NCBI RefSeq assembly: GCF_006345805.1
Contig: NC_042997.1
Span: 205,716,001-205,780,000 of the forward strand
DNA: 64,000 bases
Reading direction: 5' to 3'
DNA from: Octopus sinensis
Taxonomy: Eukaryota
Shown here: positions 1 to 64,000 of the stretch, piece after piece
Numbering within the stretch: position 1 is the stretch's first letter
How the letters are laid out: each line of letters starts with the position of its first letter
The notes under the pieces: generated by a model
Database searches by the model: none
The model's input: the letters and a program-made list of their open reading frames with translations, nothing else
Told to the model about the DNA's origin: nothing
Made by a program: the position numbers and the translations under genes

Positions 1-199
1 GGCCTCCATAACCATAACACAGTTTGGGGCCTGATACTTTTTTGGATTCTGTTTTCCAGGGCAACACATTTGAAGTTTTGCAGATGTCTTTATCCGGCAT
101 TATTTTCACATCATTTACTATAGTCTGACATTCTTCAGTGAGGGTCTGTAGAGATGAATCCTGGTTTGCTTGCTCCATTTTCAAAAGAATCCTTGCCTG
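1..199 (-). mobile_element. Gypsy gag remnant (duplicate of 54882-55079)
   Basis: Near-identical to the gag segment of the second copy. Confidence 0.75.
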
Positions 200-202
200 G
201 TA

Positions 203-420
203 AAAACTTTACCAGCAGGCATTCAGGAATGACTCAAAATTGTTAACAAATAGTGAGACAGAACTGGACAGCTTAATCCAGTCTGTGCAGATTTTTGTGA
301 ATGATATCAAGATGGAGTTTGGACTCTCAAAATGTGCTTCAGTGGTGATGAGACCAAGAAAGCTTGTCAGGACAGAAGGCATATGGATGTCATGTGGGGA
401 AATTTATAAAATGATTCCAG
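203..420 (+). mobile_element. RLE-type (R4/Dong-like) LINE RT fragment
   Basis: LDSLIQSVQIFVNDIKMEFGLSKCA resembles the post-YMDD motif FS.DI.M.FGL.KCA; longer version at 55940-56360. Confidence 0.7.
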
Positions 421-518
421 ATTCTTGTTTCTATTTTCTTCATTTCTTGCAGAATATGCTTTCGGTAAATTCCAAAAATATCAACATCAAACAACAAACA
501 ACAAAAACATCAACCAAC

Positions 519-746
519 CTTTGCTATTTCTCTGTCTTCTTCAGGTAAAACCACAAAGTAAACATCTTTGATCTGGCTTGAATTTTGATCTGAGTAGTTT
601 TTCACTGCTTCATACATTGTTCTGGGTAGTTTTCCAATGGGGTATTTCATTTCAGCCCCTAATATAGGAAATGCCAGGCTTTTTGCTCCCATTCTCTCAG
701 CAGTTTCCAGACAAGTGGTTATTACTTGAGTCAAGTTTGCCAGAAT
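519..746 (-). CDS. PARP14: PARP14-like gene, copy 1: macrodomain C-terminal half (internal exon)
   Basis: tttttag|ATT...AAG|gttggt, 228 nt, phase 0-0. ILANLTQVITTCLETAERMGAKSLAFPILGAEMKYPIGKLPRTMYEAVKNYSDQNSSQIKDVYFVVLPEEDREIAK matches the macro C-terminal pattern CL..A......S.AFP..G....YP....I..V.FV. Confidence 0.85.
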
Positions 747-1344
747 CTAAAAAAAATAATTGTTTAGTAATTGATAATGAACATTTTATTAAATTATTTT
801 CCAATTACAGGAAGAAACCATTAAGTTGTAATAAATATATCCTCCTCTCACTCTTACCACTTCTAAACACATCTGTCATTCCTATCACTCTTTCGTCCTG
901 CAAGAGACAAGGCAACCTCACTCATGATGCTGCTACAATAAAACAGACCCCATCCACCGTGTAAAATGGTTGGTGAATGAAGAGAGACAATGCAGACCCA
1001 AGAGGAGTCTTTAGTGTTGTTGAGGACATGACAACCTCTCTAGTGCTCGTGCCATGACAGAGAAAAACTCACCAATACAGACAGTAAAACACAGAAATAT
1101 GTTTTAATATAGTCTTATTTATCAGTCACATAACTGTTGTTAGGCCATGAGGCTTTTTTCCTTCTATTTATATATAAAAGTGTCCTGTTCATCGATATCT
1201 TCTGCTTCCTTCCAATGATAACTTGGAAGAACAAATATTAAACAGGATGCTGACATTTGCTTTATGATTCTCACACAACATGCATAAGGTTCCCTTCAAA
1301 CATTAACTGTTTCAATAAATCAATATAATATGATTGATACTTAC

Positions 1345-1572
1345 TGAATCAGAGGAATATTCATTCCAGTAAGGTAATGCCAGATGAAATACATTCTTAC
1401 AGTTGAGCTTATATGCTTTAGTGATGGCAATTTCAGATGTAGAAATACTTCGACGAAATTTCTGGTTACATTCATCTTGTATCTGTGGACCAGCAGCATT
1501 GAGAATAGATTTGGAGATAGCACCAATGTTAAGCCGGAGGCTTCTATTGGTGCTGTTAACGATGACATCAAC
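1345..1572 (-). CDS. PARP14: PARP14-like gene, copy 1: macrodomain N-terminal half (internal exon)
   Basis: ttttctag|GTT...TCA|gtaagt, 228 nt, phase 0-0, no stop codon. VDVIVNSTNRSLRLNIGAISKSILNAAGPQIQDECNQKFRRSISTSEIAITKAYKLNCKNVFHLALPYWNEYSSDS has the macro motifs DVIVN, GAxSKSIL-AAG, T-x-x-x-L-x-C-K-x-V-x-H. This frame is not in the ORF track. Confidence 0.88.
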
Positions 1573-1849
1573 CTAGAAAAGTAATTAATGGTAAACAGCA
1601 AAGGAACATTCCATGGAGAGAAAAGAGATACATTGTTGCAGTTGATATTGTTGTTAAGAAAGGCTCTTTCAGAATGGCTGTAGTAAGTTTGAGGTTGTTA
1701 AAGTTAGCAAAAGATATACTCAAGATATCAGATGTGAAGGAAATGTTTGAGTTTGATTGAGAAAATGTTTTAATTAACTGTAATGATACCTCATTTGGGA
1801 ATGAAATAACAATTAAACGTAAATATGTTAAGTGAATCTATTTACTCAC

Positions 1850-1986
1850 AGATGCATTAGAAATTGAATCAGTCGATAGTTGTATTTTGATGCCAGCATT
1901 TTCTCTGGATGTCTCATTAGTTCTGGGTGCCACAGAAGAGATTTCCTTTTGCGAAACATGAAGAGATGTTTTTGATGATGTGGTGT
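1850..1986 (-). CDS. PARP14: PARP14-like gene, copy 1: linker exon leading into macrodomain (internal exon)
   Basis: Minus strand tttttcag|AC...TCT|gtgagt, 137 nt, phase 1 in and phase 0 out. Translates (D)TTSSKTSLHVSQKEISSVAPRTNETSRENAGIKIQLSTDSISNAS; the ending IKIQL...I fits the first macrodomain strand, and it splices in frame to the next exon. Confidence 0.75.
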
Positions 1987-2099
1987 CTGAAAAAAATAAA
2001 CAAATATCAACATATGTACACTTTACACAGACACACACACACACACACACACTCATAAAGATATATATCATCATCATCATCATCATTTAACGTCTGTAT

Positions 2100-3523
2100 A
2101 TGTATTTCATTTTTGGATTTGGTTTGCAAGATTCTTTATGTGAGTTTGTGTGTTGAAGCATATTCTGTTGTGTCTGGGGAGAGTCATTTTCTTTTCGTGC
2201 CTTATAATTTAACACACTCACTGCCAAAAATTTCCACTTATTTCTCCTTTTTATTTTGTTCAAATTTTCGTTGCATCTTGCAAACTTTTCAATAGTCTTG
2301 ACTCTGTCCGTTATTTACACTGCGTTCCTTTTTGTTTGTTTGTGCACATGTGTGTGGGTCAGTGTGTGTGTGTGTCTATGCATGCATGTGTGTGTGTATG
2401 CATATGTATATATGCATGTTTGTGTGTGCATCTGTATGTATGTAATCTGCATATTCATGTGCTTGCATGTCCATGTTTGTGTATGTTTTATGTATGTGTG
2501 TATGTGAGAGTGTTTTTGTGTATGTATGCACCTCTCTCTCCTTGTGTGTGTGTGTGTGTGTGTTTTGCCACTTTGTACCATGTTTGTATATATGGATGGG
2601 CATTTCTATATGTGTGGACAAGTATCTCCTTATGTGTCCTTGTGTGGAGTAAAGCGTGTGTGTACATATGGTCTTGTGTTTCAGTATCCATTTGTGTATG
2701 TGTGCCTGTTTGTTCATATAAACTATGTACCTATCCATCTGTATGTTGATCTGTTTATTTTCACATCCATATGCTTACATACATGTGCATATACACATAT
2801 GTACCCACACACACACACACACATACATACATCTATCTACATAACAGCCCACTAACTATTCTACTCTACCTGTGTAAACTGTGGGTATGGGCGTATGGTA
2901 TCTACCATGTATATTTCCTATTTAGTATTAGGAAAGTTTCATTTATAAGGACGTACTCCCGTATTTGTCTGAGTGTTGGGTCTTTTGATTGCTTGGATGA
3001 GATGCAGATGTCAAGTTGACCCAAGTTGCCTCTATGGTGGTCTTTGGGATGTTGGTAGAGTATGGAGGACTGCTTTTTGTTGTCATATTGTCTCAAATGT
3101 TCATTTAGTCTTTCAGCTATGCTCCTAGATGTCTCCCCTACATACGTCATGTTCATGTCCTTACAGGCACCTTCTAAGCATCATATGCTGTAAACTACAT
3201 TTCGAGTTCTACAGTTAATGCCAGGGCTAATCCTACATACCATGCAGTTATCATTGGTGCATATGGTATTCTTAAAGGGGTACGTCCTACATAGTTATGA
3301 TCTGACGGAGTTCCCTGGCTTTTCAACAATCTTAATGTCGGGTTTGGTCTCCTTCAGAGCTTCCCTAAATCTACAGGCTAGTTCTCCATGGGATTTGGCC
3401 TCTACAAACATCACTCCTTCATATTTATCACTTTTCTGCCATGTGTTCACCCCGTTTGCTTTGTCACAAGAGCTTTGTATCCTATTCCATTCTTTGTTTC
3501 TATATCTAGGGCAGCTACCACTG
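2100..3523 (-). mobile_element. Penelope-like element, 3' part (GIY-YIG endonuclease, 3' UTR, terminal repeat)
   Basis: TYVGETSRSIAERLNEH...SSILYQH GIY-YIG motif; CA/GT-rich 3' region; same element at 58020-59613. Confidence 0.75.
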
Positions 3524-5589
3524 TACACAATTATTATTATTATTATTATTATATCAAGCCTAATGAAATCATAGCTGTGGTCTTTGTAGGTGTCACCTAC
3601 ATGCCAGCCATGCCAGTCTCACGTAAAAAGTACCATTTGGGGGTTGTGCCTCATAGAGGCCATGTGGTTGATGCTGGCATCATGTATCTAGCATCCATGC
3701 TGGTGGTAAATAAAAGCAGCCATTACATTGGTGGTTAGGAAAGGTATCCAGCTGTAGAAACCATACCATGTCAGACTGGAGTCTGGTGTAGCCCCTCACC
3801 TTGCCAGCCTCAGTCAAACCGTCCAACCCATGCCAGCATGGACAATGGATGCTAAATGATGATGATCATGATGTACATACGTATAGGCATGCCATCATCA
3901 GCATTATCCCCATCTATATTTCATGTCCATGCTGGCACAAGTTGAACAAAATGATATATAAAGACACATTTGTCACAGCAAAAGTCATGTCCAAAAACTG
4001 TGATATATATTCCTGTCCATGCTGGGCCTTACGCCCACATTTGCCCCTGTGAAGCATCCCCTTCACCACATCTCATCTTCCTAACACCCATCCCTCTATT
4101 ATACTCTTCTAACTATGGTCCTACTTTACTGCTGTAACCATTTGAGAGCATTCATCACCACCCCAACCCTTTCATTAATACCAGTTGCATCTCTTGCATC
4201 ATCATCTCCATCCATACAACCTTCCATCGATCATCCCTTTCTGTCCCTTCCCTAATCTTTCCCACCCACCCCTCTTAGCTACACCTTACTCTGCCAGGTT
4301 TCCTGTTGAACACTTCTCCTATCTTCAATCATTCTCAACACCCTCTCACAGCCATTGCTAATACTCCCTCCAGTTTTCTGGCCCCACTCACTACAGCCAC
4401 CCCCATGTATCTCTGACTCCCATCTCTTTCACAGTTCATCATCTTTGCTTTCCCTCTGCTGTCAGATCCTGGTCATCATCTCCCTTCCTCCTCATCTATC
4501 AAGAGATTGATGGTTCTGCTGCTCTCCACCCTTCCTCTGAGGCTTCTTGTCACCTCCTCCTTTCCGAGCCCCGTCAGTCTATCAAGTCCACCTCAAAACA
4601 TTGTTCCTCACTCTCTACAACCACCTCAAGCCCCATCTCTAACCTCTGCACTTTTCATCTCACACTCTGATGCCATTACCCTCCCATTCCTTCTTTACTC
4701 ATCCACAGTCTCCCTTATACTCCCCTTCTTGTAACTTGGGACTATGCTCTGGCACTCTATTACCACCATCTTTCTCCCTTCCAGATACTGTCATGCACCC
4801 TTGCATAAATATAAGGACGCCACGAGTCTCCTCTATATCTATGTGCTTATCCCTCTGGCAAACTTTTATACTTTCTAGCCCTGGCCTCAAGCCACCTCCC
4901 CACTCCCCAGTTCCATCAGGGGGCTTGCAAGATACTTGGTAACCTCACCAGTGCTGGTGCCATGAGAAAAGCAGCTTCCAGTCCACACTCTAAAACGGTT
5001 GGCATTATGTTGAGTATTCTAACTCTGAATATTCTTCGACCAAAGTAGATGGGGATGACAATGTGTTTGTCCCTTGCTAGGATGGCCGTCCAGTTATTTT
5101 TGGTCTCCTCCTCTGAGACAGACCGCACTTTGACAGTCCCATATTTCTTTCTTTAACCTGGCTACGTAGGCTTTGCTTTTCTAAACTGCTTCTAGGTAAT
5201 TCTCTATTTGCTGCTGTGTTGCCTGCTCCACTTCCCTACTTTTGACTTCAGTTGTTTTATATAGAACTGTCCACAAATTAATTTTTTGCGGGGCCAGTTC
5301 TATGAATGTTTAACACCATTTTTCTGCTACATTTTGCACTCTTGAATTCATTTCCATCGATAAAAAATGTCTTCACTTAATTCTGTGGTTCCTCTTGCAA
5401 AGTTGAAATCGTTACGACTAGATTTGCATGTCTCATTCTTCCTCATTTTCTCTCTCTCTCTCTCTCTCTCTCTTCTTGTTTTCCCTCTGCCAAGGTAACC
5501 AAATACCTCCTTCACACCAGCACACCAATTTATGGCCTCTTTTGCGTACCTCTTTCTCTGTCCCTCGGTAACCATGTCTCTCCTCTATA

Positions 5590-8500
5590 GCAAGACATCT
5601 CTCTCTGCTTCTTTATTTCTCTGTCACACTCTAACATTTCATCATCTACTACTGGATCACCTCCTCCAATGCCCTCTCTGCTATGGCAAGACCCCTCTTT
5701 CTGTCTCTCTGTCACACTCTAACATTTCATCATCTACTACTGGATCACCTCCTCCAATGCCCTCTCTGCTATGGCAAGACCCCTCTTTCTGTCTCTCTGT
5801 CACACTCTAACATTTCATCATCTACTTCTGGATCACTTCCTCCAATGCCCTCTCTGCTATGGCAAGACCCCTCTTTCTGTCTCTCTGTCACACTCTAACA
5901 TTTCATCATCTACTACTGGATCACCTCCTCCAATGCCCTCTCTGCTATGGCAAGACCCCTCTTTCTGTCTCTCTGTCACACTCTAACATTTCATCATCTA
6001 CTACTGGATCACCTCCTCCAATGCCCTCTCTGCTATGGCAAGACCCCTCTTTCTGTCTCTCTGTCACACTCTAACATTTCATCATCTACTACTGGATCAC
6101 CTCCTCCAATGCCCTCTCTGCTATGGCAAGACCCCTCTTTCTGTCTCTCTGTCACACTCTAACATTTCATCATCTACTACTGGATCACCTCCTCCAATGC
6201 CCTCTCTGTTATGGCAAGACCCCTCTTTCTGTCTCTCTGTCACACTCTAACATTTCATCATCTACTACTGGATCACCTCCTCCAATGCGCTCTCTGTTAT
6301 GGCAAGACCCTCTTTCTGTCTCTCTGTCACACTCTAACCTTTCATCATCTACTACTGGATCACCACCTCCAATGCCCTCTCTGTTATGGCAAGACCCCTC
6401 TTTCTGTCTCTCTGTCACACTCTAACATTTCATCATCTACTACTGGATCACCACCTCTAATGCCCTCTCTGTTATGGCAAGACCCCTCTTTCTGTCTCTC
6501 TGTCACACTCTAACATTTCATCATCTACTACTGGATCACATCCTCCAATGCCCTCTCTGTTACGGCAAGACCCCTATTTCTGTCTCTCTGTCACACTCTA
6601 ACATTTCATCATCTACTACTGGATCACCTCCTCCAATGCCCTCTCTGTTATGGCAAGACCCCTCTTTCTGTCTCTCTGTCACACTCTAACATTTCATCAT
6701 CTACTACTGGATCACCTCCTCCAATGCCCTCTCTGCTATGGCAAGACCCCTATTTCTGTCTCTCTGTCACACTCTAACATTTCATCATCTACTACTGGAT
6801 CACCTCCTCCAATGCCCTCTCTGTTATGGCAAGACCCCTCTTTCTGTCTCTCTGTCACACTCTAACCTTTCATCATCTACTACTGGATCACCACCTCCAA
6901 TGCCCTCTCTGTTATGGCAAGACCCCTCTTTCTGTCTCTCTGTCACACTCTAACATTTCATCATCTACTACTGGATCACCTCCTCCAATGCAATCTCTGT
7001 TATGGCAAGACCCCTATTTCTGTCTCTCCGTCACACTCGAACATTTCATCATCTACTACTGGATCACCACCTCTAATGCCCTCTCTGTTATGGCAAGACC
7101 CCTCTTTCTGTCTCTCTGTCACACTCTAACATTTCATCATCTACTACTGGATCACCTCCTCCAATGCCCTCTCTGCTATGGAAAGACCCCTCTTTCTGTC
7201 TCTCTGTCACGCTCTAACATTTCATCCTCTACTACTGGATCACCTCCTCCAATGCCCTCTCTGTTATGGCAAGACCCCTCTTTCTGTCTCTCTGTCACAC
7301 TCTAACCTTTCATCATCTACTACTGGATCACCACCTCCAATGCCCTCTCTGTTATGGCAAGACCCCTCTTTCTGTCTCTCTGTCACACTCTAACATTTCA
7401 TCATCTACTACTGGATCACCACCTCCAATGCCCTCTCTGTTATGGCAAGACCCCTCTTTCTGTCTCTCTGTCACACTCTAACATTTCATCATCTACTACT
7501 GGATCACCACCCCTAATGCCCTCTCTGTTATGGCAAGACCCCTCTTTCTGTCTCTCTGTCACAATCTAACATTTCATCATCTACTACTGGATCACCTCCT
7601 CCAATGCCCTCTCTGCTATGGCAAGACCCCTCTTTCTGTCTCTCTGTCACACTCTAACATTTCATCATCTACTACTGGATCACCTCCTCCAATGCCCTCT
7701 CTGTTATGGCAAGACCCCTATTTCTGTCTCTCTGTCACACTCTAACATTTCATCATCTACTACTGGATCACCTCCTCCAATGCCCTCTCTGCTATGGCAA
7801 GACCCCTCTTTCTGTCTCTCTGTCACACTCTAACCTTTCATCATCTACTACTGGATCACCACCTCCAATGCCCTCTCCGTTATGGCAAGACCCCTCTTTC
7901 TGTCTCTCTGTCACACTCTAACATTTCATCATCTACTACTGGATCACCACCTCCAATGCCCTCTCTGTTATGGCAAGACCCCTCTTTCTGTCTCTCTGTC
8001 ACACTCTAACATTTCATCATCTACTACTGGATCACCTCCTCCAATGCCCTCTCTGCTATGGCAAGACCCCTCTTTCTGTCTCTCTGTCACACTCTAACCT
8101 TTCATCATCTACTACTGGATCACCACCTCCAATGCCCTCTCTGTTATGGCAAGACCCCTCTTTCTGTCTCTCTGTCACACTCTAACATTTCATCATCTAC
8201 TACTGGATCACCACCTCCAATGCCCTCTCTGTTATGGCAAGACCCCTCTTTCTGTCTCTCTGTCACACTCTAACATTTCATCATCTACTACTGGATCACC
8301 TCCTCCAATGCCCTCTCTGCTATGGCAAGACCCCTCTTTCTGTCTCTCTGTCACACTCTAACCTTCCATCATCTACTACTGGATCACCACCTCCAATGCC
8401 CTCTCTGTTATGGCAAGACCCCTCTTTCTGTCTCTCTGTCACACTCTAACATTTCATCATCTACAACTGGATCACCACCTCCAATGCCCTCTCTGTTATG

Positions 8501-11500
8501 GCAAGACCCCTCTTTCTGTCTCTCTGTCACACTCTAACATTTCATCATCTACTACTGGATCAACTCCTCCAATGCCCTCTCTGTTATGGCAAGACCCCTC
8601 TTTCTGTCTCTCTGTCACACTCTAACATTTCATCATCTACTACTGGATCACCTCCTCCAATGCCCTCTCTGCTATGGCAAGACCCCTCTTTCTGTCTCTC
8701 TGTCACACTCTAACCTTTCATCATCTACTACTGGATCACCACCTCCAATGCCCTCTCTGTTATGGCAAGACCCCTCTTTCTGTCTCTCTGTCACACTCTA
8801 ACATTTCATCATCTACTACTGGATCAACTCCTCCAATGCCCTCTCTGTTATGGCAAGACCCCTCTTTCTGTCTCTCTGTCACACTCTAACATTTCATCAT
8901 CTACTACTGGATCACCTCCTCCAATGCCCTCTCTGCTATGGCAAGACCCCTCTTTCTGTCTCTCTGTCACACTCTAACATTTCATCCTCTACTACTGGAT
9001 CACCTCCTCCAATGCCCTCTCTTTTATGGCAAGACCCCTCTTTCTGTCTCTCTGTCACACTCTAACATTTCATCCTCTACTACTGGATCACCTCCTTCAA
9101 TGCCCTCTCTGCTATGGCAAGACCCCTCTTTCTGTCTCTCTGTCACACTCTAACATTTCATCCTCTACTACTGGATCACCTCCTCCAATGCCCTCTCTGT
9201 TATGGCAAGACCCCTCTTTCTGTCTCTCTGTCACACTCTAACATTTCATCCTCTACTACTGGATCACCTCCTCCAATGCCCTCTCTGCTATGGCAAGACC
9301 CCTCTTTCTGTCTCTCTGTCACACTCTAACATTTCATCCTCTACTACTGGATCACCTCCTCCAATGCCCTCTCTGCTATGGCAAGACCCCTCTTTCTGTC
9401 TCTCTGTCACACTCTAACATTTAATCATCTACTACTGGATCACCTCCTCCAATGCCCTCTCTGTTATGGCAAGACCCCTCTTTCTGTCTCTCTGTCACAC
9501 TCTAACATTTCATCATCTACTACTGGATCACCTCCTCCAATGCCCTCTCTGCTATGGCAAGACCCCTCTTTCTGTCTCTCTGTCACACTCTAACATTTCA
9601 TCATCTACTACTGGATCACCTCCTCCAATGCCCTCTCTGCTATGGCAAGACCCCTCTTTCTGTCTCTCTGTCACACTCTAACATTTCATCCTCTACAACT
9701 GGATCACCTCCTCCAATGCCCTCTCTGCTATGGCAAGACCCCTCTTTCTGTCTCTCTGTCACACTCTAACATTTCATCCTCTACTACTGGATCACCTCCT
9801 CCAATGCCCTCTCTGTTATGACAAGACCCCTCTTTCTGTCTCTCTGTCACACTCTAACATTTCATCATCTACTACTGGATCACCTCTTCCAATGCCCTCT
9901 CTGTTATGGCAAGACCCCTCTTTCTGTCTCTCTGTCACACTCTAACATTTCATCATCTACTACTGGATCACCTCCTCCAATGCCCTCTCTGCTATGGCAA
10001 GACCCCTCTTTCTGTCTCTCTGTCACACTCTAACATTTCATCATCTACTACTGGATCACCTCCTCCAATGCCCTCTCTGTTATGGCAAGACCCCTCTTTC
10101 TGTCTCTCTGTCACACTCTAACATTTCATCATCTACTACTGGATCACCTCCTCCAATGCCCTCTCTGTTATGGCAAGACCCCTCTTTCTGTCTCTCTGTC
10201 ACACTCTAACATTTCATCCTCTACTACTGGATCACCTCCTCCAATGCCCTCTCTGTTATGGCAAGACCCCTCTTTCTGTCTCTCTGTCACACTCTAACAT
10301 TTCATCCTCTACTACTGGATCACCTCCTCCAATGCAATCTCTGCTATGGCAAGACCCCTCTTTCTGTCTCTCTATCACACTCTAACATTTCATCATCTAC
10401 TACTGGATCACCTCCTCCAATGCCCTCTCTGCTATGGCAAGACCCCTCTTTCTGTCTCTCTGTCACACTCTAACATTTCATCATCTACTACTGGATCACC
10501 TCCTCCAATGCCCTCTCTGCTATGGCAAGACCCCTCTTTCTGTCTCTCTGTCACACTCTAACATTTCATCCTCTACTACTGGATCACCTCCTCCAATGAC
10601 CTCTCTGCTATGGCAAGACCCCTCTTTCTGTCTCTCTGTCACACTCTAACATTTCATCATCTACTACTGGATCACCTCCTCCAATGCCCTCTCTGTTATG
10701 GCAAGACCCCTCTTTCTGTCTCTCTGTCACACTCTAACATTTCATCATCTACTACTGGATCACCTCCTCCAATGCCCTCTCTGCTATGGCAAGACCCCTC
10801 TTTCTGTCTCTCTGTCACACTCTAACATTTCATCATCTACTACTGGATCACCTCCTCCAATGCCCTCTCTGCTATGGCAAGACCCCTCTTTCTGTCTCTC
10901 TGTCACACTCTAACATTTCATCCTCTACTACTGGATCACCTCCTCCAATGCCCTCTCTGCTATGGCAAGACCCCTCTTTCTGTCTCTCTGTCACACTCTA
11001 ACATTTCATCCTCTACTACTGGATCACCTCCACCAATGCCCTCTCTGTTATGGCAAGACCCCTCTTTCTGTCTCTCTGTCACACTCTAACATTTCATCAT
11101 CTACTACTGGATCACCTCTTCCAATGCCCTCTCTGTTATGGCAAGACCCCTCTTTCTGTCTCTCTGTCACACTCTAACATTTCATCATCTACTACTGGAT
11201 CACCTCCTCCAATGCCCTCTCTGTTATGGCAAGACCCCTCTTTCTGTCTCTCTGTCACACTCTAACATTTCATCATCTACTACTGGATCACCTCCTCCAA
11301 TGCCCTCTCTGCTATGGCAAGACCCCTCTTTCTGTCTCTCTGTCACACTCTAACATTTCATCATCTACTACTGGATCACCTCCTCCAATGCCCTCTCTGT
11401 TATGGCAAGACCCCTCTTTCTGTCTCTCTGTCACACTCTAACATTTCATCATCTACTACTGGATCACCTCCTCCAATGCCCTCTCTGTTATGGCAAGACC

Positions 11501-13645
11501 CCTCTTTCTGTCTCTCTGTCACACTCTAACATTTCATCATCTACTACTGGATCACCTCCTCCAATGCCCTCTCTGTTATGGCAAGACCCCTCTTTCTGTC
11601 TCTCTGTCACACTCTAACATTTCATCATCTACTACTGGATCACCTCCTCCAATGCCCTCTCTGTTATGGCAAGACCCCTCTTTCTGTCTCTCTGTCACAC
11701 TCTAACATTTCATCATCTACTACTGGATCACCTCCTCCAATGCCCTCTCTGTTATGGCAAGACCCCTCTTTCTGTCTCTCTGTCACACTCTAACATTTCA
11801 TCATCTACTACTGGATCACCTCCTCCAATGCCCTCACTGTTATGGCAAGACCCCTCTTTCTGTCTCTCTGTCACACTCTAACATTTCATCATCTACTGCT
11901 GGATCACCTCCTCCAATGCCCTCTCTGCTATGGCAAGACCCCTCTTTCTGTCTCTCTGTCACACTCTAACATTTCATCATCTACTACTGGATCACCTCCT
12001 CCAATGCCCTCTCTGTTATGGCAAGACCCCTCTTTCTGTCTCTCTGTCACACTCTAACATTTCATCATCTACTACTGGATCACCTCCTCCAATGCCCTCT
12101 CTGTTATGGCAAGACCCCTCTTTCTGTCTCTCTGTCACACTCTAACATTTCATCATCTACTACTGGATCACCTCCTCCAATGCCCTCTCTGTTATGGCAA
12201 GACCCCTCTTTCTGTCTCTCTGTCACACTCTAACATTTCATCCTCTACTACTGGATCACCTCCTCCAATGCCCTCTCTGGTATGGCAAGACCCCTCTTTC
12301 TGTCTCTCTGTCACACTCTAACATTTCATCATCTACTACTGGATCACCTCCTCCAATGCCCTCTCTGCTATGGCAAGACCCCTCATTCTGTCTCTCTGTC
12401 ACACTCTAACATTTCATCATCTACTACTGCATCACCTCCTCCAATGCCCTCTCTGCTATGGCAAGAACCCTCTTTCTGTCTCTCTGTCACACTCTAACAT
12501 TTCATCATCTACTACTGGATCACCTCCTCCAATGCCCTCTCTGTTATGGCAAGACCCCTCTTTCTGTCTCTCTGTCACACTCTAACATTTCATCATCTAC
12601 TACTGGATCACCTCCTCCAATGCCCTCTCTGCTATGGCAAGACCCCTCTTTCTGTCTCTCTATCACACTCTAACATTTCATCATCTACTACTGGATCACC
12701 TCCTCCAATTCCGTCTCTGTTATGGCAAGACCCCTCTTTCTGTCTCTCTGTCACACTCTAACATTTCATCCTCTACTACTGGATCACCTCCTCCAATGCC
12801 CTCTCTGCTAAGGCAAGACCCCTCTCTCTGTCTCTCTGTCACACTCTAACATTTCATCATCTACTACTGGATCACCTCCTCCAATGCCCTCTCTGCTATG
12901 GCAAGACCCCACTTTCTGTCTCTCTGTCACACTCTAACATTTCATCATCTACTACTGGATCACCTCCTCCAATGCCCTCTCTGCTATGGCAAGACCCCTC
13001 TTTCTGTCTCTCTGTCACACTCTAACATTTCATCATCTACTACTGGATCACCTCCTCCAATGCCCTCTCTGCTATGGCAAGACCCCTCTTTCTGTCTCTC
13101 TGTCACACTCTAACATTTCATCATCTACTACTGGATCACCTCCTCCAATGCCCTCTCTGCTATGGCAAGACCCCTCTTTCTGTCTCTCTGTCACACTCTA
13201 ACATTTCATCATCTACTACTGGATCACCTCCTCCAATGCCCTCTCTGCTATGGCAAGACCCCTCTTTCTGTCTCTCTGTCACACTCTAACATTTCATCAT
13301 CTACTACTGGATCACCTCCTCCAATGCCCTCTCTCCTATGGCAAGACCCCTCTTTCTGTCTCTCTGTCACACTCTAACATTTCATCATCTACTACTGGAT
13401 CACCTCCTCCAATGCCCTCTCTGCTATGGCAAGACCCCTCTTTCTGTCTCTCTGTCACACTCTAACATTTCATCATCTACTACTGGATCACCTCCTCCAA
13501 TGCCCTCTCTGCTATGGCAAGACCCCTCTTTCTGTCTCTCTGTCACACTCTAACATTTCATCATCTACTACTGGATCACCTCCTCCAATGCCCTCTCTGT
13601 TATGGCAAGACCCCTGTTTCTGTCTCTCTGTCACACTCTAACCTT
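5590..13645. repeat. Tandem array of an 88-bp unit, about 91 copies
   Basis: Unit GGCAAGACCCCTCTTTCTGTCTCTCTGTCACACTCTAACATTTCATCATCTACTACTGGATCACCTCCTCCAATGCCCTCTCTG(C/T)TAT; the ORF track repeats with exact 88-nt periodicity. Confidence 0.98.
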
Positions 13646-14182
13646 TTATCATCTGACACAAGCTCTCCTCATCAAATGCCTTGCCCCTCTCATAATTCAT
13701 TATCTTGGTGACCCTGCCAGCACTGGTGCCATGTAAAAAGCATCCACTGCACATTGTGAAATGGCTTGCATTTGGAAGGGCATCTAGCTGCAAAAATAAT
13801 GCCAAAACTAACTTTGTTGTGCTAGTTCCACGTAAAATGTACTGAGTCCACTCTGTTGAGTGGTTGGTGTTAGGAAGTGCATCCAGCTGTAAAATTCCTG
13901 CCAAAACAGACACAGTAGCGAAGGGTAGTTATTTTCCACCTTGCCGGCTCCTGTCAACTGTCCAATCCATGCATGCTTAGAAAACAGATGTTAAACGATG
14001 ATGATGATGATGTTGGCAGTGGTACTGGCAAACCTGCTGCAGCTGCACCTGATAACACAGGAACTTGAGGTAAACATGAATTCTGATCACGAACAGCCGA
14101 CGAGAGAGAAGAAACCCTACTCCGTATGGAATTACATGGTCAGTTCCACTGTGGAACCAACAAATTAAAAGACAAAGAAGCA

Positions 14183-14282
14183 NNNNNNNNNNNNNNNNNN
14201 NNNNNNNNNNNNNNNNNNNNNNNNNNNNNNNNNNNNNNNNNNNNNNNNNNNNNNNNNNNNNNNNNNNNNNNNNNNNNNNNNN
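14183..14282. other. Assembly gap (100 N)
   Basis: Run of exactly 100 N, the usual placeholder for a scaffold join of unknown size. Confidence 0.99.
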
Positions 14283-14679
14283 ACATATATAGATGATAAT
14301 AATAATAATGATGATGATGGTAACAATAATGATAATAATAATGATAGATAGATAGTAAATGAGCTATAGGAGTGAAATATGAATGATGTAAAATGGGGAA
14401 TTAGGTTTTGCTAGGTTGATTCAAGAGATTGCTTATCTGAATGACTTTGCAGCCTTTACTCCATGTGGTAAGCTGTCTATTTTAAAAATAACTGGGTGAA
14501 CTTTTGAAAAACTTTGGCTGTTACTTCTAGCATATCTGGACTGTTTGAAGGCTACATGTACTTCAGGTTTACATCAGGCATGTTAAGTGGATGTTTATGA
14601 TGTGGATAGCACAGTATTGTTACATGGATGGTGAGTAACTTGTATTTGTTTAGCATTAAATCTTGGTTTTATTTTGCAG

Positions 14680-14877
14680 GAATATCTGTCTCGAATATGG
14701 GAGGAGATGAAGAGGGCAGAACGATATTGGTGTCAGGAGTCCCAACTGATTTCCGTTTGGAAGCCATTCAGTCTTATTTTGAGAACAAGAAGCGATCAAG
14801 TGGAGGACCTATTAAAGGAATCCAAGGACGGATCCAAGATTCTGGGGAAGTTATTATCACATTTGAATCGGAAAAAG
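14680..14877 (+). CDS. PARP14: PARP14-like gene, RRM1 exon (ATG at 14697 is the probable start)
   Basis: attttgcag| acceptor and GAAAAAG|gttag donor, phase 1 out. MGGDEEGRTILVSGVPTDFRLEAIQSYFENKKRSSGGPIKGIQGRIQDSGEVIITFESEK carries the YFEN-K/R-RS-GG signature of PARP14/PARP10-type N-terminal RRMs. Confidence 0.85.
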
Positions 14878-15324
14878 GTTAGAAGAAATATTCTTTATTT
14901 CATGAAATCATTTACAGACATCGTCAAAAAGTCTGTTGTCCATGCTTGCATAGGTTGGACAATTTGTATGTAGTTACTGTGAACACATTAGATTAATATA
15001 AGCAATGTCAACCATCACCACTGTCACCATCATCAATTTTCTATAATGGAATGTGTTGAATAGTTTGATAGGATCATAATGAAGAGGTCTCATCACTGAA
15101 ACATGCTTGGAGTTGTCTCTCTATTGCTAAATATATTGTTTATTTGGGAAATAATTATGGGGAAGATATTCTTTATTTGGGAAGTAGTTATGGGTTGGTG
15201 AGAGAAAGGGCATCCTGCTTTATATTGCTCCCTCAAATACCCACAATAGCATAGAAAAAAAACAAACAAACATAAAATGAATGTCATGTGTCAGATCATA
15301 GATTTGCAATATAATAATAGAAAC

Positions 15325-15500
15325 AAGGTGGTGAGCTGACAGAATCGTTAGCACACCGGGCAAAATGCTTGGCAGTATTTTTTCTGCCGTTATGTTCTGA
15401 GTTCAAATTCTGCTGAGGTCGACTTTATCTTTCAGTATCGATTAAGCAAGTACCAGTTATGCACTGGGATCAATGTAATCAACTTAATCCCTTTGTTTTT
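15325..15500 (+). mobile_element. tRNA-derived SINE, family A
   Basis: A-box-like TGACAGAATCGTTAG, B-box-like GAGTTCAAATTC, body ending AAGTACCAGTT...GATCAATGTAATC. Confidence 0.75.
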
Positions 15501-15569
15501 CTCCTCTATGTTTAGCATCCTGGGGGTAATACATAAATAAATATAATAATAGAAGCAATTATTACATTT

Positions 15570-15995
15570 ATATATTTGTTGTGCAAGATTTTTGATGTGA
15601 AATCGTGTGTTGAAACAGATATTGTTGTATTTTGGAATGGTCATTTTGTCAGTTTAGCCAATAAAAACACACACACTATATATCAGCGTTATTTATTTTT
15701 TACATTAATCTTATTCTTATTTCAGCCAGAGTTCTATCATCACACTTCTGTGACCTCATCAGTGGACCTTTGCTTTCTTCTTTCTTATTTGTGTGTCTCT
15801 CCTTACTAACGGTCAGCCATTTTGTATTTTGTATTCCTATTGTATGTGTCTTCATTTGCACATGCGTATACCCCTATGTGTGTCTATGTTTAGTTAGTGT
15901 GTGTGTGGGGGGAGTGCCTGTAATATTTATATCGCCTGTTTATACACATTCATATAATTTGTTTTTGTTTATTTTGTTTATGTGTTTACACCTAC

Positions 15996-16035
<40 letters not shown>

Positions 16036-16610
16036 GTATAAGAATAATAATAATAATAATAATAATCATAATAATAAAAATGTATATAGTTATTTACTTC
16101 CATTTGTTTATTTATCTGTGTATTTTATCTTATTTATTATGTTTTCAGTTTTGTTTATATTGTAACCAGTTTATGGGGATCCTCTTCTGTCATATGTTGT
16201 GGTGTGTGCTAGTGTTCCATTCTAGTTTCCTATTCAGGCTAGGTTTATCTCCTATTATGTGTGTAGCTTCCGTAATTTGTCTGATTGTTGCGTCTGTTCT
16301 ATGTGTGGACAAGATTTTAACTTCTATGTTGTTGATTGAGCCCCTGTGTTCCTGCTCGGCATGTTGGTATAGAATCGATGAGCTCTTTCCTTCCTTAAGT
16401 TCTCTCCAATGTTTCATTTATCCGCTCTCCTATGCTCCATGCCATTTACCCTATGTACATCGTTGTCTTGTTACTGCATTGTCCCTCTATACATCTTATA
16501 CTATAGACTACATTTCTGGCTTTACAGTTTGTTTGTGGGCTAAATCTAGACACAGTACAGTTCCTATCTGTACAGGGGGTTCTACTAAAAGGGTAGGTTC
16601 TACTGATTAT
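15570..16610 (-). mobile_element. Penelope-like fragment (GIY-YIG C-terminal part)
   Basis: SSSILYQHAEQEH...TIRQITEA..I....PSLNRK is homologous to the 2902-3156 ORF. Confidence 0.7.
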
Positions 16611-18654
16611 GGATTTGATCATCATCGTCGTTTAACGTCCGTTCTCCATGCTAGCATGGGTTGGACGGTTCGACCGGGGTTCTGGGAAGCCAGAAGGCTG
16701 CACCAGGCTCCAGTCTAATCTGGCAATGTTTCTACAGCTGGATGCCCTTCCTAACGCCAACCACTCCGTGAGTGTAGTGGGTGCTTTTTACGTGCCACCT
16801 GCACAGGTGCCAGGCGGGGCACCTGTGCAGGTGATAATAGAGGAATAATGCAGTAACAAGACAAAGTACAAAGATCTTGAAATAGAAATTGGCAAAGTGT
16901 GGAACTTCAAGACTAAAACAATACCTATTGTCACAGGTACCCAAGGAGCAATAGCAAAAAGATCTGATTGCTACCTTTCTCTGATACCAAAAAATCCCAA
17001 GATGGAAGAAATTAAAAAAATAGTGCTCATGAGAACTGCCCATATCCTACATAAAATATTGCCTATGTAATTCCCCAAAACATTTTAATCCGTAAACAGT
17101 GTGAAAATACATTTAAATGTACATAACAGCAAACACCTTTTACTGTCACTTTAACATCAGAATATCATCCTATTATCAAATATATTTTTAAAACAAACTC
17201 ATAATTTTCTTGTGTTTTCTTAGACATTCTCAAGAACAATTCTCTGTGCAAAACCAAAAATATGGCACACTAGTTATAACACCAGCATGAACTTCAAAAT
17301 TGTTGTCTCTTAAGGTTTCTGGGTGAGTCAACTTGTAGAAAAGCAAAGCAAAAGCCAAACATAGAATAATAATAATAACAATAATAATAACTGGGTCCTG
17401 AACACTACGTACTTTTCAAAAAATAGCCCTGCAAGGAACAGCCCACATCCTATGCAACATACTATCGATTCTATAATACAACCTAAACAAACTAATATAC
17501 AAACACAAGACACACTCTATACAACAATTAGCCAGTGAAATAGACTTCCACCAAACTTTACACACACATTACTTATGCGCCAAGGATGGTCATGCACTAT
17601 AACATTTCGCCCAGAGCTCCTGTGTAAAGAGAGAAACAGGGGGAAAATGGTGTTTTACACGAATCTCTCTAAAAGCTTCTGCAGTTTTCAACTGGTTCTC
17701 TCTCTGTTTATTTCTCTCTTCCCTCTTTTTTCTCATTCTCTGTTTCTCTTGCTTACACATATTCTCTCTCACCCTCTGTAATAGTTCCTCTCTTTTCTAT
17801 GTCTTTTTCTTTCACTCTCTCTCCCTCTCTTTAACTCACTCACACACTAACTTCTGTCTACAAATTGCCTTCCATGTATTTCAATTAGTCATATGTAAAA
17901 ATCTCTGTTGTTATGGTTTTTGTGCGTTCTCCCTGGAAAATAGCTTACTTATCTTTAATTTTTGTTTACCCAGTGCGTTTAAATTCAGTTTTGCCACATC
18001 TGCCAAAAATTGACTTCAGTGCATTTCAATTTTGTTGTGTGTAAATATCTTTATCTTTACAGTATTTGTACATTCTCCCTACAACATTACTTTCCTTATT
18101 TTAAGCTTTTTGAACTCTGTCTATTTAAATACACTATTCACATTTCTCCCTCTGTCAGAAAACGTTCATGTGGTCATGCAGGCACAAGTATGACTGTTAT
18201 GGGCCACATACAGCTGAGAAGCCTTTATTACTAATTAATGACATTTCAACAGTACCACTTAGCAGTCATGCATTAGAAAAAACTCTCCTAAAGTAGCAAA
18301 AGCTATTTTCTTCTAGAGGATATATACGCTCAAATGGGGCTTGTAAGTTCTGTTTACAAATCGACTTCCTTGTCTATATATATATAACATTCTTTGTCTG
18401 TTTATCTGTCTGTTCCCTATGCATTCTCAAACAGCTCAACCAAATCAAATCAACTTCTACAAGGTAATAGTATCAGACCCTGTGAGTGTCAGCATGTAAT
18501 TTTTTTCATTTTGATAAAACAAAATAACATTGGCACTGGTTTGGTATTATGTGTCAAAAGTGAAAGAATAACATCTATATTGTAATGTCATATGAAATTG
18601 TTATACTTGTTTTCTTTCAATTTTAATTCTACTGTGATAACTAAATGAATAATA

Positions 18655-19047
18655 GTGGCTGTGTGGTAAGTAGCTTGTTTACCAACCACATGGTTCCAGG
18701 TTCAGTCCCACTGCATGGCACCTTGGGCAAGTGTCTTCTACTATAGCCTCGGGCCAACCAAAGCCTTGTGAGTGGATTTGGTAGCTGGAAACTGAAAGAA
18801 GCCCGTCGTATATATATATATATATATGTGTATGTGTGTGTTTGTGTGTCTGTGTTTGTCCCCCTAGCATTGCTTGATAACCGATGCTGGTGTGTTTATA
18901 TCCCCGTTACTTAGCGGTTCGGCAAAAAGAGACCGATAGAATAAGTACTGGGCTTACAAAAGAATAAGTCCCGGGGTCGAGTTACTCGATTAAAGGCGGT
19001 GCTCCAGCATGGCCGCAGTCAAATGACTGAAACAAGTAAAAGAGTAA
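18655..19047 (+). mobile_element. tRNA-derived CORE-type SINE, family B (octopus OR-like), full length
   Basis: TGGCTGTGTGG A box, GGTTCAGTCCC B box, CORE-like GGCACCTTGGGCAAGTG, internal TA/GT repeat. Confidence 0.8.
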
Positions 19048-19679
19048 TGTGAACAACATTACTCATCGGCAACTTTCCATCTTTACGGCCACCACAGCAG
19101 AATGGTGTGTCAGTGTAGATGCGTTGACCAATATAATGAATGCCTGAAGGTGAAACTCGTGACAAAAAACAATTCGATGGCAAGTCCAAGGTATGTGATA
19201 ATATACGTTTACCATTCAATTACAACTTAATAATTATTGCACCAGTTGCTAGGTTACAAGGGATTTACAATTACATATTTACCATTAAACTAATGCAGTA
19301 TCAAAACAGAAGGGAGATGTGACTTTGCCAGAGAGAAGAAATGCATGTGGCTGCACATCAGATAGTATCTTAAGACTGAAGGGAGATGAGATTTTCTGAA
19401 GATCAGCAAAGGCATTCTGCCTGGCATCAGATGGAATCTCAAGACAGAAGGGTGATGAATCTTTGTTCAAAGAGAAAGAAAAATTATTTTGTGAATCTTC
19501 TCAGTTTATAAAACTTTTCTGAATGTATATTTTGGAAAATTTCAAATTGTAAACTCAAAATATTTTCTTACTTCTTTTGTAAATTCACTAATTCGATAAT
19601 AATTCTGTGATACCCGGGAATAAAATAATTTAATATTTTTCTCTGTTTATATATATATACGCATATAAATAAAAATACT

Positions 19680-20105
19680 CCAATGCGACCGTACGACAGG
19701 CACCCATGCCAACCCCCTTTGCTTGTGAAGACATGTTGGGGCAAGCGAAATCGAAATCGAATTGAACCAGCCAGGACCCCTGGTCTGGTGGTACGTAAAA
19801 AGCACTATCCGACTCGTGGCCGATGCCAGCACCGCCTCGACTGGCTTCCGTGCCGTGGCACATAAAATACACCAATCTAACCGTGGCCGTTGCCAGCCCT
19901 GCCTGGCACCTGTGCAGGTGGCACGTAAAAAGCACCCACTACACTCTCGGAGTGGTTGGCGTTAGGAAGGGCATCCAGCTGTAGAAGCATTGCCAGATTA
20001 GACTGGAGCCTGGTGCAGCCTTCTGGCTTCCCAGAACCCCGTCGAACCGTCCAACCCATGCTAGCATGGAGAACGGACGTTAAACGACGATGATGATGAT
20101 GATGA
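19680..20105 (+). mobile_element. Non-autonomous repeat sharing the RTE 3' tail, with an internal ~50-bp variable repeat
   Basis: GTTGGCGTTAGGAAGGGCATCCAGCTGTAG...CCATGCTAGCATGG...TTAAACGACGATGATGAT. Related copies near 3690-3870, 13650-14012, 16618-16812(-), 29880-30200, 30640-30810, 34950-35420(-), 38750-39067, 42780-43125, 50690-51042, 52070-52430(-). Confidence 0.8.
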
Positions 20106-20429
20106 TATGTGGGTGTTTTACCAATACCATAAGTCCACGTGTTTTCTCTTCAAATACTTTCAACAGCAACAACAATAAGAGACCTAGCCTCAACCTTGAT
20201 TCAATGTCAGTTGATGACCTACTTAATGAAACAGTCAGCTTTTCAGATTCCATTTGTTACCCAGCAACCAAATGTAAACAGTAGCAACAAGAATCACCAC
20301 AACAGTAACGATTACAGCTACAACAACTACATTACTGACCGTTCTACAGTACATGTGCATGCACACGTGTATACACACACACAGATATGCACATATGCGT
20401 TTGTAATTACCCATATGTTTTCACCTACC

Positions 20430-21470
20430 ACTAAAATCAAAGGAGATCAAATTTATTGCCGCTTTAGCGACCTCAGATCTTTTGAAGATGTTGAAAGCAA
20501 GCTGTTGTCACTAAAGTGTCTAAAATTTGATAACTTTTCAACTTTCTACAAACACAACCAGGCTGAGATAATGCATTCTTCCAAGAGTGAATAAAAGAAA
20601 TTCTGAAACTGGAGGGGTTGAAATTCTAACACCCCATAGCCCCCATAAACCAAGTTGCATTTCGTGCATTCTGCCATGAACACAGCAAAATGTAAAGCTC
20701 TACATTTCCCACCTTCTGTATAAATCATAACATTTCTGTTATGATTCCTGACTTGACTCATGTTGTTGCGCAATGAAGAGGGCTTACCTCTCTTGCGGCT
20801 GTTTTTCAAGGTACTGCGTGCAGATACCCCAATGTTAGTTTTCTCGGAGTTAGAAGTAGAGGTTAAAAGGTCCCTTATACTCTGTCGAATGGCTACAATG
20901 GGTGGCTGAAGAAATATTAGTTTGAAACAAGGATATTTTTCTGCAACATGCTGGTAACTTTCTTTCAACGCTTTTGAAATGCCAGAGAAATTTTGATGCC
21001 AGTTAATCACTAAAGCATTTCTGTCACACATTCTATTGTGTTTGCTAAAATTATGTGTGAATTGGGCTTAACTTTCTTGGCTAATGTTAGCTGTGTCATT
21101 TGCTATTTCCTTTAATCGGGATTCACTGTAACTGCATTTGACATAATGATGTGCATGTTTCTAGTAATCCCTTATGTCAGTACGAATCTGTTTTATCCTC
21201 AACTATTGGGATTTGGGATTTGACCAAATTATATGCTGTGGATGATCGGTGGTGGGAGTAAATGTGGGATGACATGGGCTTGCAAAGTAACTCTGTCACT
21301 ATTCTGCCTCCAGAAAACTTAACTTTTGTGTCCAAATAATCAATGCTAGTTTTTGAAAAACAAGACGTAAATTTTATGTTGGACTTAAAGCCACAGTTTT
21401 TAGCATAACAGTCACAGAAATGCAAGAATTTAATTAAACTATTCTGTGATCTTTTCCAGACAAAATAATT
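20430..21470 (-). mobile_element. Penelope-like element, RT 3' half and GIY-YIG, degenerate
   Basis: IKFT...SKTSIDYLDTKVKF...TELLCKP RT motif; C....VYMAEC.KC...Y.G endonuclease region. Confidence 0.75.
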
Positions 21471-21479
21471 CTGTAAATG

Positions 21480-22152
21480 GAAAAAAATAATTTTATGAAT
21501 AAGGCCAAATCCAGGATTTTACAGTCAGAAAGAGGAACACCTGTATTTTATGGTCTCCCTAAAATAGACAAAAAGTTCAAAAAATTTCCTCCAATGCGCC
21601 AATTTGCCACACACATGTCTATTGTACAACCAAAATGTCAAAGTGGCTAGATGGCTTTCTACTCCCTGTTGCAAAAAGATCAAGTTCCTATATTCAGGAT
21701 ACTTGATTTTACATCTAACATAAACAACCTTTTTAGGTACTGAAGCAATGTTGAAAGTTGTTTTTTGGTAATCATGGATGTTTCTTTCTTATATCCCAAT
21801 ATTAACCACCATACAGAGGTAGAATTATGCATGGATGCCTTTGAAAAATAGCTAAACAAAAGTATTTCCTCAAATTTTCTCTGTAGGCTGTTAAAGCTTG
21901 TGTTACAAAGTAACACAATGAAGTTTGGACAAGCATTTTACCACCCAATAAAGGTTTATGCCATGGGTACCCCTATGGCAGCTAATTTTGCTAATCTCTT
22001 CATGCAGAAATTCAAGACACAGTCACTGAAGGCATTCAAATTCCTACCTGGTCATGAGATAATACTCTGGTTACGGTTCATTGATGAAGTCTTTTTTGTT
22101 TGGTAAGGATCACAGGGTAGTTTAATTGACATCTTGCATTTCTGTGACTGTT
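21480..22152 (+). mobile_element. Penelope-like RT 5' half, inverted relative to 20430-21470
   Basis: YGLPKIDK..PPMR, MDVSFLYPNI, AMGTPMAANFANLFM and WLRFIDEVFFVW are canonical PLE RT motifs. Confidence 0.8.
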
Positions 22153-22214
22153 TACCTTTGTGAAGAGTTACGTCAATCTTTTTGAAATAATATAATACTG
22201 ATAATAATAATGAT

Positions 22215-24210
22215 AATAAAAAATCTGACATAGAAAGGTTGTATATACAATGTATAGAAGGTGGTAGAAAACTATTACAAAATAACCACCATAAGACTGC
22301 AAAAATACCTATTTCAGAAGGAAAGAAAACTATTACAAAATAACCACCATAAGACTGCAAAAATACCTATTTCAGAAGGAAAGAAAACTATTACAAAATA
22401 ACCACCATAAGACTGCAAAAATACCTATTTCAGAAGAAAAGAAAACTATTACAAAATAACCACCATAAGACTGCAAAAATACCTATTTCAGAAGGAAAGA
22501 ACACTAATACAAAATAACCACCATAAGACTGCAAAAATACCTATTTCAGAAGGAAAGAAAACTATTACAAAATAACCACCATAAGACTGCAAAAATACCT
22601 ATTTCAGAAGGAAAGAAAACTATTACAAAATAACCACCATAAGACTGCAAAAATACCTATTTCAGAAGGAAAGAAAACTATTACAAAATAACCACCATAA
22701 GACTGCAAAAATACCTATTTCAGAAGGAAAGAACACTAATACAAAATAACCACCATAAGACTGCAAAAATACCTATTTCAGAAGGAAAGAAAACTATTAC
22801 AAAATAACCACCATAAGACTGCAAAAATACCTATTTCAGAGGAAAGAAAACTATTACAAAATAACCACCATAAGACTGCAAAAATACCTATTTCAGAAGG
22901 AAAGAAAACTATTACAAAATAACCACCATAAGACTGCAAAAATACCTATTTCAGAAGAAAGAACACTAATACAAAATAACCACCATAAGACTGCAAAAAT
23001 ACCTATTTCAGAAGGAAAGAAAACTATTACAAAATAACACCATAAGACTGCAAAAATACCTATTTCAGAAGGAAAGAAAACTATTACAAAATAACCACCA
23101 TAAGACTGCAAAAATACCTATTTCAGAAGGAAAGAAAACTATTACAAAATAACCACCATAAGACTGCAAAAATACCTATTTCAGAAGGAAAGAACACTAA
23201 TACAAAATAACCACCATAAGACTGCAAAAATACCTATTTCAGAAGGAAAGAAAACTAATACAAAAAGCCACAAAACACACACAAAAGAAAAACTGTTTTC
23301 AGTCTTTAAGGAAGCTGACAAATGCAAAAGAAGAAGTTATAGTACCGAACAACTATGAAGAAAAAGAAGAAACAACAAAAGGTGTAAAACAAATGAAATC
23401 CAAACTAAAACTAGAACAGCAACGGACCATGATAAAACGATGGCAAGAAAAACCCCTTCATAGCAAATACTGGACTAAACTAAACGCAAAAGAAATAGAC
23501 AAAGAAAAATCCCAGCAATGGTTGAGAAGCTCAGGACTCAAAGCAGAGACAGAGGGATTTTTAATTGCAGCACAAGACCAAAGCCTCCCCACCAGGAATT
23601 ACCAAAAACATGTAATGAAAAGAAATATTACAAGTAACCGCAGAATATGTGGAGATGGACAAGAAACAATAAATCATATTATCTCTAGCTGCCCAGTCCT
23701 GGCTAAGAAGGAATATATTCACAGACACGACAAAGTTGGGGCCTACATATACTGGAAGCTATGCCAACATTATGGAATAACAACAGAAAAAAGATGGTAT
23801 AGGTACACACCAGAAAAGGTCACAGAAAACGAGAAAGCAACCATACTCTGGGATATGCCGATACACACAGATAGAGAAATTAAGGCCAACAGACCAGATA
23901 TAGTTGTCAGAGATCATGAAGAAAAAAATGCTTTCTAATTGATGTATCAATACCGGCAGATGACAACGTGTCTCTAAAAGAAATGGAGAAACTCTCAAAA
24001 TACAAAGACCTGGAAATGGAGGTAACTAGAATGTGGAATCTGAAAACGGAAACAATTCCTATCATAGTAGCCATATTAGGTATGTTAAAAAAATATTCAG
24101 ACAAATACATAACAAAAACACCAGTACTAACAAATATATATAACATACAGAAAATTGCACTACTAGGCACTGCACATATCCTATGCAAAACACTTTCAAC
24201 ACAGTAATAC
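22215..24210 (+). mobile_element. RLE-type (R4/Dong-like) LINE 3' part, containing the 58-bp array
   Basis: DIERLYIQ..EGGR before the array; after it LKAETEGFLIAAQDQSL, RICG...ETINHIISSC (CCHC), RPDIVV...IDVSIP..KEMEKLSKYKDL (PD-D/ExK endonuclease), KIALLGTAHIL. Confidence 0.88.
22267..23265. repeat. Tandem array of a 58-bp unit, about 17 copies
   Basis: Unit GAAAGAAAACTATTACAAAATAACCACCATAAGACTGCAAAAATACCTATTTCAGAAG. Confidence 0.97.
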
Positions 24211-25372
24211 TGTCTTTCAAAATAAGAAGTGATAAAAATTCAAAATTATAGAAATTTAAGTTTAAAGTATGAACGAGAACAACCAGCATCCACACGTTGA
24301 TGGAATGACATCATTAGTCTTTAAGCATTTGTACTGACATAGGGGATTACTGGAAACATGCAAATGCTTTTGTACACCATTATGTCAACTGCAGCTATAG
24401 TGAATCATCATGATTAAAGGAAATAGCAAATGAAATAGCTAAGCTTAGCAAAGATAGTCAAACCTTCATGCATAATTTTAGCAAACACAATACAATTGAT
24501 GACAGAATTCCTTTAGTGATTAACTGGCATCGAAATTTCACTGGCATTTCAAAAGTGTTGAAAGAAAGTTACCAACATGTGGCGCAAAAATATCCTCATT
24601 TCAAACAGATATTTCTTCAGCTGCCTATTGTAACCTTTAGATAGGACAAAAATATAAGAGAATTATCGAGCTCTACTTCTGGCCCCCAAAAAACTAACAT
24701 TGGAGTTTCTGCTGTACCTTGAAAAACAGCTGCAAGAGAGGTAAGCCCTGTTCATTGCGCAATAACATGAGTCAAGTCAGGAATCATAACAGAAATGTTA
24801 TGATTTATTCAGAAGATGGGACATGTAGAGATTCAAATTTGGTGTACATGGCAGAATGCACGAAACACAACTTGATTTATGTTGGTTGCACAACAGAACA
24901 ATTAAACAAAAGGTTTAATGGGCACAGATATGACATCAGGCACAACAACAGTAGTTCGACAGACCTTGCTGAACATTTTGCTTCAAATGGCTGCAATTTT
25001 GAAGAAGACTTGAAAGTGCATATTCTCAGAAAATATTCTGAATCTGCTTCACTTTCACTTCTCAAAATGCATGAGGAGAAATATGTTTGTGGGTTATTAG
25101 CATCACACTCTGGAGGAATGAATAAAATGATAGAATTTCATCAAATTTATACAAAACTGTTTGATTAAATATTCTTTTTCCTTTCCTTTTTTCCTTACCT
25201 CTTTTTTTCTGTCTCTTTCTTTTTTGCCTGTTATAAAATTGAAGCCTGATGATGTCATTCCATCAACGTGTGGATGCTGGTTTCTCTCGTTCATACTTCA
25301 AATTTAAATTTCTATAATTTTGAATTTTTATCACTTCTTATTTTGAACTCGACAAAGACAGCATTACTATTA
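24205..25372 (+). mobile_element. 5'-truncated Penelope-like element with ~115-bp inverted terminal repeats
   Basis: GIY-YIG ORF 24719-25168 (LVYMAECTKHNLIYVGCTTEQLNKRFNGHR); 24205-24320 is the reverse complement of 25249-25372. Confidence 0.85.
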
Positions 25373-25900
25373 AAATATCATTCAACCAATAAAATATCTA
25401 TTGCTATCGCATCGTGCTCTTTGTCTTGTCTTAATAGTAATAATAATAATAATAATAATGATGGTGATAACAGTATTGCAATTTCTTGGCATGCCCTCTG
25501 TATAGTGGATGTATCAGAGTTTACCACTTGACCCTGACCCTCAATATAATCATCCAGTCCCCTCCACTTCCTCAGTATCAGCAGTACTCGGGTCACCTTA
25601 TGAACCCCGTACTTTTTTCCTTAAACATATTTTTTTTTGTTCTTCCCCTCATTGCTCTCAGTATTGTTCATTCGTGTCTCCACCACCACCACCAGTGCAG
25701 CCATGGTAGTAGGCCAGAATTGGTCAATATCCATGAAGGACAGGCCATCAGGGACAAACCCAGCACCTCACAGTGGATACTTTGTGAGATGAATGTTTTT
25801 CTTTGTATTTGATCACCCTGCAGGACAAGAACCAAAACCAGGCAAATGGTGGAGGGTCTCAGTTTGAATCAATGACCATCCAGACAGTATTTCTTTATTA

Positions 25901-25939
<39 letters not shown>

Positions 25940-26479
25940 CATTGCTGCTGAAGACAGCCTTGTTATTGTCATATCATTGTACACTGTGCTACTGGTCCAT
26001 GATAGTAGCAGTAATGATAATGTGTACCTGCCGAGACCAGAGAAGATAGAGAGGACCCCTTTGTTGGGTTAGGCCTACGACAACGGAAAGTAGGTCTCTT
26101 TTGCCTTAGAGATGGTTGCTTTTGGTTGTAACACCACAGTCCTCTTTATGAGTGAAATGCCAAATAAAAATTATCATCACAACACTGAATCCCCAAGGAA
26201 AAGCCTTTTGCGACCTGCTGTACATCCAGGTGGGCTTGGTCGTTTATTCGAATACTTCTGCAAAGTAGAGAAGAAGATGATCTCAGAATGACAAAAGGGC
26301 CATAATGGAATGTTATGGCAGAAGTGAGTCTACCAAACTAGGATACAGGAAATGGAGGCATGAAATATGCATAGAGAAACACATGTTCCCTCTCTCTGAA
26401 TATTGTTCTGTGAAATCCTTTGTAAATTAAAGTCTCCGTCTAACTTATGCTAGCATGAAAAAGTGGGGGGATGGGTGGA

Positions 26480-27000
26480 AGCTGCAGTCTGGGATCAAGA
26501 AAAAAAAAAGACCAGGATTAGAGTCATGGCATCTGGAATGTCATCTGGCATTCACTGCCAATCAAGTATTGTGGTCATGGAAGTTCTATGTTAGCAATAT
26601 ATAGAAATCTATTGTCGGCTAAGAGCAATGACATTCTCAGGAAAACATTAGGCGTTGACCAGTATGAAGCATTTGGTCTGCTTTGGAGGACATTCAGGCC
26701 AGGAATTAGCACAGGTAGTTTCCAGAAATTCTTGGTCTGGTTACCGAGGAGCAGCGCTGGCATAAACTCTATGGATGGGACTGGCTGAGATGCCCTCTTA
26801 CAGTGTCCAAGCATTTCTGATCTGCAGAGTCATGTTGAACAGCTGTTGGCACATGTAGGAAGGATCTGGCTATGAGTTGAGTCTGTTTTGAGGATTACCC
26901 CATCACTGACCTTTAACAAAGCAGGGCAGATGATGTTTCTCTCCCTAGAGAAAGGGCTTGTGTGGTGGACGAGGCTGAAAAAAATAAGGAAGACACCTTC
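26480..27000 (-). mobile_element. Highly degenerate I/Jockey-like LINE RT fragment
   Basis: NFWKLPVLIPG...ASYWST loosely matches WK.A.IIPI.KP...SYRPI. Weak. Confidence 0.35.
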
Positions 27001-27491
27001 CACTTAAGTTAAACCCAGATCCCTTTTTTTTTTAAAGTTCCATTTGGAAAAGAAATTGAGGGTGGAGAGGGAAGGTGGCTGACTGGTAAGAATGATTAGG
27101 GTGAATGAAGCTCCTTTAGGCATGCACCTGGTGAGTGGAGGGCAACACCGGGGTGAGGACTCGTGCCCTTCATGGTCAGGGTGATCCTGGATCTGTGGGG
27201 TTCATTGACAGGTGCTTTCTTTCCCTTCATCCGTTATGTGACCCCCCCCCCACAGATTGCAAAATGTCTGAGTAATGCCCCTCACTGACGCCCCTGTGGC
27301 AAATAAAAGAAATCATCATCATCATCATAATTATTGCATTCTATATTAACCAGCAGGGATGTTGCTTTGATGTTTGATGACAACAGGTCACCTCAAATCC
27401 GAAGAATCTTTCTCTATCTACATAATGGTCTGCTAGTTATAAAGCTTTTCATTGAGTACTGCCTCCTCCAAGTAATGCCTTTTGGTGATAA

Positions 27492-27525
<34 letters not shown>

Positions 27526-27897
27526 TCCTGTGATGTCCACAGTTTCTCTCTTCCAAATATCAGTCGCAAATATCAGTCTTGAGGCTGCGGTAGAAGATAC
27601 TTGCTCAAGGTGCTGTTGGACAGTGGGATTGAACTAGAACCAATTAATTGTACAGGGAACCTCATAATCCTCTAAGCTATCGAACAAACAAAGGGGCCTC
27701 TAAGTTATGACTTGATCTGCTAGAAAAGGCAGTTAAATCTTCTTCATATACCACCTAACATCTTAAAGAAGGAAGGACACTTGGGGGTATTTATGGTCGG
27801 AATGTCTCTGACCTGGTTCTAAACCAACACAACCATGACCTCCATTCATTAATAATGACATTATATTCTCAATTTCTTCTGCTATTTTGATTTTCAG

Positions 27898-28134
27898 ATG
27901 CAGAAAATGTTGTCCAAAGGAAGGTCCATAATATAAGAAGTTGTAAATTTCATGTGGACTGGTATAAAAATCTAGTCTGGCAAGAAGATGCAATGATTGT
28001 GTCAAATGGCCCCAAAGACATGTCGGACAAAATGTTAATTGATTTTTTGGAAAAGACAGGAAAATTAGATATTGTACATGTCTTCCCTGGAAGAAAACCT
28101 GGAACTTTTCTTGTCTATTGCGAAAATGAAATTG
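27898..28134 (+). CDS. PARP14: PARP14-like gene, RRM1 end / RRM2 exon
   Basis: gattttcag|AT...ATTG|gtaagt, 237 nt, phase 1-1, open. (D)AENVVQRKVHNIRSCKFHVDWYKNLVWQEDAMIVSNGPKDMSDKMLIDFLEKTGKLDIVHVFPGRKPGTFLVYCENEI continues the previous exon in frame with the DA..V..R.H motif. Confidence 0.82.
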
Positions 28135-28269
28135 GTAAGTTTCTTCAAGTTTGATTTGTTCCGAAAAAGATTTCTTGAATTTTGTTTTGTTAATAGGATT
28201 GGTATATCTTTTATGTTTTAAATGTTTTAGTCTAATGACTCAGGCCATGCTGGGGCACCACCTTGAAGA

Positions 28270-28590
28270 TCTTTTTGTGTCAAAAGAATCGACCCCAGTG
28301 CTTCTCACTTTTTTAAGCGTGGTAACATTTAATCACTCTATTTTGCTGATCTGCTAAGTTATAGGAACATAAACATACTGAGACCAGTCATCAAATAGTG
28401 GTGGATAACAAACAGTCACACACACACACACATACTGGGCTTCTTTCAGTTTCCATCTACCAAATCCACTCATAATGCCTCGGCCGAACTGAGGCTACAG
28501 TAGAAGATTCTCACCCAAAGTGCCACACAGTGGGACTGAACCCAGAATCCTGTGGTTGGGAAGCAAACTTCTTGGCACACAGCCTTGTCT
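28270..28590 (-). mobile_element. Family B SINE copy
   Basis: Reverse-complement match to 18655-18960. Confidence 0.7.
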
Positions 28591-29593
28591 GCACCTGTTT
28601 ATATCTTTTATTTCTTCCCAGATTTTGCCTTTTGGTTTCTCACATTTATCAGGAAAGGAAGAAATTTGTGTCAGGAATGATGGTTATCAGGCAGGAAATC
28701 AGAAATATTAGAGATGATGTTTTATCAGTGAAACTGATTCCAGTATTTGACCGTTCCTTCAGTTTCTAAACATTGGAAAGAGGGAAAGTAAATGGAATAT
28801 TTTACCATCTTTGTTTGATTGATAGAGGGAACTTGTTAAAAATTTCTACCTAGAACAAAAAGAAAACTGAGTCTTTACCATGTAATGCATATTACAGAAT
28901 AATAAAAGAAATATATAGTTTAATTCTAAAACAAAATATTTTTTGTGTGTCTTGGGAGGGTCAGTATGCCAATAATAAACACATGCTCTGATTCAGTTTC
29001 CCTTCTTTATAGTTATTTGCCAAGTGGTCACTTAAGACCTGCATAGACTAGAGAGGAACGGGAGCAGTATGCTCCGTTGGATATGCAACGTCAGTGTGCA
29101 TGTATGACAAAGTGGAAATGTGCTGAGAGAAAAGTTGGTTGTAAGCGGAATGAATTGCTGCTTGCAAGAGACACGATTGCATTGGTTTGGACATGTGATG
29201 TGTATGAATGGAAATAGCTGTATATAGAAGTGTTGATTGCTTAAAGGGGATGGCAGGTGTGGAAGAGAGAGCCAATCTGAAGATGACAATGTATCGTGAT
29301 CTCTGGTAATAGAAGGTTCTTGAGAAGACCTGCCCACCCCACTGCTGTGTCTTCCACCCCTATCTAACATTAAATCATTCATCACACCCTACCTCAATAG
29401 ACCAAAACTACATCTCTGCTCCTCTTCTTCATGCACTATGCTTACCTCTCCCTCTCTTCCCCTGCAATCCTGTCCTTCCTCTCCTGCTGGCATTCACATG
29501 AACCCCCTATTCATGCACCCTGGGAAATCCAATACTATCCCATTTACATTCCCATCCTCATACTTTAAGAGTATACCCTGACACATTACCACC

Positions 29594-29645
<52 letters not shown>

Positions 29646-30280
29646 CCCTCTGACTCGGGTAACCATGTCTCTCCATGTCGTGGAATGCTTCCCACCCCCA
29701 CCCAAGTGAATGAAAGTGGATTAGCACATTGCTATAAAATGGAGAACTGTCCGAGTGTCAGCGGTTGATTGGTTGGCAAGCAGTTGACTGTGATCCGTTT
29801 GGCAGAGAGTGCTTAACCTCATGTTTCTTTCTTCTGTCCTTCGTTGAATTATTTTTCCAACACACGAGGATACAAAACTCCACTACAGCAAGACACCTGT
29901 TTCCATCCTTCAGTCATACTGTATCTACACATCACCTCACACCACAAAGCCACCTCCTCCAATACCACAGCCCCTCCTCTCAAAGGATCTTTGTTTTGCA
30001 AGTTACTTGGTGACCTTGCTGGGTCTGGTGCCATGTATAAAGCATCCAGTCCACTCTGTATAACGGTTGGCATTAGGAGGGGCATCCTGCTATAAAAACC
30101 ATATGAGAGGAGAGACTTTACCAGTGCAGGTGCCCCTTAAAATGCCCCTAGCCCTCTCTGTGAAATGGTTGGCATTAAGAATGGCATCCAAATGTAAAAA
30201 CCCAAACAACTCCCCCCAGCAGACTCCCCCCACTCTCTATCCCCTCTACTACTCATAACCTGGTCACTTCTTTTGGACAA

Positions 30281-30332
<52 letters not shown>

Positions 30333-31379
30333 CCTCTCCCATCTTCCTTCTCTTTCCTTGTCCTACTAGTCTTGCATCCTCGCAGGGTTCAAGAAATAAG
30401 TACCGGTGGAATATTGGGGTTGATGCAATCAACTAACCCTTCCCTCCAAATTGCTGGCCTTGTGTCAGAATTTGAAATCAAGAGACATTTGGGGATCTGT
30501 GCTGGTGGCACATAAAGAACATCTTTTGAATGTTGGGCCTCACGGAAGCAAAGTGGCTGAATTCTTTTCGAGCGTTGGGCCTCACAGAGGCAATGACGAA
30601 GATTTTTGGTATTATGTCATGTTTGGGAAGATTCATCAAAGCATGTAAAGGGACCCATTACATTCTCAGAGTGGTTGGCGTTAGAAGGGCATTCAGCCAA
30701 AGAAAACCATGCTAAATCAGACTGGAGTCTGATGCAGCCTTCCAGCATGCCAGCCCAGGCAAACCGTCCACCCATGCCAGCATGGACAACAGAACTTAAA
30801 TGATGATATATCTTTAGAAATGGTTGGGTAGTTATATGTATTTTTAGTGAAATAGTTTGTTTTTTTTTTTGTTTTTTTTGTCTAAATAACTTCATCTCTA
30901 ACTTGTCTCTGATATTGTCATGTCTTTAACCAAAGTACAATATTCTAGAATACAAGAATGAGCCCAGACGAGAAATGTTGAAATTCCCATCTCTACCTTA
31001 AAATACACACTTTTAAGGATCTGAAGACCTTTACACAGTTGCTCAGGCTGATAGAAATAGCAGGAAAGTATCCCTCCCATTACACCTTGCCTTCTTCAAA
31101 ACAGAAGCTACCATTCTAGATATTGGAATGGTCGTGGTTGGATTGTCTTTCATCATAAATCTGCTCAATCAAATTTTGTTTCTTATGTTTTACACTTTAT
31201 TTATCCCTAAATAGAAATACCTTTTACATTTAAGGATGAGTAAACATTTACTAAAGGACACATCATCATCATCATCATGATCAGCATCACTGTTTTAAAA
31301 TCCACTTTTCCATGCTTGCATGGGTTGGACAAAATTTGATGATGAGTTGGATTTCTGCAGCTGGATGCCCTTCATGTTG

Positions 31380-31690
31380 CCAACCCTCACCTATTTCCAA
31401 GTAAGGTAATGTTTCCCAGTGACCAGACATGTTTTAAGGAAGACTGGAAATGAAGGACACTGCTTGTATAACAGGGACACTCGTTTACAACAAGCAAGGA
31501 GACAGTAACATACAGATGGACAGACAGACAGATGGCTTCTTTCAGTCTTCGTCTACCAAATCCACTCATAAGGCTTTGGTTAACCCAAGGCTATAGTAGA
31601 ATACATTTGTTCCAAGTGCTACACAGTGGGACTGAACCCAGAACCATATGGCTGGGAAGCAACCATCTTACCACACAGCCACACCTGTGC
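31380..31690 (-). mobile_element. Family B SINE head joined to an RTE-tail repeat
   Basis: Reverse complement of the TGGCTGTGTGGTAAG...GGTTCAGTCCCACTG head. Confidence 0.65.
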
Positions 31691-31854
31691 CTATATGGAG
31701 TTGTTAAATAATTGGAACTGCATTTTAATGCTAAAATCTCCAAATTTGAAGAATTCTCAAAATCATTTAAAGTAAAATGTGTTAAAACATCAGTAAATTG
31801 ACTTCAATTTGATTCTTTTACCAAATGTATTTCTATTCACTGTATTTATTGCAG

Positions 31855-32088
31855 ATTTTGAGGATGTTCAGAGGATGTGCCAAAACAACCCCTTAAAAGG
31901 AAATCAACTAAAAGTGGATAGAATTAAGGAAATAAACAGTGTTCAAGTGAAAAACGTTTCTTCAAATGTCAGCTCTGACAGTCTTCGAAGATATTTTGGA
32001 AGTAGAAAAAAAAGTTTTGGTGGAGATATTTCTTCAGTTCAACCACAAACCTCTGATACTTACATTATAAGTTTTAAAGAGGCGTGTG
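31855..32088 (+). CDS. PARP14: PARP14-like gene, RRM2 end / RRM3 exon
   Basis: tttattgcag|AT...TGTG|gtaagt, 234 nt, phase 1-1, open. (D)FEDVQRMCQNNPLKGNQLKVDRIKEINSVQVKNVSSNVSSDSLRRYFGSRKKSFGGDISSVQPQTSDTYIISFKEAC has the second YF-x-x-x-K/R-S-x-GG motif. Confidence 0.85.
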
Positions 32089-32149
32089 GTAAGTAATTTT
32101 TCTCTCCTCTCTTTGTCTAGTCTACCTATCAGAGTCAGTTATTAGCATG

Positions 32150-33900
32150 TTTTAATTCAGTTTTGTTGGAACTCCTGGAGGCTTGCTATCCACAGCCTAC
32201 GGTACCATGCTATCTCTTCTGTTCAGCCATGTAATATTTTCTTGATGATAATGGCTGTGACAAGGAGGCAGACATTTGGTAACAGCTCTACTCGGCGCTC
32301 TGTCCTCATTTCCTCTTAATATCTTCTGATACTGTCCCCAGGGCCCCAATAATAATTAGTACTATCTCCATCTTTCACGGTCAAGCACATTTAAGAGGAT
32401 TGTCTACTTGTTCACCTAACTAATTGTGGGTCAAATGCGTATGCAACATCAGTTATAGAGCACATGTGGTTCACCTTGTCCACAACGACCAGGCCTGGCT
32501 TGTTGTACTCAAGCACTTGGCCCATTCTGCATTGAAAAATCCCACAAGATTTTACAGGTCTCTGACTCTGTGATACTCTGTGGTTTCTGTTTGTACCATG
32601 TTTTGCTTCCCTCTAACCCCAACTTTCCTCACACTTTCCAATGCAACACTTTTATAACCTCATCATGTCACCACAACTCATATTGGTTTTGGGCAAGTTG
32701 AGAGCATTCATTCACAGTAAGGGCAATGACTTCATCAAATTATTGTAGTAGTAGTTGTTTTTCCTGTTTCTAAGAGGCAAACTTTCTGCTGAAGCTCTAC
32801 AGGACATCCTATTCCAAACTCTTACAACCATTTGTCTATATCTTTACTTACACTTCCCAATATTATAATAAGCACGACCGTTACGGTTCTGATACTCCAA
32901 ATTCTCACCATTTCAAATTTAAGGGATTGGATTTAAAACATTTTTCATCTCCTTTCTTTACAATCCTGGAATCAAATTAACAAGGTGGGATAATTAGTAA
33001 ACAACTATTATTGTTAGGTTTGGATGGTGGGCTCCATACATTTCTAGTTTTCCTCTCCAGTTTCTTTCTATCGTTTTTGCTCCAGTCTACATTTCCAACT
33101 CCATATCTCATTACAGGTTCTGCTCTTGCACTTTTTGCTTTAATAACATTTTTTTCTTTTTTTGCATTCAGCAATAATTTTCTGACTCTCCTTGTGAACT
33201 CCCTACTGGTAATTTGTTTCATTTCTTTATTTTTTGTCTCGTCTGTTTCCAATGTTCCCTACTACTTTTACCACTGTCCTTTCTCAACCGTTTTCATTGT
33301 TTGTCCATTTGGCATTTCAATTCCCTGGCTTCTTTCAAATCTTCCTTGTGTCATTTTCAATATAGCGCATTTTTCTATCCCAAATTCCATACCCACGTCA
33401 TTTGAGAAAATCCGGATGGTATATATAAGACTTTCAAGTTTTTTCTCATTTTCCACATAAACCTTTATATCATCCATGAAAAGGAGATGATTTTATCTGA
33501 CCATTTCCTTTTCCCAAATCATAAGCAATTTTTAACTTTTCATAGTATCATAGTGAGCGGTGTTATGGCCAATACAAATAGTAATGGAGATAAGTTATCA
33601 CCTTGGAATATTCCATGTCTGATGCTCACTTTTCTGAGATTTTGATTTCCTCTTTTCTTAGATTTTGTTTTCCAATGTTCATTAAGCATTTTCTCCATGT
33701 TTCTGCTATTCAAAACATGCTCATTGTTTTACTAATCCAACTGTTTGGTACTGTGTCTTATGTATTTTTTTAAATCTAGACATACAACATTTAATCCTTT
33801 CAATCTGCATCTACAATTTCTAATTATCATAATTACCATTTTATCAATTAATAAATGTTCTGTTCTCACCCTACTTTGTTTCTTGCATCTTTTCTGATCT
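32150..33900 (-). mobile_element. Degenerate RLE-type LINE
   Basis: FHG.LSPLLF, HLLFMDDIKVY, DVGMEFGIEKCA, and a 3' IIIGALGTV motif. Confidence 0.75.
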
Positions 33901-34469
33901 TCAAAAAGTAGGTTGTTATTTTCTAGATTATTACACAAGTCTGCATTTTAAATGAAGTAAAAGATGACTGTTTAGTTATAGGTGATTCTGAACCATTTTT
34001 TTAATGCTGATTTCAAATATGTTTTAGTTTTTGCCTATCATGTACAGATTTTGCACAAATAGCTGCCAAAGATATGATGATTTTTCTTATCATTCATTCC
34101 CTTTTGTAACAGACTTTTAGGCGATTAAGAACAAATGATGAGAACAATAATAAAAACGATATGAATAGTGTATGTAGGCCTACATCTTGACTATGTATAT
34201 ATTTTTTTATATACCTGCTATGGCTTTAAAGCAATTTTACTCCTTTTCAAAATTCCTTTTCTTTGATTTCATTCCAGCTCTTGGTAGTTGCTTTCACTCT
34301 CTCTTTAGGGTCCAGCAGTAATCCACCAACATGTTTACATTCCACCCCCACCCTCACTGGTACCTCCAATCCATTTCTTTAATGTTCTGATGAAATCTCT
34401 CACTGCAGTCCACTTAGATTGCCAAGGCTCTCTGGGAAAGAGTTGAGGTGTGAGTGAAGAAAGTGCATT

Positions 34470-36900
34470 TTAACACTCATGTTGCATCCAAGCTTTTTTG
34501 AAGTTTTGCAACATGGTATCAACTATGACTTTGTAATTCGAAAGCTTATTGTTTCCCAAAAAGTTCTTGACAACACATTTGAAGCTGACCCATTGCTGTT
34601 TTTGAGATTCATTCATGGGTTTCTCATAATCTGGGTCTTTCATCACTTTATGAATATGGGGACCAACAAATATTGCTGAGATGCTGCAAGAACATTTCAT
34701 CTACAGGCAAAGATTTAATGAACTGTTTCACCGAATCTAGTTTGATGTGCAAGAGTGGTAGCAATACTTTGGTTAGTTCAATCAAGGGCTCGTGCAAAAT
34801 GTTTTTGGATCCAGGTAACAAACTTCTTTGTGGTTACTTTATAATCATCTAGTGCTTTTCTTTGGCTCTGCTGTCCTATTCACATAAGGAGCAGGACATT
34901 TTTGTGTAGTCTACCTGATGGACTAAAAGTATGTCTCATCATCATCATCATCATTGAATGTCTGCCTTCCATGCTGGCATGGGTGGAACAATTTGACAGA
35001 ACTCTGCACCAGACTTCTGTTTCTCTTTTGGCAAGGTTTTTACAGCTGGATGCCCTTCCCAACACCAACCACCCTGCAGAAGACTTGATGCTTTTTATAT
35101 GGCAGAAGCACAGGTAGGGTGAGTTTTGGCAAGGTTTTTACAGCTGGATGCCCTTCTGAATGTTAACCACTTTACAGTGTGGACTGCATGCTTTTTAAGT
35201 GGCACCTGCACTGACAGGGTCACCAACTACCTTGCAAGACTAAAATCTTTTGAGAGGGAGGGGACATTGGAGGAGGTGATCTTGTGTCGGATGATGAAAA
35301 GTTATAGTGAGACAGAGATAGAGAAACAGGGGTCTTGCTGTGGAGGAGGTACAAGGTTACCCAACCAGAGAGAGGGAGAGAGAGAGAGAGATATCAAGAA
35401 TGTGCAGTCACAAAGGAGATACATAGTTACCCAACCTGAGGAAAGTGTAGGAGAAGGAGACAACATGATAGAAATGATGGCAAAGACATACTCGAAAGGA
35501 ACGGGGATCAGAATATAAATGGGATGGTTGAGTAAAGGAAGAGAGAGATATAGATGGTGGCAAGTGCCAGGGCATACCCTTGAAGTTCGAACGCCACAAT
35601 ATAAGTGGCAGGATATTGCCAAAAGAGTGTGATTAGGGAGTGCAGAGGGGAAGTGCGTGGTGAAAACTGGGTATATATAGAGTCAAGGAGCTACCAGATA
35701 GCAATGATACAGAGGAAGAGGGCTGTGAGGGCAGGATTGGGGAGTGAGAGCCAGGTATAATGTACGGAGGAGGAAATGTGAGGAAGAGGAGATGTGGAGA
35801 TGTAGATTGGTTTGTTGAAGTAAGATGTGCAAAGCTTTTGTAGTTATATGTAGGTGGGATACACAAGAACCTCATAAGGCCAGACATCTTGGTCCTTTGT
35901 CATTTCTTCCATGAGGCCCAACATCCTGAGATAGGTCCTCACCACTCCATCCCATGTCTTCCTGGATCTCCCTCTTCCACAGGTACCCTCCACTTTCAGT
36001 GACCAGCACTTCTTTATACAGCTGTCCTCATTCATACGCATCATGTGTCCAAACCAGCACAGTCTTCTTTTTTGCATGCTACATCTGGTTCTTCTTATTC
36101 CCAACTTTTCTCTCAGTACATTTGCACTTTGTTGTATGTGCACACTGATGCTGCGCATCCAATGGAGCATAATGCCTTCATTTCTCTCCAGTCTATGCAT
36201 GTCTTCTACATTCAGAGCCCATGTTGCTCTGCTACGTGCACACAAGCACCATATAGTCTACCTTTCACTTTGGGAGAGAGAGAGAACCCTTTTGTTGCCA
36301 ACAGAGGTAGCAGCTCTCTGAACTTCCTCTGCTCTATCATTTTGAAATCTCTACACACTTGCCAGTGGTATTCTGCATATTTTATATTCAACAAAAGACT
36401 TTTTTTATATTTTCATATGTCTCCTATAGTTGTACAGAATGGTGGAATACTTATTTCCATTGTGTAGGAAGACAACCTTCAAACTCCTTTTGGAGGAATC
36501 CATGAACAGCCTCCATTCTGGGGGATTACTCTTGATCTCAAAATAGCTTAGCAACAAAACACCATTGTTCCATCCTCAGCAAAGAATGGTAACAACTCAT
36601 GTTTCCTGAGATGGTTTCAAGAAACGAAGGTTCCCGGTAATGAAAGCTTTCTCATTTTTAGCCTAGAACCAAGAATTTCCACTGCACCCTTTGATAGGTT
36701 CAGATCTCACCAAATCAAGGAGCTCTTGCTATGTAAATAACTACAGACTTTTGATTTAGTCACAAGAGTAGTATTCACCTTCTTCTCATTTGGCTTCTTC
36801 ATCACTGTTTAATGTAACATTCTTCAAACCAAGTGAGTGAAAGGAACTGGAAAGTCAGCTCCATGTGCAATAGGCCATATAACCAGAGGAATACTATGAT
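34470..36900 (-). mobile_element. DNA transposon remnant (DDE transposase, Chapaev3/CMC-like) split by a nested insertion
   Basis: 36330-36800: EWRLFMDSSKRSLKVVFLHNGNKY...LNIKYAEYHWQVCRDFKMI. 34470-34935: YTK..C.LCE.DSRAK, PGSKN, LLPLLHIKL, IFVGPHI, FLGNNK. Superfamily assignment is from memory of these motifs. Confidence 0.6.
35840..36330 (-). mobile_element. RTE-clade LINE 3' fragment
   Basis: LLPLLATKGFSL..KGRLY.AC, RRLCWFGHMMRM, GRGRSRKTW. Confidence 0.8.
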
Positions 36901-37321
36901 ACATTATCGTACATTTATTTTTTTGCAGTGTACACATCAACTACAGCAATGTGGCTATAACTATAACTGGTTACACCCCTGGCCTATGCCAGGGGTGTAA
37001 CCAGTCCACTTATGCATGCCTTTCCTTCATTGGACACTAAACTCTGCTTGCGAAGACCTGTTGAGGCAAGTGAAATCAAAATCGAAATCAAATTCGATGA
37101 CTGGCATCCATGCTAGTGGAGAGCTAAGAGTACCATATGAGTGAAATTGTTGCCAGAGCAACAAGCTGGCCTCCATGCCGATGGCACACTAAAAACACCA
37201 TTCGAGCATGGTCGTTACCTGCATTACCTTACTAGCATTTAGTTAGTTAGTTAATTTTTTGGCTCAAAAAGCAAAAAGCAAGGCCATGTAGGGGGAAAAG
37301 GAGTTATGTACAGGGTGGTGT

Positions 37322-38740
37322 TCATGTAAAGAGTTTAGGCCACTTGAGGTCAAGGGAGACTTTGAACCAAGCGGTTGTCGGCATCTTCACCATCTCATCT
37401 GGCAGCTTATTCCACGGATCTGCAACCCGGACGGAGAAAGCCCCTCTCCTTCGATTGAGATGAAATCGTCGCAGATAGAGCTTTTCGGAATGACCCCACA
37501 GCCGATGCTCTGGAGCAGGAGTGAAGAACAGCTCTTTGGAGAGGTTACACTTTCCGCTTATGATGTTGTGAGCAAGAATGAGATCTCCACGGCGTCGTCG
37601 TTTTTCTAGAGAATAAAGGTCAAGCGTCTTCAGCCTTTCTTCATAAAACAAATTCTTGAGACCAAGAACCATGTGGGTAGCCAGCTTCTGGACTCTTTCA
37701 AGATGATGTATGTCTTTGAGGAGATAAGAAGAAGAGGCTTGAATCCCATACTCCAATATGGGTCTCACCAGCATGACATAGAGCGGTAGGAATATGGCTG
37801 CTGTGAGCATTCCGAATGACCGTCGAATCAAGAACAGAATTCCGCGTGCTTTGTTGGCAGCATGAACGCACTGGGCTGAAGGCAAAAAGAAGGAATCCAC
37901 CAAGATATCCTGGTCCTTTACCTGATCGGTCCTCTCCAGCAGCAGACGACCCAGCTCTAAATCAAGTTGAGTTGCAGGAGGAGAGCCAACAGGCAGATGA
38001 CAGCACTTTGACACGTTCAGACACAGGTCCCATTCGTTAGACCGTCTCCAAATTTGGTGGAGGCATCGACGACGATCCTCTATATCACCGCGAGGAGCGA
38101 CCAGTTTGACATCATCGGTGTGTTGTGTGAGGTCGTCGGGCAAGTCATTTATGAAGACTAAGAACAATAAGGGCCCAAGCACTGAACTTTGAGGCACGCC
38201 ACTTCTTGCACTGGAGACGTCGGACTGTGAACCATTAACGTGGACTTGGAAGGAGCAATCTGAGAGGAAGGCACCAACCCATCGTACAATATCTGGATGG
38301 AAACTATATGCTTGAAGCTTGACAAGTAATAGGCGGTGGTTTACCGAGTCAAAAGCTTTGGCAAAGTCCAATAAAATGATGTCAACAGCATCACTATCAT
38401 CGAGGATGCGCGTCACCAATTCTTCCATTACCAGTAAGTTGGTCAAGCATGATCTCTTCGGCATGAAGCCGTGTTGGGAATCAGAGATAGAGGCTGTGTT
38501 TTGGAGGTGGAGCATCATACTTTTCTTAAGGATGGTTTTGAACATCTTGCTGGTTATTGATGTAAGGGAAACTGGTTGGTAGTTAAGCGGGTCTTCGTGA
38601 CTCCTTTTCTTGAAAATTGGGCAGATTATTGTTGTTCTCCAGTCCGCAGGTATGACACCTGTCACCAATGACATATTGAATAGACGTGTTAAGGGCTTGC
38701 AGATGACCGGAGCCAACGCTTTGATAACCCGTGGGTGTAT
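37322..38740 (-). mobile_element. CR1-clade LINE RT, 5'-truncated, 464-codon open frame
   Basis: QHGFMPKRSCLTNLL, DFAKAFDSVNH, SGVPQSSVLGPLLF, catalytic YADD decayed to HTDD, RRRGDLI, NKLP. Confidence 0.92.
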
Positions 38741-39067
38741 GCCGTCAGGGCCGGTGCTGGTGGCACATGAAAAAACATTTGAGCGAGGTCATTGCCAGTG
38801 TCGCTGGACTGGCTCCTGTGCAGGTGGCACATAAAAAGCACTATTTGAGCGAGGTCGTTGCCAGTACCACCTGACTGGCTCTCGTGCTGGTGGAACATAA
38901 AAGCACCCACTAAACTCTCAGAGTGGTTAGCATTAGGAAGGGCATCCAGCAGTAGAAACTCTGCCAGATCAGATTGGAACCTAGTGCAGCCATCTGGCTC
39001 ACTAGTCCTCAGTCAAATCGTCCAGCCCATGCTAGCATGGAAAGCAGACATTAAACGATGATGATGA

Positions 39068-39337
39068 TAGGGGATTACTGGAAACATGCAAATGCTTTTG
39101 TACATCATTATGTCAACTGCGGTTATAGTAAATCATCATGATTAAAGGAAATAGCAAATGAAATAGCTAAGCTTAGCAAAGATAGTCAAACCTTCATGCA
39201 TAATTTTAGCAAACACAATACAATTGATGACAGAATTCCTTTAGTGATTAACTGGCATCGAAATTTCACTGGCATTTCAAAAGTGTTGAAAGAAAGTTAC
39301 CAGCATGTGGTGCAAAAATATCCTCATTTCAAACAAA
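39068..39337 (+). mobile_element. Penelope fragment near-identical to 24340-24610
   Basis: Direct sequence match starting TAGGGGATTACTGGAAACATGC. Confidence 0.85.
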
Positions 39338-39339
39338 TT

Positions 39340-40785
39340 TGGAGAAAGCCTTTGACGGGGTCCCCCAATCCCTTATCTGGTGGGTGATGCGGAAACTGGA
39401 GATTGACGAATGGTTAATAAGGGCTGTACAGGCCTTATACAGAGGGGCCGTTAGTAAGGTTAGTATAGTGAAGAATTCTGGGTAGAAGTAGGGGTCCACC
39501 AAGGTTCAGCCCTCAGTCCCCTTTTATTCATTATAGTCCTTCAAGCAATAACAGAGGATTTCATGATGGGATGCCCCTGGGAGCTCCTCTATGTTGATGA
39601 CCTCATATCAGAATCACTACTGGAACTAGAAAAGAAATTTCGTGTGTGGAAGCTAGGTTTAGAATCAAAAGGCCTTAGAGTCAATGTAGCAAAGACCAAA
39701 GTTATTGTAAGTAGGAAGGTGAACACATCACACACCCCTTCAGGTAGGTGGCCCTGCTCAATCTGTAGAAAAGGTGTAGGTAGAAACTCCATAAGATGTA
39801 CCCATTGTAAGCTATGGACACATAAGAGGTGCAGCAATATCAAAGGAAAATTAACCGAGAAGATAGCTTTCGTGTGCGGCAGATGCACAGGGGCAATAGA
39901 CACCATTGATATTCAGAAAACAGATTCCATTACACTCCTTGGAGAGGAACTAGAAGTAGTTGATAGTTTCTGCTACCTAGGTGACCAAGTTAGTAGCAGG
40001 GATGGATGCTCAGAGAGTGTTACCACTAGAATAAGAATTGCCTGGGCAAAGTTAAGGAAGCTTCTCCCCCTACTGGCGACAAAGGGTCTCTCGCTCAGAG
40101 TGAAAGGTAGATTGTACGATGCATGTTTGTGAACTGCCATGCTTCATGGCAGTGAATCATGGGCTGTGACTGCGGAGGACATGCATAGGCGCGAAAGAAA
40201 TGAAGCTAACATGATCCACTGGATGTGTAATGACAGTGTCCATGAATGACAAAGTGTAAGCGCCCTGAGAGAAATGCTGGACATAAGAAGCATCTGATGT
40301 GGCGTGCAAGAGAGACAATTGCACTGGTATGGTCATGTACTATGGATGGATGAGGAGAGATGTGTGAAGAAGTGCTACTCCCAAACAGCTGAAGGAATCC
40401 GGGGTAGAGGGAGATCCAGGAAGACATAGGATGAGGTGGTTAAGCATGACCTTTGAATGTTGAGCCTCACAGAGACAATGATGAAAAACTGAGGCCTCTG
40501 GTGGTATGCTGTAACTGGGAAGACCCGGAAAATGTTGCCGATGCCAGTGCTGCCTTGACTGGCTTCCATGCAAGTGGCACATAAAATACAGCAACTGATC
40601 AGTGGCACGTAAAATGCACCCACTACACTCATGGATTGGTTGGCGTGAGGAAGGGCATCCAGCTGTAGAAACACTGCCAGATCAGACTGGAGCCTGGTGC
40701 AGTCTCCATGGCTTCCTAGGCTCCAGTCAAACCATCCAACCCATGCCAGCATGGAAACGGACATTAAATGATGATGATGATGATT
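39340..40785 (+). mobile_element. RTE-clade LINE 3' half with C/H-rich finger after the RT core and (GAT)n tail
   Basis: GVHQGSALSPLLF, ELLYVDDL, GLRVNVAKTK, CSIC...CTHC...HKRC...CGRC, FCYLGD; ends TTAAATGATGATGAT. Confidence 0.88.
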
Positions 40786-41089
40786 TCCTCAGCCATCTAT
40801 TGTCGCCTTTAGACTGAATAAGAATGTAAGAATGTTATACCCTAGTGCCTATTCTGTTTGGATTGGGAAATCCTAGAGGATTTTTCAAGTTTCCAACTCT
40901 GCCAGTTTGTGTTCATACCACATTCTCTCTAGACTCCACTTTTCGCACAGTTCCTAATATAGCTCTTTCGGTACTGATCATGTTGTCACATCTTGTAGTG
41001 ATTATGAGTAAGTTTAGGGCATTCATTTATAATATGGGTAATGGTTTCATCCACTCTTTTACAGATGTAGCACAGCAGAGACACTTGCT

Positions 41090-41790
41090 CATTCCTAAAG
41101 ATTGACCCTGCAGTTCGTGGCCAAAGCTTGGTCTTGCATTGCCAGTATGGTGCTGCTCTCAGTCTCTTTCTTTAGTGTTCCTTTCTTCTGCCCATCCCAC
41201 CTACTTTTTCCAGTGTCTTCTGTTATGGTTTTCTCAAATTGATTGTGTAATCCCTTGTTGCATAATGTTTTTCTTTTTTTTCCCCTTTTTTTCTCTGCTT
41301 TCGATATTCTCTCGTTCCTAACTGTGTCTAGCAAGGTTTCCTTACTTTGGGTTACGTATCTCATTAAGCTCTGGAATTTGGTACGTATGCAGTCTTCCAC
41401 ACTTATCAGTCCTCTTTCTCCATTTTCCTCTCTTCATGTATGAGTGATCAGTGTCTGCAAGAGGATGATGGGCTCCATGCATCGTTAAGAGCTTTCTTGA
41501 CTTCCTGTCCATCTCCTTTAGGTTCTCTTTTGTCCACTTCAGGATTCCAGAGCCATACTGAACTACTGCAACTGTGTGCAAGTTTTTTGCTGAAATTTTG
41601 TTTCTGGCATTCAAATTTGAAGCCAATATTTTTGTTACTCACCACAGGTACTCTTTCTTTGTCTTTTCTCCATATTGTTGTATTTAATTCCATCTGTCTC
41701 AAGCATTCCTAGATATTTGTAACTGCATTGAGGTTCTAATACCTTCATCATTTCACAACTTGGCATTTCTGTCCTGGCAAGCTTTCCTCA
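41090..41790 (-). mobile_element. RLE-type LINE fragment
   Basis: NLNARNKISA.N..VAVVQY..GILKWT...DRKSRKLLTMHGAHHP and LAMQDQAL motifs. Confidence 0.75.
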
Positions 41791-43214
41791 TTTCATCACC
41801 ACCATCACACATTTTGAGAGTCCAAACATCATCATTATTGTTTAACATCCGTCTTCCATGCTGGCATGGTTTGGATGGTTTGACAGGTACTGGCCAGGCA
41901 TGTTAACTTTAAGGTCCTTTAACTCCAGGTTTTGCTTTCATGGAATTTCTTCTCAAATTCTGCTATAGGTTCTGCAATAAGAGCAAGGTCATCAACATAA
42001 AGTCATTCCCATGGGCATCCCATATTGAATTCCTCTTTTATGGTCTGGAGGACTATATTGAACTAGAATGAAAAATGAGAGCAAGGGATAACAATATTCT
42101 TAAGTATTTAATAAACCTGGAAAAATAAAAGACAAGAAGTAAGCCTAAAAAGAAGAGCTTAAAACATTGCAACTAAAATAGAATTTGAATGAGTTGCTAA
42201 TTAAATAAAATATTCAAATAAGCCAACCATTCAATACTGATTAGACATATTTCACCCAAGAAATAAGTCTAAAGTAAGGGAAAACAGCTTAAAATACTGC
42301 AGCTAAAATAAAATTTGATAAAAATAATCTGATGCTTTATCATAAATTCCCACATATCAAAGAAAAATTGTTTTAAGATTTTTGAAATAAAGATTTATTT
42401 TTGTTAGTTTATTATTAATACAATGCTATAAAGATGATATTCATTTTCTTTTGATTAACTCTATGACATCTGCATTTATTTGAGGAAAACTTAGGTTTAA
42501 GGAAAATAACCGACAAATAGTTAACTAACTGAAAATTAAAATTTTAAAAGTGAAGTAAAATAATTTTGCCAAAAACAAAGAAAACATTTGATTACTGATA
42601 CTCTTACATGCTTTCTTGATTTTCTAAAGTTTTATTTTGAACTGTTGTTAACATTTTCAGCCATCATGTTGTTTTTTGGCTGTATCTTCAAATTATGTAG
42701 TGTTCATTGTTTTTTGTATGCCTTTTGCTCAGGCTTTCTGCTTTTGTAACATTTGTTGTGTATATTTTCCTCATCCGAGCATGATCATTGCCAGGGCTGC
42801 TGACTGGTTCCCGTAAAAAGCACCATTCGAGCATGATCATTTCCAGCATCGCTTTACTGGCTCCTGTGCAGGTGGCACATAAAAAACACCATTTGAGCTT
42901 CGCCGTTGCCAATACTACCTGACTGGCTCCTCATGCCAGTGGCATGTAAAAGTACCCACTACACTCTCAGAGTGGTTGGCATTAGGAAGGGCATCCAGCT
43001 GTAGAAACTCTGCCAGATCAGATTGGAGTCTGGTGCAGCCTCTTGGCTTGCCAGTCCCCAGTCAAACTGTCCAACCCATGCCAGCATGGAAAGCAGACGT
43101 TAAACGATGATGATGATGATGATGAGGATGACCTTCACAGTTGATTTTCTCAGAGTCAGAAATAGAGGTCAATAATTATATTCTTATTCCATCAAAAAGC
43201 TATAATAGGCACCT

Positions 43215-43601
43215 TAGAGATATAAAAGATGGGCTACAGCAAATATTCTGCTCGATACCACAGATTTGTTTGTCTGTTGTTTGACCTTCACCAGTTGAGA
43301 ATGTCCCTTAGGGGCTGATGATATGTGCATTTCTGAATAATTCACCTCTGGAAACCTGCAAGGTCATGTGCTGTTTGTCTTGATATGAGATCACCATGTT
43401 GTGCACTTGTGGTTGTGATGCATGTGTCTGGTGTACCCTTATCAGACAGGTAGTCATGATTGCTATACTGGACTTCATATATTTTTCTCCAGTGTCATTT
43501 TGATGGCATGCACTGCTCTCTCACTCAATAATAATAATGATAATAATAATAAATAATAATAATGATAATAATAAAAAATAATGATAATAATGATAATAAT
43601 G

Positions 43602-43647
<46 letters not shown>

Positions 43648-44329
43648 TAATAATAATAATAAAAATAATAATAATAAAATAATAATAATAATAATAATAA
43701 TAGATAATAATAATAACAACAACAACAATAATATAATAATAATAATAATAATACCACTGCCTGGTACTGCTGATGCAGTGCCTCCCATGGCTTCTGATCT
43801 TAACTGATTGGAAGTGTTATCATGTACATTGTTTTGTCTTGGTATAAAAGATGGACTACAGCAAATATTCTGCTCAATACCACGGATTTGCTTGTCAGTA
43901 TTTTGACCTTAACCAGTTGACCATGTCCCTTAGTGGCTGATGATATGTGCATCTCTGATCACAAGCAGAATTAGTAGGGGAGTATCATAGCCATGTGTTG
44001 AGAGGGATTCTTTGGGGTTTGAATAATTCACCTCTGGAAACATGGGTGTTTCATTCAGCATCCTTAAATGACCCTTATTCAGGGACCTTTTGAGCAGGAT
44101 GGGTTACTCAACCAGAAGAAAATTGTAACTGGGCCCCACCTGCAAGGGTCATGCACTGTTGATCTTGATATGAGATCACCATGTCGCGCACATATGGTTG
44201 TGATGCATGTGCCTAGTGTACCCTTATCAGACGGGTAGTTATGATGGGTACACTGGGCTTCATATATTTTACCCCAGTGTCACTTAGATGGCATGCACTA
44301 CTCTCTCACTTAATAATAATGACAATAAC

Positions 44330-44370
<41 letters not shown>
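43215..44370 (+). mobile_element. Two adjacent copies of an (AAT)n-tailed dispersed repeat, the first internally deleted
   Basis: TATAAAAGATGG(G/A)CTACAGCAAATATTCTGCTC...CTCTCTCACT(C/T)AATAATAAT occurs at about 43220-43530 and 43845-44310, separated by about 225 bp of AAT repeat. Confidence 0.75.
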
Positions 44371-44371
<1 letters not shown>

Positions 44372-44595
44372 TATAATAAATTTTCAGACAAATACATAAT
44401 AAAAACACCAGGACTTACAAACACATATAACATACAGAAAATTGCACTACTAGGCACTGCACACATCCTACGCAGAACACTTTCCATACAATAACCATCA
44501 GAGCATCACAACAAATCACAGCACGTACCCAAGGCACACAGAGCTGCGCTCGGTAGTGAAGTGAAAGCACGCTATAAAAATAAAACTACTGAATA

Positions 44596-44627
<32 letters not shown>

Positions 44628-44720
44628 GATAATAACATCACATTAGCCGGTAAGAGTTGATAATTGCTATAATGAACCATTGTTGTAGTAGCAATGTTTT
44701 CATAATTATTTCAGTGATTA

Positions 44721-44930
44721 AGGTGGTGAAATGGCAGAATAGTTATCATGCCAGGCTGAATGCTTTGTGGCATTTCATTAAACTTTACACTTAGAGTTCA
44801 AATTCTACCAGCGTTGACTTTGTCTCTTATCCTTTGGGGTCGATAAAATAAGTACCAGTTGAGGACTGGGTTGATGTAATTGACTTAGCCACTCTCCTGA
44901 AATTGCTGGCCTTGTGTCAAAATTTGAAAC
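44721..44930 (+). mobile_element. tRNA-derived SINE, family A; its 3' end seeds the 115-bp array
   Basis: TGGCAGAATAGTTA A box, GAGTTCAAATTC B box, continuous into the first array unit. Confidence 0.8.
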
Positions 44931-47900
44931 CAAAATTCCAGTGATGTTTTGGTCAATAAAATAAGTACCAGTTGAGCACTGGGGTTGATGTAATTGACTT
45001 AGTCACTCTCCTGAAATTGCTGGCCTTGTGCAAAATTTGAAACCAAAATTCCAGTGATGTTTATGGTCAATAAAATAAGTACCAGTTGAGCACTGGGGTT
45101 GATGTAATTGACTTAGCCACTCTCCTGAAATTGCTGGTCTTGTGCCAAAATTTGAAACCAAAATTCTAGTGATGTTTATGGTCAATAAAATAAGTACCAG
45201 TTCAGCACTGGGGTTGATGTAATTGACTTAGCCACTCTCCTGAAATTGCTGGTCTTGTGCCAAAATTTGAAACCAAAATTCCAGTGATGTTTATGGTCAA
45301 TAAAATAAGTACCAGTTAAGCACTGGGGTTGATGTAATTGACTTAGTCACTCTCCTGGAATTGCTGGCCTTGTGCCAAAATTTGAAACCAACATTCCAGT
45401 GATGTTTATGGTCAATAAAATAAGTACCAGTTGAGCACTGGGGTTGATGTAATTGACTTAGTCACTCTCCTGGAATTGCTGGCCTTGTGCCAAAATTTGA
45501 AACCAACATTCCAGTGATGTTTATGGTCAATAAAATATACCAGTTGAGGACTGGGTTGATGTAATTGACTTAGCCACTCTCCTGAAATTGCTGGCCTTGT
45601 GCCAAAATTTGAAACCAAATTCCAGTGATGTTTATGGTCAATAAAATAAGTACCAGTTGAGCAGGGGTTGATGTAATTGACTTAGCCACTCTCCAAATTG
45701 CTGGCCTTGTGCCAAAATTTGAAACCAAAATTCAGTGATGTTTATGTCAATAAAATAAGTACCAGTTCAGCACTGGGGTTGATGTAATTGACTTAGTCAC
45801 TCTCCTGAATTGCTGGCCTTGTGCCAAAATTGAAACCAACATTCCAGTGATGTTATGGTCAATAAAATAAGTACCAGTTGTGCACTGGGGTTGATGTAAT
45901 TGACTTAGTCACTCTCCTGGAATTGCTGGCCTTGTGCCAAAATTTGAAACCAAAATTCCAGTGATGTTTATGGTCAATAAAATAAGTACCAGTTGTGCAC
46001 TGGGGTTGATGTAATTGACTTAGTCACTCTCCTGAAATTGCTGGTCTTGTGCCAAAATGTGAAACCAACATTCCAGTGATGTTTATGGTCAATAAAATAA
46101 GTACCAGTTAAGCACTGGGGTTGATGTAATTGACTTAGTCACTCTCCTGAAATTGCTGGTCTTGTGCCAAAATTTGAAACCAACATTCCAGTGATGTTTA
46201 TGGTCAATAAAATAAGTACCAGTTGAGCACTGGGGTTGATGTAATTGATTTAGTCACTCTCCTGAATTGCTGGCCTTGTGCCAAATTTGAAACCAAAATC
46301 CAGTGATGTTTATGGTCAATAAAAAAAGTACCAGTTGAGCACTGAGGTTGATGTAATTGACTTAGTCACTCTCTCTCTGAAATTGCTGGCCTTGTGCCAA
46401 AATTTGAAACCAAAATTCCAGTGATGTTATGGTCAATAAAATAAGTACCAGTTACACTGGGGTGTTATGTAATTGACTTAGTCACTCTCCTGAAATTGCT
46501 GGCCTTGTGCCAAATTTGAAACCAAAATTCCAGTGATGTTTATGGTCAATAAAATAAGTACCAGTTGAGCACTGGGTTGATGTAATTGACTTATCAATCT
46601 CCTGAATTGCTGGCCTTGTGCCAAAATTGAAACCAACATTCCAGTGATGTTTATGGTCAATAAAATAAGTACCAGTTGACACTGGGGATGATGTAATTGA
46701 CTTAGTCACTCTCCTGAAATTGCTGGCCTTGTGCCAAAATTTGAAATCAAAATTCCAGTAATGTTTATGTCAATAAAATAAGTACCAGTTGAGCACTGGG
46801 TTGATGTAATTGACTTAGTCACTCTCCTCCTGAAATTGCTGGCCTTGTGCCAAAATTTGAAACCAACATTCCAGTGATGTTATGGTCAATAAAATAAGTA
46901 CCAGTTGAGCACTGGGGTTGATGTAATTGACTTAGTCACTCTCCTGAAATTGCTGGCCTTGTGCCAAAATTTGAAACCAAAATTCCAGTGATGTTTATGG
47001 TCAATAAAATAAGTACCAGTTAAGCACTGGGGTTGATGTAATTGACTTAGTCACTCTCCTGAAATTGCTGGCCTTGTGCCAAAATTTGAAACCAAAATTC
47101 CAGTGATGTTTATGGTCAATAAAATAAGTACCAGTTAAGCACTGGGGTTGATGTAATTGACTTAGCCACTCTCCTGAAATTGCTGTCTTGTGCCAAAATT
47201 TGAAACCAAAATTCCAGTGATGTTTATGGTCAATAAATAAGTACCAGTTAAGCACTGGGGTTGATGTAATTGACTTAGTCACTCTCCTGGAATTGCTGGC
47301 CTTGTGCCAAAATTTGAAACCAACATTCCAGTGATGTTTATGGTCAATAAAATAAGTACCAGTTGAGCACTGGGGATGATGTAATTGACTTAGTCACTCT
47401 CCTGAAATTGCTGGCCTTGTGCCAAAATTTGAAACCAACATTCCTGTGATGTTTATGGTCAATAAAATAAGTACCATTTGAGCACTGGGGTTGATGTAAT
47501 TGACTTAGTCACTCTCCTGAAATTGCTGGCCTTGTGCCAAAATTTGAAACCAAAATTCCAGTGATGTTTATGGTCAATAAAATAAGTACCAGTTAAGCAC
47601 TGGGGTTGATGTAATTGACTTAGTCACTCTCCTGAATTGCTGGCCTTGTGCCAAAATTTGAACCAACATTCCAGTGATGTTATGGTCAATAAAATAAGTA
47701 CCAGTTAAGCACTGGGGTTGATGTAATTGACTTAGTCACTCTCCTGAAATTGCTGGCCTTGTGCCAAAATTTGAAACCAAAATTCCATTGACGTTTATGG
47801 TCACTAAAATAAGTACCAGTTGAGCACTGGGGTTGATGTAATTGACTTAGTCACTCTCCTGAAATTGCTGGCCTTGTGCCAAAATTTGAAACCAACATTC

Positions 47901-48744
47901 CAGTGATGTTTATGGTCAATAAAATAAGTACCAGTTAAACACTGGGGTTGATGTAATTGACTTAGTCACTCTCCTGAAATTGCTGGCCTTGTGCCAAAAT
48001 TTGAAACCAAATTCCAGTGATGTTTATGGTCAATAAAATAAGTACCAGTTGAGCACTGGGGTTGATGTAATTGACTTAGTCACTCTCCTGAAATTGCTGG
48101 CCTTGTGCCAAAATTTGAAACCAAAATTCCAGTGATGTTTATGGTCAATAAAATAAGTACCAGTTAAGCACTGGGGTTGATGTAATTGAGTTAGTCACTC
48201 TCCTGAAATTGCTGGCCTTGTGCCAAAATTTGAAACCAAAATTCCAGTGATGTTTATGGTCAATAAAATAAGTACCAGTTAAGCACTGGGGTTGATGTAA
48301 TTGACTTAGTCACTCTCCTGAAATTGCTGGCCTTGTGCCAAAATTTGAAACCAAAATTCCAGTGATGTTTATGGTCAATAAAATAAGTACCAGTTAAGCA
48401 CTGAGGTTGATGTAATTGACTTAGTCACTCTCCTGAAATTGCTGGCCTTGTGCCAAAATTTGAAACAAAAATTCCAGTGATGTTTATGGTCAATAAAATA
48501 AGTACCAGTTAAGCACTGGGGATGATGTAATTGACTTAGTCACTCTCCTGAAGTTGCTGGCCTTGTGCCAAAATTTGAAACCAAAATTCCAGTGATGTTT
48601 ATGGTCAATAAAATAAGTACCAGTTGAGCACTGGGGTTGATGTAATTGACTTAGTCACTCTCCTGAAATTGCTGGCCTTGTGCCAAAATTTGAAACCAAA
48701 ATTCCAGTGATGTTTATGGTCAATAAAATAAGTACCAGTTGAGC
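44836..48744. repeat. Tandem array of a 115-bp unit, about 34 copies, runs into the N gap
   Basis: Unit GGTCAATAAAATAAGTACCAGTTGAGCACTGGGGTTGATGTAATTGACTTAGTCACTCTCCTGAAATTGCTGGCCTTGTGCCAAAATTTGAAACCAAAATTCCAGTGATGTTTAT; starts at 45065, 45180, 45295 and so on. Confidence 0.97.
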
Positions 48745-48844
48745 NNNNNNNNNNNNNNNNNNNNNNNNNNNNNNNNNNNNNNNNNNNNNNNNNNNNNNNN
48801 NNNNNNNNNNNNNNNNNNNNNNNNNNNNNNNNNNNNNNNNNNNN
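48745..48844. other. Assembly gap (100 N) between two different tandem arrays
   Basis: Run of exactly 100 N with the 115-bp array on the left and the 88-bp array on the right. Confidence 0.99.
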
Positions 48845-50670
48845 GGATCACCACCTCCAATGCCCTCTCTGTTATGGCAAGACCCCTCTTTCTGTCTCTC
48901 TGTCACACTCTAACATTTCATCATCTACTACTGGATCACCTCCTCCAATGCCCTCTCTGTTATGGCAAGACCCCTCTTTCTGTCTCTCTGTCACACTCTA
49001 ACATTTCATCATGTACTACTGGATCACCACCTCCAATGCCCTCTCTGTTATGGCAAGACCCCTCTTTCTGTCTCTCTGTCACACTCTAACATTTCATCAT
49101 CTACTACTGGATCACCTCCACCAATGCCCTCTCTGTTATGGCAAGACCCCTCTTTCTGTCTCTCTGTCACACTCTAACATTTCATCATCTACTACTGGAT
49201 CACCACCTCCAATGCCCTCTCTGTTATGGCAAGACCCCTCTTTCTGTCTCTCTGTCACACTCTAACATTTCATCATCTACTACTGGATCACCACCTCCAA
49301 TGCCCTCTCTGTTATGGCAAGACCCCTCTTTCTGTCTCTCTGTCACACTCTAACATTTCACCATCTACTACTGGATCACCACCTCCAATGCCCTCTCTGT
49401 TATGGCAAGACCCCTCTTTCTGTCTCTCTGTCACACTCTAACATTTCATCATCTACTACTGGATCACTCCTCCAATGCCCTCTCTGTTATGGCAAGACCC
49501 CTCTTTCTGTCTCTCTGTCACACTCTAACATTTCATCATGTACTACTGGATCACCACCTCCAATGCCCTCTCTGTTATGGCAAGACCCCTCTTTCTGTCT
49601 CTCTGTCACACTCTAACATTTCATCATCTACTACTGGATCACCTCCACCAATGCCCTCTCTGTTATGGCAAGACCCCTCTTTCTGTCTCTCTGTCACACT
49701 CTAACATTTCATCATCTACTACTGGATCACCACCTCCAATGCCCTCTCTGTTATGGCAAGACCCCTCTTTCTGTCTCTCTGTCACACTCTAACATTTCAT
49801 CATCTACTACTGGATCACCACCTCCAATGCCCTCTCTGTTATCGCAAGACCCCTCTTTCTGTCTCTCTGTCACACTCTAACATTTCATCATCTACTACTG
49901 GATCACCACCTCCAATGCCCTCTCTGTTATGGCAAGACCCCTCTTTCTGTCTCTCTGTCACACTCTAACATTTCATCATCTACTACTGGATCACCACCTC
50001 CAATGCCCTCTCTGTTATGGCAAGACCCCTCTTCTGTCTCTCTGTCACACTCTAACATTTCATCATCTACTACTGGATCACCTCCTCCAATGCCCTCTCT
50101 GTTATGGCAAGACCCCTCTTTCTGTCTCTCTGTCACACTCTAACATTTCATCATGTACTACTGGATCACCTCCTCCAATGCCCTCTCTGTTATGGCAAGA
50201 ACCCTCTTTCTGTCTCTCTGTCACACTCTAACATTTCATCATCTACTACTGGATCACCACCTCCAATGCCCTCTCTGTTATGGCAAGACCCCTCTTTCTG
50301 TCTCTCTGTCACACTCTAACATTTCATCATCTACTACTGGATCACCTCCTCCAATGCCCTCTCTGTTATGGCAAGACCCCTCTTTCTGTCTCTCTGTCAC
50401 ACTCTAACATTTCATCATGTACTACTGGATCACCTCCTCCAATGCCCTCTCTGTTATGGCAAGAACCCTCTTTCTGTCTCTCTGTCACACTCTAACATTT
50501 CATCATCTACTACTGGATCACCTCCTCCAATGCCCTCTCTGTTATGGCAAGACCCCTCTTTCTGTCTCTCTGTCACACTCTAACATTTCATCATCTACTA
50601 CTGGATCACCTCCTCCAATGCCCTCTCTGTTATGGCAAGACCCCTCTTTCTGTCTCTCTGTCACACTCTA
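48845..50670. repeat. Second array of the same 88-bp unit, about 21 copies, truncated by the N gap
   Basis: Same unit, followed by the same unique flank as the first array. Confidence 0.97.
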
Positions 50671-51199
50671 ACCTTTTATCATCTGACACAAGCTCTCCTC
50701 ATCAAATGCCTTGCCCCTCTCATAATTCATTATCTTGGTGACCCTGCCAGCACTGGTGCCATGTAAAAAGCATCCACTGCACATTGTGAAATGGCTTGCA
50801 TTTGGAAGGGCATCTAGCTGCAAAAATAATGCCAAAACTAACTTTGTTGTGCTAGTTCCACGTAAAATGTACTGAGTCCACTCTGCTGAGTGGTTGGTGT
50901 TAGGAAGTGCATCCAGCTGTAAAATTCCTGCCAAAACAGACAGAGTAGCGAAGGGTAGTTATTTTCCACCTTGCCGGCTCCTGTCAACTGTCCAATCCAT
51001 GCATGCTTAGAAAACAGATGTTAAACGATGATGATGATGATGTTGGCAGTGGTACTGGCAGACCTGCTGCAGCTGCACCTGATAACACAGGAACTTGAGG
51101 TAAACATGAATTCTGATCACGAACAGCCGACGAGAGAGAAGAAACCCTACTCCGTATGGAATTACATGGTCAGTTCCACTGTGGAACCAACAAATTAAA

Positions 51200-51989
51200 A
51201 GACAAAGAAGCATCATAGAGGGTGACCTAATAAAAAATATTGAAAGCCTAATCATTTGGGCCTAGGACTCAGTGGAAAAGAATATATACCACACAAGAGC
51301 AACGGACCTCTGCAGAATGTCTAGGAAGAGGGTGTGAAAGTGTGACTCACTGTTAGTGCTTGAGAAAGTCATGCGCAGGAAGAGTACATGCGTAGACACG
51401 ACAAAGTAGCCCAAAACCTCCACTGGCTACTATGCCATAAGTATGGATATGAGGTTATGGTGCTTGGTACCAACATACACCAGAAAAGGTGATGAACGAA
51501 AAGGGGAAGGCAAAAATCCTCTGGGACTTTGATTTCCAGACAGACAAAGTGTTAGAGAACTGAAGGCCAGATATAGAAACCTTTAGGAGGGACAAACAAA
51601 AGTGCCAAATAATCGATTTGGCAGGGCCAGGAGATCAACACATCATCATGAAATAAAGAGAAAAAGGTTGATAAATATGGAAACCTGAGAATTGAGATTG
51701 CTAAGATGTGGCAGGTACAAGAGTCGAACATAAAGGTTATCCCTATTGTCATCGTAGCATTGGGTTCAATACCATCCAATCTGAAAAAACATCTGAAGTC
51801 CTTAGAGATACCCTGCAATCTAGATGTATTGCAAAAGTCAGCATTACTTGGAATTGTGTAAAGTATTGTCTGCCTGAGGTCCTTCTTGTGACTTGACAAA
51901 CACTGCAAACCCCCGGTAGACACAATATCTTCAATCAACAATCTCACGATATTGTATACTGTGCGACATCTATATCAATAATAGCAATC

Positions 51990-52000
<11 letters not shown>
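51200..52000 (+). mobile_element. RLE-type LINE 3' fragment with (AAT)n tail
   Basis: ILWDFDFQTDK, KYGNLRIEIAKMW, VIPIVIVALGSI, then AAT repeats. Confidence 0.75.
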
Positions 52001-52030
<30 letters not shown>

Positions 52031-54419
52031 AATCATTAATCATTAATAATTAATAATAATCATCATCATTATTTAGTGTCCGCTTTCCATGCTAGCATGG
52101 GTTGGACCGTTCAACTGGGGTCTGGGAAGCCAGAAGGCTGCACCAGGCCCAGTCTGATCTGGCAGTGTTTCTATTGCTGTATGCCCTTCCTAACGCCAAC
52201 CACTCCGTGAGTGTAGTGGCTGCTTTTACGTGCCACCGGCACAGGTGCCAGACGGGGCTGGCAAACAGCCACGGACAGATGGTGCTTTTTACGTCCACCG
52301 GCACAGGGGCCAGGCAAGGCTGGCAACGGCCAAGATCGGATTGTGCTTTTTATGTGCCACCAGCACGGAGGCCAGTCGGGGCGGTGCTGGCAACGGCCAC
52401 AGTCGGGTGGTGCTTTTATCGTGCCACCGGCAGGGAATGATAATAACATTAATCATATATAATAAACAGTGTTTAATAGAGACGGTGTGACAAAACACCA
52501 TAATATTCAATATCAACAAACAAATTGTTTACCTTTTGAATGAAATCTTTCCTTTTCCTGTTTATCCATCATTCCTTCATTTTCGGCTTTATTTTGGAGA
52601 TATTCTTCAAATTTCTGTAAAATTTAAAACCATGAGAATCATTTTTGTTTAATTTTTTGCTTTTTTTAAAGAGAAGAGATTTAATTTAACAAAAGACAAA
52701 CAAAATATTTAAAATATTTAATGATTTCTTTCTAATCAGTAATAAGGAAATGAGGAAAATTACTTTGTCACTCAGATCAAAGATATTCCATCCACGACCT
52801 TCCAGTCTACTGGGAGACATGGTATTGCAGTGGATGCGGCAGAAAAACCTTCCACACGAACCACTGATGTGGTGTTAGCGAAGTTAAACATGTGGCAATG
52901 GTGTCTTCATGTAGCTGAAGTTGTATTGTTTCTTCTCTCCACTCACAATTCTCATTAAAACTGCTGAGTCTTGTGTTTGCTGTTGAAATGTCTATCAAGA
53001 ATGTTGAAGTTGAGGTTCTTTGGTGCATCTTGTGTAGCCAAGAATATTTGAGCAACAAAAGCAGAGTACAAGGTAATTATTTTTTGATATTATAAGCAAG
53101 AAGGAGGAGGTGGAGGAGGTCCAACAATTAGGGTCATGGTCATTCATAAGAGAGATGACAAAGGAAAAGAAAGAACTTCAAAAACAGTTCTACAGTGGAC
53201 AGGAATTTCCCCTATTTCTTCATTACAGCATATGGACATAAAGAATGCCTTTGGTATTAACACTGCTTCTGTTGCTATTAATTATCTTTAATAAGCCTTC
53301 AGGCTATTTGTGACATCACTGTCTATATATCGTTGACAGGGAGATTTCGCTGTTATGTTGCTACAGGGTGTCTGTCACTGATGAACCTGAGCAGAGTGAA
53401 AATACATGATCTGGCAGTTCTGGTGCCTGTAGCAGATGACTGACATCTACCAACAAATAAATATGAGTGCCTTTATGGACCGTGCATCCATATGAGAGGT
53501 CCTCTCAAGGTAAATAAGGCAGTATTTGGTGTTCTAACACAACATCCACATTTAGTTGGATATAAAGATTGCTTTTGGTATTAATACTGCTTCTGATGCT
53601 ATTACTTTTAATTACCTTGATTTAGGTTCGGTCTCAATGTATGGCACCTTGAGCAAGTGTCTTTAACTATAGCCTTAGGCCAATCAAAGCTCTGTGATTG
53701 AGTCTGACAGGCAGTAAATGAGATAAGCCTGTCACACATATGTGTGTGTGTCTCCTTGCCTTTACATTATTTCTTAGCTGTAAACGAGTGTCCCTGTTAT
53801 GCAAGCAGTGTCCTTTGTTTCTAATAGTTTGTGATGTTTTGTAAAATGCAGAAATAGTTACCTCCCTTGGAACGAGGTGAGGGTTGGTGACAGAAAGGCG
53901 TCAAGCCATAGAATATCTAACTCCACAAATTCTATCGCACACGGGTGGTGGTGGTGGTGGTGGTGATGGAGATGAAGGTGATGAAGAGGATGTATTCTGT
54001 TCTCGTTACTTTTATTGTATTTTTTCAAAAGCTGTACTGTAATATCATCATCATCATCATCATAAATATATAAGAATGTATTTATGTGTGTCATTAGACA
54101 GAACCTAAAGCATTTTGTATTTGAGCCTCGATCTCTCCCCTCTTTCACATATAGGCCTCACCATGTTCTGCTGGGCTTTCTCCAATGGTGACGGGGAAAA
54201 TGCAAACAACTTTTGACAGAAAAATAAATTCAGTTGAGCTGCCCTTCCCCCACAAAATGGATGACAAAACAGGAAGAATAAACACGCTGGTCAACCGCAG
54301 TTAATGACATTTTGATTCATTTACTGCTTCTCTTAACACTCTTTTAAATAACACTTGCAGGAACATTTTTTTTCCAATTTTTCCTTCACTTCTTCTGTAG
54401 ACTTGTTTTTAACGTGACA

Positions 54420-55700
54420 ACCATTTATTTTATTGCAGTAAAGATTTACGGGGAAGTACCATAAATTGAATAGTTCTAGCCAATCTGTACCAAACAGATG
54501 AATAATTTTGCTTCACGTGTCTCTCCTCGGAATGTGACGTCGATACATGTTTTGTCCATCAAATGTAATCTGTCGCCCGTTACACCACATGCTATTTTCG
54601 CTGTTTTGCGTAATCTCAGTTTACCAATGTTTTCAAAGTATCTGCATTTATAATGAAGATGTCACTACCTGAGTCTAACTGTAACTTGGTATTCACATCA
54701 TTTATCTTTACATGCACGAATTTTCTTGTTTCTCAATCACAATCGATCTCCGCTGAAAACATCTTAGAACTTTTTGTATTTGAGCTTTGCTGTCTTGTTC
54801 TACAATGAGAACTCCTGTGTCCCAGCTTATGACAACTATAGCACTTTTTGTTTTTAAAAGGACAATCCTTTTCGTAGTGTAGGCCTCCATAACCATAACA
54901 CAGTTTGGGGCCTGATACGTTTTTGGATTCTGCTTTCCAGGTCAGCACATTTGAAGTTTTGCAGAGTCTTTATCCGCCATTATTTTCACATCATTTACTA
55001 TAGTCTGACGTTCTTCAGTGATGGTCTGTAGAGATGAATCCTGGTTTGCTTGCTCCATTTTCAAGAGAATCCTTGCCTGAATGTCTTCAAGTGCTATAAG
55101 TCCTTACATGAAGGTAAGTGATTTGAACATATCCTGAGTGAGATGCTGAAGTTTGAAATTTTCACACGTATGGCTGACTACTCCATTAAAGCGCTCAACA
55201 ATGAACTTTTACAAACAAAATTTTGAAAACAATTCCACGCTTTCTTGGAAATTAATCCCACTCAACTTTCTGGGCAGAATAAAGTTACAGTACTGCTCAT
55301 GTTTGGCAGGAGCTACCTTGTGTAGTGAAAGCCTTACTCCTCCTCTGACCGTGACTTGCACTCATTGTTAAAAATTTCCTCATATCTTCTATAATACACG
55401 GGAGACATAATATTCTCCTCTGGATTATACGTAAATTGTGTTAGCCGTGCCATCTGGCATAAACAATCTTACTGGACTTGCGGACTTCACTGACTGTAAA
55501 ACTCAATTACTGTTGTTGATGTTGTAGTATTTGTTTTTGCAGCTCTTGTGGTTGTCGCTGTTGCTTCTCTTGGAGCTATTTCCTGTGAAGTTTCAAACAA
55601 TCCTTGTTGCCAGATATGTTTATCCTCATGGATAAACAAATACACTGCAACAGTGTAATGAAAAACTGGCAGTATCCACGCAGAACATAACAACAATCCT
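54420..55700 (-). mobile_element. Degenerate Gypsy-type LTR retrotransposon: PBS-like site, gag, protease
   Basis: TGGCAACAAGG PBS-like motif at about 55602-55612; gag zinc knuckles CY..GGLHYEKDC and CYSCHKLGHRSSHC; aspartic protease motif LQLDSGSDI at about 54660-54690; stops and frameshifts. Confidence 0.75.
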
Positions 55701-56438
55701 TTAACAACCAACAAACCAACATGCTAACTCGATCTGTAAACTTTCAGCTCCAGCTTTGACTATCAACATATGAACTGTAGAACTAGCATGAATTGCCCTC
55801 CAACCCGAACTTCCACACTTATTCAGACCACTACTACTTTTTTATATATAGTGGCCCAGTCCATTCTCGCCAGGGGGCACTCTACTCTCACACAACAACA
55901 ACAATAATAATAATGATTGATAACATAATCTTGGACAGCAAGAACTAAAGAAATATAGGAGAGTAGCAAAACACATGAAAAGCTTTATATGGAAGAGTAT
56001 GGAAAGTACTGGCAGAGGTGGATATCAACAGAGGACTCTTCCAGGGGGACAGTGTGTCTCCACTGATTTTTTTTCACTGTGAATAAAACCCCTAAGTGAA
56101 AGACAGCAGCAGAAGACAAGTTGGGGTTGATGTGGGAAGAAAAGCGAAAACTTTACCAGCAGGCATTCAGGAATGACTCAAAATTGTTAACAAATAGTGA
56201 GACAGAACTGGACAGCTTAATCCAGTCTGTGCAGATTTTTGTGAATGATATCAAGATGGAGTTTGGACTCTCAAAATGTGCTACAGTGGTGATGAGACCA
56301 AGTAAGCTTGCCAGAACAGAAGGCATATGGATGTCATGCAGGGAAATTTATAAAATGATTCCAGATTCTTGTTTCTATTTTCTTCATTTCTTGCAGAATA
56401 TGCTTTTGGTAAATTCCAAAATATCAACATCAACCAAC

Positions 56439-56663
56439 CTTTGCAACCAAACCTCCACAAACAAACCATCTGAAACAAACTGCTTCTATCAGTAACATTG
56501 ATGCTTGAATTTTGATCTGAATAGTTTTTCACTGCTTCACATGTTCGGGTATTCCAATTATTCATTTCAGCCCCTAATATAGGAAATGCCAGGCTCTTTG
56601 CTCCCATTCTGTCAGCTTCTCCAGACAAATGGTTATTATTCGAGTCAAGTTTGCCAGAATAAT
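56439..56663 (-). pseudogene. PARP14: PARP14-like copy 2: disrupted macrodomain C-terminal exon
   Basis: Homologous to 519-746 but has a 1-nt deletion after TGTCTGGA (frameshift), deletions around the KYPIG and RTMYE segments, and a replaced 3' third. Confidence 0.8.
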
Positions 56664-57272
56664 CTAATAAAAATAATTGTTTAGTAATTGATAATGAACA
56701 TTTTATTAAATTATTTTCTTATTACAGGAAGAAACCTTTAAGTTGTAATAAATATATCCTCCTCTCACAACTCCTCTCACTCCTACCACTTCTAAACACA
56801 ACTGTCATTCCTATCACTCTTTAGTCCTGCAAGGGACAAGGCAACCTCAATCATGATGCTGCTACAATAAAACAGACCCCATCCACCATGTAAAATGGTT
56901 GGTGAATGAAGAGAGACAATGCAGATCCAAGAGGAGTCTTTAGTGTTGTTGAGGACATGACAACCTCTCTAGTGCTCGTCCATAACAGAGAAAAACTCAC
57001 CAATACAGACAGTAAAACAGAGAAATATGTTTTAATATAGTCTTATTTATCAGTCAAATAACTGTTGTTGGGCCATGAGGCTTTTTTCCTTCTATTTATA
57101 TATAAAAGTGTCCTGTTCATCGATATCTTCTGCTTCCTTCCAATGATAACTTGGAAGAACAAATATTAAACAGGATGCTGACATTTGCTTTATGATTCTC
57201 ACAAAACATGCATAAGGTTCTCTTCAAACATTAACTGTTTCAATAAATCAATATAATATGATTGATACTTAC

Positions 57273-57500
57273 TGAATCAGAGGAATATTCATTCCAGTAA
57301 GGTAATGCCAGATGAAATACATTCTTACAGTTGAGGTTATATCCTTTAGTGACGGCAATTTCAGATATAGAAATACCTCGAGAATATTCCTCGTTGCATT
57401 CATTTTGTATTTGTGGACCAGCAGCATTGAGAATAGATTTGGAGACAGCACCACTGTTAAGCTGGAGGCTTTTATTGGTGCTGTTAACGATGACATCAAC
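57273..57500 (-). CDS. PARP14: PARP14-like copy 2: macrodomain N-terminal half (paralog of 1345-1572)
   Basis: 228 nt, intact splice sites, open: VDVIVNSTNKSLQLNSGAVSKSILNAAGPQIQNECNEEYSRGISISEIAVTKGYNLNCKNVFHLALPYWNEYSSDS. Confidence 0.7.
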
Positions 57501-57781
57501 CTAGAAAAGTAATTGATGGTAAACAACGAAGGAACATTCCATGGAGAGAAGAGAGATACATTGTTGCAGTTGATATTGTTGTTAAGAAAGGCTCTATAGA
57601 ATGGCTGTAGTAAGTTTGAGGTTGTTAAAGTTAGCAAAAGATATACCCAAGATATCAGATGTGAAGGAAATAAAATGTTTGAGTTTGATTGAGAAAATGT
57701 TTTAATTAACTTTAATGATTCCTCATTTGAAAATGAAATAACAATTAAACGTAAATATGTTAAGTGAATCTATTTACTCAC

Positions 57782-57918
57782 AGATGCATTAGAAATTGAA
57801 TCAGTCGATAGTTGTATTTTGATGCCAGCATTTTCTCTGGATGTCTCATTATTTCTGGGTGCCACAGAAGAGATTTCCTTTTGCGAAACATGAAGAGATG
57901 TGTTTGATGATGTGGTGT
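57782..57918 (-). CDS. PARP14: PARP14-like copy 2: linker exon (paralog of 1850-1986)
   Basis: Same 137-nt exon with intact splice sites; 2 nt differences from copy 1, both non-synonymous (K/N, T/N). May belong to a pseudogene. Confidence 0.6.
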
Positions 57919-58019
57919 CTGAAAAAAACAAACAAATATCAACATATGTACACTTTATACACACACACACACACACACACACATATGTCATCATCATTTA
58001 ACGTCCGTATATGTATTTC

Positions 58020-59612
58020 ATGTTTGGATTTGGTTTGCAAGATTCTTTATGTGAGTTTGTGTGTTGAAGCATATTCTGTTGTGTCTGGGGAGAGTCATTT
58101 TCTTTTCGTGCCTTATAATTTAACACACTCACTGCCAAAATTTCCACTTATTTCTCCTTTTTATTTTGTTCAAATTTTCGTTGCATCTTGCAACCTTTTC
58201 AATAGTCTTGACTCTGTCCGTTATTTACACTGCGTTCCTTTTTGTTTGTTTGTGCGCATGTGTGTGGGTCAGTGTGTGTGTGTGTCTATGCATGCATGTG
58301 TGTGTGTATACATATGTATATATGTATGTATGTGTGTGCATCTGTATGTATGTAATCTGCATATTCATGTGCTTGCATGTCCGTGTTTGTGTATGTTTTA
58401 TGTATGTGTGTATGTGAGAGTGTTTTTGTGTATGTATGCACCTCTCTCTCCTTGTGTGTGTGTGTGTGTGTGTATGTATGGATGTGCATTTCTATATGTG
58501 TGGACACGTATCTCCATATGTGTCCTTATGTGGAGTATTTGTCTGAGTGTTGGGTCTTTTGATTGCTTGGATGAGATGCAGATGTCAAGTTGACCCAAGT
58601 TGCCTCCATGATGGTCTTTGGGATGTTGGTAGAGTATGGAGGACTGCTTTTTGTTGTCATATTGTCTCAAATGTTCATTTAGTCTTTCAGCTATGCTCCT
58701 AGATGTCTCCCCTATGTACGTCATGTTCATGTCTTTACAAGCACCTTCAAAGCATTCTATGCTATAAATACATTTCGAGTTCTACAGTTAATGCCAGGGC
58801 TAATCCTACATACCATGCAGTTATCATTGGTGCATATGGTATTCTTAAAGGGGTACGTCCTACATAGTTATGATCTGACGGAGTTCCCTGGCTTTTCCAC
58901 AATCTTAATGTCGAGTTTGGTCTCCTTCAGAGCTTCCCTAAATCTACAGGCTAGTTCTCCATGGGATTTGGCCTCTACAAACATCACTCCTTCATATTTA
59001 TCACTTTTCTGCCATGTGTTCACCCCGTTTGCTTTGTCACAAGTGCTCTGTATCCTATTCCATTCTTTGTTTCTATATCTAGGGCAGCTACCACTGGTAT
59101 CATTACGTATAATGTTATCAGATTTATTTCTAGCACCCCTGTACACTCGAACTCTATCTTTTTGATCATATCCAGAGAACTGCATGCGGTGCATAAAGTT
59201 CTGTATGTGTTTTGTCGTTTCATAGGGTTCGCATAGTGGGGACACATTGTTCATTATTCTAATTAAGTCTGCTATCAGTATGGTTTAATTTCCATGTTGT
59301 GTGAGAAAGGTGAGTTCTTGTGAACGACATAGTTTGAAGTTATGGGTTCCATGTAATAAGAGTGGAGGAGCTGCACTCTTTTGTTCACAGTCTCTAACCC
59401 AAGTTCAGTATCAAGTACAGGGAGTCCATTGTTGGGGTGCTTAGTGGGGTTTAATCTATAGTTACCTTGATACTTTGGTGGATGGAGTTAGCTATTTGCT
59501 GGAGGCTCTCCATTACGTTCTTCTCAGTTTCTACATTAAGCGGACATTTCACCGGTGAGTGTGTAAAATTATAAGGCACAAAAAGAAAATGACCCTCCCC
59601 CGAGACACAACA

Positions 59613-59613
<1 letters not shown>
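58020..59613 (-). mobile_element. Penelope-like element with RT C-terminus, GIY-YIG and inverted terminal repeat
   Basis: RMQFSGY thumb region and TYIGETSRSIAERLNEH; 59549-59613 is an inverted copy of 58076-58133. Confidence 0.8.
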
Positions 59614-59653
<40 letters not shown>

Positions 59654-60789
59654 CAACAGTAACTTCAAAAACCAGCCAACCATACACTTAACGCTTTACC
59701 AGTCTGGGGTGCACATAGGCCAAATTGACTAAATCATTAGTTTTATTTTGATGCCATCATATTTTCTGGATGTCACTTTAGTTCTGGGTGTCATAGAGGA
59801 CGATTCCTGTTGAGGACTAAGAAGGTCTGATGGTTTGGTTCCTGAAAATTAACAAATATAAACATACATACATACACACACACAAACATACACATTTTCA
59901 ATCATAAAGTCTGCTCTATTCTTTAGATTGTGCTTCTCATTCTGATATATGTTATATTGATAATTCATATATATATATATATATCTTAGCTGGGCATAAG
60001 AACCATCAGATGTGGTGTACAAGAGAGACAACTGCACACGACATCTGAAGAAGTTCCAATCTCTACCAGTGGGAGGAAGCTGTAGAAGAGGGAGGCCCAG
60101 GAAGACATGGAATGAGGTGCTTAAGCATAATCATCAAATGATGGGCCATATGGAAGCAATGACTAGTGACCGAGACATTTGGCGATATGTCATACTTGAG
60201 AAGACATATGGTCAAGGAATATGGCGACCTGGCAGCTGGAGTCTTAGAGTAGCTGTCCACCGAAGTTCCATATAATATGGGAAGGAAAAAGGAAAAGGAG
60301 GAAAATACAATGTTACTAAAACAAAGACACATTCACATGTAGACAAACAAATGGTTTGATTAGAGTATAATCAATTTGGCGAGGAAACTAAAGAGAAAAT
60401 ATTACGACGATGACCACCACAGATCTACAATGGAAGAATTCACCACGTGTAGTTGAGGGTAAAAGAAAACGTTGAACGACAGTAAGTACGTCCAAAATTT
60501 ATAAAGCAGTGACATACATACATACATAGATACTTGTAGCAGACATGTATATACGTGCAGAGTGAAAAGAAATCACACTATTTAATGTGACGGAGTACAC
60601 TGCAAAAAATTAAAAAATCACTGATTTCATTTCTGTTTACAAACTTTCTCCGTGTCTACACTAAACATACGCACAAATCCTTTTATATATACACACGCAA
60701 TATTTAAGAACAAAAGGAATATACACAAAAAAAGAACGAATTAAAAACAAATATTTTATATTTTACTTTTATCGTATTGTTGTTTACAT

Positions 60790-63700
60790 TTTCTGTCTCT
60801 ACGGATGACCAGAAGCAACAGAATCGCCATGGTGGAATCCATAGCGGCGTGCGATAAGACTGGTCGCTGCTCCAAAATAGAACACTGCCCAGAAAATCAC
60901 ACCTGCCACATCTGTACGGAACCCGAAAATACGTTCCGTAATCGCTGGGTCGAATGTGGGACATGCCTCCTCTCTGTCTGCCTCCAAGTGCCACGGACTT
61001 TCAGAAGATCCCAGGCCAAAAAAAGAGCCATCATAATGCTATGATGGATAGACTCTGGAAGATGGTTCAGCTTAAATCTTGGACTTTTCAGTGTCAGGCC
61101 TGCGTGCCTCCACAACCGACGATTGTGTCCCCCCTGCCACTCCCGTGGAGGAGGCGGAACAGCAACAGCAGCAACAACAAAATCAACCACAACTAGAGCA
61201 AGCAGCAGCAAAAAACAACAAACAGCAGCAACAACAAAATCAACCACAACCAGAGCAGCAGCAGCAACAACAACAACACCAATTGACCAGTGCGGTTCTT
61301 GCAGAACTGCAACAATCGATCTGTGCTTTAAGAGGGGAAGTAGCAGGAATAAAAGCAACCATTCAGGTTGGACTCCACAATGAGGGGTCTTATCGGAATG
61401 CTCTGCTAAAGAACCTCCCTGTACCTGTACCTCTTGTCGCATCTAAGACCGCGGATTCTGCTACCCATGAAGTCATTGCCATTGGGGTGCCTGAAGACAT
61501 GGCTGATCTTCAGGCATTTGCTGCCAACTCAGCCAAAGACCTAGGCTGCGTTCCCCCAACGGGTGCTATCCGCCTTGGACGACCTGGCCCAAAACCTAGG
61601 CTCATCAAGCTGTCTTTTTCGGACCACACTGAGGCAACCTCTTACCATCTGGCCTCAGTTAAAGCTGGGTGTGAAAATCGGACCAGCTTCCGAACACGCC
61701 CAGGCTTACCGTCCGATCTACGTCCGAAGCTAAGTGTAGCGGCTTCCCTGAATAGGAACTCAGCTCTACAGGAAAGCTTAAGTCTTCGGGAAGATGGACA
61801 AATCTGGAGATTTGTCAAGACTGATGAAACGTGGAAGAGAGATACCAGCTGGTCTGAGTGCTCTCTACCCACAATAACTAAAAAGAATACAGCAACTCAG
61901 GGAAACTAAGCCAGGACAATCTGCCATCCTCCACACACCATCATAAACTGCGAGCAGGGTACAAATTGTTGTCCTTAAATGCTCGCAGTTCATGCAACAA
62001 AATACAATTGTTCAACGCCTACGTCAGAAGTGTTGACCCTGACTTTCATCACTGTCACGGAAACATGGGCGCATTCCTTACTCTGTGATGGGGTTTTCAA
62101 CATCACGGGCTACAACCTCTGCCGTAAGGACCGTACTAACCGCCGTGGTGGTGGTGTGATGGTCTACGTTCGTTCAAATTTTTTGGTAATTCCTTGTGCC
62201 GATTTGAACGAATCACAAGAAGAAGTTTTTTTCTGTGACGTACGTATGACCATGTCAACACTCCTGCTTGACGTTGTTTATCGTCCCCCAAATTACCATC
62301 AGGACACACAGCTTTGCAACATCCTCCGAGCTGCAGCCAGGAAAACAGCCACTTATGTGTTTATTGCAGGCGATTTCAATCATCCTGAGATCGATTGGGA
62401 AACCTTCCGTTGGCCACAGAGTGCAAACGATTTTGTTGAGCTTGTGCTGGACTCAAACTGGTCACAAGTAGTCACCTCTCCAACAAGAGGCGACAACACC
62501 TTGGACCTGCTCTTCACCACAACTCCTGAAGCGGTTATCAATTGCACTACGGAGGAACCTCTAGGTGACTCTGATCATGCTATGATCATCGCCAATCTGG
62601 CTCTTGCGGGCAACAAACACCTGAACCATCTCCAATCTGCTTCCTTCGATTGGAAGAGAGCAGATTGGAACCTGTACCACACTGAACTACAGCACCCAAA
62701 CTGGCGTGAATTCTACAACTCTGGAGATGTGAATACTATACTCCAGAGTATCCTGGACTCAATATGGGCAGCATGTGCAGCATCAGTGCCACGTAAACAA
62801 AAAAAGTAGAACCGCCCCAAAAGGGCAATTTGGGAAACTTCAGCGGTCCGACTTGCCAGGAAGGAACGTCGGACTGCTGAACAGGAATACAAGTTGCATA
62901 AATCAGACACCAACAGGAAGAAGCGGAATAAATCCTCCAACCATCTCAAGCAAGTGACAAAAAAATGCAGTGCTTGAATTTGAACAGTGCATAGCAGCCA
63001 ATCCTGACAGCAAGGTTTTCTGAAAATATGTGCATTCAAAGCAGAGACCTCACTCTCCAGTGGGCCCTCTTCGCAACCCTCACACGAACCAGATCACTGA
63101 CGACCCCAAGGAATGCGCAGAACTCATTGCCGAGTGCTATGCAAACATATTCACTGTCGAAAGTCAAAATGTACCATCTTCACCATCACTAACAGCAAAC
63201 TCCATAACAACTATGGAATTTACACCTGAAATGCTGCGACGTCACCTTCAAAATAAGCGCAACTATGCCTCCCCTGGTCTCGATGGAGTTACATACCTGC
63301 TTCTCAAACGTGGCAGGCACTTCCTTTTACACCAGCTTTCTATTTTCTTCCAGTACTGTCTCAACAATGGTGCTACTCCGGAGCAGTGGAAAACTGCCAG
63401 TGTCATTCTCTCTGTTCAAAAAGGGTGACCGCACATCACCTGTCAACTATCGCCCAGTCAGTCTCACTAGCTGTATTGCAAAACTGATGGAATCGTGTGT
63501 CAGAGAAACACTCTGGAACTTCTGGAGCTCTCACAGTCTCATCCGACCCTCACAATATGGATTTGTCCCTAACTCCAGCTGCAGTGACCAGCTTGTCGAG
63601 TTCCTTGAGGACATTACTCAGATCACTGACAGTGGCTCATGGGTGGATGTTGTCTACCTTGACTTTGCTAAGGCTTTCAACTCTGTGCCACACAAAAGGC

Positions 63701-64000
63701 TTATGGTGAAACTCTCTGCAATGGGTGTGGGGGATGACCTTTTTAACTGGTTGAAATCCTTCATCCTCAGCCGAAAGGAGGTAGTCACAGTTCTAGGACA
63801 GCACTCTACACCATATGAGATGTCATCGGGTGTACCACAGGGATCTGTCCTTGGTCCCCTCCTGTTTGTGGCATACATTAATGACATAGATGCCAATTTA
63901 AAGAATGCCACAGTATTGAAATATGCAGACGACATCAAGCTGTACCTTGAAATCAAGAGGACTGATCCTGATGTCTACAACTCTTTCCTGCAATCAGACC
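60790..64000 (+). mobile_element. CR1-clade LINE: ORF1 (PHD-like finger, poly-Q) and ORF2 (APE endonuclease, RT); runs off the window; frameshifted
   Basis: 61979-62809 APE motifs (VTETW, RKDR..RRGGGV, VVYRPP, GDFNHP, NTLDL, SDH); RT motifs QYGF, DFAKAFNSVPH, GVPQGSVLGP, YADD at 63922-63933; in-frame stops at 62807 and 63426. Confidence 0.92.

Follow-up and report, generated by a model that had tools for sequence, protein, structure and literature searches.

Why should an exon diverge faster than the introns around it, and almost only by amino-acid changes? The question is raised by two copies of a 228-nt macrodomain exon in the 64-kb stretch of octopus DNA analysed here (the window), which the initial annotation had tentatively ascribed to diversifying selection on a PARP14-like gene cluster. 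Recurrent positive selection on macrodomains and repeated gene gain and loss are documented for the vertebrate macro-PARPs PARP9, PARP14, and PARP15 (Daugherty et al, 2014, PMC4038475; review PMC13224862). Two readings stand foremost for the octopus pair. Either the replacements were fixed in place by selection after the duplication, or a segment of the exon was exchanged with another member of a tandem array.

Two array units with a PARP14-like macrodomain

The gene lies on the minus strand, and two tandem array units are present in the window, each consisting of a linker exon and two macrodomain exons (Table 1). By tblastn, the window contains no further macrodomain copies beyond these two, only an additional decayed third linker exon, and an Rfam scan of the window gave no match. 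The frame-0 translation of both 228-nt exons runs from VDVIVNSTN to NEYSSDS. When joined, the three exons of copy 1 (1850-1986, 1345-1572, and 519-746) form a complete macrodomain, the first strand of which (GIKIQLSTDSISNAS) is provided by the end of the linker exon, while the 228-nt exon codes for the N-terminal half.

Table 1. Features of the two array units and of the duplicated block, in window coordinates.
Feature	Position	Strand	Description and evidence
Copy 1, macrodomain N-terminal exon	1345..1572	-	228 nt, phase 0, open; AG/GT boundaries, translation, tblastn with family proteins, Pfam Macro match
Copy 2, macrodomain N-terminal exon	57273..57500	-	228 nt, reading frame open; AG/GT boundaries; 17 differences from copy 1
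Copy 1, high-divergence core patch	1408..1483	-	exon nt 90-165, codons 30-55; 13/17 differences; change-point scan
Copy 2, counterpart of core patch	57336-57411	-	
Copy 1, linker exon	1850..1986	-	137 nt; splice sites read from sequence, tblastn
Copy 2, linker exon	57782-57918	-	2/137 differences from copy 1
Copy 1, macrodomain C-terminal exon	519..746	-	intact, ILANLTQ...EIAK; phosphate loop GA-EM vs family GAGxL
Copy 2, macrodomain C-terminal exon remnant	56439..56663	-	frameshift, stop, deletions, insertion, 3' end without homolog among the sampled sequences
Duplicated block, copy 1 side	1..3523		runs off left window end; self-BLAST 1-199, 203-495, 576-2563, 2961-3523; global alignment
Duplicated block, copy 2 side	54882..59096		~1.07 kb extra at 55080-56146; self-BLAST, global alignment
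Copy 2 unit, candidate next (C-terminal) exon	52516..52617	-	QKFEEYLQNK...KGKQFVC; tblastn with P0011
Third linker-exon copy, decayed	59723..59854	-	upstream of copy 2; in-frame stop KLMI*SI (tblastn); self-BLAST 76% identity

The joined copy 1 exons match the Pfam family Macro (PF01661) with E = 3.3e-19 and 69.4 bits (cut-off 22) over profile positions 1-106 of 118. Their best relatives in the PDB are structures of human PARP14 macrodomain 2 (3q71, 5o2d, and the second domain of 3vfq; E = 1e-21 to 1e-39), which outscores both macrodomain 1 (3q6z) and macrodomain 3 (4abk). An AlphaFold2 model built from a 12-sequence alignment was poor, with a mean pLDDT of 52. Loop 1, which follows the NxxN strand, is present and variable in these copies. 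The glycine-rich loop 2 reads GTGNL in human macrodomain 2 and GAGxL in the octopus family. In copies 1 and 2 as well as in L006, a genomic copy from O. vulgaris, it has become GA-EM by deletion of one residue and replacement of a glycine by glutamate.

A protein database search yielded 12 relatives with 62-78% identity, originating from Octopus sinensis, O. vulgaris, O. bimaculoides, or transcript sets. Most of them are short proteins of 114-311 residues, which carry the NCBI name PARP14-like and have Macro as their sole Pfam match. Membership of the exon in a multi-copy octopus family named PARP14-like, as suspected in the initial annotation, is supported. Neither the family proteins nor the few window ORFs scanned gave a Pfam match to a PARP catalytic or WWE domain, and no PARP catalytic exon adjoining copies 1 and 2 was seen among these ORFs. 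Two plus-strand exons in the scaffold's middle contig, oriented opposite to the macrodomain copies, match RRM_PARP14_3 near its gathering score of 24 (31857-32081 with 25.0 bits and 14709-14867 with 23.8 bits). The RRM exon used as query in a protein search gave a single match. In O. sinensis, the region homologous to these RRM exons is 92% identical and falls within a gene model that carries Macro and PARP domains.

All three visible exons of copy 1 have open frames. Copy 2 is a pseudogene, since its macrodomain C-terminal exon is frameshifted, deleted, and partly replaced. A 1-nt deletion causes the frameshift and a stop, accompanied by two further deletions (5 and 7 nt) and an insertion of 10 nt. 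Moreover, some 60 nt at the 3' end bear no relation to any of the sampled copies, so that the conserved VYFVV strand is lost, and no match to this replaced end was found in the window or in the six loci L001-L006. Polarisation of the changes in this exon assigns 37 derived states to copy 2 and only two to copy 1. As the flanking introns are clean, the damage appears to stem from a complex local event, not from gradual decay. Consequently, the pair does not represent two working paralogs in the course of divergence.

A patch of excess divergence in the N-terminal macrodomain exon

Our recount of this exon reproduced the figures of the initial annotation: copies 1 and 2 differ at 17 of 228 positions, 15 changes being non-synonymous and two synonymous, and 14 amino acids are altered (codons 10, 13, 16, 19, 33, 37, 38, 39, 40, 42, 45, 50, 53, and 55). 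The net charge of +5 for copy 1 is likewise the same. All differences fall within exon nt 29-165. By the method of Nei and Gojobori (N = 177.7, S = 50.3), dN amounts to 0.090 and dS to 0.041, a ratio of 2.2 that is not significantly above 1 (Fisher p = 0.38).

For the surroundings, the duplicated block was aligned globally (window 200-3523 against 56144-59096). Intron 1 differs at 10/275 positions, intron 2 at 17/597, and the linker exon at 2/137, in line with the earlier estimate of about 3% for the introns. Upstream non-coding segments show 15/553 and 14/562 differences, and a retrotransposon fragment shows 7/273. Taken together, the non-coding DNA of the block differs at 63/2260 positions (2.8%), evenly distributed with 2.5-3.6% per segment. 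The two units are recent duplicates with this level of neutral divergence. The exon exceeds the introns with Fisher p = 0.004 and all non-coding DNA with p = 7e-4 (Fisher) or p = 3e-4 in the binomial comparison that had been proposed at the outset. As originally claimed, the excess is borne by amino-acid changes: non-synonymous sites (15/178) deviate from non-coding DNA with p = 4e-4, whereas synonymous sites (2/50) do not (p = 0.41). Thus, the excess divergence of the exon over its surroundings is real. Synonymous divergence at the intron level is what selection in place predicts, and it counts against an exchanged segment.

The position of the differences points in the other direction. A two-rate change-point scan places a high-divergence block of 76 nt inside the exon, which holds 13 differences (17%) and raises the log-likelihood by 12.4, compared with 5.2 for a block bounded by the exon. 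All 17 differences lie in a stretch of 137 nt, and the other 91 nt of the exon contain none (P = 0.003, because about 30% of the differences in the family fall in that part). The upstream intron adds three further differences within its final 28 nt. Within the core patch, the copies are as different as unrelated family members: their distance is 13, where pairs of family members have a median of 10 and no pair falls below 5, and both L006 and L002 are closer to copy 1 than copy 2 is. Outside this core, the remaining exon sequence and the linker exon show few or no differences between the copies. A block that fits better than the exon itself, the additional differences at the end of the upstream intron, and the loss of the sister relationship kept elsewhere argue for exchange of a short segment.

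Seven of the differences are packed into 16 nt. A quasi-palindrome or template switch was considered as source of this cluster and dropped, as no clean fit could be found by eye.

Six other genomic copies were used to polarise the changes. Seven derived states belong to copy 1, all of them non-synonymous, and six to copy 2 (four non-synonymous, two synonymous). At the four sites that could not be polarised, the base of copy 2 matches paralog L004 throughout. The copy 1 lineage, in which 7/7 polarised changes are non-synonymous, is as expected for selection in place, while the agreement of copy 2 with L004 favours exchange. Several replacements affect otherwise conserved positions. Copy 1 departs from residues invariant in the other 11-12 members at Y39F, P40R, G42S, and G53A; copy 2 departs from invariant residues at I19V and P40S and from near-invariant ones at Q37 and K38.

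Inside the patch, seven states are unique to copy 1 and six to copy 2. In addition, exon nt 32, 122, and 144, which lie in the 137-nt stretch, carry bases common to copies 1 and 2 and absent from the other six genomic copies. Neither these six copies nor the 12 annotated proteins contain a donor for either patch haplotype. As stated, the idea of one foreign conversion tract derived from a distant paralog is therefore rejected, given the shared private states and the lack of either haplotype in any sampled copy. A conversion donor from the same subfamily is possible, and the private and shared states together imply that any donor must be a close subfamily member outside the sample. The initial annotation had named a conversion tract from an older third paralog as the finding that would overturn its reading; the patch-like geometry is compatible with such a tract, and the sampled copies and proteins offer no donor. 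Retention of subfamily-specific states inside the patch and the missing donor both fit selection in place.

Exon and intron histories across the family

The comparison was extended to eight genomic copies from at least three species, namely the two window copies and six others: L001a, L002, L004, and L005 from O. sinensis, L006 from O. vulgaris, and L003 from O. bimaculoides, supplemented by the decayed fragment L001b. Window non-coding DNA reaches a best identity of 88-92% with the O. sinensis and O. vulgaris loci, and 98.9% only over a 470-bp repeat-like flank. The introns of the six further copies align cleanly with those of the window.

Within the group of O. sinensis, O. vulgaris, and window copies, divergence is 0.040 in introns, 0.145 at synonymous sites (pS), and 0.137 at non-synonymous sites (pN); the corresponding values against O. 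bimaculoides are 0.082, 0.126, and 0.130. Family exons are about 3.5 times (3-4) as diverged as the introns, at synonymous and non-synonymous sites alike. L003 forms the outgroup in intron trees and is nested inside the exon trees, which are star-like and differ among the three exons. Introns cluster by species, exons do not. Because synonymous sites are diverged too and introns track species, the faster divergence of exons is largely a matter of intron homogenisation and segment exchange, and taken alone it is not a sign of adaptive change. On the simplest reading, the backbone is homogenised within species, and exon segments are older, retained, and exchanged. A rise in mutation rate targeted purely to exons is disfavoured, since exon distances between species are no larger than those within the group. 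Exon singletons comprise 25 A-to-G and 8 T-to-C changes on the sense strand; introns are symmetric in this respect (14 vs 15).

Mosaic structure is visible in several members. L003 and L004, which come from different species, have multi-nucleotide motifs in common, one synonymous change included. Between L001a and L001b, the linker exon differs at 28/137 positions, the intron beside it at only 9/274, and the exon that follows at 9/226 (p = 1e-6). In tests for gene conversion, which the initial annotation had suggested, the outcome was mixed with these few copies: the PHI test in exons gave p = 0.018-0.034 and our own implementation of a GENECONV-like test a best global p = 0.057, alongside the clear mosaic of L001a and L001b.

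Selection was analysed with our own codon likelihood program of the Goldman-Yang type (F3x4 frequencies, neighbour-joining topology, all branch lengths optimised). For the N-terminal macrodomain exon of the eight copies, M0 gave an omega of 1.53, and M2a was preferred over M1a with an LRT of 31.8 and omega2 = 7.3 for 15% of sites, in a type of test that is inflated by recombination and multi-nucleotide changes and with about 60% of sites behaving neutrally. The linker exon (M0 omega 1.41, LRT 5.0) and the C-terminal macrodomain exon (0.58, LRT 0.4) gave far lower values for the same comparison, and the three exons together yielded an omega of 1.02 and an LRT of 30.2. In 24 parametric bootstraps under the fitted M1a, the null LRT stayed at or below 9.0, and simulated parameters were recovered. 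Without the two window copies, the LRT for the N-terminal exon is 30.5, with codons 11, 22, 25, 29, 33, and 68 as selected codons. Across the family, and independently of the window pair, these data speak for diversifying selection at a few codons of the N-terminal macrodomain exon.

The initial annotation had made its case depend on dN/dS staying above 1 when more paralogs are included; across the eight copies, a site class with omega > 1 is supported. Given their own omega, the tip branches of copies 1 and 2 reach 2.41, which differs neither from 1 (LRT 1.6, not significant) nor from the family background of 1.43 (LRT 0.46). Moreover, codon 33 is the only one among the 14 changed codons that belongs to the family set of selected codons. 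Diversifying selection, as first proposed for the octopus cluster, is therefore supported at the level of the family (site-model LRT 30-32), whereas neither the pairwise nor the branch omega of the pair is significantly above 1.

Origin of the patch and its meaning for the family

We tentatively favour short-tract exchange of exon segments in the tandem array as the origin of the patch, with an unsampled array member as donor. The patch, with its core of 76 nt and an extent of at most about 190 nt, would have been written by the process behind the mosaicism of the family, i.e. short-tract gene conversion or segment exchange between array members. Possible donors would include decayed copies. 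As the exchange would occur in a tandem array under diversifying selection, the patch would carry the amino-acid-biased divergence typical of the family, and some 15 independent adaptive substitutions since the duplication would not be required. Beside the clustering of differences described above, the 15:2 ratio of the pair and its omega fit the family background, and the changes at conserved positions and the pseudogene state of copy 2 are consistent with an imported segment. Precedents exist in the family, namely the L001a/L001b mosaic, the discordant exon trees, the motifs common to L003 and L004, and the PHI result. The weak points of this account are the donor, absent from the six genomic copies and 12 proteins, the private states of both copies together with the three common to them alone, the marginal GENECONV-like result, and a sample of eight copies from at least three species.

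Positive selection in place is a close rival, which we regard as possible but somewhat less probable. On this account, adaptive replacements in the loop behind VIVNSTN, the following helix, and the surface segment would have reached fixation in copy 1, copy 2, or both, prior to the inactivation of copy 2. Macrodomains of vertebrate macro-PARPs are known to evolve in this way (PMC4038475), and the site-class contrast of the pair as well as the strongly significant, bootstrap-calibrated family test are in its favour. However, it needs an omega of about 6-7 on both lineages over some 25 codons and in a short time, though copy 2 is a pseudogene, and neither the pairwise (p = 0.38) nor the branch test for the pair lends it significance. 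Further, 13 of the 14 changed codons lie outside the set selected without the window pair, the residues altered at Y39, P40, G42, and G53 in copy 1 and at I19 and P40 in copy 2 are otherwise invariant, and M2a itself is subject to the inflation mentioned above.

Alternatively, both copies could drift under relaxed constraint in a decaying subfamily, with a mutational hotspot or one or two complex repair events behind the cluster. Copy 2 is broken, and the rearrangement of its C-terminal exon between clean flanks indicates that complex local events do happen here. The altered family-invariant residues, the 7 differences within 16 nt, and the codon deletion with Gly-to-Glu change in loop 2 of copies 1, 2, and L006 are also compatible with such decay. 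We nonetheless consider this account unlikely: relaxed constraint alone cannot exceed the neutral rate, whereas the patch shows about 6 times that rate on both lineages. In addition, the clustered changes are split and interleaved between the lineages, which would call for independent hits at one spot, and the three exons of copy 1 all retain open frames and canonical splice sites.

An assembly artefact, i.e. a chimeric consensus in the tandem array or mis-scaffolded haplotypes, is very improbable, although the copies lie on different contigs separated by 100-N gaps (14183-14282 and 48745-48844) and the end of the first contig overlaps the start of the third with 4/583 differences outside satellite, because the exon differences are all substitutions without the indels typical of consensus error, several of these states recur in independent assemblies of other species, non-coding divergence is even at 2.8% across 3.3 kb, and the right-hand flanks differ, so that copies 1 and 2 are not simple alleles.

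Whether short-tract exchange or selection in place wrote the patch, the root of the phenomenon is family-wide, since even a conversion donor must have gained its amino-acid-biased divergence somewhere.

Similar patterns are known from other gene families. In MHC class I and II genes, introns are homogenised and exon diversity is maintained, and pseudogene-templated gene conversion operates in chicken immunoglobulin V genes and between CYP21A2 and CYP21A1P. The octopus array resembles these systems in that introns but not exons cluster by species, exon motifs cross species, exons are mosaic, and decayed array copies are potential donors. It differs in that the pattern is seen between paralogs rather than alleles, and in that recombination tests are marginal with few copies and the sampled copies include no donor.

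Venom multigene families combine conserved introns with hypervariable exons, described for snake toxins as "accelerated segment switch in exons" (PMC2474615, PMC2711939, PMC6062510). As in these families, octopus introns are several-fold more conserved than exons, synonymous sites included, omega is near or above 1, and short exon segments are switched or replaced. Cone-snail toxin genes behave like the snake venom families. In contrast to a secreted toxin, the octopus domain is an ADP-ribose reader of the intracellular type, and the segment replacement in copy 2 destroys the frame instead of retargeting a protein.

With the vertebrate macro-PARPs, the array has in common the domain type (PARP14 macrodomain 2), putative PARP14-type RRM exons nearby, with near-threshold scores, tandem duplication with pseudogenised copies, and the site-model signal. 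Unlike them, the octopus copies have no adjoining PARP catalytic or WWE exon among the few window ORFs scanned, the family proteins are short with Macro as the only Pfam match, and selection is inferred among paralogs, not orthologs, and is coupled with intron homogenisation. Clustered PARP14-like duplicates in amphioxus and sponges (Perina et al, 2014, as cited in PMC13224862) appear, from that citation, to be comparable as lineage-specific tandem expansions outside vertebrates. Our literature search returned no paper on a PARP14-like expansion in octopus or other cephalopods, and the PARP14 review (PMC13224862) mentions neither cephalopods nor an exon/intron contrast.

More speculatively, and in our view improbably, the array might generate diversity among ADP-ribose reader modules in the germline. 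Recombination would then use conserved introns as substrates and pseudogenes as donors, and short hypervariable exon segments would be shuffled into a repertoire of binding surfaces for antiviral or anti-parasite defence. If true, this would be an invertebrate analogue of receptor diversification by pseudogene-templated conversion.

The pair itself carries a more general lesson: that an exon outpaces its introns in young array duplicates does not by itself argue for adaptive change. In vertebrates, fast evolution and turnover of macro-PARPs count as a hallmark of host-virus conflict, and cephalopod innate immunity is poorly known. For the patch, an arms-race reading is suggestive, not proof. 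The family-wide pattern combines variable, mosaic exons with homogenised introns and with a small number of codons, in the half of the domain on the ligand side, that have an omega far above 1. If this pattern holds with complete catalogues of copies, it would suggest that ADP-ribose recognition is a contested interface in cephalopods, and the octopus array would be a tractable system in which to tell selection and gene conversion in tandem arrays apart.

Segment replacement and loop remodeling in the C-terminal macrodomain exon

The 3' part of the C-terminal macrodomain exon of copy 2 (56439-56560, minus strand) has been rewritten by the substitution of about 60 nt, accompanied by several small indels. 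The replacing segment finds a homolog in none of the compared copies, and the introns flanking the altered exon are 97% identical to those of copy 1. The replacement resembles the exon segment switches of snake toxins; unlike these, however, the octopus event breaks the reading frame. Moreover, copies 1 and 2 have in common with the O. vulgaris copy L006 a one-codon deletion together with a Gly-to-Glu exchange in the glycine-rich second loop, which reads GA-EM as opposed to GAGxL. The altered loop may change how members of this subfamily bind ADP-ribose, or prevent them from binding it.

Mosaic copies, gene models, and substitution pattern across the family

The O. sinensis copies at locus L001 (4860-5611 and 13774-14521) are mosaic: their linker exons diverge by 20%, while the adjoining intron and the next exon differ by only 3-4%. 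The shorter of the two carries a stop and frameshifts. In O. vulgaris, the annotated model of P0011 at L006 splices the C-terminal tail exon straight onto the N-terminal macrodomain exon, leaving out an apparently intact C-terminal macrodomain exon; farther upstream, the model contains a different macrodomain of the macrodomain-1 type.

Singleton changes were counted in an exon and intron alignment of the window copies with L002, L003, L005, and L006. On the sense strand, exon singletons comprise 25 A-to-G and 8 T-to-C changes, whereas introns are symmetric (14 versus 15). G/C transversions are also commoner in exons (16 versus 2). This exon bias may reflect amino-acid selection or a tie to cephalopod A-to-I editing.

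RRM exons, repeats, and contig order

The window also has two exons that match an RRM model, encoded on the other strand from the macrodomain copies. The region 28192-32744 is 92% identical to 15727-20200 of the O. sinensis locus L007, which falls within a gene model bearing Macro and PARP domains. Pieces of non-LTR retrotransposons are scattered through the window, and fragments that look RT-like sit in the intron downstream of each macrodomain copy. In addition, a dispersed repeat with LQLDALPNxNHS-like ORFs occurs at least eight times.

Features of the window and of locus L006
Feature	Position	Strand	Remark
C-terminal macrodomain exon	519-746 (copy 1)	-	GA-EM loop
C-terminal macrodomain exon	L006 47404-47628		GA-EM loop
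RRM exon	31857-32081	+	Pfam RRM_PARP14_3, score about threshold
RRM exon	14709-14867	+	Pfam RRM_PARP14_3, score about threshold
88-bp satellite	5618-13654		91 copies, 97% match
88-bp satellite	48845-50684		21 copies, 97% match
115-bp satellite	44838-48744		34 copies, runs up to gap
58-bp satellite	22266-23265		17 copies
Scaffold gap	14183-14282
Scaffold gap	48745-48844
Non-LTR retrotransposon, reverse-transcriptase ORF	37325-38716	-	Pfam RVT_1
Non-LTR retrotransposon, endonuclease ORF	61979-62806	+	Pfam Exo_endo_phos
Retrotransposon, zinc-binding RT region	23393-23935	+	weak match, below threshold
RT-like fragment	203-495	+	by eye, no Pfam match
RT-like fragment	56147-56438	+	by eye, no Pfam match

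The 88-bp satellite adjoins both scaffold gaps, and the non-satellite flanks 13600-14182 and 50630-51212 differ at only 4 of 583 positions. Because of this near-identity and the shared satellite, a single locus may be represented twice, once where the first contig ends and again where the third begins. In that case, macrodomain copies 1 and 2 would be neighboring units, and the 34-kb contig between them could be in the wrong place or the wrong orientation.
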